Part shown: piece by piece, positions 1-64,000 of the stretch
How positions within the stretch are numbered: position 1 is the stretch's first letter
How the letters are laid out: the number at the start of each line of letters is the position of its first letter
Assembly (NCBI RefSeq): GCF_000143415.4
Contig: NW_003314407.1
Coordinates: 186,001-250,000, forward strand
Direction: 5' to 3'
DNA: 64,000 nt
From: Selaginella moellendorffii
Lineage: Eukaryota > Plantae > Lycopodiophyta
Notes under the pieces: model-generated
What the model saw: only the letters and a program-made list of their open reading frames with translations
The model's database searches: none
What the model was told of the DNA's origin: nothing
Program-made: the position numbers and the translations under genes

Positions 1-565
1 ACGTAGCCGTACAAGCAAACACCGTTTCAGCAGTTAAAAGGGGTTTAGCAAAACTGTGAGGAAAGATCTTGTTTACGAACTTTTCCTGTAAACAAAGAGT
101 CCTCCGAAACTCCGTTACAGCAGTTACGAGACCAACTTTTGAAAAGGCAACTCCCTGGTGTAGAATAAAATCAATCAGTTATTCAGCTGCTTGCATTTTG
201 CGAGTAGCTTTTTATTCTTGAGGCAATTACAATTAATAGCATTCCAAAGCTTGAGATAAACTTCTTAGCATCTAGAGTCATTAGGGAACTCGAAAACTGC
301 CACTGCCGCTGCAACGTTCTTGAACGCACTAGAAGACCGTGGAACAGCACTGATATAAATATTCACATCCATGTTTTTGAGAGAAAAAATGTGATGCATT
401 AAAGGACTTTAAAAAAACTAAGGAACACCTCTAGAAAATAAAGTTTTAAATTTGAATTTTATTTCCACTCTTTCATAAAATCCAAAATTATTTATTTTAC
501 ATTTTAAATTAGAAGTCAAGCTGTGAACCTTAATAAGCCTAAGTCAAAAATTCATCCATAAAACA

Positions 566-1471
566 ATGTATAACATCATGAGAGTAATAATAGTTACCTT
601 AGTATTAATAATACATTTTAAAGTTTTTTCTGGACAACCTAGTATTAATGTTGGAGATATGAATTCTATAAATGAAATAGTTGTAAATGCTATTATACAA
701 GCTATTACAGATGCAATTAATGCTATACCAGATAATCCACTTCCTTCAAGACAAATGTTTTATGGAAATATTGTTGGTAAAAATCCAGAAACAAGAACTT
801 ATACCATTATAGGATATGGTGCTTTTTTCTTACAAAGAATTGGGGAAACTTGTAATATAGAATCTGGGGGGCATTTAGAATCTGGAGCTACTATAAGACA
901 ATCAATAAGTGGACTTTTTCAAGAAATAACTGAAAATTTAATAAATGATGCTGCCTCATATTTCATTGTAAGAAATAGCCAATTTCTTATTTATTATTTT
1001 ATTAGAAATTTTAATGGTCAACAACAAAGAAGGCAACAAGATTTAGCACAACATACTAAATGTAATATTTTTTCTAGCATGTTGATAAGTGGTTCCTTCA
1101 ATATGCCGTATCAGTATTTGTTATCAACACAATTTTTAATTTCTTCAAATAAAAAAACATATATGTATTTAAGTATTGATTGTAAATTAGGTATATATAA
1201 TGGTAAAATAGACTTATGGTTTTCAAAGAATTTAATTGAAGGAAAAAATTGCATTTTAAGATTACAAGAAGATGGAAATTTAGTTTTATATTCTTACAAT
1301 AATAAAGTTGTTTGGTCATCAAATACTAATTGTATGCAATATAATTGCTATAAAAATACATATTTAGTAATACAAAATAATTGCAATTTAGTTTTATATA
1401 CTATTTATCAGAAATCATTTAATATAAACCCTAAATTAGAAGCTATATGGGATTCAAAAACATTTTGCTAA
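566..1471 (+). CDS. Secreted protein: signal peptide + unknown ~140-aa domain + C-terminal bulb-type (GNA-like) lectin domain; intronless, very AT-rich
   Basis: Intact 301-aa ORF with a hydrophobic N-terminus (start 566 or 578). QxDxNxVxY motif QEDGNLVLY...VVWSSNT, plus QNNCNLVLY. Paralogue at 54814-55701. Confidence 0.85.
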   Translation: MYNIMRVIIVTLVLIIHFKVFSGQPSINVGDMNSINEIVVNAIIQAITDAINAIPDNPLPSRQMFYGNIVGKNPETRTYTIIGYGAFFLQRIGETCNIESGGHLESGATIRQSISGLFQEITENLINDAASYFIVRNSQFLIYYFIRNFNGQQQRRQQDLAQHTKCNIFSSMLISGSFNMPYQYLLSTQFLISSNKKTYMYLSIDCKLGIYNGKIDLWFSKNLIEGKNCILRLQEDGNLVLYSYNNKVVWSSNTNCMQYNCYKNTYLVIQNNCNLVLYTIYQKSFNINPKLEAIWDSKTFC

Positions 1472-2015
1472 AACTATCAGTTCAGTGCATTTTTAGTATA
1501 TTATTCAATAATAAACATAACTATATACTTTCTTATATTTAATTAAATTAAATTAGTTTATAATAATAACTAATTTATATTTAAACTATTCTATACTTAT
1601 AGGAAGTTAAATGCAAGCATAAAGCACTAATATTAAGTGGAATTTAAGTGTTAGCTCCCTAGCATATACTAGGAAAAGAAAAGAAAAATAAAACAAACTT
1701 TGAAAAAAATTACTATCCTTAATAGCATTTATATCTTGGGAAGAATATACACTATTGTTTCAGCCATTTTGAGTTCCTTTAAAAGAAAAATTTCATCATA
1801 ATATATGGGTACTAGCAAATTATAGGGGTTTATGACATGGAGATAAACAATATCTATATGATTATACTATGCAATCAAAATTCTAAACAAAAATATTTTT
1901 AAAATATTAACAATAATCTAGATATATCTAAACTAATTACTTTACTACATATTTTATATAGTCTTAAATCTAACTATGTGATATGCAACAACATTTTGGT
2001 TTGCTTAATAGTAGT

Positions 2016-5000
2016 TGTAAGATCCAAATGTACAGCTATAATGTCATATATTAATATTAGCATAGTGGGATTTTGATAGCTGTAGAATTGATTTCATTTC
2101 AAACCATTTGCTCATGTATATAAACTAAGGTTTTTGGGTTAATTGATATTCATATTTTTGTATTTTATTTCCATATTTCATACATTCATATTGGTGTAGG
2201 TGAGGGGCAACTTTGATTATCTCTAAGGCATGTTTGGATTTAGGATTTTGATTTAGATTTAGCTTTTGTATTGTTTAGATCTCCCTTTCTTTATAGCTTT
2301 TTTGATTTCTTCTTTTTTACTTTCTTCTTTTCGTTCATCTTCATGGTATAATAATAGCCTCTTCCTTTAACTTTGGAGTAGCAAATGGTGTAGTTGCTCA
2401 ATGTTATGTGGTTATAGTTGAATAATTAAACCCAGTTGATGGCAATATTCATGGCACATGGTACAGCTCTTCCTGCTTTTGATGCCAATCCTCACGTTCA
2501 GCTGAAGTTATTCCATAGATGATGTGTATAATCACTTTATGATAATTGCCTTATATCATTATTAGAATGATGTTTAGCATTTGCGTAGTTTCCCATATGT
2601 CTCTAAGGGACAATACTATAATGGTACAATGGTTTGAGCACAGCCACTTATAAGGATTGGAGCATTCTCCTGAACATCTTTAAATACAAATTTAGACATG
2701 TTAATAATTGTGATAATACCTTCCAACAATTATATTATTTTTGTCAAGGGCCATTTGAGTCAGTGATGCAATTTGGCATCTATTTCTAAAACTTTTTGCT
2801 TCGTGTGGAGCCAAATATGTTGGGGCGGATTAAATTGGGAATGTTGTGGCCAGCATCTTATCAAAATTTTGTAGAACTTATGTATGCACTTGTTTTAACC
2901 ACACTTGACAATGCTCTTTATTTAACACAACGTTATCAGACATTACCTCTTCCACTTCTTATTACACATCCTTTAAATCCACTTCCTATTTGCAATGGTC
3001 CTATTCCAATAAGGTTGATGTTACTTCTATTCGAGTTCAAAGATAAAAGTGAAGATGTGGTTGTGGCCATGATATTTGCTGTTGGGTGTGTGATAAAGTT
3101 GGTCACACTTATTGGTGTTATTGTTGTTTTTTAGATTAGCAACCTCTATTTCCTAGGTAAAGACCTTAGCATCAACAACATCTTATTCGTGCTACTACAA
3201 TAGAAAGTTTAGACACTGAGATGTTTATGGAAAATAAAAAGTCACACGAGTAACAGAGGGTCCTCACGTAAATAAGTCAGTGACCTCTCTATCTTTCTTT
3301 TGAGAGTATTATCAAGGGATTCACTTGGCACCAATTTATTCAGTGTTTACTTTTCAAACTTATTTTTATAACAAAAGGTTTCCTATTATTCTCTCTATGT
3401 TAGTTAATACAAGCATGAGTTTACCTTCTATTTCTTGGCTTATTACCACACATTGCCATCTACATTTGTGTCATGTGGCAAAGTTAGTTTTCATTCTTTA
3501 TGACAACAACCATACATATGTATATGCACGGGATGAGGTGAACCTAGTTATGTATGTGGGCAATTTCAAGCTTGAGCTACAGTTATTGCAAATAATGTTG
3601 AGTTAAGCTTTTGACCTCATCCTTGATATGGATTAGTAATAGCATAATCATGCCAAGTGTGACTTTGAAGCTTCTCCTCATTGTCTTATACTTTTTTATA
3701 TTTCTTCCATTTCTCTCACTTATATTCATTTTCATCCACCTCTGTTTGCATCACTTTTGTCTCCCTATTACTTCCTCTTATATTTCTGTTTTGTTCATTT
3801 ATTCCCTTTTCAAATCCCTCTAACAATCTTTGTATTGTAGTGGTTGATCGGCTCAATAAGGAGTATACTTGTTGCAAATGTGACTTCAAGTATTGAAAAT
3901 TACCTATCGGCTAGTCCTTACGGACACTCTTACCATACTGTCACGATGGCAAGAGGTTAGTATTGCTAATTCCCTTTATTGGCCCCTCTTGTTCAAGTGT
4001 TAGTAAACTAGGCTTAGCATCTGTACTTGGCCGGATGAGCATAAGGAAGGAATTCCTAAGTGTCTATTTAGCTGAGCATACTTGGCCCGGCTTGTTAGTT
4101 CTCTTTTGCACTGTCTTGCATTGGCTTGACAAGAACCCTCGCGTATTGAGATTGGTCCCTCAATATCGCTGAATGATAGCTTACCGTGTCTGCCAAACAC
4201 CCTCGCTATTATGCCCTTTGTATTAGTCTTATTTCGGTCCCAAATGCTATTTATGGAAAGTGTCCAGATTTGCTCATTTGGCATATCTACAGAATGTAGA
4301 GATTGGCTTGAACACAATGGTGTTCGTTCCATATCCAAATTCGCAATCTAGTGCCATTCCATATCTAGTAAGTTTCGAGCTTGTCCCAGAGATTAACTCC
4401 TAATACTAAGGGAGGCTTGGGGTGAAAGCCCAAAGAGTGTGTTCCTCAAGGGGCGGGGGGGAGGGGGGCTATGGGGGGTTCCAAATATATAGTAAGGATA
4501 GTGGGTAGGTCGGGCATGGCCGACCAACTTGAGGCATAGTTTAGCTCTTGCTTGCATGCCTGTTCTTGTTTTGCGTCCGACTTGGGTCTAAGCTCAAATT
4601 CTATTCCATGCTAGTTGGTGGAGTACCCATGTCCTTGCGTTAAGCCACCGGTATGCCGAAATAGCGCCAGACTCCGTTTGGCTCCGTTTTGCGTGCTGGT
4701 CCTAGCATTGGGATGCTAGTTGCTCCAGGATTGTTCCAAATCGCTCCGGGCTCTTGTCCCTTCGCTCCTTAAGCTATATGCTTGGGAGTTGCTCCGTGGT
4801 TCAGTTCCGTTGCTCCTATGCTCCATGCTTGGGAGTTTGGCACTGTTCCTTCATTCAGTGGCCCAAGGCCCTGAACTCATGTTCCACACCACTGTCCTTT
4901 GGACACGTGGCACAAAGAGGGTTTAGGTTTTGCTTCGTGGTCTTATCCTATGGTAAATCACCATAGGATAAAAGGGTCAAAACCACATGCACTACAATAT

Positions 5001-7439
5001 CAATCTCTTTGAATTTGACCTATCATCTGGGACTAAAATAGCAGTATGTTATTTTATTCCCATTGGGAATGCTAGTTCAATCAAGATTCATGTTTGTCGT
5101 CGATCACCAAAAGAGATGAAAATTTTATATGCAAACATCAAGGAAATATTAGAAAAGGGTGTTATTCGAAAGTTGCGGAATTCTTGAATGTGTAAACCTC
5201 ATCTTGTGACAAAGCCTAATAGGAGTATTCACTTTTGCATTGACTATTGTATATCAAACAAAGTAACAATCCCAGATGTGTATTTTATTCCTCACATTGC
5301 TGATCTCTTGGATCATCTGGGAAAAGTCATTGATTCGCTAAGTTAGATATTGTTTTTGGGTACTAGCAAGTGTCAATGGTCAAGGAAAAGATCCTTAAGA
5401 TTAGTTTTTATACACTATTTAGTTTGTATAAGGTTTTGGTGATGCTGTTTGGTTTGAACAATACTCTAACAACCTTTCAGTAGATGACGGACAAGGTTCT
5501 TTAGAATACGCTAGAAGTGATTGCTAACTTCATCAATAATGTTTTCATGCACTCAAAGGGGATGTGGGAGGAACATATTTGTGCTATTCGTAAGGTGTTA
5601 GATTAGCTATCAAAAGTTGATTTAAAACTAAAGTGGTCGAAGTGTTTGTTTAGGTCCAAGGACATGCTTTATCTTGGGTATTATATTTCTCATGAGGGAA
5701 AGATGATCTTGATAAACTTGTGGATATTCTGAAGTTTTGTATTCCAAAGTGTGTGAACGATATGTAACACTTCTTGGGCAAGGTACAGTATTTTAGTTGT
5801 TTTGTTGATCATCTTTCTAATCGCACTACACTGTTATGAGTGTTGCTGAAGTCATCAACATTATTTTTCATCTGGTTTGTGGACTGTGAATGGGCATTTG
5901 TGGACTGTGGATTTGAAGGCTTCACGATAGATTTGAGAATTTTGCATCACTTAATAATGATTTACTATTTTGGCATTTACATTCTTAATATCACCATGAG
6001 AACCGTTTTCTTTATTTTGTGAGAACAGATCCTAATGATTATTTATAGCTAGTGGTGCCTTCAATCTTTATTTCATGCTTTCTTCATAGCTACCATGATT
6101 CTCTTATTTTAGGTAGGCATATAGGATATCTTCTTATGATTAAGAACCTATACAAGTCTTTTGATTGGCCAAAGATGCAACGTGATATTAATTGGTATGT
6201 GCATAGTTGTATTTGGTGCTAAACTCTTAATACTCCCCCTAGTAATAGAAGGATAATTAAAGTTAATTGTAGTTTTCCGTCCATTTGAGTTAGTGGTGTT
6301 TGATTTGATAGAGCCTCTTCCATAGTCAATTATTGACAATGAGTATGTCATTATTGTTTTTGATTACATTACTTGCTATGTGGAAATTGAAGCTCTTGCT
6401 AGTGTGTTTGTAATTGCTATTTGATACTTCTTCCTCAATTGAATAGTGTTTTAATATTGTTGTTCAGAGTGAATTCTTTTGGATAATAGTCTTTCATTTA
6501 TGGCTAAGGCATTTTATGTTTTGACGTCTCATTTGGGGATACACCACATTTTTATGAGTGCTTATTATCCACAGTCAAATGGTTTGGTGGAATGACTCAT
6601 TTAGATCTTCAAAAAGATGATCATGAAGTACATGAACTTTTAGCATTCGAATAGAGATGGTTATTTACCATCTTTTAAATATATATATGTCATAGGGCTA
6701 TAAAGTTTTGTTGATGCTTTACCATATAAACTCTTTTATAGTTATGATTCAATATTACCAATAGAGTAAGTTTACCTTTGCAATTGGCATAAACTACTGA
6801 TGTTAAGTTTTTGGATCAGTATTTGACAAGTATTCTTCCACTTATTGCAATAGAGTTTACTAAACACCTAGGCCATGTACAAATAGGATAACAACAACAC
6901 TACAACTCCCATCATCATCCACTTATGAAGTACAAAGTGAATGACTTGGTGTTAATCTATTTTCTTAATTTTATGGTATGTGGTTTGTTTAAGGGGCTCA
7001 TTGTTCAATGGAAGGGACTATATTGAGTGTTATAGCAAGTTAGACTGCAAATTTATAAAGTTTGGCATGACATCTAACAAGCTAATCCTCTAGAAATTAT
7101 GCATGTTCAATAGCTTAAACACTTTGTACAAAGGGATTAAAAATAATTGACACCACCTATAAATTCACTAATGCCTCTTCTTGATATTCCTCCAGATTCT
7201 AGCCCATCCACAAAAGAACCTTGATTATGTTCTATCATTCCAAAAGGAGGGGATGATGTGAACTCAAAGTGTATGGCTACAATGTCGTATATTAATATTA
7301 GTATAGTGGGATTTTAATAGCCATTTTAGATTAAAACCATGATTGGTTTTAATCTAAAACTTTTCTATATAAACTAAGGTTTTTGGGTTAATTGACATGC
7401 ACATTTTTATATTCCATTTCTATATTCTATGCACTCATA
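2016..7439 (+). mobile_element. Degenerate Ty3/Gypsy LTR retrotransposon
   Basis: Similar ~180-bp LTRs at 2016-2190 and 7257-7439, PPT AAAAGGAGGGGA at 7242-7253, and flanking TAGT/TAGT. Decayed RT (EILEKGVIR, FCIDY, ~5000-5700) precedes decayed integrase (GIDLIEPLP-like, SAYYPQSNGLVE, ~6290-6600), i.e. Gypsy order. Confidence 0.85.
3870..4996 (+). mobile_element. Solo LTR nested in the Gypsy element
   Basis: TGTTGCAAATG...GCACTACA termini. Homologous in reverse to 43376-44014 and 47869-48381. Flanks ATACT/ATATC fit a deaminated 5-bp TSD. Confidence 0.75.
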
Positions 7440-8037
7440 TAGTGTAATTTTTATTTATTAATCTAATTAATCAAATGGTAGTTTATAATTATAAACATGC
7501 TCATAATTTATAACACAAGATTAATCTTATTTAATATCAAGAATAAAATAGAATATACTAGGAAGTGCTTAGGAAAGTTTATAAATTATAAACAACAAGA
7601 TTAATCTAAATGAATAACAACCATTAGATGGTAGAATATCCTAGAATTTCCAAGAATATTTTATTTATATTTCTAAGCAAACCAAAACGGTAAAATAAAG
7701 TTATAAAAGAATAATTAACTTAATCATTATTACATATTTTTAAGGACAGTTGCATAGAATGTATCGAGCATCAAAGCATTTTAGGCGCCCCATGAGAAAA
7801 ATCTATATTTGAAAGAGTATAAAGTAGCCTTTGCAATCATAAAATATAAAATCATATCACTCAAAGGAGATTTATGAATCTGAATAAACTTTTTAACTTA
7901 CCAAAACTTCCTACTTACTATTTTGATATCCTAGTGGATCATTTTCCCAATTGCCCTCAATTTGTTTCAGACAAAAGCTCTCCTCTTTTGACATCTTGGG
8001 TTCAATCTTATGCTTTCATTTGGACTCAGTTATATTC

Positions 8038-8111
8038 AAGAAATTTTTTTAAAACCAGTTGTAGTTCATTATATAAGAAATTCTTTTTAAACCAGTTGTA
8101 GTTCATTATAT
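8038..8111. repeat. Two-copy ~37-bp tandem duplication
   Basis: AAGAAATT..TTTTAAACCAGTTGTAGTTCATTATAT occurs twice in tandem. Confidence 0.8.
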
Positions 8112-8603
8112 TACATGTTTGAATCCAGAACAACACCATTTAAACTTAAGCCAGTTGAGTTGAGAAATTGGTCAACAGAAGAGCATATGGAGTGCTTGTT
8201 TTGGAGCGGGTGACAATGTCACCACTACATTATTATGTGCAAAGAAAACCTACCACAAATTTCTTGCTGCAACAAATGTCCTGCAAACACCAACTTGTGC
8301 TGGAACAGTTAGTCCAGACCAAAAGGAAGAAAAAGAGAAAAACGAAACAACTTAAGTGTACAGACCTATTCTAAACCGCACAGGTTTCCACCGTACAGCA
8401 CCAAAGTCCCCTTGGAACCCACCACCACAGCCACCAGCAGACTATTTAAAACCCAGCACAAAATTAGATGCTGAAAGAACAGAAAAACAAATGCAAGCTC
8501 ACAAATCTGCAACACGAGACTACAGTCCAAACCTTCAAAAGTGTCATTCCGACGACTAAATGACTACCACAACTAGAAGGACAGCGTCTCGTAGGCATCG
8601 AGA

Positions 8604-10350
8604 TTATGACTCCTGCACCGAAAGAGCGCAACTTTTAGACTCTGCTACTTGGTGAAAGCCAACAAATGGAATCTACTTACATCGGGGTCGGTGTTGTAGG
8701 GGCTCTGGATATCGACGCCGATGCCAGCGGGACTTACGGGTCCTGGAGAAGCTTCACGCTTTCCATTGGAGTAGCTTTTCTCTGGCGACAAACTTCGGAC
8801 TGGAGACCGCTCGCTTTTCCTGCAAAGTAGATGAGAAATGTGTCCAGAAGGAGACGTTTCTTACCTTGCTTGCTCCAAAGGACTTGCGTCTCTGTTCGCC
8901 GTCGTCACTGGCCTTGGTGATCCCAACGCTGTTTCCCGGACAGGACTCGATAACCGAGCTGGAGCAGGACTGAAAGAGAGAAAAGAACCTCAAAAAGCGT
9001 GTGCTAAAGATCAGGAGGCAATGCACGCGTACCTTAGTGGTGCTGGTGACGAGTTAGTACGTTCGACGGGCCTTCCTCTTGCCTCGCGATGATCATCTTC
9101 TGCATAGCGGTCCCTGCTCCGGCTCCTACTTCGGCCGCCTCTTCCAACCTCGGCATCAAAGCGATCCCGCTCGTATCTTTCTTTGGTCCGACCAACGTCG
9201 TGTGAGTCCCGGCTTCGTTCATGTTGATGCCTGTAGTCACGTTCGTGTCTATCTCTGCGCTCGTATCTGTCTCTCATGCGATCGTGCTCATAAAAGTGAT
9301 CGTCCCGGCTTCGTTCGTGCTCGTATCTGTCTCTTCCGCGGAAGTTGTCGCGATAATCCCTCCCTCGTCCATACTCTTCCCTGTATCGACTGTGCAAAAG
9401 ATTCACGTCAGCTGCCGCCAACCATTTCTATGAACTGTAAGAAAATGGCCAACCTTGGTCGTCTCGGGCTCCGACTCCGTGACCTGCTGCATATGGACGT
9501 TGTTATTCTTCCACAATATCTGCCAGAAGCAAGCACATTGTTCTGAGCACGATCCGCGAAGAAATGAAGGAAGAAAAACAAGCAGCCACGCAGAAAATCT
9601 AATCATCTAAGACTCCTGCATTTTGAGAGATCAAATCGTGGATCGTGTCGCCTCCCTCCCAAAACAGACTCACATCTTTTCATCGTTCCGACCATACTTT
9701 GCAAACTGTACTGCAATCTGCCTTCCATCAATGGTCATACCTGCGTGATGCTAGGGAAATTAAACACACAACCATGACTTACGTTGATTCAGAGTTCTTG
9801 TCATACTTTGCAAACTGAACCATGATGTTACGTCCGTTCAGATTCTTACCTGCGAAAAAAAACGCGCATTTGTCACTGGAGCTCACGGAAAACAAGAAAG
9901 AACAGCACAAAATGCAATGCATGTACCGTCCAGTCTATCGATCGCCTTTTGTGCTTCATCCACATGCTTGTAGCGTACAAATGCGAATCCTCGTGACTCA
10001 CCAGACCTAGAGAATGGAAGATAGTCAAAAGAGAGCAAAGAAAAAAACCAAACAACCAAAACAAAAACGGTTTATTTTTTGCTCTCTAGCTTACAAACCT
10101 GCGATCTCTGGGGATGAAAATGTCCACAACTTTGCCGTAGCGATCGAAGAGAGGGTAGAGATCATCGGCGGTAGTTCCTGCAGTCCCACATTTTCATTTC
10201 ATTACATCGCTCGCGAATTGGAGATCATGGAAGAGAAAAGGGAGCGATCGATCGATCGATCGATCCAAGCTTACTGAATGTGATGTTGAGGACGAGAAGC
10301 GAGTACGTATCCCGTATGTCGGGCGGGCCGGCACGTCCGAAATGCGACAT
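8604..10350 (-). CDS. SC35: SR splicing factor of the SC35/SRSF2 subfamily (RRM + RS/RD-rich region), multi-exon
   Basis: MSHFGRAGPPDIRDTYSLLVLNITF / RTTADDLYPLFDRYGKVVDIFIPRDRR / GESRGFAFVRY / VQFAKYG, followed by RSRSRS exons. GT-AG introns keep frame to TAA at 8604-8606. Confidence 0.93.
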
Positions 10351-10482
10351 TGTTCCCTCGACAATGGCGCATGCATCCACACAAACCCTAGAACGAAGAA
10401 GAAGAAGAAGAAAGCCAACCACAAATCCAACAGCCCAGATGCGCCCACCGTTCGATCCCCCATCCAACGGCTAGGGATTGGA

Positions 10483-12657
10483 ATGCGCAGGAATGACGCC
10501 TCTATCGATCGAATCGCGCTCGTTTTGCGCGGGTGTGGGCAGTCGCGAGATCTCTCCGCGGCCAGGCGAGCGCACTCTCGGATCCGCGAGCTGGATCTCG
10601 GACCGGACAGGTATCTCGCCAATCTGCTGGTGGAGATGTATGGGCGGTGTGGCTCCGTGCACGAGGCGCAGTGGGTCTTCGATGCGATCCCTCGCCCCAA
10701 TCTCTTCTCGTGGACGCTCATCCTCTCGGCGTATGCCCAGAACGGGTATCTCGCCCGGGCAGCGGCGATCTTCCGCGAGATGCCGCACAGGGACGTGGTG
10801 CTATGGAATTCGATGATGAATTTCCACGCGCAGGCCGGGGACGCGGACGAGGCGAGAGCCATCCTCGATCGAATGCCGGCGCTGGAGACGATCTCTTGGA
10901 ATGCGGTGATCCAGGCGTATGCCCAAGAAGGGCGTGTGGAGGAAGCAGCAAAAGTTTTCATAGAGGTCCCGGAGCGCGATGTGGTGTCGTGCACGACGAT
11001 GATCGGGCTCTACTCCCAATCATCGCAGCCCCAAGAGGCGGAGAGGGTCTTCGATCGAATGCCGGAACGAGACATTGTGTCGTGGAACGCAATGATCCAG
11101 GGATACGCCGACAACAATCGCCCAGACCAGTTCCAGGAACTCTTCAAGAATCTCCCTGAAAAGAATGTGGTTTCGTGGACGAGCATGGTGGCTGCGCTCG
11201 CGCAATTTGGCAAGATCTCTGGTGCCAGAAAGATCTTTGACGTGATGCCGCTGGCGAGCGCAGTAACCTGGAACACGATGCTTCAGGCATATGCCCAAGC
11301 TGGGCATTTGGACGATGCGAGAAGCCTTTTTAATTATATGCCTGAGAAAGATCCTATATCGTGGACAGTGCTACTCATATTGAACGCGCAGAATGGCCAT
11401 CTTGACTACGCAAAGATTTTATTTGAAGCAATGCCCAAGCACAGCCTTGTTTGCCACAATGCAATGATCCAAGCAAATGCCCAGTCGGGTCATCTGGTTG
11501 CTGCAGTAACGCTGTTCTTGGGCGTTGTAGAACGAGACGTGGTATCGTTTAACGTGGTGTTGGCAGCTCTCGCACACTCTTCTAAAGCTGGAAAAGCCCG
11601 CTCTGTTTTCGAGAGGATGCCACAGTGGGACTTGGCGTCGTGGAACACCATGGTTTTTGCATATGCCCAAGGAGGGTATGTTGCTGCCGCGAGAAAAGTG
11701 TTTGATGAGATGAGAAGCTTCCGCGACGTCGTGAGCTGGAACACGCTCGTCTCGGCCTACGCGTCTGTCGGGCGGATGGACAAGGTGGAGGAGATGTTTG
11801 AGAAAATCCCGCAGCGCGGCGTCATCACTTGCAACTCGATGATCGCCGCCTACGCGCAGAGGTGCTGGCGATCGGGCAAGGAAGCGAGAGCTCTCTTCCA
11901 CGCAATGCAAGAGAGGAACCTGGTGACTTGGAACGCGTTGGTCCAGGCTTACGGCATCAACAGACAGCCCCGGGAGGCGAAGGCTGTGTTTGACAAGATG
12001 GCGAGGCACAGTCTCGTTTCTTGCAATGCCATGCTCTCGGCCTATGCTTGTGCTGCTCTCATGGTCGACGCAGCCATGGTGTTCGATCTCATGCCTTACA
12101 AAGACACGGTTTCATGGAACACCTTGATCGCTGGTTATGCTCAGAACGGACACATGAGCTCTGCGTGGCACTTCTTTTCGAATCTCGAGTTCGCCGACTC
12201 CATTTCCTGGAATGCAATGATCGCTGGCTATGCCCAAAACGGGTATAACAAAGAAGCAATCGAGCTAGCCAGGTTGATGGACCTCGATGGCCGCGTGGTA
12301 GCCGACGAAGTCACACTGCTCAGCGTGTTGACGGCTTGCTGCCACAGCGGAGTGATAGAACGCGCTTGGGAGTGTTTCCTGTCCATGCAATCCGATCGTG
12401 GACTGCGTCCACTTCTCGAGCACTACTCGTGCATGGTGGGAATCTTGGGAAAGAATGGACAGCTTGGTCTGGCGAGGGAGCTTATAGAGACGATGCCATT
12501 CGTCCCGGATTCCGTGATGTGGACGACACTCCTGGCATCTTGTAAACTTCATGGTGACGAGGAGATTGCGAGCAGGTCCGCCGAGGAGTCATCCGAGCTC
12601 AGCCAGGCCAACTCGGCTCCTTACATGCTTATCTCCAACATGTACTCGATCGCTTGA
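10483..12657 (+). CDS. PLS-class (SS-rich) PPR protein with E region, no DYW; organellar RNA-editing specificity factor
   Basis: ~31-aa repeats (RDVVSWNAMI..YAQ.G), HYSCMV..LG..G.L and terminal APYMLISNMY. Start placed at MRRND; the upstream in-frame ATG 10342 overlaps the SC35 start. Confidence 0.92.
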   Translation: MRRNDASIDRIALVLRGCGQSRDLSAARRAHSRIRELDLGPDRYLANLLVEMYGRCGSVHEAQWVFDAIPRPNLFSWTLILSAYAQNGYLARAAAIFREMPHRDVVLWNSMMNFHAQAGDADEARAILDRMPALETISWNAVIQAYAQEGRVEEAAKVFIEVPERDVVSCTTMIGLYSQSSQPQEAERVFDRMPERDIVSWNAMIQGYADNNRPDQFQELFKNLPEKNVVSWTSMVAALAQFGKISGARKIFDVMPLASAVTWNTMLQAYAQAGHLDDARSLFNYMPEKDPISWTVLLILNAQNGHLDYAKILFEAMPKHSLVCHNAMIQANAQSGHLVAAVTLFLGVVERDVVSFNVVLAALAHSSKAGKARSVFERMPQWDLASWNTMVFAYAQGGYVAAARKVFDEMRSFRDVVSWNTLVSAYASVGRMDKVEEMFEKIPQRGVITCNSMIAAYAQRCWRSGKEARALFHAMQERNLVTWNALVQAYGINRQPREAKAVFDKMARHSLVSCNAMLSAYACAALMVDAAMVFDLMPYKDTVSWNTLIAGYAQNGHMSSAWHFFSNLEFADSISWNAMIAGYAQNGYNKEAIELARLMDLDGRVVADEVTLLSVLTACCHSGVIERAWECFLSMQSDRGLRPLLEHYSCMVGILGKNGQLGLARELIETMPFVPDSVMWTTLLASCKLHGDEEIASRSAEESSELSQANSAPYMLISNMYSIA

Positions 12658-13362
12658 GACGCTGCTGGATTATGGAGACAAGGATGGAAGGAAGCATCGC
12701 GAAAGTGGAGCGAGCAAGGAATTCATGGATGGAGATGGATTGAATGCGCAGCCGCAATGAAAAAAAAGGAATTTTTGCGTGCTCGGGAGTGTTATCATGC
12801 TGTGGCACACACATCGCTAGTGTGCGCTGCGCAGCTGTGATGTTAAAGTAACAAAGTGGGAAGGAAAGAAGCAACGTGGCTGCTTAAGAAATGTATTCTA
12901 ATGCGGAGAAGATCAAGGCGACTACCCCGACTTGACCACGCAAGTCTCTCGGACTCAAGTAAGCTCTGCGCGACTGGCACTTGACCCCGGGTTGAAGCAA
13001 ATCTCCGCACACGCCACGAACAAAGAAGAGTTTCTAGATGCTTGCTGCGAGGCCAAAGTCGTACCTCCACATGCAAGTCCTCCCGTCCGTCACCCAAAGT
13101 TTTTAGTTTCTGTGGCGTGTTTCGAAGCGACCAAACTGGCGCGGCAGCGAAGTTGTCGTCTCAACCGAAAAGGCAGCGCTCGCTCGACGATGATTGCTCA
13201 CCGTCTCTTTCACGCTCCGGAGGGCACAAGCACGGGAAGAATAGTATTTCTTCTCGTCAGTGGACAACCAATTCTAACAAGTGCTCCCACACTGGACTAA
13301 GTGCGACCCCACGGCGAGAATACCGTAGCGTCTTCGCCCTGCTCATTCTACACTGAGGTCAC

Positions 13363-13369
13363 TATAAAA
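13363..13369 (+). promoter_or_regulatory. Probable TATA box of the subtilase gene
   Basis: TATAAAA about 50 bp upstream of ATG 13420. Confidence 0.5.
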
Positions 13370-13419
13370 CCGGGACGGGACCATCCAAAATCCAAACTTG
13401 CAAAGCGAAAGAAGCCGCA

Positions 13420-16175
13420 ATGGCCTTGACAGCCATCACTGCTGTGCCTGGCCTCTTGTTCATAATTCTCAGCATCCTCTCGTCGAACAAGGCTGCAGGC
13501 ATCGATGACGAGCGTCAGGTACTTCCACTGGCATCCTTTTGCATATATTTACGACTTGTTCTTTTTTTGCAGATCTATATCGTCTATCTCGGTGGAAAAG
13601 GCAGTCGCCAGAGTTTGGAGCTGGTCCAAAGACACAGCAAGATTCTCGCATCTGTCACAAGCAGGCAAGAAGTGATCGTGCTCCAAAGTATAGCCCGGAC
13701 TGACTTTAAAAACTTACATGACAGAGAAGTAGAGTCCCCTGAGATCGTGTACAGCTACAAGCATGGATTTGATGGATTTGCTGCCAGGATGACCGCTAAG
13801 CAGGCAAAAGCCATAGCAGGCAAGCCATCGCAAAAAGCTCTTCTCCCGGATGATTCAATTCTCCTGCTTGGCTCTGGTCATAATTACAGGACTGCCGGAC
13901 GTGGTCAGTGTGTTCCCGAGCAAAACTCTGCAGCTGCATACAACACGGTCCTGGAAATTCCTGGAGACTTTTTCGACGGGGCTCTTGTACTCCAGAAGCA
14001 AACTTGGAGAGGGGGCCGATGTCATTGTTGGCGTGCTGGACACAGGTACAGAGTTGAAAGAAGAGCCTGGGAATTGATACCTCTTCCTGCTTCAGGTATA
14101 TGGCCAGAGTCTGCAAGTTTCAGCGACGATGGAATGTCATCTCCTCCCAGCCGATGGAAAGGATTCTGCAATAACACCGGTGTGAATTCCACGCAGGCCG
14201 TGAATTGCAACAAGTAAGTTAAAGTTAAAACTGTACCGTTCTAGATTATATTTTTTTCCTGCAGCAAGATCATCGGAGCTCGCTTCTACAACGCCGAGAG
14301 CGCCAGAGATGACGAAGGCCACGGATCACACACCGCATCCACCGCGGGTGGCAGCGTCGTCTCCAACGCGAGCATGGAGGGTGTTGCCAGTGGAACAGCC
14401 AGGGGTGGACTCCCATCCGCCAGGCTCGCAGTGTATAAAGTGTGTGGGAGCGTCGGCTGCTTCGTGTCAGACATCCTCAAGGCCTTTGATGACGCTATGA
14501 ACGACGGGGTGGATCTCCTATCACTTTCGCTTGGTGGCTCGCCGGATAGCTACGACGAGGATGGCATCGCGATTGGAGCCTTCCATGCCATCCAGCACAA
14601 CATCACTGTCGTTTGCTCTGCTGGGAATTCTGGTCCCGACGAATCGTCCGTCTCCAACGCGGCCCCTTGGATTGTCACGGTCGGAGCAAGCACCATTGAC
14701 AGGTCCATTTCGTCCGACATCTATCTCCGAGATGGAAAAACTCTTCGGGTGAGCAAAAACTTTGTCTTCACCTTTCTCATTTTACTACGCAGGGAACGGC
14801 CTTGAGCTTTCAAGCTCAGAAGAAACCACCTTACAGCCTCGTCCTTGGCTCTTCAATTCCTGCTAACAAATCTATCCGGGCCTCAGCAGCCAGGTGAAAG
14901 TGCTTCAAAATCTCTTTTTCTTTTCTTTCCAATGGTTGCTCACAGCTTACTTTTCAGCTCCTGTGATCCAGACAGTCTAAATGCCAAGCAAGTCAAGAAC
15001 AAGATCGTCGTCTGCCAGTTCGACCCCAACTATGCTTCCAGGAGAACAATTGTGACATGGTTGCAGCAGAACAAGGCCGCTGGCGCCATTCTCATCAACG
15101 ACTTCTACGCAGATCTCGCTAGCTACTTCCCCTTGCCTACGACCATCGTGAAAAAAGCCGTGGGAGACCAGCTGCTATCCTACATGAACAGCACCACCAC
15201 GCCAGTCGCTACACTAACACCGACGGTGGCAGAAACTAACAATCCAGCTCCAGTAGTTGCCGGATTCTCTTCGAGAGGTCCAAACTCCATCGGCCAGGAT
15301 ATAATCAAGGTACAAGCTTGCAATTCCGAGTTTTTGATCAAGATCATGAGCTTTCTTGCAGCCCGATGTTACTGCTCCAGGAGTGAACATCCTTGCGGCC
15401 TGGTCGGAGATCGCTCCAGCATATTATGAGAACTACGACACGGCCAAGCCCGTGTATGTCAAGTATAACATCATCTCTGGAACCTCCATGTCGTGTCCTC
15501 ACGTCACGGGAGCATTGGCCATGCTCAAGTCTGCGTATCCCTCTTGGAGTCCTGCGGCTCTAAGATCGGCGATCATGACCACAGGTAACTTAACTTTCTA
15601 CCACTCCAAAGTTCTCATACAAGTCTTTGAACCCTCCAGCGACAACTCAAGACGACGAGAAAGAAGGCATACTCGACTATGATGGAAGCCTGAGCAATCC
15701 ATTTGGTTATGGCGCCGGCCAGATCGATCCCTCGAGATCTCTAAGTCCAGGACTGGTCTACGACACAACACCCTCCGACTACGTCGCTTACCTCTGTGCC
15801 ACTGGCTACAGTGAGAGCAAAGTCAGGATGATCACAGGAAGCAAGAACACGACTTGCTCCAAGAAGAATTCCAACCTCAACTATCCTTCCATCGCCTTCC
15901 CGAGCTTGAGCGGCACGCAGACCACCACCAGGTACCTGACGAGCGTGGATTCTTCGTCCTCCTCCTCGACTTACAAAGTAACAGTCAAGACACCATCGAC
16001 GCTAAGCGTGAAAGTGGAGCCAACCACGCTCACATTCTCCCCAGGAGCAACGCTCTCCTTCACAGTCACTGTTTCGAGCAGCTCCAACGGTAAAAGCTGG
16101 CAGTTTGGATCCATAGCTTGGACGGATGGGCGGCATACGGTGTCCAGCCCCGTTGCTGTGAAGACCAAGGCTTGA
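13420..16175 (+). CDS. Subtilisin-like serine protease (S8, I9 prodomain, PA, FnIII-like C-terminus), multi-exon
   Basis: Signal peptide, [22 protein letters not shown], catalytic D (GVLDTG), H (GHGSHTAST) and S (SGTSMSCPH), FSSRGP, NLNYPSI. Confidence 0.95.
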
Positions 16176-16358
16176 TCATTCTTATCGAGCTCGAACAAAG
16201 TAGACAAAAGAAGGTAAAGGTGACACAAGAGAAAATGGAACCGTGGTCTCGAGACAAATGTGACAGCCAATGCAAGCTTTGAACAGGGAGCAAGCCGCCA
16301 AATGTTTGCTCGTGATCTTCCTTGCCAGTGTCGTCCAGTTAATTGTCTTCACGTCGAC

Positions 16359-16365
16359 TATAAAA
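16359..16365 (+). promoter_or_regulatory. Probable TATA box of the cysteine-rich peptide gene
   Basis: TATAAAA followed by a pyrimidine-rich leader before ATG 16454. Confidence 0.5.
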
Positions 16366-16453
16366 ACGAAGCTCTCACTCCATACTTTCATCCAAGTTCT
16401 TCTCTCCTTCCTTTCTTCCTTGGTCGATCTTAGATACATAGCTAGATCGATCG

Positions 16454-16870
16454 ATGGAGCGCTCGGTGATGGTTGTCTTGATGGTGTGCGCTATCGCCTT
16501 GGTTTTCTCCTTCTCTTCGGTGGAGGTCACTGCCCATAAGCTGGGACACTGCGGCGATTCGTGCAAGCATCACCAGGATTGCTTCGGTCGTCTGGCTTGC
16601 ATGCACGGTCACAAGTGCGCCGACGATCCAGATCTCAAGACTACCATCTGCAAGAACAGTAAGCTCGGCGTGTGTGGATCTTCCTGCAAGAAACACGACG
16701 ATTGCAAGGGAAAGCTCGCTTGCCTCCACTCCAAGAAGTGTGGCGACGATGTACACATGAAGACCAACATTTGCAAGCACAAGCATCACCACCCGGGATC
16801 GCCACTGCCATCGCCAGGACCTCTCCCAGCTCAAGGCCCACTCTACGGCTTAAAAAACCAGCCACTATAA
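16454..16870 (+). CDS. Secreted cysteine-rich protein with two tandem kissper-like (kiwellin N-terminal) repeats and a His/Pro-rich tail
   Basis: Signal peptide, then two ~41-aa repeats of C-x3-C-x5-C-x-G-x-L-x-C-x5-C-x-DD-x4-T-x-IC, close to kissper SCNGPCRDLNDCDGQLICIKGKCNDDPQVGTHIC. Confidence 0.8.
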   Translation: MERSVMVVLMVCAIALVFSFSSVEVTAHKLGHCGDSCKHHQDCFGRLACMHGHKCADDPDLKTTICKNSKLGVCGSSCKKHDDCKGKLACLHSKKCGDDVHMKTNICKHKHHHPGSPLPSPGPLPAQGPLYGLKNQPL

Positions 16871-16948
16871 GCGATTCGTTTGCTCTCTCTTGACAAAAAC
16901 AAGTGTAATAAACTGTTAGAAAATTTCCAACTTTGGGTATTTCTTTCT

Positions 16949-18907
16949 ATGCGAAGATTTTCGCTGCCTGGATCATCTCCAGCCGCGGCATTGGTCTTGA
17001 CACGATCGCTGTGCTGCTTCTCGGCACACCATGTCCAGGAGCTCGCCCAGATGATCCGCTCCTGCGGTGAAGCCAGGGATTCCGCCGAAGGGAAGCGCAT
17101 CCATTCCGTGATTGCCAGGAGCGAGCAAGCGTCCGGAAATCCTTTCCTCTGGAACTTGCTTGTGGAGATGTATGGGAAAGTTGGCAGTGTCCACGACGCC
17201 CGCGGCATTTTCGATGAGATGCCCGGGATCAACATGTTTACGTGGACAATCATGTTTCATGCATATGCCCGAAACGGGCAACTTGAGAAAGCAGCACAGT
17301 CTTTTGATTTGATGCCTCAGCGCGATGTTGTTGCCTGGAACTCTATGCTGCAGATTTTTGGGGAGCACGAGAAAGTTGACGACGCACGAAAGACATTCAT
17401 GGAGATGCCGGCCAGAACAATCTCGAGCTGGAACGCGCTTCTTACTGCATATGCCCAAAACGGGTATTTGCAAGATGCGATGGCCGTTTTTGATCGGCTG
17501 CCCTTCTCGGACGTCGTGTCGTGGACGAGTCTGTTTGGGTTCCATGCCAAGAACGGGTATATGAACGAGGCCAGGATGATTTTTCTCACAATGCCTGAGA
17601 AGAACTCCACGTCTTGGACCACCATCATCTCGGCTCTCATGCGGTGTGGCGATTTCCAGGCCGCCAAGAACTTCTTTGGCAAGATGCCCCACCATGCTCG
17701 AGTGGTGTGGCTGGTTATGATGCAAGGCTACCTCCAAAACTTTCAGTTCGACGTTGCGGCCAGCATGTTTGATCGAATGGAGGAAAAGGATATTGTTTCG
17801 TGGAACATTTTGATCAATGCCGTGGCGCAGAACGGCCAAGTCGGTCGAGCGAGAAAGATCTTTGACGCGATGCCCAAGCACGACATGGCAACGTGGAACT
17901 CGATGCTGATCGCGTACGCCGAGAAAGGGAGGTTGAGTGAAGCAAGGACCATCTTCGACAGCATGACACACAGGAACATCATCTCGTGGAACTCGATGAC
18001 GCAGTCTTACATTCTAAACGGTCACTTTGAGGAAGGAAAGAAGGTTTTCGATCGAGCGCCTCAGGTGGACGTGATTTCCACCAACATGCTTCTCTCCGCC
18101 AATGCCGAGGGAGGAAATCTCGAAGAGTCGAAATCCATTTTTGACTCCATGGTCATGAGGGACGTTGTGTCGTGGAACGCCATGGTTCACGCTTACGCCA
18201 TTCACAATCTCCTCGAGAGTGCCGAGTCTACGTACCGGAGAATGTCGCAGCACGACTGTGTGTCGAGGAAGACGATGATGGCGGCTTACGCTCGAGAGGG
18301 TGACTTGGAGCGATCGAAGCTCTTTTTCGACGACATGTCGGACAGAGACACGGTCTCCTGGAACACTCTGATCGTTGCATACGCTCAGCGCAACGATGTC
18401 AAGAACGCAAAACTGGTTTTTGACAGCACTCCAGTGAAGAACCCGATATCCTGGAACGCGATCATGACAGTCCTCTCCCAAAACGGCCATTACGCCGAAG
18501 CGCTCGAGTTCTTCCGCGAGATGGAGCTCGATGGTGGAAGCAAACCCACGGACGTGGGCTTCACCAATGCATTGGTGGCGTGCAGCTATGGTGGTCTCGT
18601 CGCCGAGGCCAGAGTTTTTTTCCTCTCCATGGTCGAAGACCACAACTTAACACCGAGGTGGGAGCAGTACTGCTGCATGGTAGACATTCTCAGTCGAGCA
18701 GGACAATTGGAAGACGCCGAAGATCTCGTAGAAAACATGCCATTCTCGAGCGGCATGGCGGATTCCAAAGCTCTTCTCAGTGCTTGCCATGTCCAAGGCG
18801 ATGTCGAGCGTGCCACAAGAACAGCAGGCTCCATGTTTACTCTGGGCTTGAAAGCTTCTGCTCCCTACGTGCTTTTGTCTAACAGCATTGGTCATCTCAA
18901 AGAGTAA
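16949..18907 (+). CDS. PLS-class PPR protein with E region, no DYW
   Basis: Tandem PPR motifs, YCCMVDILSRAGQL, ends APYVLLSN. First ATG at 16949 gives a transit-peptide-like N-terminus. Confidence 0.92.
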   Translation: MRRFSLPGSSPAAALVLTRSLCCFSAHHVQELAQMIRSCGEARDSAEGKRIHSVIARSEQASGNPFLWNLLVEMYGKVGSVHDARGIFDEMPGINMFTWTIMFHAYARNGQLEKAAQSFDLMPQRDVVAWNSMLQIFGEHEKVDDARKTFMEMPARTISSWNALLTAYAQNGYLQDAMAVFDRLPFSDVVSWTSLFGFHAKNGYMNEARMIFLTMPEKNSTSWTTIISALMRCGDFQAAKNFFGKMPHHARVVWLVMMQGYLQNFQFDVAASMFDRMEEKDIVSWNILINAVAQNGQVGRARKIFDAMPKHDMATWNSMLIAYAEKGRLSEARTIFDSMTHRNIISWNSMTQSYILNGHFEEGKKVFDRAPQVDVISTNMLLSANAEGGNLEESKSIFDSMVMRDVVSWNAMVHAYAIHNLLESAESTYRRMSQHDCVSRKTMMAAYAREGDLERSKLFFDDMSDRDTVSWNTLIVAYAQRNDVKNAKLVFDSTPVKNPISWNAIMTVLSQNGHYAEALEFFREMELDGGSKPTDVGFTNALVACSYGGLVAEARVFFLSMVEDHNLTPRWEQYCCMVDILSRAGQLEDAEDLVENMPFSSGMADSKALLSACHVQGDVERATRTAGSMFTLGLKASAPYVLLSNSIGHLKE

Positions 18908-19062
18908 CGCTAAGCTAACTTCGTCTTCCAGATGTTGCTGTCGCTACTTTTACACTTGGCTTCTCATCTGGTAAGTGCGTGGAGCTAAGTTTAATCTGTT
19001 GCTTATCCTAATGGAAGCACTGTAGGGTCTCGGCATGGAGCTCCAACGACAAGTATAGGACC

Positions 19063-21107
19063 ATGGGACTGTGCCATTTGAGCAGCGGCTCCAAAAACAC
19101 TGGCGGCTTCGTCCAGGCAAGCTTTGAGCATACTCTTCTTTAGTATCAAGAGCGCTCTCCAATACATTTTCTTTGATTCAGGTCAGGGAGCTTCTTCTTT
19201 GCGTGGAGCATCGCATTGGAGCTGACAAACCGGGCCCAAGGAGCTTCACGCAGCAGCAGCACAGCCTTTGTCATGTCATCTTCATTTCGAGGCCCGGCCA
19301 TTTACAAAAGCAACGAAGGATTGCAGTCCAAGTACGCTTCTCTGCTGGAAGAGATGGAATTAACGAGCAGGATTTCACGTATGAAGCAGACCGGAGCAGG
19401 CCTTTGAGACTTGTAACTCGGCCTCTTCGCTCGGAAGAATCGTCGCCTGAGTCCTTGCAAGAGATTAGGCAGCTCATCGGTAGCCGAGAAGTTTATGTTC
19501 CGAGTGAGGCTGAGGAGGCCCAAATACTAGAGCAAGTCTCAAGGATAAAACAGCAAGCTTTAAGAGGAAGTCTGGCTGCAGCGCATTCGGCAATTCAGCA
19601 GGTATTGTATTTTTACTTCTTTGTTTTCTTAAATTTTTTTCTTTTTTTTTTCCTGCAGTTGTATGCAAAGTTTCCCAATCACACTAGAGTTCTTGTTGAG
19701 TATGCATACATTGAAGCGAGAAAAGGTTCGTTTTTTTTTTCCGCTTTACATGCTGGTTGTGAGCCTTCGACTTAACCAGGTAACCAAGCAGCTGCGGCAT
19801 CATTGTTCTCCCGTGCCATAACTATCTTCGAAGAAACTGGCAACCTCAACTACGACTACGTGCTTACACTGCAAGGATGGGGCTCCTCCGAAGCCAGAGC
19901 TTCCAATTCGCTGAAAGCTCGAGTTTTGTTCGAGGAATCCATACGCGCAGCTGAAAAGGTAGGCACTCGTCTTCTTCTTTCCCAGTTTTTTCTTTACTGA
20001 GCAAGGTGCATTCGTCAGCTGCAAGACCACTCCGAGCGAGCCATCGTTTACGGCTTGCACGCGTGGGCTCTGGTGGAAGATAAAGTTGGAAACTGGAGCC
20101 AGGCACGAGAGCTCTTGCAAAGAGCGGCAGCGATTCAGCCCGGAAACGCTGTGGTCCATCAGTCGAGAGCTCTCATGGAAGCCCGCGCTCACAACTATTC
20201 CTTGGCGCGCTCCAACTTTCGGCTGGCTGTCAAGGCGGACTCACACGATGCAAAGTGCTGGCAGGCTTGGGCCTTGTTCGAGGCAAGCCAACGCAAGTTT
20301 CGAGAGATGAGGCAGCTCTTCTACCGTGCTTATCTCGTCAACACCAACGATCTATACACTCTCCAGGTAGAACCAAAGTTTTTAGTTCCAAGGTTCCTTC
20401 TTATTTTCTTTCCATACAAAACAGGCATGGGCTCATCAAGAAGCGCTCATTGGCACCACCAAGTCCAAGAACCGAGCTAGAAAATTGTACCAACGATGTG
20501 TGGAGATCTCTCCAGAGAATATTTATTCCTGGCAGGTTTGTCACTAGATTTCTTTTCACTGGCTTCACGAGACTTTTGTTTTGGTCAGTCGTGGGGTCTT
20601 TTGGAGGAGAGATCGGGGAACCATCAAGGTGCTCGAGTGCTTTACGAACAGGGCCTTCGGATTGATCCTTCGAGCGTTCCTTGTCTCCAAGTAAGTTATT
20701 CGTGGCGAATTTTTTTTCATCTTTTGCTAGAAAACAATATTAAAACCATATCACAGGCATACGCTCGCCTGGAGAAAAGCCAGGGAAACATTGAGACATC
20801 CAGGAAACTATTGCAAGCTGCTCGGAAGATTGATCCTCACAATGCTCCATCGCTCATGGTCAGTAAAATCTATAGACTATTCTCCATCTCTCTGTTTTAA
20901 CAAAGAAAACAGGAATCCGGCCTGATCGAGCTTGAGCTCGGGAACAACGACGTCGCTCGCGAATTTTTCAAGCGCGCGCGGAAGATCGACAGGGAAAAGA
21001 GCCGTATCAAGAAGCGGATGTTCATCTCGCGCAAGACATCGAGGTTGCAAAGCCCGGGAAACACCGTCAAATTCGAAAATTTAAATCCGAGGCAAGCAAC
21101 GGTCTAG
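19063..21107 (+). CDS. HAT/TPR-repeat protein, HCF107/Mbb1-like (probable plastid RNA-stability factor), multi-exon; start uncertain
   Basis: Repeats such as HAWALVEDKVGNWSQARELLQRA, WQAWALFEA, QSWGLLEERSGNHQGARVLYEQGLRIDP and QAYARLEKSQGNIETSRKLL, joined by short introns. Confidence 0.75.
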
Positions 21108-21211
21108 ATGGGCTTGCTGAGACGGACGGTTCACAGTAAAGAGCCTAGGATATACCCATAATTTGAATTGCTCTTAAGCCCTAAAGGGCGCGGACAGGAG
21201 AGAGCTCGGCT

Positions 21212-22663
21212 ATGGCGCCGACGGCCGACTACGATCTGTGGAAGAAGCACACGCCAGATCTCTACGATGTGATCATCACTCATGCTCTCGATTGGCCGGT
21301 GACGTCGGCGCAGTGGCTCCCTGATCATCAGAGGATCTTGCTTGGAATCAAGGCGCTGGATGATCCCGAAGATTGTCTGGAGAATTGCGTCCTCATCGTC
21401 AAGCTCGCTGTCCCAGCCGATCTTGACGCCGAGATCCCTGAGAACTGGGTAAGGCCCCCCTCCTTCTTCCTTCCATGTCTTTCCTGCGTTTCTTGATCTT
21501 TGTCCGATGAGGCTGAAATTCGATGTGGAATGCTCCATCCTAGGTCCAGATGACTCAATGGATCAAGCACGAAGGCCAGGTCAATCGAGCTCGCTACATG
21601 CCGCAATGCCCAACCATCGTCGCCGCCAAGGGCGAGACGTCGCGAGTTTGCATCTTCGACACCACGAAGCACGAGAATTCCGGCGGCCTGCCGTCGCAAG
21701 TGATCGCCGAGACCCAGCCGGAGATGCTACTCGAGGGGCATACCAAAGGTGGCCATGGTTTATCCTGGAATCCCTTCCGATGTGGCATCCTCGCGAGTGG
21801 ATCACGCGATGGTCTCGTTTGCGTGTGGGATGTGGGCGCCGCTGGATCATCGTCTCGTCCCATTATCACTTACCCGGTACGTAGACCTCATGAGGCAAAG
21901 ATATTTGATGCTTGCTCATAGTTTTTTCCTCGTTTTTGTCTTAGCAAAACACTCCAGTGGGAGACGTTACCTGGACGTCAAAACACGAGAACGTCTTTAG
22001 CACCGGGGATGAAGCAGGCTGGATGCGGACATGGGACTTGCGAGATCCTCTCAATCTAGTGGTTGCGGTGCGTGCTCACCTAGACCCATTGGAGTCACTG
22101 GCCTATCATCCTTACGACGAATTTTGTCTCGCAACTGGTTCGTGCGATAACACTGCCCGGATCTTCGACATACGCACACTCTCCCAGCCTATGCACACGT
22201 TCGTCGGTCACAGGTAAGTGATCTCTTTGGTCGAATAATGTTCCTCTCTTCGATCAATCCATTTTGATCTAGGGATACGGTTGTACGCGTCGACTGGAGT
22301 CCCAAATATCAGGGTGTGTTGGTTACGTCGTCAGAAGATCACAGGGTCATGCTTTGGAACGTGCAAAGGTGGCCTTTGTGAAAAACAGTAATCTATAGAG
22401 TAACTTTTTTGCTCGTCCTCGGTGAATCCAGGATTGGGGACGAACAGAGCGCCGAGGATGCCGAAGACGGACCACCTGAGCTCGTGTTTATCCACGGTGG
22501 ACACTGGGACATAGTCCACGACTTCTCCTGGGACGCCACCGCCAATCTCATCACCAGCGTCGGAGAAGATCACACTGTTCAGATCTGGAGGACGGCAAAA
22601 CACATCAAGCGCACTATGAGGGGCTCTTCGCCATCCAGGATGGAGACCCCTTCCTCTCCATGA
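21212..22663 (+). CDS. Divergent MSI1/RBBP4-family histone-binding WD40 protein, multi-exon
   Basis: [68 protein letters not shown]. Confidence 0.85.
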
Positions 22664-22800
22664 TCAGAGAACGAGCAACAGTCTCCTCGAGCTCTAAAAC
22701 AGCGTCAACGTTGCAAGATCACGAAGGCACTGCTGCTGTCACTCGCTCTACTCCCAGCCTACCAGCTCTCAAGTATCATCCGATCCAGCGATCTTGTTCA
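22655..22800 (-). pseudogene. Remnant of a PPR gene 3' end
   Basis: Blocks TCTCCATG.TCAGAGAACGAG, CTCCTCGAGCTCTAAAA and GTTGCAAGA match 29364-29500 of the PPR gene at 29314-31509. Confidence 0.55.
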
Positions 22801-23073
22801 AAGGGTCACAAGGACGGCGGCCGTTTTTCCTTTTGTCATGGCAATCTCTTGAGCGGATCATGCCATGGTCTTGTGTGGTGAGATCTCGTCTCATTAACCA
22901 TGCAATTTCTCGTCTTGTTTCAAGTTGGAGAAGTTATTTTGAGTAGTAGAAAATCCGTTTGAAGATTCTCTACCCGCGAAAATTTAAATCCAATACAGGC
23001 AACGGTCTAGATGGGCTTCACAGTAAAGGGCCTTAGGATATGCCTTTATTTGAAATCCTACGGAGAGAGCTCG

Positions 23074-24240
23074 ATGGACGATTACCATGTGTGGAAGAAA
23101 CACACGGCAGATCTCTACGATGTGGTCATTACTCATGGGCTCGATTGGCCGGTCACGTCGGCGCAGTGGCTCCCTGATCATCAGAGGATCTTGCTTGGAT
23201 CCAAAGCGCTGGATGATCCCCACGATTGTCTCGAGAATTGTGTCCTCATCGTCAAGCTCGCCGTCCCAGCCGATCTTGACGCCGAGATCCATGAGAACTG
23301 GGTAAGGCTGCTTCTTTTTTCCACGTCTTTCTTCCTTCTCTTGACCTCTAGAGAGTGTATGGAATGGGTCCAGATGACTCAATGGATCAAGCATGAAGAA
23401 GGACAGGTCAATCGAGCTCGCTAAATGCCGCAAACCCCTTCCATCGTCGCCACCAAGGACGTCGCGAGTTTGCATCTTCGACACCACACCACTAAGCACG
23501 AGAATTCCGGCGGCCTGCCGTCGCAAGTGATCTCCCAGGCTCAACCGGAGATGCTACTCAAGGGGCACACCAAAGGCGGCCATGGTCTCCCTTCCGGGCT
23601 GGATGCGTACGTGGGACTTACGAGATCCTTTCAATCCAGTCGTGCTCACCGAGACCCATTGGAGTCACTGGCCTATCATCCTTATGATGAATTTTGTCTC
23701 GCAACTAGTTCGTGCGATAACACCGCCCGGATCTTCGACACACGCGCACTCTCCCAGCCTCTGCACACGTTTGTCGGTCACATGTAAGTCTCTTTGATTA
23801 TATTTCCATCTTCCTCTCTTCTCCCAACTTGATCAATCCATAGGGACACGGTTGTATGCGTCGCCTGGAGTCCCAACCATCCAAGTGTCTTGGTTACGTC
23901 GGCAGAAGATCACAGGCTCATGCTTTGGGACGTGAAAAGGTGGTCTTGTGAAAAACTATAGTTTAACTTTAACTTGGCCTCGGTGAATGCAGGATTGGAG
24001 AAGAACAGAGCGCTGAGGATGCCAAAGACGGACCACCTGAGCTCCTTTTCATCACGGTGGACACTGGGACATAGTCCACGACTTCTCCTGGGACGCCACC
24101 ACCAATCTCATCACCAGTGTCGGAGAAGACCACACTGTCCAGATCTGGAGGATGGCAGAACATATTGAGTGCACTATCAGGGACTCCTCCATTGCTTCCC
24201 CTTCGGGATGTAATCATGGAGAGCAGGGGTCTCCATGATC
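23074..24240 (+). pseudogene. MSI-like WD40 pseudogene (tandem copy 2)
   Basis: High similarity to 21212-22663 with a premature TAA (23422), frameshifts and an internal deletion. The duplication starts near 22977 and includes the HAT gene 3' end. Confidence 0.85.
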
Positions 24241-24904
24241 ACAAACGAGCAACAAAGATGTTACTATGCCTCCTTCAATCATCGCCATCATGTCCGAACT
24301 GTTGCAAAGACACTAGCAAGCACGAGGATCAGCACAAAGTATACTCGGATCCAGTGTTGTTCAAGGGACACAAGGATTGCATTTGTCATGGCAATCTCTT
24401 GAGTGGATCATGCCATGGTCTCTCGTGTGTTTGTGGGACGTGAGTAGTCGTCCCATATTAACATGCTTACAGTACGTCTACTCATGTATGGCGCAATTTC
24501 TCGTCTTGTAAACCAGTTTAGTTCGAAGTTCCAAACATGAGCACGTTCCAAGATCTACAAATTTACCATAAAGTGCCTGAAAATTTTAAACTTCACAGCC
24601 TCACACCCCAAAGATCTCCCTTGAGTTCTCAGAAAAGAGGTGTCATTGTTCCAACTCTCGGGACATCATTCTCTTGCAAATTGTTTCACTTTTAGCTCAC
24701 AAACTCTAAGCCATGACACTTATTCCTTGAATTCGTTGATGAATTCCACCTTTACCGAATAAATTCCATGAGTAAATGCCATGGCTAGGATTTTTGTGCT
24801 AAAAGTCAAAAGATTTTGAGAGTGAATGATGTCCTGGGAGATGGAACGATGGTGCCTCTTCTTTAACCAACTTCTTTTGTTCGTTTTTTCATCAAGAGTT
24901 AAAT

Positions 24905-25290
24905 TAATAACCTGGAGAGTGTATAGACGAGTGCCAGGAGCACACCAGGGGGGCTTCCATGAGAGCTCTCTGATGGACCACAATGTTTCTGGCTGAATGG
25001 CTGCCGCTCTTTGCAAAGCTCTCGTGCCTGACTCAAGTTTTCAACTTTGTCTTCCACATGTGCAAGCAGTAAACTATGGCTAGCTCAGTAAAGGAAAACT
25101 AAGAACACCAGTGCCTACCTTTTAGCCACGAATATGGATTCCTTCCAAGCTTTTAACGATTTGGAAGCTCTGGCTCCAGAGAAGCCCCATCCTTGCAGTG
25201 TAAGCACGTAGTAGTTGAGGTTTCCAGTTTCTTCGAAGATTACAGCACGAGAGAACAAGATGCCGCCGCAACCAGCATGAAAAGAGTAAA
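24905..25290 (-). pseudogene. Inverted fragment of the HAT/HCF107-like gene
   Basis: Translates LFSRAVIFEETGNLNYYVLTLQGWG and QRAAAIQPE, matching 19800-20370, with deletions. Confidence 0.8.
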
Positions 25291-25579
25291 AAACACAAAC
25301 CTTTTCTCGCTTCATACTCTACCCAAAGTGCGTAAAATTTCGCTCATGCTATTGATCTCTTGTTTTAACAGAAAAAAAACTGATGTTCATCTCCCGCAAG
25401 ACATCAAGGTCTGGGAAAATTCGTGTTTTGGCAATGTCTTTTTAGTCATCTGACCCAATGCACACCCTTGGTGGTGTTGATGGGATAGTCATTCCAGTGA
25501 TCAACTGGTTCTTATCGTAATGATTTATATAAGATACACTAGTCTCCATGAAGTTAATTTCAGCTCCGTCACTGCCAGT

Positions 25580-25920
25580 CAACAGTCTAGATTGGCGTGC
25601 CTAGACAGACAGTTCACAATAAAGGAGCCTAGCATATGCCATAATTTAAATTAAGCTTGCGGAGGAGAGAGAGCTCAGCTATCGCAATGGCGGATTTGGA
25701 AGAAGCACATGCTAGTCTCTACGATGTGGTCATTACTCATGCTCAATTGGCCACTGGCGAGTGGGCTCCTGATCATAATAACATTGCCTGGATCTTTGAC
25801 ATACAGACCTCCAGTGCATACATTGTTGGTACTTTTATCACAACTTGATCAATCCATTTCATCCATGGTACATAGTCTATGACTTCTCTTATGGCACCAC
25901 CACCAATCTCATCACCAGCA
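25580..25920 (+). pseudogene. Heavily deleted MSI-like copy 3
   Basis: Matches the MSI promoter/5' end (SLYDVVITHA) and last exon (ACCAATCTCATCACCAG). Confidence 0.7.
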
Positions 25921-26893
25921 TTAGTTTCTGTGCTCTTGCAACATTAGATGGCAGCTGTTTAGTAACATCTTGCTCTCCATAATTCAATGTCAAAGAAGTA
26001 GTGGAGGAGTTTTTTGCTGCCCCGATGATGTATTCCACTAGACTCTAGTCAAATCTAGTGTTAGGTGAAGAGATTGATAGATCTGTCCACTTTGAATTCA
26101 GTTTCCACTATAGAAGACCCTTAATCAATTAAAAAACAATCTCAACATCCCTAGTCAACCAAAAAAGTAAAGACTTTTTTACTTTTAATACCCTTAATCA
26201 TTAAAAAAAAAGCCCATATCTTTAAACCATAATGAATCTCTTTCAATATAATGTCACTAATAGATTGATGATGGTGCCCAGATCTGCCCAGATCTAGAGG
26301 ATGGTACATATTCAAGAGCAATAGAGACTCCACTGGGACATCATACAAGACAAGGATTTACACTATATATGATACACTGTTAATGTGACTACCCACATCC
26401 TATTAATACACCCCACAGTGTGACAAACATAATGCTTCATGTGATGATTCATAATGAGGGTGATGATTGAAGAATAGGCATCTAGCACATGTGACAATGC
26501 TTCTGTACTCTTGCAACATAATGACAATTATTTAGTAGCATCTCTTTGTTACTAATTTGTGATCATGGAGTGCTCTCCATGATTGGATCCTGAAGAGGGA
26601 GCAGTAGTAATTTCTCCCACTAGAGCTAATTTAATTCTTCAAGATCTAGACATGTTACCTGGACAGCTAAACATAAGTATGTCTTCAGCCTTGGAGGAGT
26701 TATGTTCCAGACATACTTGCAAAAAGTGTAAAATTTCCTTTAAATATTGACAACTCCCTTCTCAATCTTTTCACTTTTTGAATTCCAAGCCACTCTTGGA
26801 ATTCTTTGACCAATTCCTAGAGTTTGTGTGTGTCAAATATTCTTAGAATTAGTCTATATCATGAAGCTTCTAACCCCTTGAATAGGCTCTTTT

Positions 26894-27325
26894 TGTTAAG
26901 ATTCTATCCCTTACACCCTAAAGCAAATCCTCCCCTCACTAGAAAATGATTAATAGTTAGGCCACCCTTCAAATCCATTATGCCATACTTCTTTTAAGGT
27001 TTACTAAATTTTATTTCTCCCCTCCCTCTAAATCCACCATGTTGAATATTCTTTCAAAATATTTTTGCCTCACTCACTAACCACTAGAATTGAAATAGGC
27101 TCCAATACTAATCTTAGGATCTTATCCCTTACACTATATGAATTGCCCTTTTTTATTCTATTATCCTAACCTCATGCTTAACAATCCTCCCTTCATTAGG
27201 GAATGATAATCCAAATCATTCTTAGATCCACTATCCTTTTAGGATCTACCAAACTTTAGTTTTCTTTATAAATCCACTATGTCAAATATTCTTTTAGAAT
27301 ATTCTTGAACTAATACCAATGTTAT
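26894..27325 (-). mobile_element. Tandem TRIM (LTR-internal-LTR-internal) in reverse orientation
   Basis: Two copies of AATCCAC.ATGT..AATATTCTTT..AATATT, each followed by a reverse PBS-like (AATACCA/AATACTA) and short LTR pieces. Homologous to 28710-29027. Confidence 0.6.
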
Positions 27326-27367
27326 AATTGTGCTTAAGTATGATCATGGATGATCATTCCCTAGGCA

Positions 27368-27468
27368 TGTTAAGCACCAAATCAGTATAATAGGATAAGA
27401 AAAGTCTCTATAATCAATTAATCCCTTTTAGCTAGTTGGGATAAGGTGTAAGGGATAATATCCTAACA
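27368..27468 (+). mobile_element. Solo LTR of the TRIM family
   Basis: TGTTAAG...CCTAACA, similar to 28710-28804. Confidence 0.6.
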
Positions 27469-28709
27469 CTTTCTAGACCTACATCAACACTATATCTTTA
27501 GGGCATTTCTTAAAGGAGAAAATAGATTTGAAGAAGAGGGACTTTAATTATGAAATTTTAGATGGACTAATCTCTCAAGCTCAAGTCTTGGGAGCTTATT
27601 GATGTGGCAACAAACAACTTGCAAGTTTTGAAGATTTAAAACATGTTAAGAAAATTACATAGGAAACTTGCTGTATATTGATCATGCAAATGCCTGGAAC
27701 TGAGGAGATGAGGAAGACTAAACGTTGTGCAAAAAAAAAAAAACGCTCAGAATCTGAAAATGGAACTTCTTGCAACTATTGCACATAAAAAATAAAAGAG
27801 TTAATAATTGATTCCTCCCATAGGATAGCCACCCTAGTATCTTATTCTTGATCAATATCCCAGTGAGCCAAGAATAGTATCCCAACGACCAAAGGAGCAA
27901 GACCAGGACTCTCTCTATAGAGAGTTTATTATGAAAAGCCTCTCTGGCAGATCGATGCTCTAGCATGTGGATAAAATTTATAAAGGTGTCATTTTAAAGT
28001 CTTAGTTTGCTTTTCTTTTCTAGAGGCAATGCAAGGACTTGATATTCAGCAATTTTCAAGTGATCTCTTCATGGTTTCTATCCTGCTGTGGAATGTGGAT
28101 GCTTGATAGCAAGCAATTCCACAATATGTGATCATTCCATTGTACAATATCAATAGGCTTTGATTATAGATTCATAATTAATGTTGGGAGGTAATTTTGC
28201 TAGGAATTTCATAACATGTAAAGATTATGACATGCAAAATAATTGTATGACATATAAAGATTATGATATGTAAGGTAATTGCATAACATGTAAAAGAAAT
28301 TAATCTCTCAGGCTCTATGATGGTATTTTGTCTAAAATATATAGGCAATTTGTGTTTATCAATCTCTAGAACATGAGATATATTGAGAGGACAAACCTCA
28401 TCTAGAACAAATGCCAATGAGTGAATGCTTGCAAGAATGTAGAAAACAACCTAAATAATAATTCATTTAGTCATCCATATACTGTTTATTTACAGCAGCC
28501 CTAAGAAGCATGAGACTGATAGGTTCAAATATGCTGTAATGACAATTGCTATGGCTGTTGCAATCTCATCAACATCTATGTTATCCACCTCAGTACTTAT
28601 GGTTGGTCTTAGTCCATGTGCTTCAGTTGGCATGGCCATATTCTATTGCAGATGAATACAAGCTCTAGAGTGCCATTGTTTCCTTGCCCCCCTCTACAAT
28701 TGCAATAGT

Positions 28710-29027
28710 TGTTAAACATGATAATAGAATAAGAAAAGGCCTTGCAATTAAGTGATCACTTCTTTAGCTAGTTAGTTTAAGGTGTAAAGGATAAAATACT
28801 AACATTGGTATTGAAGCTTAGTTAGATTCTGATGGCAGACCAGTGGGGTGGGGTAAGAATATTTTGAAGGGATAGTCAACATGGTGGATTTAAAAGGAGG
28901 GGATCTAAAGGGAGAACCAAAGTTTAATAAACCCTTATCTATATAGGGGAGAATTGTTAAACACCAGCTCAAGATAATAAAATAGGAAAGGCCTTGAAAT
29001 CAAATGATCACCCATAGGATCCTAACA
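28710..29027 (+). mobile_element. TRIM (terminal-repeat retrotransposon in miniature)
   Basis: LTR 28710-28804 (TGTTAAACA...CTAACA), Met-type PBS TGGTATTGAAGC, ~150-bp internal region, PPT AGGGGAGAA, second LTR 28955-29027. Confidence 0.7.
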
Positions 29028-29194
29028 GTATTGGCAATGAGGTAAAACACAAATTGGAAGTATGGAACTTTAACAATGCCCTCAGGAATTATGTGGTCCA
29101 TAAGAATGTAGGCATGTGCTAACACTGATCCATTGTTCATGAGCTCCCATCATGTGGATCAACCAGCGTGTCCAAGAAGCTGAGAGACCATCCG

Positions 29195-29385
29195 AAAGGA
29201 TCCTTTTCATTCCACAAAAATGGTCATAGTCCACAATATCTCCTTACCAACAATCTTATCAGCAGTGTCAGAGAAGACAGCTCACTATCCAGATCTGGAG
29301 GATGGCGAACACATCACGGCCAACTTCGTTGCTGCCACTTCTTCGGCATCCAACTGATACGGCTCTCCATGTTCAGAGAACGAGG
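29195..29385 (+). pseudogene. MSI-like last-exon fragment (copy 4), overlapping the 3' end of the convergent PPR gene
   Basis: CATAGTCCAC...CCAGATCTGGAGGATGGC matches 22510-22600. Confidence 0.65.
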
Positions 29386-31509
29386 ATTTGTGGCATAGAT
29401 GTTAGACAGAAGAATGTATGGAGCTGCCATCTCCTCGAGCTCTAAAAAGTTGTCCATGATGCTGGCTCCGAGCTGAACGTCGCCATGGAGGTTGCAAGAA
29501 CCGAGCAGTGACGTCCAGGCGGCGGAGTTTGGTAGGCACGGCATGCTTCGTATCAGCATCTCGGCTTGCACTAGCAGCCCGGCCCGTCCCAGACAATCGG
29601 CAATGCAGCAGAAGTGTTCCACCTCTGGGACCAGCCCGTGATCCTGCTGCATTGAAATGAAGCAGTCCCTCCCTCCATCAACGTAGCCTTCGTAGCTGCA
29701 AGCGGCAAGAACTATCTGCAAAGTTGCTTCATCCGGAGTCGGGCAGCTCTCCAAGTTCATCACGTGAAAAATCTCGAGCGCCTGACGGCAGTGTCCATCT
29801 TGTGCGTAAGCTTGGATCATCAAGTTCCACAACAGCAAACTCTTCGTTGGACATCTGTTGAATAGATCTCTAGCGTGCTCCATCTTTCCGGCTTGGGCGT
29901 AAGCCGTTACCATGACTGACCACGTAACCGCGTTCTTCTCGTTCGGGAAACCATCGAATATGTCTCTAGCCATAGTCAGCTGACCGTGGTAAGCATACAC
30001 GGCCATCATGATCGTCCACGAGATCACTGTTTGCTCCGGCGAGTTGTCGAACATAAACTTGGCTTCCGCAAGTGATGATCCTCCGAATCCATAGGCCGCG
30101 GACATGGTGTTCCACGACACGCTCGTATGCTGCGCCATCCTCTTGAAAACCACCTTTGCTAGCTCCAAGTCTCCAACGTTTGTGTAGGCGTTCATGAGCG
30201 AGTTCCAAGAGATGAAGTCCCTCAGCGCCATCGCATCAAAAAGCTTTTTTGCGTCACCAACCTGATCTTCCACCGCGTAGGCAGCCAGCATGGCATTCAT
30301 GGAAACAATGTCCGGGTGTTCCATGCGATCAAAGAGAAGCTTTGCTTGCTCCAAGTTCCCAACCTGTGCATACGAAGAGATTATAAAGTTGTAAGAAACG
30401 ACATGAAAATGCGGCATTTTCTCAAAGACTTGCCTGGCCTCAACCAGCTTCTCGTTGAAAACATAGGCCTGGATGAGCGCGTTCCAGGAGCTTGCGTTCC
30501 TGTTTGGCATCCTTTTGAAAAAAGAAACCGAGTGGCTTATCTTTCCTGGAAGAGAGACGATCATTGCGTTCCAAGTCACAGTATTCCGAACCTCGGCCTT
30601 TTCAAACAGCTCCAGCGCTCGCTGGAGATCGCCACACTCGGCATACCCGGTGATCATCACGTTCCAAGTCACCACAGACTTCTCACGCATCCGCTCGAAC
30701 AAGTCCCTGGCCTCCTCGAGAAGCTTGTTACAAACGCACCCCTGGATCATCGCATTCCACGAGACACTATCTCTGTGAGGAATGGAATGGAACACTCGCC
30801 TGGCCTCCTGCAAGTCTCCGTTTTCCGCAAAGGCCGCGACCAGGGTGTTGTGAGACGCAGCATCACGCGAAGGCATCCTCTCAAAGACTTCCTTCGCTTC
30901 TCCAAGATTCCCACTGTGTGCGTAAGCTTGAATGAGAGCGTTCCACGAGACGACGGTGCGCTGCGGCATAGATTCAAACAGGCCGCGAGACTCCGTGTAA
31001 TCCCCCTTGTGGGCATTTGCAGAAATCAAAGGAGTCCAAGCAACTGGGTCGTGCTCCGGCATCTTTCTCAGCACCGCGGTCGCTTCTACAAGAAAGGATT
31101 TGTGCGCGTACTCCTGTACCATGACTGTCCACACAACAACGTCCCTTTGTGGCATCCTGATGAAAACACTCCAGGCTTCCTCAAGATGCCCATTGAGGGC
31201 ATACGCTTTGATGAGAATCGTCCACGAGAAGAGATTGGGGTCCTTGATCTGATGGAAGACCAAGACCGCATTACCCACACTGCCACACTTGCCATACATC
31301 TCCACCAGGAGATGCGCCAGGTATCGCTTTGGATCCCCGCCGATGAGCGCATGGGCACGCTTCCCCTGGAACAAATCCCTGGAATTCCCGGCCGCTTTCA
31401 CCAGGCGCGCGAGATTTGCCTCGCCTGTGCGATCGAGCGCAGCAGCGCTGGAAGAAGAAGAGCAAAACTGGCGCCACAGAAGGAGCCAAGAGGACGGCCG
31501 ACGTGGCAT
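29314..31509 (-). CDS. PLS-class PPR protein with E region, no DYW
   Basis: 731-aa ORF with a transit-peptide-like start, PPR repeats, HFCCIADCLGRAG and APYILLSNIY. Confidence 0.92.
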   Translation of the reverse strand: MPRRPSSWLLLWRQFCSSSSSAAALDRTGEANLARLVKAAGNSRDLFQGKRAHALIGGDPKRYLAHLLVEMYGKCGSVGNAVLVFHQIKDPNLFSWTILIKAYALNGHLEEAWSVFIRMPQRDVVVWTVMVQEYAHKSFLVEATAVLRKMPEHDPVAWTPLISANAHKGDYTESRGLFESMPQRTVVSWNALIQAYAHSGNLGEAKEVFERMPSRDAASHNTLVAAFAENGDLQEARRVFHSIPHRDSVSWNAMIQGCVCNKLLEEARDLFERMREKSVVTWNVMITGYAECGDLQRALELFEKAEVRNTVTWNAMIVSLPGKISHSVSFFKRMPNRNASSWNALIQAYVFNEKLVEARQVFEKMPHFHVVSYNFIISSYAQVGNLEQAKLLFDRMEHPDIVSMNAMLAAYAVEDQVGDAKKLFDAMALRDFISWNSLMNAYTNVGDLELAKVVFKRMAQHTSVSWNTMSAAYGFGGSSLAEAKFMFDNSPEQTVISWTIMMAVYAYHGQLTMARDIFDGFPNEKNAVTWSVMVTAYAQAGKMEHARDLFNRCPTKSLLLWNLMIQAYAQDGHCRQALEIFHVMNLESCPTPDEATLQIVLAACSYEGYVDGGRDCFISMQQDHGLVPEVEHFCCIADCLGRAGLLVQAEMLIRSMPCLPNSAAWTSLLGSCNLHGDVQLGASIMDNFLELEEMAAPYILLSNIYATNPRSLNMESRISWMPKKWQQRSWP

Positions 31510-31596
31510 AAACCATTAAGAAATCCAGGCCGTAGATCAAAGCTAAGCTCGGGATTCTTCTAGGGTTAGAGAGGGCTTTGTTTGGAGCTACTGGCG

Positions 31597-33370
31597 ATGG
31601 CCGCGACCAACAGCAGGATCTCCTTCACGAAGATCATGAAGAAGGCACACATGGCCGAAATGGTAATCCCCATCTCCTTCTTTTCCCTCTAATTCTCGTT
31701 GTGATCGATCAGCCAATTCCCAAGCCAGTGTACGAGAAGTACTCCACTGGCGCTCTGCGGGGCACCGTGATCTTGGAGCTGGGAGGCAGCGACTGGCAAG
31801 TGGAGGTGGGCTCCGGATCATTCACCACAGGATGGAAGCAGTTCTGCCTCGACAACGCGATCAAGGAGAACGACTCGCTCGTCTTCCACCACCAGTCGGC
31901 CAGGCGCTTCTCCGTGGAGCTCTACAGCAGCGATGGATCCGCCAAGCCGGGAGGAGGAGCCAAGAGCTCCACCTCCGGAGGAAATGCCCTGGCGGAGGCC
32001 ATGGAGAAGGTGATCAAGGAGTGCGTCGTCCATCTGGATGAGGAGTCGAGCCTAAAGTTCGTCATCTCCAAGGTTCCCAGAGTGGTCGACGTCGAGGTCG
32101 CGGAGCCTTCCACTCCTCGCAAGATCGTCAAGGCCGCGGGGATTGGGAATGGACCGTCCGCCAGGACGAGGTCGTCGCCCAAGACCGCTCCACCCCCAGC
32201 GGCGGTGGCGCGAGTGGAGTCGAGGAAGAAGAAGAAGCAACCACTGCCGGTGTCGGAGTCGGACGCCGAGGAGGAGGCTCCTCCTGCCAAGAGGGCCAGG
32301 ACCGAGCCATCCAAGAGGAGGGAGGTAACGCGAGCTTCCACCAGGCGCTCGCTAGAGTCGGGTAGTGGCAGCAAAGGCCGGCCCAGCAGGAGGAAGAGCA
32401 AGGTGGTGAGCAAGATCACGGCTCTGGAGGTACGTGTGGATTCCACTTCCACTCTCCCTGCAGCGAAGCAGGAGGACACTCCGAGAGAGAGGAAGAAGGT
32501 GGCCAAGTCGGGAAAAGGAACAGCCGAGAAGAAGACGCGAGAGAGGAGGAAGACGAGTTCTGCGAGGAAATCATCGAGCTCCAGGGGAAAGAAGCAGGTT
32601 ATTCCTGCGGCAGACTCGGCAGCTCTCGCACAAGCGGCGGCATTCAAGACGAGCAACCCGAGCACCGTGATAGTGATGAAGAAGAGCAACATCGCTCCGT
32701 GCTTTTACCTGGTAGCCATCCATCTCCCTGCTTTTGCTGCTCCTTTGCCGTGACTGACACACGATCGATCGTGGTTTTGCCGCAGAGCATTCCGAACGAA
32801 TTCGCGAAGGTGCACCTTCCGGAGGATCTCAAGGAGTTTGACATGGTGGACTCGACGAACAAGGCGTGGGGGGTGCGGTGGCTCGGCCCTCCAAAGCGTG
32901 CCTTCAGCGGAGGGTGGTGCTACTTTGCGCAGGATCACAACTTGCAGCTCAACGACGTGTGCGTGCTGGAGATGCTCGGCGAGAACAGGGTCAGAGTTAA
33001 CATCTTCAAGGCGGATCCAAAAGCAGCCCAAGGAGGAGGAGAAGCGGCAGCTCCTCCTGCGAATCCAGCCGCAAACGAAGGTGCGGGATTTGAGGCCGCC
33101 AAGGAAGATGGCCATGGCGATGTGGATGGTGGCGATGGTGGCGATGGTGGCGGTGGTGGTGGTGGTGGTGGTGGTGGTGGTGGTGAGCGTGATTTGGATG
33201 CTGTTGTGACTGGTATCACTGGTGGATCAAACAGGGATGAAGATGGCATCGCGGAGGAAGAGGCGGACGATGACGAGGAGGGCGATGACGAAGACTATGA
33301 TCCAAAGGAAGACGATGGAGGAGACGATGGGGGAGACGACGGAGATGGAGGCGATGATAAAGAAACTTAG
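31597..33370 (+). CDS. B3-domain protein (REM-like, two B3 domains, basic linker, acidic/Gly tail), 3 exons
   Basis: FTTGWKQFCLDNAIKENDSLVF and FSGGWCYFAQDHNLQLNDVCVLE. Exon 1 MAATNSRISFTKIM...; two short GT-AG introns. Confidence 0.88.
33128..33185 (+). repeat. (GGT)n microsatellite encoding poly-Gly
   Basis: GGT/GGC run inside the last exon of the B3 gene. Confidence 0.9.
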
Positions 33371-33557
33371 AAGTACTCTTGTTAATGTGTGAAGTAACAA
33401 AGATTTTCTTGTATGACATGGCATAAAAGTGCAGTGTGACGTGGCACGTCTCTTCCTCGCCAAGAAGCCCTAAAAAGAGTGCTTGCAACCTTTTGGCGGC
33501 GAGGACGGTGTTTTCATGCGGGAGGGCGATCGTCCTCCATCCCGGTGAGTGCCAGTC

Positions 33558-35830
33558 ATGCCGCAGCAATCGAGGAGGAAGGAGGAATTGAACAAGGGCG
33601 CCTCCAAGAGCAAGAAGGACAAGAAGGACAAGAATGCGGCGAAGAAGAAGAAAGAGCTCCAGAAGCGGCAGGAGAAGCCCATCAGTTTCATCGATTGCCC
33701 GGTGTGCCACAAGGTGTTGAAGCATCCGGTGGAGATCGAATGCGGGCATGTGTTTTGCAATCGGTGCCTTCGAAGGAAAATGGGACGCCAAAAGATGTAA
33801 GCTCTCGTTCTTGTTTTTCTTTCTCTTCTTCTACCTTGTATCGAGCTCCAGCTAAAGCTCTCTCCTAGTTGGACTGTTCCAGGTGCCCGATTTGCAAGAG
33901 CGAGATCGAGTACATCCATCCATCGTACTTGATGAGGGAACTTGTCCGAAAGTTTGGTGTGAAAGATGGTCCCAAGAGGCTCAAGGCCGAGTTGCTTCAA
34001 GTTTCGGGGTACTACGACGAGTATGCAATCGAAGATCCCATTGTCATAGCCGCGCAGTTCGTACCAGGTAGCAATGGTGGTGCGTTTGATCCTGCCGACT
34101 TGTACAAGGTTGCGAAGCTTGAGGACTTTGTGACTGCCGAGGAGTACTTGGACACGATCAAAATGGTCAATCACATCATCTCGAGGTACTTAGAACTCTC
34201 TCTTTCTTTTGTTTTGTTGAGAACTGAGGCCAGTGATATGCAGCTGGACGTCAGGCCCGATAAGTGCGTGTTTGGGAACGCTGTGCTTCTGCGTGTTTCC
34301 TTCACCTGCGTAAGTGTTTGAGCTTTGATGTAGCAGCTATTCGGTTGACAACTCTCCTTTCGTTTTTTTCCCCTTTCCAGCCAGAAAGCAGTAAACATGA
34401 TTGAAGTTGTGCTTGGGGATTGCAACCTCAGATGGCCTGAGACTGGCTGCTTCTGGACGCTCTTGTACATGGACGGCGACACCCGTTCGGTATAACAAGC
34501 TGGTTTGGGACTTACATTGGCCATGGCAAGTCCTTTTGCAGGCTAGCTCTTTGGGAGACAAGTTTTACCTTGTGTTGCGGATTGATCGTTCCAAAGCTCG
34601 GGCTTACCAGAACTCTCTAAAAGCCGGTAATGAAAGTGTTTTTTCGAAGTGTTCTGTCGAGCATAACAGTCGTTGTTTAAAGGCTCCAGGCGGACAGAGG
34701 AAAGACGTGGAGATGGCACGTCTGAGAAAGCAGAATGCGCTCATGCGGCATAAGATGCTTGAGCTCGGGGAGAATGGTTTCATTCGCGCGCTTGCTGGAC
34801 GAAAATCTCCCAGGTACGCAGACGAACGAATAGCTCCGAAGTCTTTTCGAACATGCTTTTGTTCTTTTGCTTGCAGATATAGTCTCAAATCAGGAGCAAG
34901 TTTGGCTTTCGCAGACGAGTATCCCGGTAAACACCAGAGAGTTTTTTTTATGAACCTTGCTTGATGGTTTGTTTTGCTGCAGACTTTCCAGTGATCTCCC
35001 CGCACACTTTAAGGGATCTTGTACTTCACAATCCACTCTCGAAGCGGCCTTTCGTACCACCATGGAACCGGTAAGTTGCGAAAACCACGTAGCAACCTTT
35101 TCTTTAAATCTCTTTTGCAGCATGAGATCTACCAGTACTGGACCACTTCCGACAACGAGGGAGGAGGATTGCCGGATGAAGAGCCATTTAACAACAATGG
35201 TGTCATCGAGATCAGGATCACCGGGTCCATATAACGTAGACAGTACCAGATCACAATCTCCAGCCGCAAGACCAAAGTCCCCTCCCAGTCCGGAAAAGGT
35301 TAAGTCTGCTAATTAATTACTGCTGTTTTCTCCTCGAACTCAACCTCGTTTGTCACTGCAGTCCCCGCCTTGGAAGTAAGTATGGGCTTTGAGATGCGAA
35401 GTTTCAAATTTCCATACCCTTTTTTTTGCTTGAAGCATATTCTCTGTGCGTGTTTAGAATATTCATATTTTGGCTTGAGAAACCTGAATTTGAAATGAGA
35501 ATTATTATGATCATAAAACATCTAACAGAGGGAAAAACTCTAACATGTAACAGGCATTTGGATGCTAAGAAACCTGACTTTGAAATGAGAATTATTATGA
35601 TCATAAAACATACATTTGGATGCTAAATTTTGACACTGTTGAAACATTTGAGCAAAATTTGTTTTAGCAACAATGCTATGGCCTCGGAATCTACCCTAGC
35701 GACTGCCTCTAGCGCTGCTACAAGGCACTTCATACCTGGTCAAACGTGTTTCCCAGCGAGCTCCACTCACGCAGAGTCGTGCAGAAGGAAGACTGAGTCA
35801 AATATAACAGTCGCGGACATGAGGATTTAA
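33558..35830 (+). CDS. C3HC4 RING-finger protein, multi-exon; 3' end uncertain (stop at 35379 or 35830)
   Basis: CPVC...IECGHVFCNRC...(intron)...CPIC. Downstream exons join in frame through short GT-AG introns. Confidence 0.7.
35479..35611. repeat. ~43-bp direct repeat, period ~90 bp
   Basis: GAAACCTGA.TTTGAAATGAGAATTATTATGATCATAAAACAT occurs twice. Confidence 0.8.
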
Positions 35831-36402
35831 GCTAAACAAAATATTTCAAAAAAGGAACAGCCAGTAGCAATAGGAAATCTGATTGCTCACAGCAAGCAAG
35901 TTTTTACATTCAACAATGGCCTCGAATTAAAACTGGAGAAGAGCAACTCTCAACCCACAAGCTACTTTGCAGTAGTCATACTCTGATCATCCATTTCCTC
36001 TGCTTAGAATCAAGTGCTTATTGTTTGCCCTTTTTTGGCTTGCATAACCTTAAGATCATTTGCTCAAGAGTCCTTTGGTGTGTTTTTTCTTTAGGGGAAA
36101 AAAGTGTTCCACCTAAGAGTGAATGATTTCACATAGAGAGAATTAAAAGCAAAATGAGTGGAACTACTAATTATTAGGCCTTCTTGGCAGCTATAGCACT
36201 TGTTCAAGGCTTCTCTCCTGTAATGATTTATGTCTTGCTTCTCCACAATCAGAGTAATGACTCACATTACCTGTTTTGCTAGAAACAAGTTTTGCAAATT
36301 GTTGCTACTTGTACCTACTAAAAGGAGGAATAGAAAGCTTAGGACTAAAAGAAGTTATTAATGGTTGCCAATTACCACCTTTGTTAATTGTTACTTATAT
36401 GT

Positions 36403-39400
36403 TGTAGTGTACTTGAATTTGGAGTTGAACTCCAAGCCTATTGCATTATGAAATGAAAGTTTAGTACACTTTCAATCTTACAAGGATCAACTCCCTATAT
36501 CTAACATTCACATGCAAAATGGTGTTTGGTATAAATTTGGCATACTAATGGCCTAACATAAAGAGGGTACCCCATCAACTAGAGGGATGTAGTCAATAAC
36601 TCCCTTTTAAGTTTTGTCTTTGTGATGTTTCTTAGCTCATGCAAGATTATTTGAATGATAGAATGCAAAAGAGAGGTCTCCAAAGAAAAAAGTATGCATT
36701 AGAACCAAAACAAGGATTTAGACTTATATATGGTTTTGGTTTGTTTCCTTTTTTTTTTTTTTTTCACAGATAGATACAAGACTAAGAGCCGTAAGAGAAG
36801 GTCTCTTTTTCCATATTGATTTTTTCTGTCAACCACAATGGCTTCTTTGCAAAAAAAAATAATGAAGATGATCCGAAGAAATGGTAAAGTATGTAATGGA
36901 AAGGGTGAAATAATACTATTTATTCCTTTGATGAGATAATGTAGTTTGCCAAGTTTGTTAGACAACTGAAACAACTCATTATTGCTCTACCCAAGGCAGA
37001 AGATAATTGCAAGAAAAAAGCTAAAAATGAGACTATCAAATGCATAAATTTGCAAAAGAACAATATCCTAACAAACATAAGACAAAATCTCATATCAATG
37101 TCATTAGGGAAAATAATGGTGATGAAGTTAAAAAAGTTAATGAATTGGTTAATAAAGATTATGAGGAAGAGAAGGTGAGTTATTTTCCTTAAGCTTTGTT
37201 TGCAATTAATGCAAATTAATGTATCTCAAAAGTTTTGTCTATGAACACCAAAACCGAGTGACGATCAATAGAGTTATGCACAATGAGATATATGAAGACC
37301 TTGTTAAGTTGTTAATATTGAAAGCTAAGCAAATGTCACCTATACACTTCTAATTTATAGAAGGTGGGCAAGTAGCTAGGAAATTGTAAATGATGTGTTA
37401 ATAAAGATATCTAAAAGAGAGATTTGATTTGGTAGTGTTGAAGATACTAAATTTTTAGATAGTGTTTAGTGTAAATTGGGATATATAGTGCTAATGTAGT
37501 GCATCTTATCTCTCTCCCTTTAATCCATTTGGAAAAGAAACAATTGCTTGATAAAAAATCCCTTCGTTATTTATCTATAAAATTTAAAAAATCCATAATG
37601 ATAGTATATCTAAATGATTAAATATGCTACACTCCCTCCTCTAAAAATATCAATGTATTGGCTATATACTAACAACCCTTATTGAGATAAGAGGAACCAA
37701 CATTTCTATTTTTACATTGAATTTAACGTTCTTTCCATTGTATATATTATCTATTCAATGTGAGCTAACTAATTATCCACTTGTACCATAGTCCCACTAT
37801 AACACATATAGTTTTTTATACCCTATAATAATTTACTATGGAGTGGAACTTTAACCCTTAGACATATGGGTTGAAGGCAGTAAAGCAAAACTCAAGTTTC
37901 AAAGCCTTGGGCCATTAAACAAAGGGATAGAGCCAAATTCTCAAGTATACAATTAATAAATTAAAGAACTTAGAGCATCAATCATCAAAATACTAGAACT
38001 AGTATACAAAATAAAGCTAAATAGAATTTAGTATAATTTTGATATACTAATAACCTAATAAAAGGATATGAGTACTCCAGTAGCTAGCATGGTATTGAGT
38101 TTAAGATTAAACCCAAATCAAATGCAAAACATGGATAAACACGCAAGTAAGAAACTAAATTATACCTTAGGTTGGTTAGCCATGTTTAACCTACCTACTA
38201 TCCTTACTATACATTTGCACCCTATAGACCTCCCCTAGAAAAATGCTTGTTTTGGGCTTTTACCCTAATCCCAAGAGTTAGTCTTTAGGATAATTATGAA
38301 AACTATGATATTTTATTTCATTCCAATTTCAACTCCAATAATGGTAATATCAAAGCATCACTTTAATACCATTAACACCAAAATAAAGCCAGAAGAAAGC
38401 AAGAACAAATCACCACTCAAGGCTTTTTAGTATCTAAGTCAAAAATATTATACTTAGTATCTAAGAACAATCCTTTAAATACTTAATTATAAATAACACA
38501 TTATCAAGGAATGAATCACCACATCCAAGACTTAATACAATCTAACATCACAAACTAAACACTACCAAACAATATTAATAGAGGTGAAATCAATATGCCA
38601 ATATAGAAAAACTATGTAAGACCAATAACTCAATTTTTTACAACACTGTCCAATAAAGTGAGTTTATCACTGCTAAATCATTATCGAGTTATGTAAAGTG
38701 CTAACAATCCTTAAGGAAATCTACAAACAATCACTAATTGCAAAATAACCAATAATCAACTTTCAACTCACCTTTACAAGAGTTAAACACTACATTACAT
38801 CATCAAGTTATATACTTGTTTAACAAGAAGATAACACCCCATGTACAATATATAGAAACATGAACAAGTATGAACAAAGTGATACTTGAATTCAATTAAA
38901 TAATAATAAGCCCACTATCACATTTATCCAATAGTTCTAAGCATAACTAAAAAAGCTAACAATGCATGATCAACACTCAACTGAAACTAAAGTGAAGACC
39001 ATGAGATAAACTCATATTGTATATAATTTCCTAATAGATAAAGTTATAATATAGGTACTAACACCTCAACTACAAAGTACTTACTTAGTCTGCCCATTAG
39101 TTTGAGGATGATAAACTATACTAAACTTCAACTTAGTATCGAATAACTGGAATAATATGCCTCAAAACTTCCCCGTAAATCTTGAATCTCTATTGAAGAT
39201 CATCTCTTTAAGAAAACCACAAACCCATACTATTTCATGGAAAAAGAACTTTCATGCTTGCTTCACATTCATTGTTTTCATAGTTGAAATGAAGTGTGCA
39301 ATCTTCAACAACCAATCCACAACCATCATCAAAGTATCATAACCCTTAGACTTCGTCAAGCAAGTGATAAAATTAAGTGTCACACTCTGAAATGGCCATG

Positions 39401-42400
39401 CTAGTGCTAGAATGCACTGCAACTTTCTAGTTTACTTCTCAATTCTTCGCTTACACTACTAGCATATAGGGCAAGAATGAACAATCTTTTATATCACCTT
39501 CCATACCAAACCAGAAAAATCCCTTTTTCAATGAAGCAAGAGTCTTTTGTTTTCCACCATATCTCATTGCTAAAACATCATGATATTCCTGCAGAAATAG
39601 CTATCACAGATCCTTCAACGGAAGATACAATCTTTCTTGGTTATAGAAAATAAGCCCATCCTAAACTGAGAAGTATAGCTTCATATTGGCACAACTAATA
39701 ACTTTTGCCACTCTACTTTAACAACTCCGCATGGTGCAATGTTGTCTTTGCCAATGAATCACTTCTATATGAAGCCCTAACATCCTCCAACTAGTCTGAA
39801 TTGATTGCTGATATTGCCCGGAATTGAGCCTGATGACTTAACGCATTTGGAACAATATTGTCTTTACTAGGTTTATAGATGATTTCAATATCAAATCTAG
39901 CGAGCTTCTCTTGTGAATGAGCCTACTTCGGCATAAACTTTAGTTGCGTAGCAAAGTATGCCACATAGCAAAGAACTTAGTGTGTTATTATCTATATAAA
40001 CCTTGGTATATCCATCCATAGTGTGTAATGTTGACACTATAGCAAACATCTCTTTCTCATGCATTAGCCTTCATTGGGTTTCATCCAATTCTTTGGAATA
40101 AAATGCAATAGGACAACTATGTCACATTAGTATAACACTAACTGCATTGTCACAATCTTGTTGCAACACAGCATCTATAGCATAGCCAAATGCATCACAA
40201 TGCACTTTGAAGGGTTTATCAAGATTTGGGATCCTAAGAATAAGAATTGTAGTCAAGATTTTCTTCAACTGTACAAAAGCATGTTGATAAGCTAGTGTTT
40301 AATGAAACAGTATACTACTCTTTGTTAACTTAGTTAATGGAAGAGCAATATTTGCAAAATTACCAACAAACTTGCAATAGTATCTTACTAACTCAAGAAA
40401 AAAACAAACATTTGATACAATGGTGGGGACTTCCCATAACTTCACTGCTTCCACCTTTTTTGGATTTACCTCAATTACACCACCATTGATTATATGTCCA
40501 AGAAAATTCACACATAATTGTCCAAAAGCACATTTACTTTCCTTAGCATATAGTTTATGTTCACGCAACTTCTGAAATACCAACTCCAAGTGTTTTAAAT
40601 GATCCTCTAACGTTTCATCGAAAACTAGAACATCGTTGATATATAAGACAATAAATATGTCCAAATAATCTCCGAATATTCTATCCATCATTATGCTGAA
40701 CATTGTTGAAGCATTACATAACTCAAATGGCATAACAAAGAACTCATAGGATCTATATTAAGTCTTAAAGGTTGTTTTCTTTACATCTTGATTTGCCACC
40801 AGTATCTGATGATACCTGAATTGCAAATCAAGTCACGTAAAATACTTAGCCTTTAAGAGTTGGTCAAATAAGTCATTAATGTGAGGCAAAGGATAATTGT
40901 TTTTGACAATGATTTTGTTGAGAGACCAATAATCAATACACATCCTCATAGTACCATCCTTTTTCTTAACAAAAAAAACCAATGGTCCATAAGATCACTT
41001 ATTTGGTCAGATATAACCTTTGACAAGAAGTTCCATGAGTTGCTTCTTGAGTCCAGCTATCTCTTTGATGTTCAAATGATATGGAGCCTTTATAGGTGCC
41101 TGGAACAATCTCAATCCGATGATCAACTTTACGGCTAGAAGGTAGCTTTGGCAGGAAATCCTTCAGAAAGAGATCTTGATTCTATGCTAACAATTTCAAT
41201 ATTTCCTTTGGTTCAAGATCAACATTGTCATTGATTTGAATCGAGTCATCATCACCCTCAGCTTCCATCACTTGAACCCAAAAGGTCCGACATCCCTTCT
41301 TAGCTATTTTTTAAGTAGCTCTCACAATCAAGAACTTAATATCTCAATCCTTTGAGGAGTGCTTTTGCAACTAAAAAGACATATTAGGATGTCCTTCTGA
41401 CCTTAACATAATGCGACTTTGTTCAACACCATAAATCCCTTTTATATAGTTTTTGAAGAAATCTATACTAAACACCATTTGAAAATCTAGTATTTTCAAT
41501 ACTACCTTGTCTAATCTTTCTTTCCACTTAGATATTTTTATTAGAACATCACTCATAAATCTTTTGGCTACTTGCCCACCTTCTACAAACCAAAAGTGTA
41601 TAGGCAACATCTACTCAGGTTTCAATTCTAACAACTTTACTAAGTCTTCGGATATCATGTTATGCATAACTCCCGTATCAATCATCACTTGGATTCAGTA
41701 ATCTGCAGATAAAGCCTATCAAATACATCAACAGATTAGTGTTTGCATTGATTGCGAGAAAAGCTTGAAAAAATTAACTCACCTCCTTTTCCTCATAATC
41801 TACATTGACTAACTTGTCAACCCCTTCAACTTCACCACCACCATCTTACCTCATGACATTAATACAAGATCTTGTCTTATGCTTGTTAGGATATTCCAAG
41901 AACCTATGTCTTATCTCTCCACAATGGAAGCAATAACCCATACTACCCATTTTGCTAAGAGTAGGTTTTACATATTGCTATTACTTGTATCCATCAGGAG
42001 GAGGAACATAGGGCATAAGACCAGAAGAGAAGCTATTAGTGGTTGCCAACCACCACTTTTATTAATCGTTGCTTGTGAGCCTCCAAGGTAAAACCTTTCT
42101 TCCACCCTCTATTTCGATCACTTTGTTTATTCCTAGAGTTCTTAATCTTGTCTAATATACCAACACATGGCTATTGATACAGTTCTATGAGTGAGTGACT
42201 AAAGGCAACTTATTATGCTGCTTCTTTACACTCTATATATGTCTTTGGCTTAAATTTCAAAATCTCATTGTGAGAAAATGAACTCAAACCTTTTAAGAAA
42301 TAACTTCGAGCGTCTTCATCACTCATATTTGCAATTATAATGCACTTTTGAGCAAATGCATTAACGTAATGCATAAGGTTCCCTTGCTACTTTAACTACC

Positions 42401-43335
42401 ATAGCTCCACATGAAGTCTCAAATTAGGATCATTTGGCAAGTATTCCTTATGAATACAAGACCTCATCTTAGTTCAACTTTTAGTCTGCTCTTTTTCAAC
42501 ACACACCTGGTGCCACCAAGTTTTTGCATGATTGGTGAAAAAAGACTGTGCACACACAACTTTCGTATAATCATCTACATGTGCCACTATGAAATATTTT
42601 TCCATATCATAGACCTAGTCAGTTGCCCAAGTTTCAAAATTCAAGCCTTCAAAATAAAAGGCATGTGAAACTATCAGGTTTTTGAGGGATAGTTGTAGAA
42701 TTTCATCATCCTCAAAACTTGAAGAGGAGTCTGATTTCTTAAGTTTAGCTAGTTTAGCTAGTTTAGCTTCTTTCTTCCTTTTTTTGTTCTCCTTCTTCAA
42801 TTTGCGAACTTCCCTTTGCAAATTCTTGATCTCAATTTCTTGAGCTATATGCTGCAATGCCACAACATTAGGCTCTTCATCCTCTGACTCAGCCTCAGCC
42901 TCTTTCACAGCATCTCTAGCAGTCTCTAGCAGGAGTTTTCTCCTCTTGACTCACTAGTTTCAACATCATCAACATAGTTCCTTTTCAACATCTCGCTAGC
43001 TGCATGCATGCCTCTATCAATAACTAAACATGCATACAACATTCTTATCAAATGGTGTAATCCAATGAATCCCACACATGTCGCTTCAGATCTACTAGAA
43101 AAGTCTTTGCATATGCAATTTAAGTCAGAATTTTAGACAAAAGTTGGATAAAAATTGCTAAAACAATTCCTCTAATACCAAATATATCGCACTTAAATTT
43201 GGAGCCAAAATTCAAGCCTATTGTGCTATGAAATGCGAGTCCGGTACACTCTCAATCCTACAAGCACTAACTCCTTGTATCTAACACTTGTATGCAAAAT
43301 GGTGTCAAATGGTGTTTGATACAATTTCAGTATAG
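36403..43335 (-). mobile_element. Degenerate Ty3/Gypsy retrotransposon with nested and inverted fragments
   Basis: Homologous LTR segments from 36403 and 43183; reverse Met-PBS at 43170-43180. RT remnant 40299-40733 (MPFELCNASTMF...YINDVLVF...KCAFG), integrase remnants ~39100-39600, and an inverted gag/protease copy at 37040-37480. Confidence 0.85.
37495..39090 (-). mobile_element. Nested fragments: short LTR (37495-37631) with PPT, decayed long-LTR piece, and internal segment of the 48-53 kb element family
   Basis: 37495-37631 resembles 53373-53534, 37850-38290 resembles 43500-44014, and 38320-39090 resembles 50410-51210. Confidence 0.65.
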
Positions 43336-44014
43336 GAGGTTGGGCTTAAATTGTGCCATTTGCTCCGATACCAAATGTAGCGCACGTGGTTTTGACCTTT
43401 TATCCTATGGTGATTTACCATAAGATAACACCACAAAGTGAAACCGAAACCCTCTTTATGCCACGTGACACATGCCACATTTCATATGCCACGTGTCCAA
43501 GGGACAGTGGTGCGGAGCCTGAGGTTCAAGGCCTTGGGCCACTGAACAAAGGAACAGTGCCAAACTCCCAAGCATGTAGCCAATGAGTGACAGAACCAAT
43601 GCCCGGAGCAACTCCCAAGCATACAGCCTAAGAGTGAAGAAACAGGAGCCCGGAGCAACTTGGAATAGTCCTAGAGTAACTAGCATCCCAATGCCATGAC
43701 CAGCACGCAAAACAGAGCCAAATAGAGTCTAGTGCTATTTCAGCATATTGGTAGCCTAACGTAAGGATATAGGTACTCTACCAGCTAGCATGGAATGGAA
43801 CTTGGGCTTAGACCCAAGCTGGACATAGAACAAGGACAAACACGCAAGTGGGAGTTAGACTATGCCTCAAGTTGGTCAGCCATGCCCAACTTACCCACTA
43901 TCCTTACTATACTATACATTTGGAACCCCCCACAGCCCTTCCCCCCCCCCCTTGAGGAACACACACTTTGGGTTTTCACCCCAAGTCTCCCTTAGTATTA
44001 GGAGTTAGTTTCTA

Positions 44015-44640
44015 GGGGTGAAAGCCCAAAGCACTTGTCTCCCTAGGGCGTGGTAGGCCTTGAGCACTAGAAGGTAAGTGGGGGATGCGAGTGTTGGGCA
44101 GCCCGAGGTTAGACCTCAGGTGCCCGGCTCCACACCCCCAGCTGGACTTCTAGTGCATGTGCAGGCTGCCAAGCTCCTCCCCACGTGCACCATGTCGGAG
44201 TCAGACTCGGGCTCCATCTCGGACTCGGGTTCCAGCTCGGACATGGACACGTGGGGTGAAAGCCCAAAGCGCTTGTCTCCCTGGGGCGTGGTAGGCCTCG
44301 AGCACCGAAAGGATAGTGGGGGATGGGAGTGTGGGCAGTCGAGGTCAGACCTCAGGTGCCCGGCTCCACACCTCCAGCTGGACTTCTAGTGCATGCGCGG
44401 GCTGCCAGGCTCCACCCCGCGTGCACCATGTCCGAGTCGGATTCGGGCTCCATCTCAGACTCGGGTTCCGGCTTGGACATGGACATGTGGGGTGAAAGCC
44501 CAAAGCGCTTGTCTCCCTGGGGTGTGGTAGGCCGCAACCACCAGAAGGATAGTGGGGGATGGGAGTGTGGGCAGCCGAGGTCAGACCTTGGGTGCCCAGC
44601 TCCACACCCCCAGCTGGACTTCCAGCGCACGCGTGGGCTC
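44015..44640. repeat. ~237-bp tandem repeat, about 2.6 copies
   Basis: Units start GGGGTGAAAGCCCAAAGC at 44015, 44253 and 44489. Confidence 0.9.
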
Positions 44641-45399
44641 CTGCCTGCTCGGACTTGGGCTTGAAGTTGGGCTCAAGCACGTACTCGAGCTTTTGCTCGG
44701 GCTCGCGTTTGGACTTGGCTCTTGCTCATGCTCAAGCTTGAACTCCGACTGGGACAAATAGCCAAAAGCTGTTGTCCTAGAAAGAGGAGGGACTTTCTTA
44801 CCTGTAGGATGATGGATGGGGAGTGGAGGCTCTCGAGCAGCTAGGGTTGAACCGCGGTTGCCCAGCTCTGCTTCCCATACAAACGAGGGTTGGCTCACTT
44901 GCTAGGGTCATGTCGTGGCACTTCGATGGCTCCCCTTGTGTGCCTCACCTTGTGGGCTTCCCGTGCCCACCAGCCAAAGGAAATGGTGCTCAACTGCTCT
45001 AGTGGCAAGCATGTGCAACATCCATCCAGGTGTTACCCGATCGGCAATCCAGACGTGGAACTCCCGACGTGGAATGCCTGGGCAGTGTCGCATGTGTGAG
45101 TGCTCATGGCCTTTGGCTGGTGGCGTGGGGGGGGCCTCCCCAGCATTGATGGGGGGTGGGGTTGTGCAAGGGTTCTCGACTACGGAGAGAGCCTCGACGT
45201 GGCTTCCCTGGCACCCGCTCCAGCGTTCGGCAGAGTTGTGCTGTGCGGTCCATGGGCCTGGCCTTGGGACCACATCCGCATGCCATCAGGCAAGGGGGAG
45301 GGAGGCAGCAGTTGTAAGGAACCAACTCGCCGAGGTGTCGTAGGCTAAAGGAGCCCCGAAAGCTTGACCAAAATGATAAAGAGTTCATTGGATGGGACC

Positions 45400-45575
45400 A
45401 AGTCTAAGATCGAGTCCAAGACCGAGTTCGAGATAGAGTCCGGAATCGAGTCCGAGACCGACTCGGAGACCGAGTTCGAGGTCGGGTCCAAGGTCAGGTC
45501 CGAGATCGAGTCCGAGATCGAGTCCGAGACCGAATCCGAAGTTAGATCCGAGATCGAGCTAGAGACTAAGTCCAA
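45400..45575. repeat. Degenerate hexamer repeat (GAGTCC/GAGATC/GAGACC)
   Basis: Visible 6/12-bp periodicity. Confidence 0.85.
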
Positions 45576-46644
45576 GTACTAATACGGGTCAAGGGGTGAA
45601 AGCCCAAAGTGTGCGTCTCCCAGGGGGGGGGGGGGCTGCAGGGGGTTCCAAAAGTATAGTAGGGATAGTGAGGTTCAGGAACCAGTCTTGAAGGAACTCT
45701 CCAGTGGTGCTTCCAAACTGACTTGAGGTTGAGACTGGGGCCGAGGGGCCTTGGGTGGGAGTGAGCATGGGCTTGAGTGGTGCCGGAGGGGCCACCCAGG
45801 GAAGTGTTCAAGAGCAGCTCCCACTCCCGAAAGGGAAACCGACTGCGGTGCTCCCAGCTCATTTGGAGTGGTGCCCCACTTGAGTACCTTGCGGCTCATT
45901 GGTCCTCGCCCTTCCTAGGGGCTTGGGCCTTCCCTTCGGGATGGAAGTGGGGGAGTAAAGGTACCCATACTGGGCCATTAGGCCACGGTGTTTCGCCCCG
46001 ACGTCCCGAAGCAAGTGCTGCACCCAAGGCTTGGGATTTAGAGGGTCCCATGATCAAGTCTTGCTGTACCAAGGGGTATTAGGAACCTGGAGGCTTGGTG
46101 TGCTTGGCTGCTTGTGCCTGCGGGGAGTGTAGCCGAACCTTAAGTCCAATCTAACCCGGGGAGGGGGATTGGGAGAGATTTGGGAATCCGTAGATGGATG
46201 GCTAACACTCCGTTGCTCATGCAGTGAGTAGCTGAAACCCAGTAGGACCAAGTAGGAGCTTGTACAATAGGCAAGAACCTTGGCAAGGGAACTTAGCACA
46301 AGCCAAGGCAGTGTTGGTCAGATAGACGAGGTAAGCTAGCAAATTGGAAAGGAAAAATTTGTGGCTTACAGCAGTGTGGTCCTTTAGGCTTCCAAGGGAG
46401 GCAAGCCTCAGGGGCGGCACAGTTGCTTGGCAAGGGCCAGCGTCATGCGGCGGGAAAGGGGAGGGGTCCCCACCTGCCATGCGACAGAGGGAGGAAGGGG
46501 GGAGGACTCTCCCAGGCCCAAAGTGCGCGGAGACGACACAGGCTAAGCCTCAACCAGCGTGTGCGTGAGGGAGGGGGGGAAGGCCCTGTCTGCCTGCCAT
46601 GTGGCACAGAAAGGGGGGGAGGGGAAAAAAAAGTGGCCTGGAAT

Positions 46645-46955
46645 GTCTGGGCCCCAAGACGCGCGATTTTTCGTGAAAAGTTGGGGAGGTACCCCACATT
46701 TCATGGGGAGTGTTTTGGGGCCCAAAACGCGTGATTTTTCACAAAAATTTGCAAGGGTACCACATGTTTCGTGGGCTTTTTTTCGGGCCCAAAACACGCG
46801 ATTTTTCATGAAATGTTGGGGAGGTACCCCACATTTCGCAGTGCGCGTTTTGGGGCCCAAAACGCAGTCTTCGTGAATTGTTGGGGAGGTACCACATGTC
46901 CCGCGGGCGTGCTTTTTGGCGCCCAAAAAGTACACGGGATTGTGGAGGTACACTA
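46645..46955. repeat. ~68-bp tandem repeat with near-palindromic TTTTGG(G)GCCCAAAA and GGAGGTACC motifs
   Basis: About 4.5 imperfect copies. Confidence 0.8.
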
Positions 46956-47569
46956 TAGCTTTGGATCAGCTGCCCCACACTATAAAAGTAGGGGGAGTGT
47001 GAAATATTTTAGAGTGGGTTCAAATTGTGACTATAGCACTAGATCCCATTAGACCTCCAAAGTTAAGTGTCCATGGGCTTGAATAGTACTGGGTTGGGTG
47101 GCCACCTGGGAAGTCCAAGTGACCCCCTCTTTTTTTTTTCCTTACAAGTCATTTATTTTTGTAAGATCACTGTTTTAATATATAAACTTTGAGTATTTTT
47201 CCATAGCATATAAGTGTATGGTCCTTAAATACTACTTACAATTGTCAATGTAAGGTATATTTGCCAAATTGTGTCATTAGTTAGTTATTAACTAGGATAT
47301 AAGTCACAAAGAATATGTTGTGACTGTCACCATGTGGTATGGCAAACAAGTCCAAACATATATATGTCACATGGCATACAAGGACACTAAACTCTAACAA
47401 TGAGAACAAGCCAAAGGGCATGCCACGTCAATATGACACATATTGAAAACCATAAAACTCAAAACAAACCAAAGCACATCCACATGTCAATATGGCACAC
47501 TTTGAAAACCATAAAACTCTATGAGATCAAACCAAAGGCCATGCCACGTGTCAAAATAAAACTCGGATA

Positions 47570-47776
47570 TATCCAGGGCCAGACACATCCGGGGCCCGGC
47601 ATATCAGGTGCTTGACATGTCCGAGGCCGGACATATTGGGTGCCAAACATGTCTAGGGCCCGACATGTACGGAGCTGGACATATCGGGGCCCGACATATC
47701 GGGTGCCCGACATATCCGGGGCCAGACATGTCCGGGGCCTGACATCTCGGATGCCCAACATATCTAGGGCCGGACA
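47570..47776. repeat. 15-17-bp tandem repeat (GGGCCCGACATATCC-like)
   Basis: About 12 imperfect copies. Confidence 0.85.
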
Positions 47777-48381
47777 ATTCTTTTTGGATTAGCCTGGCTA
47801 ACTATGGCCAAAATCAGTGCCTGAACTGGACGGAAGCCCTATGTGGCACACTTGCGCATCTTTGGCTGCGAGGCTCGAAACTTACTAAATATCGAATGGT
47901 GCTAGATTGCGAATTTGGACACGGGACGAACACCATCGTGTTCAGGCTGATCTCTACATTTTGTATATATGCCAAATGAGCAAATCTAAACACTTTCCAT
48001 AAATAGCATTTGGGACTGAATTGAGACTAACCCTAAAGGCATGATAACGAGGGTGTTTGGCAAACACGGTAAGCTACCATCTAACAATATTAAGGGACCA
48101 AGCTCAATATCACAGGGGTTCCCAACACTAGCAAGTGCAAGTCAATGAATGAATTTCTCTAACCAAGTCAAGTATGCTTGACTAAATAGACACTTAGGAA
48201 TTCCTTCCTTATGCTCATCTGATCAAGTGCACACGCGAAGACCAGTTTCTCAACTAGCTTAGGCATAGACTGATAACAGGCCCAGCAATACCGACCTCCT
48301 GCCATTGTGGCAGTAAGGAAAGAGTGTCCGTAAGGATTGGCCAACAGGTAACTTTCGATACCCGAAGTCACATTCGCAACA

Positions 48382-51300
48382 CTCTCCCCCCCTAAAGAAG
48401 ATTGACGTCCTCGTTGATGCATACTCGAGTCTAAAATACCGCCAAGGAAACAACTCCAGAAAAAGTTCACAGTATTCACACTATGTAAGAAATGCACTAA
48501 CTTAAATGAGTTAGGAAGCAACCTCTTTGTCTAACACGGATGCGCTACCAACTCAGACACCTTCTGGCCATCGCCAACAAGGAAATGACCAACAAAGTTA
48601 GCCACCTTTGCTGCTCTGGGAGTCACCCAATTTACAAAAGTGTGATATGCCCTTGCCCGCAAGGACATAGAGAAAGAAGCCAGAGGCCCCAACCCTCCTG
48701 AGCAAAGAAACCAAACCCATCAGTAAGGTTTAGATAGACTACTGTAAACAGGCAGTTAGAGTTGTTTACATGGCCACGCCCTTTTAATGGAATAAGGAAC
48801 ATCGACAGAGAGGTGGGTTATGTGACCAATCGACAATAGCTACCCCATAACTAGAGATTTCAACATGCATATGAAGTGCCGAAGCCAGTCTGCCCAGTAC
48901 TGGCCCAAACTCAAAGATTAATAGATGGACAATATCAAAGTCAGAGATAATAATATCTTAGAGACTTAATTATCAGTGAATATATTTTAGATTAGAACAC
49001 TAAAGTATTCTAAATAAGTTATCATCCAATAAACCAGTATTATAGTATAGGAACCACCAAGATCATCATAATTGGTAAATACAGGATTCACCATCCAATA
49101 AAATTCAATAGCTAGTATATCATCAAGGAAACTCAATAATGAACCCTAACTACAGAAGATGGTAAATAGTATGCTAAATAACTTACTAAAGATAACTCAA
49201 AGAACACAAAGTATCATTAACTGACAAGCACAAAGCTCGCGAATGTATCACCCAAAGGAAATAACATCCCAACCTATCAAAACTAGCTTAAGCAATAATC
49301 AATAAAACAAAATGAATGCGGCAAGACCAACAAACACTCATTCATGTCAACTATCACACTAGCCAATCTGAATAGATCCTGATCAACAATACAAAGGAAC
49401 TCAATTTGCTTAAGCAAGTGCTAGCAACATTCTATAGATGTCTCAAACCCAAGAGACCAATCCAAAGCAAACCACAAAGAACATATGGTATTACAAAAAG
49501 CCATAAACCATCAAAGAGAACAACTAACTATCATGAAAAATCATTAATTATCCCATCAATGAAGAGATGCATAATCATTGTCAAAGAAGGAGTCCACCAT
49601 CCCGAAGAATGGCAAATTATTCTATACCAACAATAATCAAGCAAAACCTTTTAACAAGGATAATCAATTATCCTAGATGATAGTCAATCATCACCAATGA
49701 TTGTTAGATGCAAAAGCCAACTTCAACATCGAAGCTAATGAGCTAAAATGCCTTCCCTAACAACTTTTAACAAATGGAACAATAAATATAAAATTCAAAG
49801 AACCAAAAGCTCGAAGAAGTCTATAGCCAAGTCTTGTCAAACAATGATCACGAGTCTCATATGAACTAACTTCAATGCTAAAGAAGAAATCATGGTACAA
49901 CCCATAATATTCTCCTCAACACATCCATAAGCTAAACTTCATAATGCCAAAGCTAAACTTCATAATGCCAAACCTAATGAAGAGCATATCTGCATCAATC
50001 CAAAAGCCAAGTACAATGAAGTTATGCTCAACAAGTGATCACCAAACGATCCTCCACAAATTCATTTATAGCAAGACGTAACTCACTTCATAGCAAGCAC
50101 AAAAAGAATCATCAATAATTGGTATATCTCAATTTAAATCTAATAAGAATTCAAACATTAATCACCAACTCTTCTTCTCGTAAAGTTAGTATAATCCACG
50201 ACTAAATCACTTTTCAAGGAAAAGCCAAAGCTCAACCTCTACTAAACAATCTCGTCTAAAACACAACTAACTCAATTTGCCACTCAGTTCATTTGAACGT
50301 CAACATAGTTGCTAACTAGCAAATAGGTGAATGCTAATAACACAAAGCTATAACCAAATCATCAATACTATCTCTATCGAGACTAATGAAACTCAATATC
50401 AATCCTAAGATAATTCATTTCACTTGAATCTCAATATCAATATTACTAACAACAAAGCATCACTTCTATGCCATCAACACTAGAGCAAAGCTAGAAGAAA
50501 GCAAGAGTAAATTACCATTCATAACTTTTTAGCAACTAAGCTAATCAAAGTCGAAGATACTATACTCAATATCCGAGACTAATCTTTCAACAATACTCAG
50601 CTATAGATAACACTTCATCAAGGAGTGATTCACCATGTCCAAGACTCAATGAAATCTAACACTATGAACTAAATGCAACCAAATGATATCGACAAAGGTA
50701 TAATCGATATGTTAACATGGAAAAACTATGTAAGTTTAACAACATAATCCTCCGCAACATCATCCGGTAAAACAAACCCATCACTGCTAAATTATCATCG
50801 AGTGAAATAAATGTTAACAGTCCTCAACGAAATCTACAAACAATCATTAGTTGCAAAGCAACCAACAATCACTTTTAAACTTGCCTTTCACAAGACCTAA
50901 ACACTAAATTCACGTCATTGAGTCATACACTTGTCCAATATAAACATAATACCCTAGGTATGAGATAAAGTTTCATAGACAAACATAAACTAAATGACCA
51001 CTCAAATCCAACTCAACCGAGATAAACTCACAAACACATCCAGTCAATAGCTTTGAGCATGCCTTGAAGAGGCTAGCTATACATGTCCAACACTTAGTTG
51101 AAACTAAAGTGAAGATCATGAGATGGACTCATATTGGTACACAACCTCCACTTAAACAATGCTATAGTACAGGTACTAACATCTCAATTCAAACAACTAA
51201 GTTGAACATCACTATCCTTAGCCAAGGCACAGGGCTACCAAAACTAAGTCAAGATCAGTGAAAGCTCATTACTCTCATAGAGTTTTAACAAAATGCAAGG

Positions 51301-53534
51301 TGCAACCTGCCACCAAGCACAATGCTACAGAAGAAAGGCAAAAGGGTCACCTTTATTAGAAAAGCGCAACGGCCACTTTTCTACACCAACTCCAGACTCT
51401 ATCCAACTCAATTGCTTTAGCCCCAAAAGTCAACATCCTTATCGAGCCGCATCATACAAATTACCTACTAAGATCTAAGCCAACGAAAGTCAACTCCAAC
51501 CCTTTCATTAGTTTATATTGGCTTTACGAAAACGGAATGGTTTTCGAGCAAGTGATCAATAGATCAACCATTAGAAAGCTTAAGAAAATTTGTGGAAAAT
51601 TTTCCATCTTAGAGAAAGAATGACTCTTAGTTTATGAATGCAAACTTTCAAAACTCAACCAACTTCCTTTTACTAACAACTTCACATATGTTCATCTCAA
51701 CACAAATTCTTATGACCCACCGTATGCTTAAGCGTCGAACATCATGCCCATATTTCCAATATCCAAAACCGACATTTGCAAAATACAAAGTGAACATCTA
51801 AAACTTGATCACGAAGACCATATCTTTCAAATATCCATATTGCACTAACACTTTTCTTCAATCATTCTCAAAATCCAATGTGAAGCTAAAACACTAACAA
51901 GAAAAATGACATAGAAAATCAAGCTCTAAGGAAAATTCTTTATCACTTGAAGTAATAATGCCACTTCCACTAACACATGTGCTAGTGATGTCAATGCCTT
52001 AAACCTCACACCTTCTTTATCCAACAATCTACTCCAAGTGCTAACGGATAAACCAACAAGCTATAGCAAATGAATGTTATACCCCTTTTCCACCACTTTA
52101 ATGGGCAAACTTAAGGAACCAGGGAACCAACTTAAATTTAGCATAATGGACCATCATCGAGAATCCAATCAAAGCTACTACAATGCTACTTCATGTAAGT
52201 AGATTAGCTTCACCATCAACCACTTTGGGGTTGATCATTTTTTAACCAAGCAACTTTGTAAACACATTGCTCATTATCACATGGATATGATATAAAATCA
52301 TAATGACTTAATCATCAATTGAGCAACACCATGAGCAATGCTAATGTCATTATTTCAAAAGTTTATGTGAGCATCAAGTGCCAACTCAATTCAACAAAAT
52401 GCAACATAAATGCCACACTCCACCAATAGAGATTTACAATACTAAACACCACTAACTTTTGTTCACAACATGGACAACCTCATACCACTCTCTATCCGAC
52501 CAAACTCAACACTAATCTAACACCAAGCTACTTAAGGAGCAATAGCAAGGTTCCCTAGAAAAGAATTGAGCACTGTAACTCAAGTCTTCTAATAGCAAGC
52601 TTAGACAAAATGGTTTAGCGCTTCACCGCTATCCATCCCATAACTCACCATTTGTAAGACCATCATTTTCAACATGCATCAAGGTAGGGACTCTTGATTG
52701 CATAATGTGAACACGAGCAATGAGTCAACACCTCATTGCAAATCATCTCTCCAAGAGAAAATGATTTACATGTTTTATCCTTCGTCTCTAATGACTCTCT
52801 TTTCGGTCTCATCTTTGACTAAACCTCAAGTTTGCATTCGCATTGTTTTCAGTTCAATCTAAGAAAAGTTTATGAGAGAGCACGGCAATGACTACTTGAA
52901 CCAATAGACTAATCCCTACAGTCTTGGTTGATTCACTCATAATCATGCTTAGGAAGGATCCACTAATGCCGTGCTAAACAGTTATAGACCAGCCTATTTG
53001 CCACTCATAGCAAACCTAGGGAAAGTTTACTTTCACCCATGGTACATGGAACAACTCATGGAACCACCGATAGGCTAACATTAATCCTGCCAACTCAAAG
53101 TGTAACCTCGAGTTGCTAATGTGCCTCACTCACGAGCCCAAGCTTAAACTCGTGCAACCGGAACAACTCAATCCCTCTTATGAGCCCAAGAGCAAACTCA
53201 CATTACAAAGTACAACAAGGTAACAAAATCCATACCCAAAGAACGATTGTGAAGCCTTTGCACCCAAACATGTACCCATTTGGATCATCGTTTTCATCTC
53301 TACGTATGCAATGAAACTAGTTGCCCAATCTCATTAGATAGTACTTGCCGAAACTCATCCTCTGATACCAACTGTAGTGCACCCTATCTCTTTCCCCTTA
53401 AGCCAACTGGAAAAGGGGCAATTGCTTGATGAAAGAGCCCTTAGTGGCTATTTTATCCCCATTTATCCCCCAAGGTTCCAAGGATCCACGGTAATAGTAT
53501 ATCCAAATCTCATCCCATAATCACATGCGCTACA
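48382..53534 (-). mobile_element. Highly decayed LTR element (LARD-like or dead Gypsy internal region) with a short 5' LTR
   Basis: LTR 53373-53534 (TGTAGTGCA...TGCGCTACA), reverse PBS TGGTATCAGAG at 53360-53370, PPT at 48382-48395. No readable long ORF inside. Confidence 0.7.
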
Positions 53535-54813
53535 CTCAGCCATTAAATGAAGGGATAAAACTAAATTTTTGAGCATATAACCAAAGAGTGAAGGAATTAA
53601 AACATGGAATTACTCATGAACATATAACCCAAAGAATAATAGGACAAATATACAAAGTGACATTAAAACAATTCTAAAGCATTCATCATCTCAATACTAG
53701 GACTAACATGCAAAACAAAGTTAAACAAAGTTTGGCATATATCAATAGTCTAGCACAAGGATATAGCATAATTTTAGCATACCAATAGCCTAACATAAGG
53801 ATTCCACCAACTAGTATGGTATGGTTGGGCAAAGTGTTGTATAGTTAGTATATTAGTTTATAGTGTTCATAGCTTTATGAGGTTAAGCTAGGCCTTAGCT
53901 ACTACAAATCTATGGCTGAAGACATAAATTAGAAGTATAGACTAATTGATTGATTAATCAATCATATGCACACTCCACCTCATTTGTGTTTATTAATGTT
54001 TAACATCTGTAAAAGTGTAATAGAATTTGTGTCAGGAATAGGATCTTTCTATGCATTCGAGAGTGTGAAGTAAAGCAACTTGAGACTTGCAACATCCCAT
54101 GCTAGCACCTAAAGTTAAAGTTCTATAATATGAGACTTCTAATGTTGTTTTTCTTGGCATGTGGAAACCCCCTTATACACCATCTAGGGTTGCAACATTT
54201 AACACTCGGGTTCTTATGGTTCTTATAGCTGGCTAGGGAAATCTAATTGCCCCAAATGGTCTGTGAGTGACTAAGAGAGAGAGTTGTGTCTTTTCTTGGT
54301 TGGGTCCCTTGCCTAAGGCTTTTATAGGTTGTGTTGACATCTCATGTAAACAAGTTTAATGTTCAAGGGCTGATAAAGCCTTGATTGACACTTCCACAAT
54401 TTGAGCTATCAAGCTGGTGACACATGCACCAATCAAGACAAGTTTGACTATTCACCCTTTACTTAGGTATCACAAGCCACCCATGATGTGGGAACAAGTG
54501 GTATCTTTCACAACAAAATGTTGGTGTACTTTGTATTTGTACTTAATTCCTAGTCATCCACTTGAAAATAAATTAGCTACTGCATTACAAGACAAATAAA
54601 AGATTCAAACTAAAACAAAAATCCATCTGGCTTGGAATGTCTTTCATAAATTATCTTGAACCTTAGAGACAAAAAAAATATCTATAAGTTTACATTTTAA
54701 AAAATCTTTATTTTATTATTTTAACTTATTCTAAATTTTATATAAATAAATTTTTATATATCTATAAGGTTAAAAACAGTTTTAATTTTATTTCTTTGCT
54801 ATTACTATTTGCA

Positions 54814-55701
54814 ATGAGAATAGCATTAAATATTTTCATTTTACTACTTTTATTTAAAGTTTCTAAACAAATTGAATATCAGACTGGAGTATTTGATGCT
54901 ATAAGTGAAAATGTTGTACATGCTATTATAGGAGCTATTAGAAATTCAATTAATAATATACCAAATAGTATAATTCCATTAAGACAAAGTGTACATGGAG
55001 AAGTAGATGTTCAACATCCAGATAGAACTCATACATATGTTGGATTTGGTATTTTTGTATTAGAAACAATTAGAGAATTTTGTACTATAAATTCCGAAGG
55101 AGGTGTAGAATTAGGAGTTAACATAAGAAATTCACTAAATCACATTTTAGAAGAGTCTTCTGATGAGATGCTCAATTTTGCTGCCTCATTTATTATTATA
55201 AACACTGAGCATTTTTTAATTTATTATTTTGTTAGAAATTTTAATAATCAACAACACAGAAGACAACAGATTTTAGTAAGACATTCTCAATGCTATTTGT
55301 TTTCAAGCTTTTTAATAAGTGGTTCTATCAATATGCTGCATCAATATCTATTACCTTCACAATTTTTAATTTCTTCAAATCATAAAGCACATTTATATTT
55401 AAGCTCTGATTGTAACTTAATAGTATATATGGGTATAAAAACATTATGGTCTTCAAATACTTCAAAAAAAGGAACAAACTGTATTCTAAGATTGCAAGAG
55501 GATGGAAATTTAGTTTTATATTCTTATGATAGTAAACCTGTTTGGACAACAAATACTTATTGCACTTCTTATAATTGTTATAAAGCTACATATTTAGTTA
55601 TACAAAATGATTGTAATTTGGTTTTATATATTGGATACCAAAAAACATTTAGCACTAACCCTAAATTATATTCTGAATGGGATTCAAAATCTTTTTGCTA
55701 A
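54814..55701 (+). CDS. Secreted unknown-domain + bulb-type lectin protein, paralogue of 566-1471
   Basis: First ATG 54814 (MRIALNIFILLLLFKV), QEDGNLVLY and QNDCNLVLY motifs, colinear with the first copy to the terminal WDSK.FC. Confidence 0.85.
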   Translation: MRIALNIFILLLLFKVSKQIEYQTGVFDAISENVVHAIIGAIRNSINNIPNSIIPLRQSVHGEVDVQHPDRTHTYVGFGIFVLETIREFCTINSEGGVELGVNIRNSLNHILEESSDEMLNFAASFIIINTEHFLIYYFVRNFNNQQHRRQQILVRHSQCYLFSSFLISGSINMLHQYLLPSQFLISSNHKAHLYLSSDCNLIVYMGIKTLWSSNTSKKGTNCILRLQEDGNLVLYSYDSKPVWTTNTYCTSYNCYKATYLVIQNDCNLVLYIGYQKTFSTNPKLYSEWDSKSFC

Positions 55702-55702
55702 T

Positions 55703-56246
55703 ACATATTTTCTTTATACTTACCATTTCTGTTTCTTATATTAGATATGTAAATTTATTAATAAAATAGTTAATCATGTTCTAATATCTTATTAAATTGT
55801 TTCTTTCATCACTGTCTTGTCTTTTAATAAGGAGAAGGTTTTAATTTTAATCATAATTACAATTTAAAATTTTCTACCTTGTTTTTATAAGTATTTAAAT
55901 TTCTATATTATTAAAATTTCCAACTTGGTAGCAATTGCCTAAAAAGCACCGCTCATGAGCAAACGATCGATGATATCAACATATTTTCTTTATACTTACC
56001 ATTTCTGTTTCTTATATTATATATGTAAATTTATTAATAAAATAGTTAATCATGTTCTAATATCTTATTAAATTGTTTCTTTCATCACTGTCTTGTCTTT
56101 TAATAAGGAGAATTTTAATCATAATTACAATTTAAAATTTTCTACCTTGTTTTTATAAGTATTTAAATTTCTATATTATTAAAATTTCCAACTTGGTAGC
56201 AATTGCCTAAAAAGCACCGCTCATGAGCAAACGATCGATGATATCA
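55703..56246. repeat. Tandem duplication of the intergenic region (276 + 268 bp)
   Basis: 55703-55978 and 55979-56246 are nearly identical; I see one substitution and one 8-bp indel. Confidence 0.92.
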
Positions 56247-57992
56247 TCTCTCGAGCTTGCTCATCATCGAATCTAGCACAGGAAGCTCCTTGACAAGCTC
56301 TTGCCATTCAGGCATTCCCTGTAGCAGCACCCAAATCACTTTTGCTCTCTAGCCAACTAGATTAAGAAGATTTGCTTACCCGACCCGATTTGCGGATTCT
56401 CCCATCGAGCCGGAGCACAATGAAAACCTCTTCGCCACCGGTTACTCCTTCCGACTCTTGCTGCTCAAAGATCCACCTGATTGTCGTTTCCACACTCTAA
56501 ACGCTCAAACAAGGTAGAAACAAGATACTCACCTCTCCCATTCTGCTTGAGAAACCACCTCCGCTACAAATCGCTTCTCACTCTCGAGCACTGCCTTCAG
56601 TGCCGCGTCCTGCGCTCGTTTTTGAAAATCATCCTGAATCACGAGAGAAAAGGGAAATTTAGGAACCACGGATTGGATAAGCTTACGCTGCCGGAGCCAG
56701 CTGCTGGAGCTTTTACGGAGCGTCCAAATCCTTTCTTCTTAGGCGTCTCGTCCTTTTTCCTCCACTCGACCGGAATCAAGAGCACGCCTCGTTGCAGGAG
56801 ATCTTTGCGGTATCTCTCCGCCTTCTCCAAAGCTCCCTTGATCGACTCTTTGGTACCGGCCAATATCACCTTTCGCTCCAAGAGAACATACAAGCAAGCT
56901 TGGTTTGATATTGGAAAGAAAAAACTTCTTACCGGTCGTGTGATCCCTCGAAGTTGCACCACCTCCACGATGCGTCCAGTTCCGAGCCGGACAGGAAGCC
57001 TTGACAAAGTCTCGTTTCTTGTGATTTGAGACATTTGCGTCTCTTCTTTCTTGCTGTCCCAGATAAACAAGGACACAAAAGCCACTATACCTGTGAAAAA
57101 GCGCAACCTTGATTAGATGAAAACACACTCTCATCACATTTACCTGCGAGGTCTATTGCCAGATTCTGTGCGGTCTCCGTGACGCTTGGAGCGTCCTCTC
57201 CCCCCTGCAGTGCACGAATGAGCCTCGGGACCGTGATGAAAGTCGCGATCCCAGCGGCAATCGTGAATGCGACGTAGAAAAACTTGCGAACGCCACGAAA
57301 CGGTGCCTGGACTTCGCTGATGAGCTTTAAGTCTCTTCGGAAGCTGCTTCCAGTGTCTTCGCCACCTTTCCGAGCCTGTCCAGTGCACGGCAAAGCTCAT
57401 CACTTCGGGCCAAGCAAAGATTGAGAGAGAGAGATTGGCTCAACCTCGTCCTGGAGAGCCTTGAACTCTGGAGACGCTCGGAAGGGAGCAAGGTCCGGAT
57501 CATTGAGGATGACATGAAACTTGACGTTGTAATCACGCAGCGCTGTTTGCAATGCCTGTGCTGCTTTCGCGGGCTCTTCCCTGGAAACAAATGGTCACGA
57601 AAGGAGAGAAGAAACGAAAGAGTCGAAGAAAGCACGAAACCTTGAAGCATGGCAGCAAGCTTTGTTGTAGTACGCGGCCTGCGCCTCATCGAAGTTTGGA
57701 TTCATGGCCAGGGCGGTATCAAACTGATGCAATGCGTCCTTCACCTGCCTAGTGAGAACAAACCAACACGTATGGAATCATCCACATCCATGGAGCTTCG
57801 CTAAAGTACCCTTCCTTTGGAGAAGAGTGACAAGCCCAGATTGACGGCGTCGGTTGCTGTTTTCACCTGTGATTCGCTTCCATCCTTGGCAGCGCGCACC
57901 CTGATCGCGATCTTGGCGCGCCCAAATGCGAGGCGACGAGGGGCGGCACCACACCTGAGCGACACGCACCCGGAAAAACACAAGACATCCAT
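56244..57992 (-). CDS. LPA1: LOW PSII ACCUMULATION 1 (TPR + DUF3493), PSII assembly factor, multi-exon
   Basis: VNLGLSLFSKGRV, FRRDLKLISEVQAPFRGVRKFFY, RNETLSRLPVRL, C-terminal MSKLER. Confidence 0.92.
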
Positions 57993-58165
57993 CTCTCACT
58001 CTCTCTCACACACACACGCACACACACCAAAAGAAACCCTTTTATCTTTTTTTTGTGACCTCTACGAGGATCTTAGCTCGCGAGACATCGATCGTTCTTT
58101 ACCTTTAGATAGAACCACACTTTCTTTACCCTTTGCTCGAATCCATTTCCAGAGATAGCAGAGTA

Positions 58166-59221
58166 ATGGCGTCCTCTCTCGTTGCAACCAGGTCGCTCCT
58201 TCTCCCGCATCAATCTTCCTCCTCTACTCGAAGAAATGGCGGCCACATTGTAGTTTGCTCTTGCTCCTCCATGGAAGACTTCACCAGAAAAGCAGGCAAG
58301 CTCGCATTCGCTACAGTGGCGGCCACAGTCCTCCTGGCCGGGGTAAGCTCCTCGCCATAGACCATCTTTCACCTCCTCCTTCGACACAGCATTTGCCCGG
58401 TGTGGGCATTTGTGAGTTCTCTTATAGATCTTGTGTCCCTTGTCTGGCTTTGATAGGCAGCAGATGCCCGGCCGCGCCCTCGCTTCGGATCCAGCGACGA
58501 GGAGATCCGCGAATACCTGGACAAAACCCCCAGCTACGACGATCAAATGATGCGAGCCTATCTGGACGTCAAAGGTAAGTGGACAGGAACCAAATGCCCG
58601 AGCCCCGTCACCAGCGGTGCCACCGACGGTTTCAAACTGGAACCCGGTGACTACTACGTGACCAACATGTGTTTGCAGCCAACCTCATACCAAGTCACCC
58701 GGAAGGCCGGGATTGGCGAGTTTGACATCTCGACAACGTACGAGACGAAGCTGCTTGCGAGGGTGGACGGGATCGAGGGCTCCCTGGCCGTGGCTCCAGA
58801 CGGTGGTGTCAAGTTCGAGGAGAAGAAAGGGCTCAACACGGACACCACCATCGCCAAAGTCATCGCTAGGCTTCCCGGGAAACAGGAGCTAGTGCCCTTC
58901 ATGTTTGGGATCCAAGACCTGGTTGCGTCGGGTAGGCCGGAATCTTTCGGTGGCCAGTTTATAGTTCCCACAGCGACGATCCAACCGAAGAAACTGGACG
59001 TGGATGAGACCGAGCCGCTGGAGAGCACCACCACGGAGGGCAGCATTGTGTTCAAGGTGACGAGGAGCAACTTGGAAGCCAAGGAGCTGGGTGGCGAGTT
59101 CGAAACCAGCCAGCTCTCGGGCCTGGATCTACGGTCCAGATCCAACGCGGGCTTCCTCATTGGAAACAAGGAGAAGAAGAGGGTCAAGGTATCGGGCGTG
59201 TGGTATGCAAAGCTCGATTGA
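58166..59221 (+). CDS. Divergent PsbO (OEE1/MSP) paralogue, 2 exons (58166-58342, 58457-59221)
   Basis: Bipartite transit peptide, YLDVKG...KCP, MCLQPTSY, LPG..VPFMF, VSGVWYAKLD. Same intron position as the neighbouring psbO. Confidence 0.85.
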
Positions 59222-59376
59222 TTGCTAAGAGATAACTCTGATAGAAAGAATGTAAAGAAAAACAGTACCATGGATTGGATATCTCAATCAAACAAAGCTA
59301 GATATCATATCCTTTGGCTTTGAAAGAGCCAGGTGGCGCGTGCTCATTGGCTGCTCGAGCTTGTGGCGGCAAACCT

Positions 59377-59383
59377 CTTATCC
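59377..59383 (-). promoter_or_regulatory. Possible I-box (GGATAAG) upstream of psbO
   Basis: CTTATCC about 80 bp upstream of the ATG, with a reverse CCAAT nearby. Confidence 0.3.
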
Positions 59384-59462
59384 ATATATCCGCGCTATCC
59401 AAGAGCCCTAAACGCTCTGTTTAGCCCTAAAACAGAGCAGTGCGCGAGATCCAAGCAGCGCA

Positions 59463-60548
59463 ATGGCGGCATCGGTGGTAGCAGCCAAGGCCGGGCCATC
59501 GCTCCTCCAGCCCAAGCTCGATGCCTCTGCAGGATCGTCCGCCAGCCTCCGCCCGGTGTCGGTGTCCAAGGCATTTGGATTGCGCAGCAATGGAGGAGGA
59601 GCGCGCCTCACTTGCTCCATGGAGGACATTGTCAAGAGGGCCACGGATGTGGGCAAGGTCGCCGTTGCCACTGCCGCAGCCACATTGCTCGTCGCGGGGG
59701 TAAGCGAAAGATCTCCTCTGCTGGACGGATGAATTGAGAGAATTGGAGCAAGTCTGGTAGTCATTCTCATGAATTTCCCCTGTTTTGTGATGCTCTAGAC
59801 CGCCGCCGCGAATCCAAAGCGCCTCACATACGACGAGGTCCAAGCCCAGACGTATCTCGAGGTGAAAGGCAGCGGCACCGCCAACCAGTGCCCGATCCTG
59901 TCCGGTGGCGACGAAGGATTCAAGTTCAAGCCCGGCAGCTACAGCGTCAAGAAGTTTTGCCTCGAGCCCACGTCCTTCACCGTGAAGAAGGAGTCGCCAT
60001 TCAAGGGTGGCGGCGATCAATACGTCGACACCAAGCTCATGACGAGGCTGACATACACGCTGGACGAGATCGAGGCCGACTTGAGCGTGGACGAGAAGGG
60101 AAACCTCAAGCTGGTGGAGAAGGATGGCATCGACTACGCTGCGGTTACCGTCCAGCTCCCCGGAGGCGAGCGAGTTCCATTCCTCTTCACCATCAAGGAG
60201 CTCGTAGCGACTGGCTCCCCGGATGGATTCAGTGGAAGCTTTCTGGTGCCGTCTTACAGGGGCTCCTCGTTTCTAGACCCCAAGGGACGCGGTGGATCCA
60301 CCGGGTATGACAATGCGGTGGCGTTGCCGGCCGGAGGCGCTGGTGACGAGGAGGAGCTCGGCAAGGAGAACCTCAAAGATACCTCGGGGTCGACTGGGAA
60401 CATCACCTTGAAGGTGGCGGAGAGTAACACCGCCACTGGAGAGATTGCCGGGGTATTTGAGAGCATCCAGCCCTCGGACACGGATCTGGGATCGAAGGCT
60501 CCCAAGGAAGTGAAGATCCAAGGTATATGGTACGCGCAACTTGACTAA
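59463..60548 (+). CDS. PSBO: Oxygen-evolving enhancer protein 1 (33-kDa PsbO), 2 exons (59463-59699, 59799-60548)
   Basis: [75 protein letters not shown]. Confidence 0.97.
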
Positions 60549-60960
60549 AGAAAGAGTCACAAAATCAGAGAGGAGAGATGATGTCCGGATGTTTGATCAG
60601 GAGAAAATCCTTGCATAAGAAGGCTGTCATCTTCTCAAACGAGCGATCTCACATTGTAAAGTCTCAAATCCTTTTTAAACTACAAAGCTGTTCCAAGATT
60701 CCATCTGTAGTAGCCAACGTTAAAATCAAATCACATTTTTCTCATCTGGAGCACAAGACTCTATGATATCACAATGGATTGAATCTTAACCGTCAGTTTG
60801 AACGGCCATGATCATTCTCTCTCACGTATAAAATAAAGGATAGGGTAAGGGTTTTCTACAATTCGTAGGCGGTGGTTGCGTTTCTTGGTGAGTGGGTATG
60901 GCGGTGTTGATTTCTTGCTTGAAATTCTCAAGGATTTCGTGATTGCCTTACCGGATCTGA

Positions 60961-61701
<741 letters not shown>

Positions 61702-62242
61702 GTAACCTCTCTTCCATGTAATAAAGAACACACTGCCGCTTTCAACACCATCTCGAAGTTCTTCCCCATGCCCCTTGAGTTGGTATTTACCTAACCAGGC
61801 TGAATGTGTTGGAGTTGTGGAGGTGTATGCTGTGTGGAGATGTCAAGGTTTATGTTATCGGAGTTAAAAATGCCGAGTAGTAAGCCCATCACGTATGCCC
61901 ACCACAGTCGCGCACAACATCACCACTATTGTAGTTAACTTGTCGAAGCAAGTCTTCCAACCAGAATGACAGCTGATAGTCGTGGATAGCACGCAATTGT
62001 CCATCACCAAATCGCCCCTCAAACAAATCCTTCACGGTCACCATGCCGATGAGCAGGAAGCCCTGAACGTTATACATCGTGCCATTGTCTTTCATACGTT
62101 TGATGGTGTGGTACAGCTCGTCCAGGCAACATCAGGCTGGAAGTAGTAGAAGTCCCTGTGATAGCAGATGGCGTGACGAAAGTCCGCTGCAGAACTGACG
62201 CATTCTTCCCAAAACCCTTTAAACAAGACTTTATGTAAGCTT

Positions 62243-64000
62243 TTATACAGCACCAGTTTTACACCATTGGCGATCTGCCTTGGTGACAGCGATAACAAGT
62301 GCTGCCACCCAGAAAATCACCACAACCACGTTAGCTATGGCCTCGTAAAACATGGCTGACCAGTGCCACTTTGGGAGATGGTCTCCCTCCACGAAATGTG
62401 GAACCTTTTCCTTGTAGTGAAGCAGCCCCTTGCGCTGCCCAGGCTTGTAGCTGGGCGGACACAAAATGTACACAATTGGTACAAGCATGTGTGTACAAGT
62501 TGAAAGAAGAAAGAAGGACATTGCGATCACGTAAAAATCATGGCTGCAATTTCGGCCTCTTTGCTTCGCTACCCAGGAAATTCTGTAGGCCACCACTGCC
62601 AAGACCAGGAGTATGTAGATTATGTGAACCTTTACATGTTTGAGCTTGACAAGGAAAAATTTGATCAAGGCTGGCTGCTTGGTGAACTTGGCCTGTGCCG
62701 CAACTCGATCGATGCTGCTTGTTGGAGTGAATGTGAAAGTGGAAGAGTACGAAAAAATGGACTTGTATATGGTCTGGAGGAAGAAGGGTGTCATCCACCA
62801 GAAATGTGACTCGTCCCGGTTACGACTCTGGATGGATTGTGGAAGACCGAGCCAGACTGAGATCCAAGAAAGGCGCCAGAAAATGAGGAAGATGGCGAGC
62901 TGGATGATAACACGCCGCGCCTCATGGGAGGTGCCGATCATGAGGTCCAAGTGAAGTGCAAGACAAACGATGAAGAGGAGAAGCATAACAAGGTTGACGA
63001 TTGCGATGAAGTAGTATCCCGTGTGCCAGAAGAAACTCACCTTGAGAACCAAGGAGAGTTTGCTCTTTGGCCCAAGCATCTCTCTCCATGTCGCAGAGAA
63101 TTGCTGTATAGCTCCCTGGCACCACCGCTGCCGCTGCTTGATATATCCTTCAAACGTCCACGGTGTAAGACCAATCTAACAATCAAAGGTGGAGTCAACA
63201 AAAGTCACCGTGTTTTGAGCAACAGCAGACCTGAAGCTTGCGGTTGAGGTAGACGGACTTGAAGCCCTGGTTGAAGAGCTTGAATGCGGTCATGGTGTCT
63301 TCTGTGATTGACATTGGCTGGAAGCCTCCAATCTCGTCCAGATGTTTCCTTCGGAAGATTGCTCCAGTTCCAACGCAGGGTGCGGCCCCAAATGTGTCCC
63401 TGTGAATCATGACACGCTCGTAGCCAAATCCGCAAGCATCATTTAGAGGGTCTCCCACTGGCAGGTTATAAAACGATTGAGGGATTTGCACGAATGACAC
63501 TTTGGGGTCCTTCACTATGTGAGGGAGCAAAGTCTTCAAGAATGAGGGGTGAAGTATCATGTCTGCGTCCATCATCACCACGAACTCCGCGTCGGAATGC
63601 TCCAGGCCGTAGTTAAGGTTACCGCATTTGAAGTTGTGTGGGACACCTGGAATCTGGAAGACTGGAACAGTGAGATCATGAGCACGCACTGGGAAGGGAA
63701 TAACGACTATTGTAAGCTACCTTCTTTCGACGAAGATATTTGACACAAGCACTCTCCAATTCTTCACAGTATCTTTTTAGCTCATCGTCCCCTCCATCAT
63801 CAAGGACCAAAACTCGAAACTGGTGCTTGGGATAATCCATGGCCAGGGCAGCCTGAATGGAATCCTCGGGAACGTCAGTGGGCTCTTTACAGCAGGGAAG
63901 AAATATGTCAACCGTCGGAAGCTCTTCCCAATTCAACGATAAACTCTGACGGGGCCGCCATATTCGAGGCGGTAACACCAGATCCGCAGCCGAAATAACG
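62243..64000 (-). CDS. Processive GT2 glucan synthase of bacterial/fungal type (not plant CesA); 5' part outside the window
   Basis: LPTVDIFLPCCKEP, VLDDG, KCGNLN, DAD, QIPQ, TED and QRQRW, then several TM helices; short introns. Confidence 0.88.

What the first reader, a model, noticed from the sequence alone, without database searches (positions are those of the whole stretch)
566..1471. Secreted 'unknown domain + bulb lectin' fusion family: candidate novel defence toxin or effector
Seen: two intact, colinear paralogues 54 kb apart (566-1471 and 54814-55701). Each has a signal peptide, a ~140-aa domain I cannot assign (V..AII.AI...IN.IP....P.RQ...G; G.G.F.L..I.E.C.I.S.G; N.AAS; FLIYYF.RNF), a Q-rich RRQQ linker and one GNA-type lectin domain. 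By eye the N-domain is much more diverged (roughly a third identical) than the lectin (roughly two thirds). Lectin site 1 is degenerate, site 2 is intact, and site 3 is intact only in copy 2. Known: plant B-lectin domains usually occur alone, in tandem, or N-terminal in S-domain proteins. A C-terminal lectin behind an unrelated domain resembles carbohydrate-targeted toxin or bacteriocin layouts. Inference: a fast-evolving secreted anti-herbivore or antimicrobial family.
Basis: partly seen in the sequence, partly recalled or inferred. Interest (0 to 1): 0.8.

Follow-up and report, generated by a model that had tools for sequence, protein, structure and literature searches.

The report
Hidden spikemoss two-domain secreted lectin genes
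Two intact, unannotated and extremely AT-rich genes in the spikemoss Selaginella moellendorffii encode secreted proteins that join a cysteine-poor domain, predicted to fold like the ginkgo antifungal lectin Gnk2 (DUF26), to a snowdrop-type mannose lectin; the family is conserved by selection, but no RNA from the one copy tested was seen.

Summary
Both ORFs (566-1471, 54814-55701) are intact, colinear, 55% identical, and alike only within the coding sequence.

Each encodes a signal-peptide-like start, a ~130-aa N-domain, a Q-rich linker and one GNA/B_lectin domain.

They belong to a family of at least seven intact S. moellendorffii loci plus two broken copies. The public annotation holds only 60-90 aa "partial" lectin fragments of some paralogues.

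The "unknown" N-domain has no sequence relative. Its AlphaFold model (pLDDT 71) matches the Gnk2/DUF26 fold in three libraries: VIA Z 9.2, Foldseek top hit, and ESM Atlas top five all PF01657. It lacks the DUF26 cysteine motif.

The N-domain is not evolving neutrally or fast overall. Codon-model omega is 0.33 for the N-domain and 0.16 for the lectin, and omega = 1 is rejected.

All members have GC3 of 12-14%, against 64-75% in neighbouring genes. They are almost free of CpG and sit in ~1.6-kb AT-rich blocks. No donor, virus or transposon signature was found.

No RNA-seq read covered copy 2, although its neighbours were covered. Copy 1 was not tested.

Most likely this is a native, lineage-specific two-module carbohydrate-binding secreted protein, probably for defence and expressed only under certain conditions. 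The scan had already found this family on other DNA of this genome.

The parts
566..1471 (+). Copy 1: complete single-exon gene, 301 aa plus stop
   Evidence: ORF list. It is 55% identical to copy 2. GC is 24.9% and GC3 13%.
566..631 (+). Copy 1: signal-peptide-like N-terminus (aa 1-22)
   Evidence: Read from the sequence: a basic n-region followed by a 12-15 residue hydrophobic run. All family members share this layout. Not tested with a predictor.
632..1015 (+). Copy 1: N-domain (aa 23-150), predicted Gnk2/DUF26-like alpha+beta sandwich with a single invariant Cys (C96)
   Evidence: No Pfam, PDB or protein-database sequence match. AF2 model pLDDT 71, pTM 0.68. VIA Z 9.2 to 4xre_A (Gnk2) and 6gre_B (PDLP5). 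Foldseek top hit is 3a2e. ESM Atlas top five are all PF01657.
1016..1063 (+). Copy 1: Q-rich linker (aa 151-166) ending in invariant Cys166
   Evidence: Alignments. pLDDT is below 50 in the full-length model. RRQQ is not conserved in L003, L004 or L007.
1064..1468 (+). Copy 1: GNA-type (B_lectin, beta-prism II) domain (aa 167-301) with seven invariant Cys
   Evidence: Pfam PF01453 E 2.8e-7. PDB phmmer E 2e-12 to gastrodianin. Foldseek on the full model: 1xd6, E 6e-6, TMt 0.66.
1172..1198 (+). Copy 1: first sugar-site motif, degenerate (SIDCKLGIY)
   Evidence: Alignment.
1265..1291 (+). Copy 1: second sugar-site motif, intact QxDxNxVxY (QEDGNLVLY), invariant in all eight sequences
   Evidence: Alignments.
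1373..1399 (+). Copy 1: third sugar-site motif with D to N (QNNCNLVLY); intact in every other member
   Evidence: Alignments.
400..2200 (.). AT-rich, nearly CpG-free block around copy 1 (GC 24%, 1 CpG in 1.8 kb)
54814..55701 (+). Copy 2: complete single-exon gene, 295 aa plus stop. Signal peptide 54814-54861, N-domain 54862-55245, linker 55246-55293, lectin 55294-55698.
   Evidence: There were no RNA-seq reads in three runs, while its neighbours had 3-200x.
54600..56246 (.). AT-rich, CpG-poor block around copy 2 (GC 24%). Its 3' part is a 268-bp unit duplicated in tandem (55703-56246).

Best explanation
Both genes belong to a Selaginella moellendorffii family of single-exon genes for secreted, two-module carbohydrate-binding proteins.

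Module 1 is a cysteine-poor domain with the alpha+beta sandwich fold of Gnk2/DUF26. Gnk2 is a mannose-binding antifungal protein, and the fungal lectins LDL and Y3 and the KP4 toxin share this fold.

Module 2 is a GNA-type beta-prism lectin that keeps one invariant and one mostly intact mannose-type site.

Shown:
- the architecture;
- the family (at least seven intact loci and two broken ones);
- purifying selection on both modules;
- the extreme AT and CpG-poor composition of every member;
- absence of RNA for copy 2 in three RNA-seq runs.

Inferred:
- The protein is secreted.
- It cross-links or coats mannose-rich glycans of fungi or other attackers through two different lectin-type modules.
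- The modules are possibly held together by a C96-C166 disulfide.
- The genes are kept silent, perhaps methylated, except in a tissue or condition not sampled.

The family is most simply native and grew by local duplication, with birth-and-death turnover.
For: - ORFs, homology and chance.
- Lectin domain.
- N-domain fold: AF2 pLDDT 71; VIA-wide Z 9.2 to Gnk2 (rmsd 2.8 A over 103 of 108 residues) and to PDLP5, and Z 8.1 to PDLP8, above the next tier of Zt-KP4 6.4, LDL 6.3, Y3 6.2 and KP4 5.2; Foldseek top hit ginkbilobin-2, prob 1.00; ESM Atlas top five all PF01657, TM 0.54-0.62.
- The secondary-structure order beta-alpha-beta-beta-alpha-beta-beta is compatible with the DUF26 fold, described as two helices on a central antiparallel sheet (PMC6368629).
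- Further paralogues L002-L007, each with the same layout and eight invariant Cys.
- Selection: GY+F3X4 omega 0.33 (N-domain) and 0.16 (lectin). For the N-domain, omega = 1 is rejected (2 delta lnL = 47). The close pair L004/L002 gives omega 0.2-0.5, with the CDS 96% identical against about 89-92% in the flanks.
- In-situ growth: W2 and the L003/L001 pair lie in the same chromosomal region, about 50-60 kb apart, because L005 on GL377689 is colinear with window 54-64 kb. W1 lies 54 kb upstream of W2.
- Composition is the same (GC3 12-14%) in paralogues saturated at synonymous sites. The bias is therefore long-standing in this genome and not a recent import.
Against: - No transcript evidence: zero reads on copy 2 in three runs. 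Copy 1 was not tested.
- The fold assignment rests on a five-sequence alignment and a model of medium confidence.
- No sequence-level link to PF01657, and the defining DUF26 cysteines are absent.
- No sugar binding or antifungal activity has been tested.
- Copy 1 has lost the Asp of its third site.
- Two relatives are broken (L001, L005), so some members are decaying.
- Codon usage is alien to the host, which a purely native history does not explain by itself.
Confidence: 0.6

Rival explanations
1. Foreign origin. The family descends from a gene acquired from an AT-rich donor (fungus, protist or giant virus), or is carried by a mobile element. Its AT-rich blocks would then be the imported DNA.
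For: - GC3 is 12-14% against 64-75% in neighbouring genes, and CpG o/e is 0.07 against about 1.0.
- The AT-rich blocks have sharp edges.
- The fold class also occurs in fungal lectins and the virus-encoded KP4.
- KP4-like genes reached mosses by horizontal transfer according to the literature (reference in PMC12513842).
- Polarised recent substitutions lean AT to GC in intact copies (30 against 12), as amelioration would predict. Counts are small and biased by parsimony.
Against: - No full-length or N-domain homologue was found in 1.84 billion representatives (top 150 shown) or in 5.8 billion clusters.
- IMG/VR gave nothing and BFVD folds gave nothing.
- The lectin-domain tree puts the family on a long isolated branch, next to unnamed metagenome proteins and a Nymphaea lectin.
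- Flanks of old paralogues share no terminal repeats or other element structure.
- Paralogues with saturated dS all keep the same composition and cluster locally, which argues for long residence.
Confidence: 0.12
2. AB-toxin-like effector. The N-domain is a toxic moiety of the KP4 killer-toxin kind (channel-blocking or membrane-active), and the lectin delivers it to glycans on the target. A disulfide and a cleavable linker would connect the two.
For: - KP4 and Zt-KP4 appear among the fold matches (Z 5.2-6.4).
- One invariant Cys in the N-domain plus an odd seven in the lectin part leave room for an inter-domain disulfide.
- A flexible linker with RR occurs in four of the sequences.
Against: - The KP4 matches are within the range the tool calls common (Z under 8) and clearly below Gnk2/DUF26.
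- There is no toxin or enzyme Pfam hit.
- The dibasic site is absent in L003, L004/L002 and L007.
- KP4's multiple disulfides are absent.
- Gnk2 itself acts as a lectin, not as an A-chain.
Confidence: 0.13
3. Decaying or non-functional family: silent relics in heterochromatin-like AT-rich DNA with no present role.
For: - Zero RNA-seq reads on copy 2.
- Full-length models are absent from the databases; some paralogues are annotated only as 60-90 aa fragments.
- CpG loss resembles, and exceeds, that of the transposon debris nearby.
- Two broken relatives: L001 has a stop plus a frameshift, and L005 has a 1-bp deletion.
Against: - Seven intact ORFs of about 300 codons at a composition where each has a chance of about 1e-13 of being open.
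- Omega is 0.16-0.33 and neutrality is rejected.
- Homology among old paralogues survives only in the CDS.
- Eight cysteines and the sugar-site motif are invariant.
Confidence: 0.1

Closest known systems
Ginkbilobin-2 (Gnk2) and single-DUF26 secreted proteins (sdCRRSPs; Pfam PF01657 Stress-antifung)
   Same: Both are secreted plant proteins with a predicted alpha+beta sandwich of about 105-130 aa, two helices on an antiparallel sheet (Z 9.2, rmsd 2.8 A over 103 residues). Gnk2 binds mannose and is antifungal. Selaginella has native sdCRRSPs and single-DUF26 kinases (PMC6368629).
   Different: There is no sequence similarity detectable by HMMER. The C-8X-C-2X-C motif and the three disulfides are absent, with one Cys only. 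The domain is followed by a GNA lectin, a combination that PMC6368629 and the lectin surveys (PMC6362431) do not report.
GNA-type (bulb, B_lectin, beta-prism II) lectins such as GNA and gastrodianin
   Same: The C-terminal 135 aa match by sequence (E 2e-12) and by fold. The Cys pair spaced 23 residues apart is kept (C206, C229), as is at least one QxDxNxVxY site.
   Different: There are five extra invariant cysteines. The first site is degenerate. The domain sits C-terminal to an unrelated module instead of standing alone, in tandem, or N-terminal in S-domain kinases.
Fungal lectins LDL and Y3, and KP4 killer toxins (KP4, Zt-KP4)
   Same: Same general fold class (Z 5.2-6.4). All are secreted and act in interactions between organisms.
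   Different: These matches are weaker than those to DUF26. There is no sequence similarity, the cysteine patterns differ, and none of them is fused to a GNA lectin.
Lectin-like bacteriocins (LlpA/putidacin L1, pyocin L1) and type-2 RIP AB toxins
   Same: A lectin module is used, or could be used, for targeting. LlpA and pyocin L1 match the lectin part (E 5e-7 to 5e-6).
   Different: LlpA-type proteins are tandem B-lectins without a Gnk2-like module. RIPs have an N-glycosidase A chain and ricin-B lectins. Neither layout is met here.

Membership tests
B_lectin / GNA-type lectin (PF01453) | Match to the family profile above the curated cut-off | tested here: met
   Copy 2 scores 42.2 bits against a cut-off of 32.4. 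L006, L007 and L004 are also above it. Copy 1 (31.4) and L003 (28.3) fall just below, but copy 1 matches GNA-family PDB chains at E 2e-12.
B_lectin / GNA-type lectin (PF01453) | Beta-prism II fold | tested here: met
   Foldseek on the full-length model: 27 PDB hits at E <= 0.001; those listed are GNA-type lectins, plus lectin-like bacteriocins in the weaker rows. The best is 1xd6, E 6e-6, TMt 0.66. The model is of low confidence in this part (pLDDT 50-60).
B_lectin / GNA-type lectin (PF01453) | QxDxNxVxY mannose-binding motifs in the three subdomains | tested here: inconclusive
   The second motif is invariant. The third is intact in all members but copy 1 (D to N). The first is degenerate in all. 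Sugar binding itself is not testable here.
DUF26 / Gnk2 (PF01657 Stress-antifung) | Sequence match to the family profile | tested here: not met
   No PF01657 hit at E <= 10 for any of five N-domains. The profile against PDB sequences gave no hit at E <= 10.
DUF26 / Gnk2 (PF01657 Stress-antifung) | C-8X-C-2X-C motif and six Cys forming three disulfides (PMC6368629) | tested here: not met
   The N-domain has a single invariant Cys (C96).
DUF26 / Gnk2 (PF01657 Stress-antifung) | Alpha+beta sandwich: two helices on a central antiparallel sheet | tested here: met
   Tested on a predicted model only: VIA Z 9.2/9.2/8.1, Foldseek top hit 3a2e, Atlas top five PF01657.
KP4 killer toxin | KP4 fold, disulfide-rich small toxin, sequence family match | tested here: inconclusive
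   Fold Z is 5.2 (1kpt) and 6.4 (8acx), in the range the tool calls common. No Pfam hit. The cysteine pattern is absent.
AB toxin (type-2 RIP-like) | Enzymatic A chain, processed linker, inter-chain disulfide | tested here: not met
   No enzyme or toxin family hit. The dibasic linker is not conserved. A C96-C166 disulfide is possible but cannot be tested with these tools.
Lectin-like bacteriocin (LlpA) | Two tandem B-lectin domains | tested here: not met
   Only one lectin domain is present; the N-domain is not a B-lectin.

The most novel reading that the evidence does not exclude
The family may be a set of normally locked, CpG-free 'stealth' genes for a lectin-guided toxin. In this reading a cysteine-free KP4/Gnk2-type module is delivered to mannose-rich targets by a GNA lectin. 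The module would be either an old foreign acquisition or a relic of the form from which plant DUF26 domains arose. The genes would be switched on only in a rare tissue or on attack.
Probability: 0.15. Interest if true: 0.75.

Novelty: new variant of a known kind. Interest (0 to 1): 0.5.

Why it matters
If the fold assignment holds, this is a cysteine-free version of the DUF26/Gnk2 module. It sits in the lineage where DUF26 receptor kinases first appear, and it is fused to a second lectin type. That bears on how DUF26 arose and on its link to fungal lectins.

The family also shows that a well-studied reference genome hides selectively maintained genes. Annotation missed them because of their alien composition and their silence in RNA-seq.

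The nearly CpG-free, ~1.6-kb AT-rich blocks around each member are an unexplained compositional phenomenon. It can be tested with existing methylome data.

In practice, a two-module mannose-binding protein is a candidate antifungal or anti-insect protein.

Tried and rejected
- **Whole-protein word-based search:** no hit, not even to itself, so the full-length gene is not in that collection.
- **N-domain profile search:** nothing.
- **HMMER against 1.84 billion representatives:** 2922 hits. All of the top 150 matched through the lectin, and none carried the N-domain when re-scanned with the N-domain profile. Weaker N-domain-only hits could be hidden below the 150 rows shown.
- **ESM Atlas by features:** no usable hit for W1. 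For the L004 N-domain the best scores were 0.86 or less, to STT3-type families, which I take as chance.
- **Hits with an N-terminal stretch of about 140 aa before a lectin** (P0067, P0076, P0123 and others): these proved to be tandem lectins.
- **IMG/VR scan:** none. **BFVD fold search:** TM 0.31 or less.
- **Pairwise NG86/LWL85 dN/dS:** gave omega above 1 for the N-domain. I rejected this as biased by the 12% GC3, and the codon-frequency models reverse it.
- **Polarised substitution spectrum:** counts are too small and parsimony is biased by the AT-rich outgroup, so the result is inconclusive.
- **Lectin-domain tree and labelling of neighbours:** no donor signal.
- **Conserved flanking motifs or element ends among old paralogues:** none.
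- **Link to the spikemoss receptor-kinase family with 'unknown module + GNA' noted earlier by the scan:** could not be tested.
- **Logan index:** listed no RNA run that holds the stretch.
Full report
**1. Observation**

- They are colinear, 55% identical over 280 residues with a single gap, and 74% identical as DNA.
- The DNA similarity starts and stops with the coding sequence (652-1474 against 54885-55704). The window holds no third copy.
- At their base composition about 9% of random codons are stops. An open frame of 300 codons therefore has a chance of about 1e-13.
- In simulations none of 20,000 neutrally mutated copies stayed open at half the observed divergence.
- The C-terminal 135 residues are a GNA-type lectin:
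  - Pfam B_lectin gives E 1.3e-10 for copy 2. Copy 1 gives E 2.8e-7, one bit under the curated cut-off.
  - phmmer against PDB gives E 2e-12 to gastrodianin, followed by GNA, garlic and daffodil lectins and the bacterial LlpA and pyocin L1.
  - Foldseek on the full-length model returns GNA-type lectins.
- Identity is 43% in the N-domain and 66% in the lectin.

**2. Context and organism**

- Neighbouring ORFs are three E-type PPR proteins, a B3 protein, a subtilase prodomain and PsbO. This is a land-plant nuclear segment.
- Earlier notes of the scan name the genome as Selaginella moellendorffii. The loci fetched below come from its assembly GCA_000143415.2.
- Downstream of copy 1 lies decayed gypsy-type retrotransposon sequence.
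- Copy 2 is followed by a 268-bp unit duplicated in tandem. After that come a minus-strand multi-exon gene and the PsbO pair.

**3. The family is larger and almost unannotated**

- The exhaustive HMMER search gave 2922 hits, all through the lectin.
- Among these hits, and those of a lectin-profile search, are S. moellendorffii 'partial' proteins of 60-90 aa: EFJ07126, EFJ07128, EFJ04329, EFJ13259, SELMODRAFT_8086, _7677 and _29034.
- I fetched their loci. Each fragment is the lectin core of a full ORF with the same layout:

| Locus | Coordinates | State |
|---|---|---|
| L003 | 5428-6312 | intact, 294 aa |
| L004 | 5398-6291 | intact, 297 aa |
| L002 | 3506-4399 | intact, 297 aa; 96% nt identity to L004, probably the other haplotype |
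| L006 | 5449-6336 | intact, 295 aa |
| L007 | 5389-6303 | intact, 304 aa |
| L001 | 16 kb from L003, 98% identical | broken: in-frame stop and a frameshift |
| L005 | counterpart of copy 2 | broken: 1-bp deletion at the end of the signal-peptide coding part |

- L005 lies on scaffold GL377689, which is colinear with window 54.2-64 kb at 95-98% identity.
- L003 and L001 lie on the same scaffold, 50-60 kb beyond L005.
- Copy 1, copy 2 and the L001/L003 pair therefore form a regional cluster. This points to growth by local duplication, with birth-and-death turnover.
- The full-length proteins are absent from the 5.8-billion-cluster collection, and the query did not even find itself.

**4. The N-domain**

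- It has no Pfam match at E <= 10 and no PDB sequence match.
- It has no relative by word-based search and no counterpart among the 190 lectin proteins held.
- Folded alone from the five-sequence alignment, it gave a model of medium confidence (pLDDT 71, pTM 0.68). The order of elements is beta-alpha-beta-beta-(loop with the single Cys)-beta-alpha-beta-beta-alpha.
- Three searches agree on the fold:
  - The Foldseek-independent VIA-align scan of 48,161 chains puts PDLP5 DUF26 (Z 9.2), Gnk2 with mannose (Z 9.2, rmsd 2.8 A, 103 of 108 residues) and PDLP8 (Z 8.1) on top. A second tier follows with Zt-KP4 (6.4), the L. decastes lectin (6.3), Y3 (6.2) and KP4 (5.2).
  - Foldseek's best PDB hit is ginkbilobin-2 (E 0.027, prob 1.00, TMt 0.64).
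  - The five nearest ESM Atlas cluster sets all carry PF01657 (TM 0.54-0.62).
- LDL and Y3, which appear in this second tier, are the fungal lectins that Vaattovaara et al. reported around DUF26 when they solved the PDLP ectodomains (PMC6368629).
- The same paper defines DUF26 by six cysteines in three disulfides, including C-8X-C-2X-C. The present domain has one cysteine.
- I therefore file it as 'Gnk2/DUF26-like fold, not a DUF26 family member by sequence or cysteine pattern'.
- The tool warns that Z of 7-8 is a typical best score for models without clear relatives. The assignment is supported, not proven.

**5. Selection**

- Pairwise counting methods gave omega above 1 for the N-domain. 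With GC3 at 12% they underestimate dS.
- A tree-based codon model with codon frequencies (GY+F3X4, eight sequences) gives omega 0.33 for the N-domain, 0.16 for the lectin and 0.23 overall.
- Fixing omega = 1 for the N-domain costs 23.7 log-likelihood units (2 delta = 47, 1 df).
- The close pair L004/L002 shows omega 0.2-0.5. Its CDS is 96% identical, against about 89-92% in the flanks.
- Both modules are thus under purifying selection, and the N-domain is about twice as relaxed.
- Positive selection at individual sites was not tested.
- Eight cysteines are invariant in all members: C96, C166, C206, C229, C256, C261, C273 and C301.
  - C206 and C229 have a 23-residue spacing that matches, from my own knowledge, the conserved GNA disulfide.
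  - One Cys in the N-domain and one at the linker end suggest an inter-module bridge. This is inference.
- The RRQQ linker is not conserved (RGQQ in L003, QHAKTN in L004, a long N/Q-rich insert in L007), so no processing site is conserved.

**6. Composition**

- Every member has GC 25-29% and GC3 12-14%. The PPR, B3 and PsbO-like ORFs in the window have GC3 64-75%.
- Each gene sits in an AT-rich block of about 1.6-1.8 kb with sharp edges.
- CpG is almost absent: 1 CpG per about 900 bp, observed/expected 0.07. The figure is about 1.0 in the PPR genes and 0.2-0.4 in the transposon debris and AT-rich intergenic DNA of the same window.
- CHG trinucleotides are not clearly depleted in the CDS, although they are in the debris.
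- Paralogues saturated at synonymous sites share this composition and cluster locally. The bias is therefore long-standing in situ.
- A history of CG methylation and deamination in normally silent chromatin would fit, but it was not tested.
- The literature says S. moellendorffii lacks angiosperm-type gene-body methylation and shows mCG and mCHG at similar levels (PMC5410703). The CpG-only loss is therefore not fully explained.
- I found no donor:
  - no viral contig;
  - no viral fold;
  - no labelled neighbour in a lectin-domain tree, where the family is monophyletic on a branch of at least 2.4 substitutions per site;
  - no shared element ends.

**7. Expression**

- The index listed no RNA run holding the stretch.
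- I laid three 2026 RNA-seq runs of the species (9.2 million records read from each) on 54000-59500.
- Depth is zero from 54000 to 56023, which includes all of copy 2.
- In the same runs the adjacent minus-strand gene has 3-13x with ten spliced introns, the PsbO-like gene 2-20x, and PsbO up to 200x.
- Tissue and condition are not known to me, and copy 1 was not tested.
- Earlier follow-ups on other members report the same silence.

**8. Mechanism**

- Best reading (0.6): a native, secreted, two-module glycan-binding protein. A Gnk2-like module and a GNA module, both from mannose-binding antifungal or anti-insect lineages, would give two kinds of sites on one chain for coating or cross-linking mannose-rich surfaces. 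Expression would be limited to an unsampled tissue or to attack.
- Rivals: foreign origin (0.12), lectin-guided KP4-like toxin (0.13), silent relic (0.10). The evidence for and against each is given in its own section.

**9. Novelty**

- The parts are known kinds.
- I found no description of the combination, the cysteine-free form of the fold or the compositional islands.
- The scan itself had already found and followed up this family on other DNA of the same genome (s1-410722, s1-432183, s1-433225). It had also noted copy 2 of this window (s1-355635).
- I reached the fold result before reading those notes. It agrees with s1-410722 and goes further than s1-432183 and s1-433225, which left the fold unknown.

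**10. Limits**

- The broken copies (L001, L005) were only described and read as they stand.

Noticed in passing
L005:9400-9480 (GL377689, counterpart of window 54814-54900): The other-haplotype or duplicate copy of copy 2 is 94% identical in protein. It has a 1-bp deletion in a short T run at the end of the signal-peptide coding part, which puts the rest of the ORF out of frame with the ATG. This could be a null allele or an assembly error.
   Followed up: partly
L001:5440-6323 (GL377689): Pseudogene copy, 98% identical to L003 and 16 kb away, with an in-frame stop early in the N-domain and a frameshift in the third lectin motif.
   Followed up: partly
window 55703-56246: A 268-bp unit is duplicated in tandem (96% match) directly after the stop codon of copy 2, inside the AT-rich block. 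Only part of it has a counterpart in L005.
   Followed up: partly
window 56200-58050 (-): Expressed multi-exon gene with ten short introns of 53-69 nt (GT..AG on the minus strand) and one alternative junction (skips 122). Its counterpart in L005 carries TPR_16 and DUF3493.
   Followed up: no
window 58050-59300 and 59336-64000 (+): The PsbO-like paralogue and the canonical PsbO lie side by side. Both have reads, and the canonical gene is about 10-20 times deeper. Many heterozygous-looking SNPs appear in the reads across 56.4-59.4 kb.
   Followed up: no
window 2200-8000 and 40299-40733 (-): Decayed retrotransposon sequence: reverse-transcriptase and integrase-like ORF pieces, and an RVT_1 fragment at 40299-40733. 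GC is 32-37% and CpG o/e 0.2-0.4.
   Followed up: partly
window 10342-12657, 16880-18907, 29314-31509: Three intact single-exon PPR genes (one with an E motif) within 21 kb, with GC3 of 64-68%.
   Followed up: no
window 54047-54222 vs L003:4504-4679: A ~176-bp dispersed repeat, 90% identical, lies about 0.6-0.9 kb upstream of two different family members. It is probably a small transposon fragment.
   Followed up: no

Follow-up and report, generated by a model that had tools for sequence, protein, structure and literature searches.

Tandem 67-nt exons encoding the end of the RRM in SC35 of Selaginella moellendorffii look like an old land-plant pair arranged for mutually exclusive splicing

The window, that is, the whole stretch of 64,000 nucleotides of Selaginella moellendorffii DNA that was analyzed, contained on its minus strand a gene encoding an SC35-type SR protein. 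Its product was identical to the RefSeq protein XP_024522417.1 (P0014), which has 325 amino acids, is named 'serine/arginine-rich splicing factor SC35', and carries the domain PF00076. A protein search with the stop-free exon 1 reference retrieved plant SC35 proteins, and the domain order was that of the SC35 subfamily: an SC35-specific N-terminus and a single N-terminal RRM, followed by a region rich in Arg and Ser. The 5' end of the transcript was located at 10354 or further upstream. Nine exons were arranged along the gene, the fourth of which was present in two copies, referred to here as exon 4A (or A, upstream) and exon 4B (or B, downstream); the peptide encoded by A was found inside XP_024522417.1 as an exact match (Table 1).

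Table 1 Exons and introns of the Selaginella SC35 gene (positions in the window) and the corresponding exon pairs of two other land plants (positions in loci L004 and L008).
Feature	Positions	Strand	Evidence and remarks
SC35 exon 1, coding part	10275..10350	-	start codon 10350-10348; joint 10177/10275 in 4/4 runs; equals the N-terminus of XP_024522417.1
SC35 exon 2 (RRM beta1-alpha1)	10099..10177	-	RNA joints; XP_024522417.1
SC35 exon 3 (RNP-1, alpha2)	9927..10006	-	joints 10006/10099 and 9849/9927; last G opens the split Gly codon
Intron 3, 77 nt	9850..9926	-	U8 polypyrimidine tract ahead of exon A
Exon 4A, 67 nt, upstream divergent copy, default in RNA	9783..9849	-	donor GTAAGT; joined to exons 3 and 5 in 4/4 runs; in RefSeq proteins P0014 and P0097
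Spacer between A and B, 42 nt, GT..AG	9741..9782	-	sole CURAY-like motif UUAAU (read by eye); no joint removing the spacer seen
Exon 4B, 67 nt, downstream canonical b-type copy	9674..9740	-	donor GTGAGT; skipped in sampled RNA; in JGI v1 model P0096
Intron from B to exon 5, 154 nt	9520..9673	-	part of the 263-nt intron (spacer, B, and this segment) spliced out when A is used; joint 9519/9783 in 4/4 runs
Exon 5, 66 nt	9454..9519	-	joints 9519/9783 and 9389/9454
Exon 6, Arg/Ser/Asp/Tyr-rich domain	9033..9389	-	RNA joints; RefSeq protein
Exon 7	8865..8969	-	RNA joints
Intron 7, 45 nt	8820..8864	-	spliced in 4/4 runs (joint 8818/8864, cut +1)
Exon 8	8681..8819	-	RNA joints
Exon 9: last two codons, stop TAA 8606-8604, 3' UTR	8396..8612	-	3' UTR at least to 8396
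Diphasiastrum complanatum O6H91_01G058200 (L004)	a 10482-10548, spacer 48 nt, b 10597-10663		67-nt exons
Sphagnum jensenii (L008)	a 3044-3110, spacer 51 nt, b 3162-3228		67-nt exons; annotated protein uses b only

The structure of the exon pair was confirmed as it had been given in the preliminary description: two exons of the same length and phase, each preceded by CAG and followed by a GT donor, and separated by a short spacer with GT..AG ends. Ungapped and in register, A and B were identical at 41 of 67 nucleotides. All other 67-mers of the window, on both strands, gave a mean of 17.1 identities (sd 3.6) and a next best value of 34, so that a chance similarity between the two exons was ruled out. 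Adjacent, homologous, and equal in both length and phase, the two exons have the properties of a tandem duplication. The sequence GTAAG at the start of exon A was considered as a recursive splice site, but an initial GT is present in almost every copy of SC35 exon 4, where it reflects the split Gly codon, and the idea was abandoned.

The consequences of each splicing choice were followed in a local frame check. With A alone or with B alone, the frame stayed open to the normal stop codon. Joining A to B created a stop 10 nt into B, and leaving out both exons created a stop 14 nt into exon 5, in agreement with the earlier claim that including both or neither shifts the frame. Double inclusion and double skipping thus both carry a penalty, a frameshift with an early stop, and the resulting mRNAs would probably be degraded by NMD.

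Exon usage was examined in Logan contigs (assembled contigs, not raw reads) of four runs from four studies, which were compared with the gene over 8300-10450. The shares of sequence words present in them (0.38-0.48), together with the joints, identified all four runs as spliced RNA. In each of them A was connected with exon 3 by the joint 9927|9849 and with exon 5 by 9783|9519, and this was the sole spliced path, with B skipped. The remaining introns of the gene were likewise supported by joints; their lengths from 5' to 3', excluding the 263-nt intron, were 97, 92, 77, 64, 63, 45, and 68 nt. In exon 5, a minor alternative acceptor (9484|9483) that removes 36 nt in frame was represented by the joint 9483/9783 in run X1 only, at a depth of 8. 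Because every run joined exon 3 to A and A to exon 5 and skipped B, exon A is the default exon in S. moellendorffii, although B is the more canonical of the two. Neither border of B took part in a junction in the four runs, whose assembled contigs drop rare variants, and no A-B joint and no skipping of both exons appeared in these contigs, from which NMD could hide such products. Sequence of B was covered by only two low-depth collinear contigs (9491-9805 and 9570-9787), which represent either DNA or RNA before splicing and contain second-haplotype SNPs. The preliminary description had proposed two SC35 isoforms, and one of them, the A-containing mRNA, was found in 4/4 runs, while for the other no B junction was found in the Selaginella contigs. 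As outcomes that would speak against its proposal, it had named A being neither included nor conserved, or A-B joined transcripts being dominant; A was included in every run and no A-B joint appeared, and it is B that has no observed use in these contigs.

Annotations of this region were inconsistent. RefSeq modeled exon A on both haplotypes (P0014 and P0097), whereas the JGI v1 models of 2011 (EFJ05957.1 and EFJ07115.1; P0096), which are truncated ab initio predictions of 101 amino acids, use B and then enter the intron; the Sphagnum models ignore exon a. The 90% protein cluster of the gene consisted of the two RefSeq proteins with A and the JGI v1 model with B and nothing else. Besides the JGI v1 model, no B-containing Selaginella protein was detected in a collection of 15 billion proteins, and when this model was used as the query against a collection of 5.8 billion clusters, only SC35 proteins of other plants were returned. 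The two haplotypes differed at 0/67 positions in B and at one position each in A and the spacer (background about 1-2%); these differences are too few, and the haplotype comparison says nothing on constraint.

The exon had been described as encoding the last beta-strand region of the RRM, and the mapping bore this out: residues 79-100 begin with the loop that follows helix 2, continue through beta4, and end in the C-terminal extension. In AlphaFold2 models, the order beta-alpha-beta-beta-alpha-beta of an RRM was predicted with either A or B, with beta4 at residues 88-93 followed by the tail, and the mean pLDDT was 81 with B versus 70 with A. The two peptides were identical at 12 of 22 residues and had the core VQFAKY in common. 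Peptide B aligned to G77-P95/D96 of human SRSF2/SRSF8 in a PDB search (E 0.003-0.013), whereas peptide A had no PDB match at E<=10. Among 150 plant SC35 proteins, Asp was present at position 5 of the exon peptide in 149 and Gly at position 17 in all 150; both residues are kept in B and replaced in A, so that B is indeed the copy nearer to canonical plant SC35. The differences between A and B were located in the loop before beta4 and in two residues just ahead of the position equivalent to Pro95 of SRSF2 (YDKN in A versus YGRN in B). Substitutions of Pro95 alter the preference of SRSF2 for CCNG or GGNG (PMC4863743). Since the swap adjoins the equivalent of a residue whose mutation alters this preference, it is a reasonable inference from the sequences that the two RRM versions differ in RNA binding. 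The comparison with the human RRM extends to the alignment of exon 4 with G77-P95 and to the D-K versus G-R exchange beside the Pro95 position; it ends at that position itself, which is Pro in human SRSF2 and Asn in plants.

Selection on the exons was evaluated by comparing synonymous (pS) and nonsynonymous (pN) differences. Selaginella B gave pS 0.55 and pN 0.12 against the b-type exon of Diphasiastrum 08G (Fisher p 0.003), and pS 0.72 and pN 0.19 against Sphagnum b (Fisher p 0.0006). The unannotated Sphagnum exon a gave pS 0.53 and pN 0.04 against Marchantia a (Fisher p 0.0001). Selaginella A gave pS 0.93 and pN 0.17 against the paralogue exon (Fisher p 5e-7). Across the exon 4 comparisons, synonymous sites were near saturation while nonsynonymous differences were few; Selaginella B is under purifying selection. 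Because pN is far below pS, which is unlike what a mere piece of intron would show over most of about 400 million years, B has been protein-coding for most or all of its history.

Orthologous genes were then compared, and tandem exon pairs with the same layout were found in the clubmoss Diphasiastrum complanatum and in the peat moss Sphagnum. In Selaginella, Diphasiastrum, and Sphagnum alike, each exon of the pair has 67 nt with AG|..|GT borders, and the upstream copy has the donor GTAAGT and the downstream copy GTGAGT. Elsewhere in the Diphasiastrum and Sphagnum genes, introns measured from about 270 nt (a gap that counts some exon bases left unaligned by tblastn) to several kb, and the spacer is therefore an extreme outlier in these two genes. 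For O6H91_01G058200, GenBank lists two isoforms, KAJ7569030.1 and KAJ7569029.1 (P0027 and P0099), which are identical at 323/334 positions and differ only at residues 80-100, which is the exon swap at the level of annotation. Other genes contained a single exon 4: a b-type exon only in the Selaginella paralogue and in Diphasiastrum 08G111400; an a-type exon only in Marchantia and in the Diphasiastrum homeologue 09G003600 (L005), which has no recognizable downstream copy; and a c-type exon only in Riccia. A 22-mer from Sphagnum exon a had four matches in metagenomes, all of them unspliced genomic Sphagnum DNA identical to L008 at 297-300 of 300 positions, which carry no evidence on the use of exon a.

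Three types of exon 4 were distinguished by their encoded motifs. Type a (YGR[DES]ME) was present in liverworts, in Sphagnum a, in Diphasiastrum a, and, at the protein level only, in Adiantum; type b (YGRNDE-like) in streptophyte algae, mosses, and lycophytes; and type c (YGPNAE) in liverworts, ferns, and seed plants. The codon of Arg-7 had been considered as a marker of the copies (CGN upstream, AGR downstream) and was dropped, as AGR and CGR are one synonymous change apart. In a maximum-likelihood tree of twelve 67-nt exons (67 columns), the a-type exons of Marchantia, Sphagnum, and Diphasiastrum fell on one side of a branch with a support of 82/85, which became 87/88 when Selaginella A was left out. 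A duplication confined to Sphagnum, in which the two Sphagnum copies form a clade, was rejected (AU p 0.004), and a clade of the two Diphasiastrum copies was borderline (AU p 0.055). As the a-type exons group together and a Sphagnum-only duplication is rejected, the duplication of exon 4 most likely predates the split between bryophytes and vascular plants, an estimate drawn from 67 columns that does not amount to proof.

The position of Selaginella A in this tree was unreliable because of its long branch: it fell outside the a-type clade and grouped, with weak support (69/92), with the Selaginella paralogue exon. This raises the question of whether the Selaginella pair arose independently, with A re-duplicated in this lineage or gene-converted from a b-type exon such as the one in the paralogue, and the geometry reached by convergence, which concerns origin only and is compatible with any reading of function. 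Consistent with such an origin, peptide A was identical to the paralogue exon (P0103) at 16/22 residues and to B at 12/22, and the motif YGR[DES]ME of type a is absent from it. We nevertheless regard it as doubtful, since the three lineages agree in the order of the copies (the divergent one upstream), in the donors, in the 67-nt length, and in a spacer of 42-51 nt; moreover, a clade of all a-type exons including Selaginella A was not rejected (AU p 0.35), and a clade of Selaginella A and B was rejected at the borderline (AU p 0.054). Position, donor, and geometry argue for orthology of Selaginella A with the a-type exons, which the tree neither supports nor rejects. The pair looks like an old land-plant pair of mutually exclusive exons.

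We propose tentatively, at somewhat less than even confidence, that the a/b pair was a splicing switch of the land-plant ancestor which toggled the RNA-contact surface of SC35. In Sphagnum, Lycopodiaceae, and Selaginella it would still act in this way, and elsewhere it would have been resolved into single-exon genes: in liverworts into a-only and c-only genes (at the DNA level), in ferns into a-type and c-type forms (at the protein level), and in seed plants into only the b-derived type c, while Diphasiastrum would have a-only and b-only paralogues beside its a/b gene.

For Selaginella itself, we favor with modest confidence the reading that exon 4 of SC35 was duplicated in tandem long ago and that the resulting pair, A and B, is built for mutually exclusive splicing, in which A is the default and B is taken only if A is suppressed. 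Exon A, favored by its U8 tract and its GTAAGT donor, would be recognized by default; once U1 has bound this donor, the branch site of B would be blocked and A would be spliced to exon 5. If the recognition of A were suppressed, in a tissue, at a stage, or under a condition beyond the sampled RNA, exon 3 would instead be joined to B, and the resulting SC35 would have YGRN in place of YDKN by the Pro95-equivalent position. The strength of the polypyrimidine tracts, strong at Selaginella A, strong at Sphagnum b, and moderate at both Diphasiastrum exons, seems to fit the default exons as annotated, as far as can be judged from sequence.

Exclusivity could be enforced in two ways. In the first, the short spacer would make U1 on the donor of A and U2 on the branch site of B exclude each other, which is the steric mechanism named in the preliminary description. 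In each of the three species, the spacer contains a single CURAY-like motif (UUAAU, CUGAU, and CUAAU in Selaginella, Diphasiastrum, and Sphagnum, respectively), from which a branch A is predicted at a distance of 20-23 nt from the upstream donor (about 23 nt in Selaginella), and with spacers of 42, 48, and 51 nt in three lineages a steric block is plausible. For Selaginella, the argument is not secure, because the 45-nt intron 7 of the same gene, close in length to the spacer, was spliced in all runs. In the second way, the length of 67 nt would ensure that mRNAs with both exons or with neither carry an early stop and are removed by NMD, and in Selaginella this frameshift may be the more important safeguard. 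Conserved docking or selector RNA structures common to Selaginella, Diphasiastrum, and Sphagnum were not found; the inverted repeats in these genes measured 9-27 nt, occurred in differing places, and had no common pattern, and exclusive splicing through competing RNA structures was set aside.

Alternatively, B could be a recently silenced relic, in which the ancestral switch was lost when A took over and B persists as an undecayed part of the 263-nt intron. The splicing of A alone in four runs from four studies and the RefSeq models, which contain only A, agree with this, and the loss of a copy does occur, as seen from the Diphasiastrum homeologue 09G003600 without its downstream exon; Marchantia also has only the a-type exon. 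We consider a relic unlikely, since the exact length and frame of B and the splice sites at either end are all preserved, as are the (near-)invariant residues, and pN is much lower than pS, so that the silencing would need to be very recent on a branch of about 400 million years, and since contigs leave room for a rare or tissue-restricted isoform. SR genes are also known for regulated unproductive splicing, and B might act as a poison exon, with the stop 10 nt into B in A+B transcripts serving the autoregulation of SC35 instead of a second protein; that a 45-nt intron of this gene can be spliced makes removal of the 42-nt spacer conceivable, but this role is improbable, given that conservation of the encoded protein is not needed in a poison exon while B is strongly constrained in its amino acids and keeps the canonical RRM residues, that one annotated full-length isoform of Diphasiastrum has the downstream exon where the other has the upstream one, and, as weak evidence since NMD would hide such transcripts, that the four runs contained no A-B joint.

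A mutually exclusive pair with a default member, as favored here, has counterparts in systems studied previously. In the alpha-tropomyosin gene, Smith and Nadal-Ginard (1989) reportedly found that the branch site of the downstream one of exons 2 and 3 is too near the upstream donor for both to engage. The SC35 genes of Selaginella, Diphasiastrum, and Sphagnum resemble that arrangement in the predicted position of branch A, 20-23 nt from the donor. A difference is that intron 7 of the Selaginella gene is spliced at a length of 45 nt, which implies an unusually low size limit in this species, and that the steric block in SC35 is only predicted. In vertebrate U2AF1 (U2AF35), exons Ab and 3 are tandem, homologous, and alternative, one of them is a strong default, and transcripts with both are removed by NMD (PMC5224494). 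As in SC35, a core splicing factor has tandem homologous alternative exons that encode part of an RRM-like domain. U2AF1 differs in being an animal gene of another protein family and in its regulation, which depends on the organization of branch point and polypyrimidine tract and on trans factors, and its intron is not reported as too short (PMC5224494), whereas the spacer of the plant SC35 pair has 42-51 nt.

Among the SR genes of plants, the RS2Z, SCL, and RS subfamilies have old alternative splicing events in long introns that mosses and flowering plants have in common (PMC1636356, PMC7105729). These papers and PMC3173450 contain no mention of mutually exclusive exons in the SC subfamily. 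Full-text searches that included SR surveys covering Selaginella and Physcomitrium returned neither a report of mutually exclusive exons in plant SC35 nor a paper naming the gene identifiers. Mutually exclusive exons are rare in plants, and the conserved splicing events of plant SR genes mostly yield non-productive transcripts with an early stop. The SC35 pair resembles those events in being an old splicing event of an SR gene, and differs from them in that it would swap a protein segment of the RRM. The kind of system is thus well known, and this instance, located in an SR protein of plants and common to two lineages of lycophytes and a moss, seems to be a new one.

The layout of 67 + ~45 + 67 nt offers a simple plant system in which the steric and the NMD enforcement of exclusivity can be studied, and the scatter of a-only, b-only, and a/b genes provides a test of splicing and gene duplication replacing each other. 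If the switch does go back to the land-plant ancestor, as tentatively proposed above, it would rank with the oldest protein-changing splicing events on record for plants and would clearly exemplify how alternative splicing and gene duplication can stand in for each other. Judging from sequence, SC35, a master regulator of splicing, appears to choose between parts of its own RRM that adjoin, in SRSF2, the residue whose mutation alters exon recognition, and if both versions are made, non-seed plants could re-program the targets of SC35 by splicing the pre-mRNA of SC35 itself.

Variants of the second haplotype of the SC35 region (GL377689.1) were present in the Selaginella RNA contigs at positions 9517, 9490, 9318, 9275, 9257, and 9248, among others, the Tyr/Cys variant at 9517 being one example. 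Both SC35 alleles are therefore expressed, and exon A is used by both. Use of a minor alternative acceptor within exon 5 spliced exon A straight onto the RS-coding part, with the in-frame loss of 36 nt (12 residues); this junction was found in only one of the four runs, at a depth of 8 versus 156 + 100 for the main junction. Besides the 45-nt intron, the remaining SC35 introns measured 63-97 nt in the RNA contigs. Very short introns are clearly tolerated by Selaginella, which bears on any steric argument based on the 42-nt spacer between exons A and B.

Features located in and around SC35 of Selaginella and in Diphasiastrum
Feature	Position	Strand	Remarks
Minor alternative acceptor in SC35 exon 5	9484/9483 (stretch 9483-9519)	minus	RNA contig junction
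45-nt intron of SC35	8820-8864	minus	spliced in 4/4 runs
Long intronless ORF	10342-12657	plus	771 aa counted from first ATG
Spacer-like 51-nt stretch, Diphasiastrum 09G003600	L005 (09G003600 locus) 18441-18491		3' of a-type exon; starts GTGAGT, ends CTGCAG

The intronless ORF, annotated with 724 aa on the other haplotype, is arranged head to head with SC35. Since the two start codons lie approximately 130 nt apart, the promoter region is probably common to both genes. Judged by eye from its repeat pattern, the ORF product looks like a PPR protein.

Among other plants, four JGI peat metagenome contigs (L010-L013) proved to be nuclear DNA of Sphagnum in which this tandem exon pair is likewise present, with 297-300 of 300 positions identical to Sphagnum jensenii. 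The 51-nt stretch in Diphasiastrum 09G003600 resembles the spacer of tandem-exon SC35 genes; no second exon copy was found after it, and the alignment of this gene with its homeologue O6H91_01G058200, which has the tandem pair, was limited to exon a and exon 5.

Exon 4 ends in AT/GTRAGT (slash, exon border) in almost every plant SC35 gene examined (window 9674-9671; loci L002-L009), so that translation would stop at once, at ATG TGA or ATG TAA, if the next intron were retained. SC35 products that comprise only the RRM, about 101 aa long, are annotated in many plants, and intron retention after exon 4 may be a conserved truncating event. In Chara braunii, the two annotated products of CBR_g34604 (P0037 and P0291) split directly after exon 4, continuing as MGRYMV... 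and IQRGRIT..., respectively, which suggests that alternative splicing at this boundary may be older than land plants.
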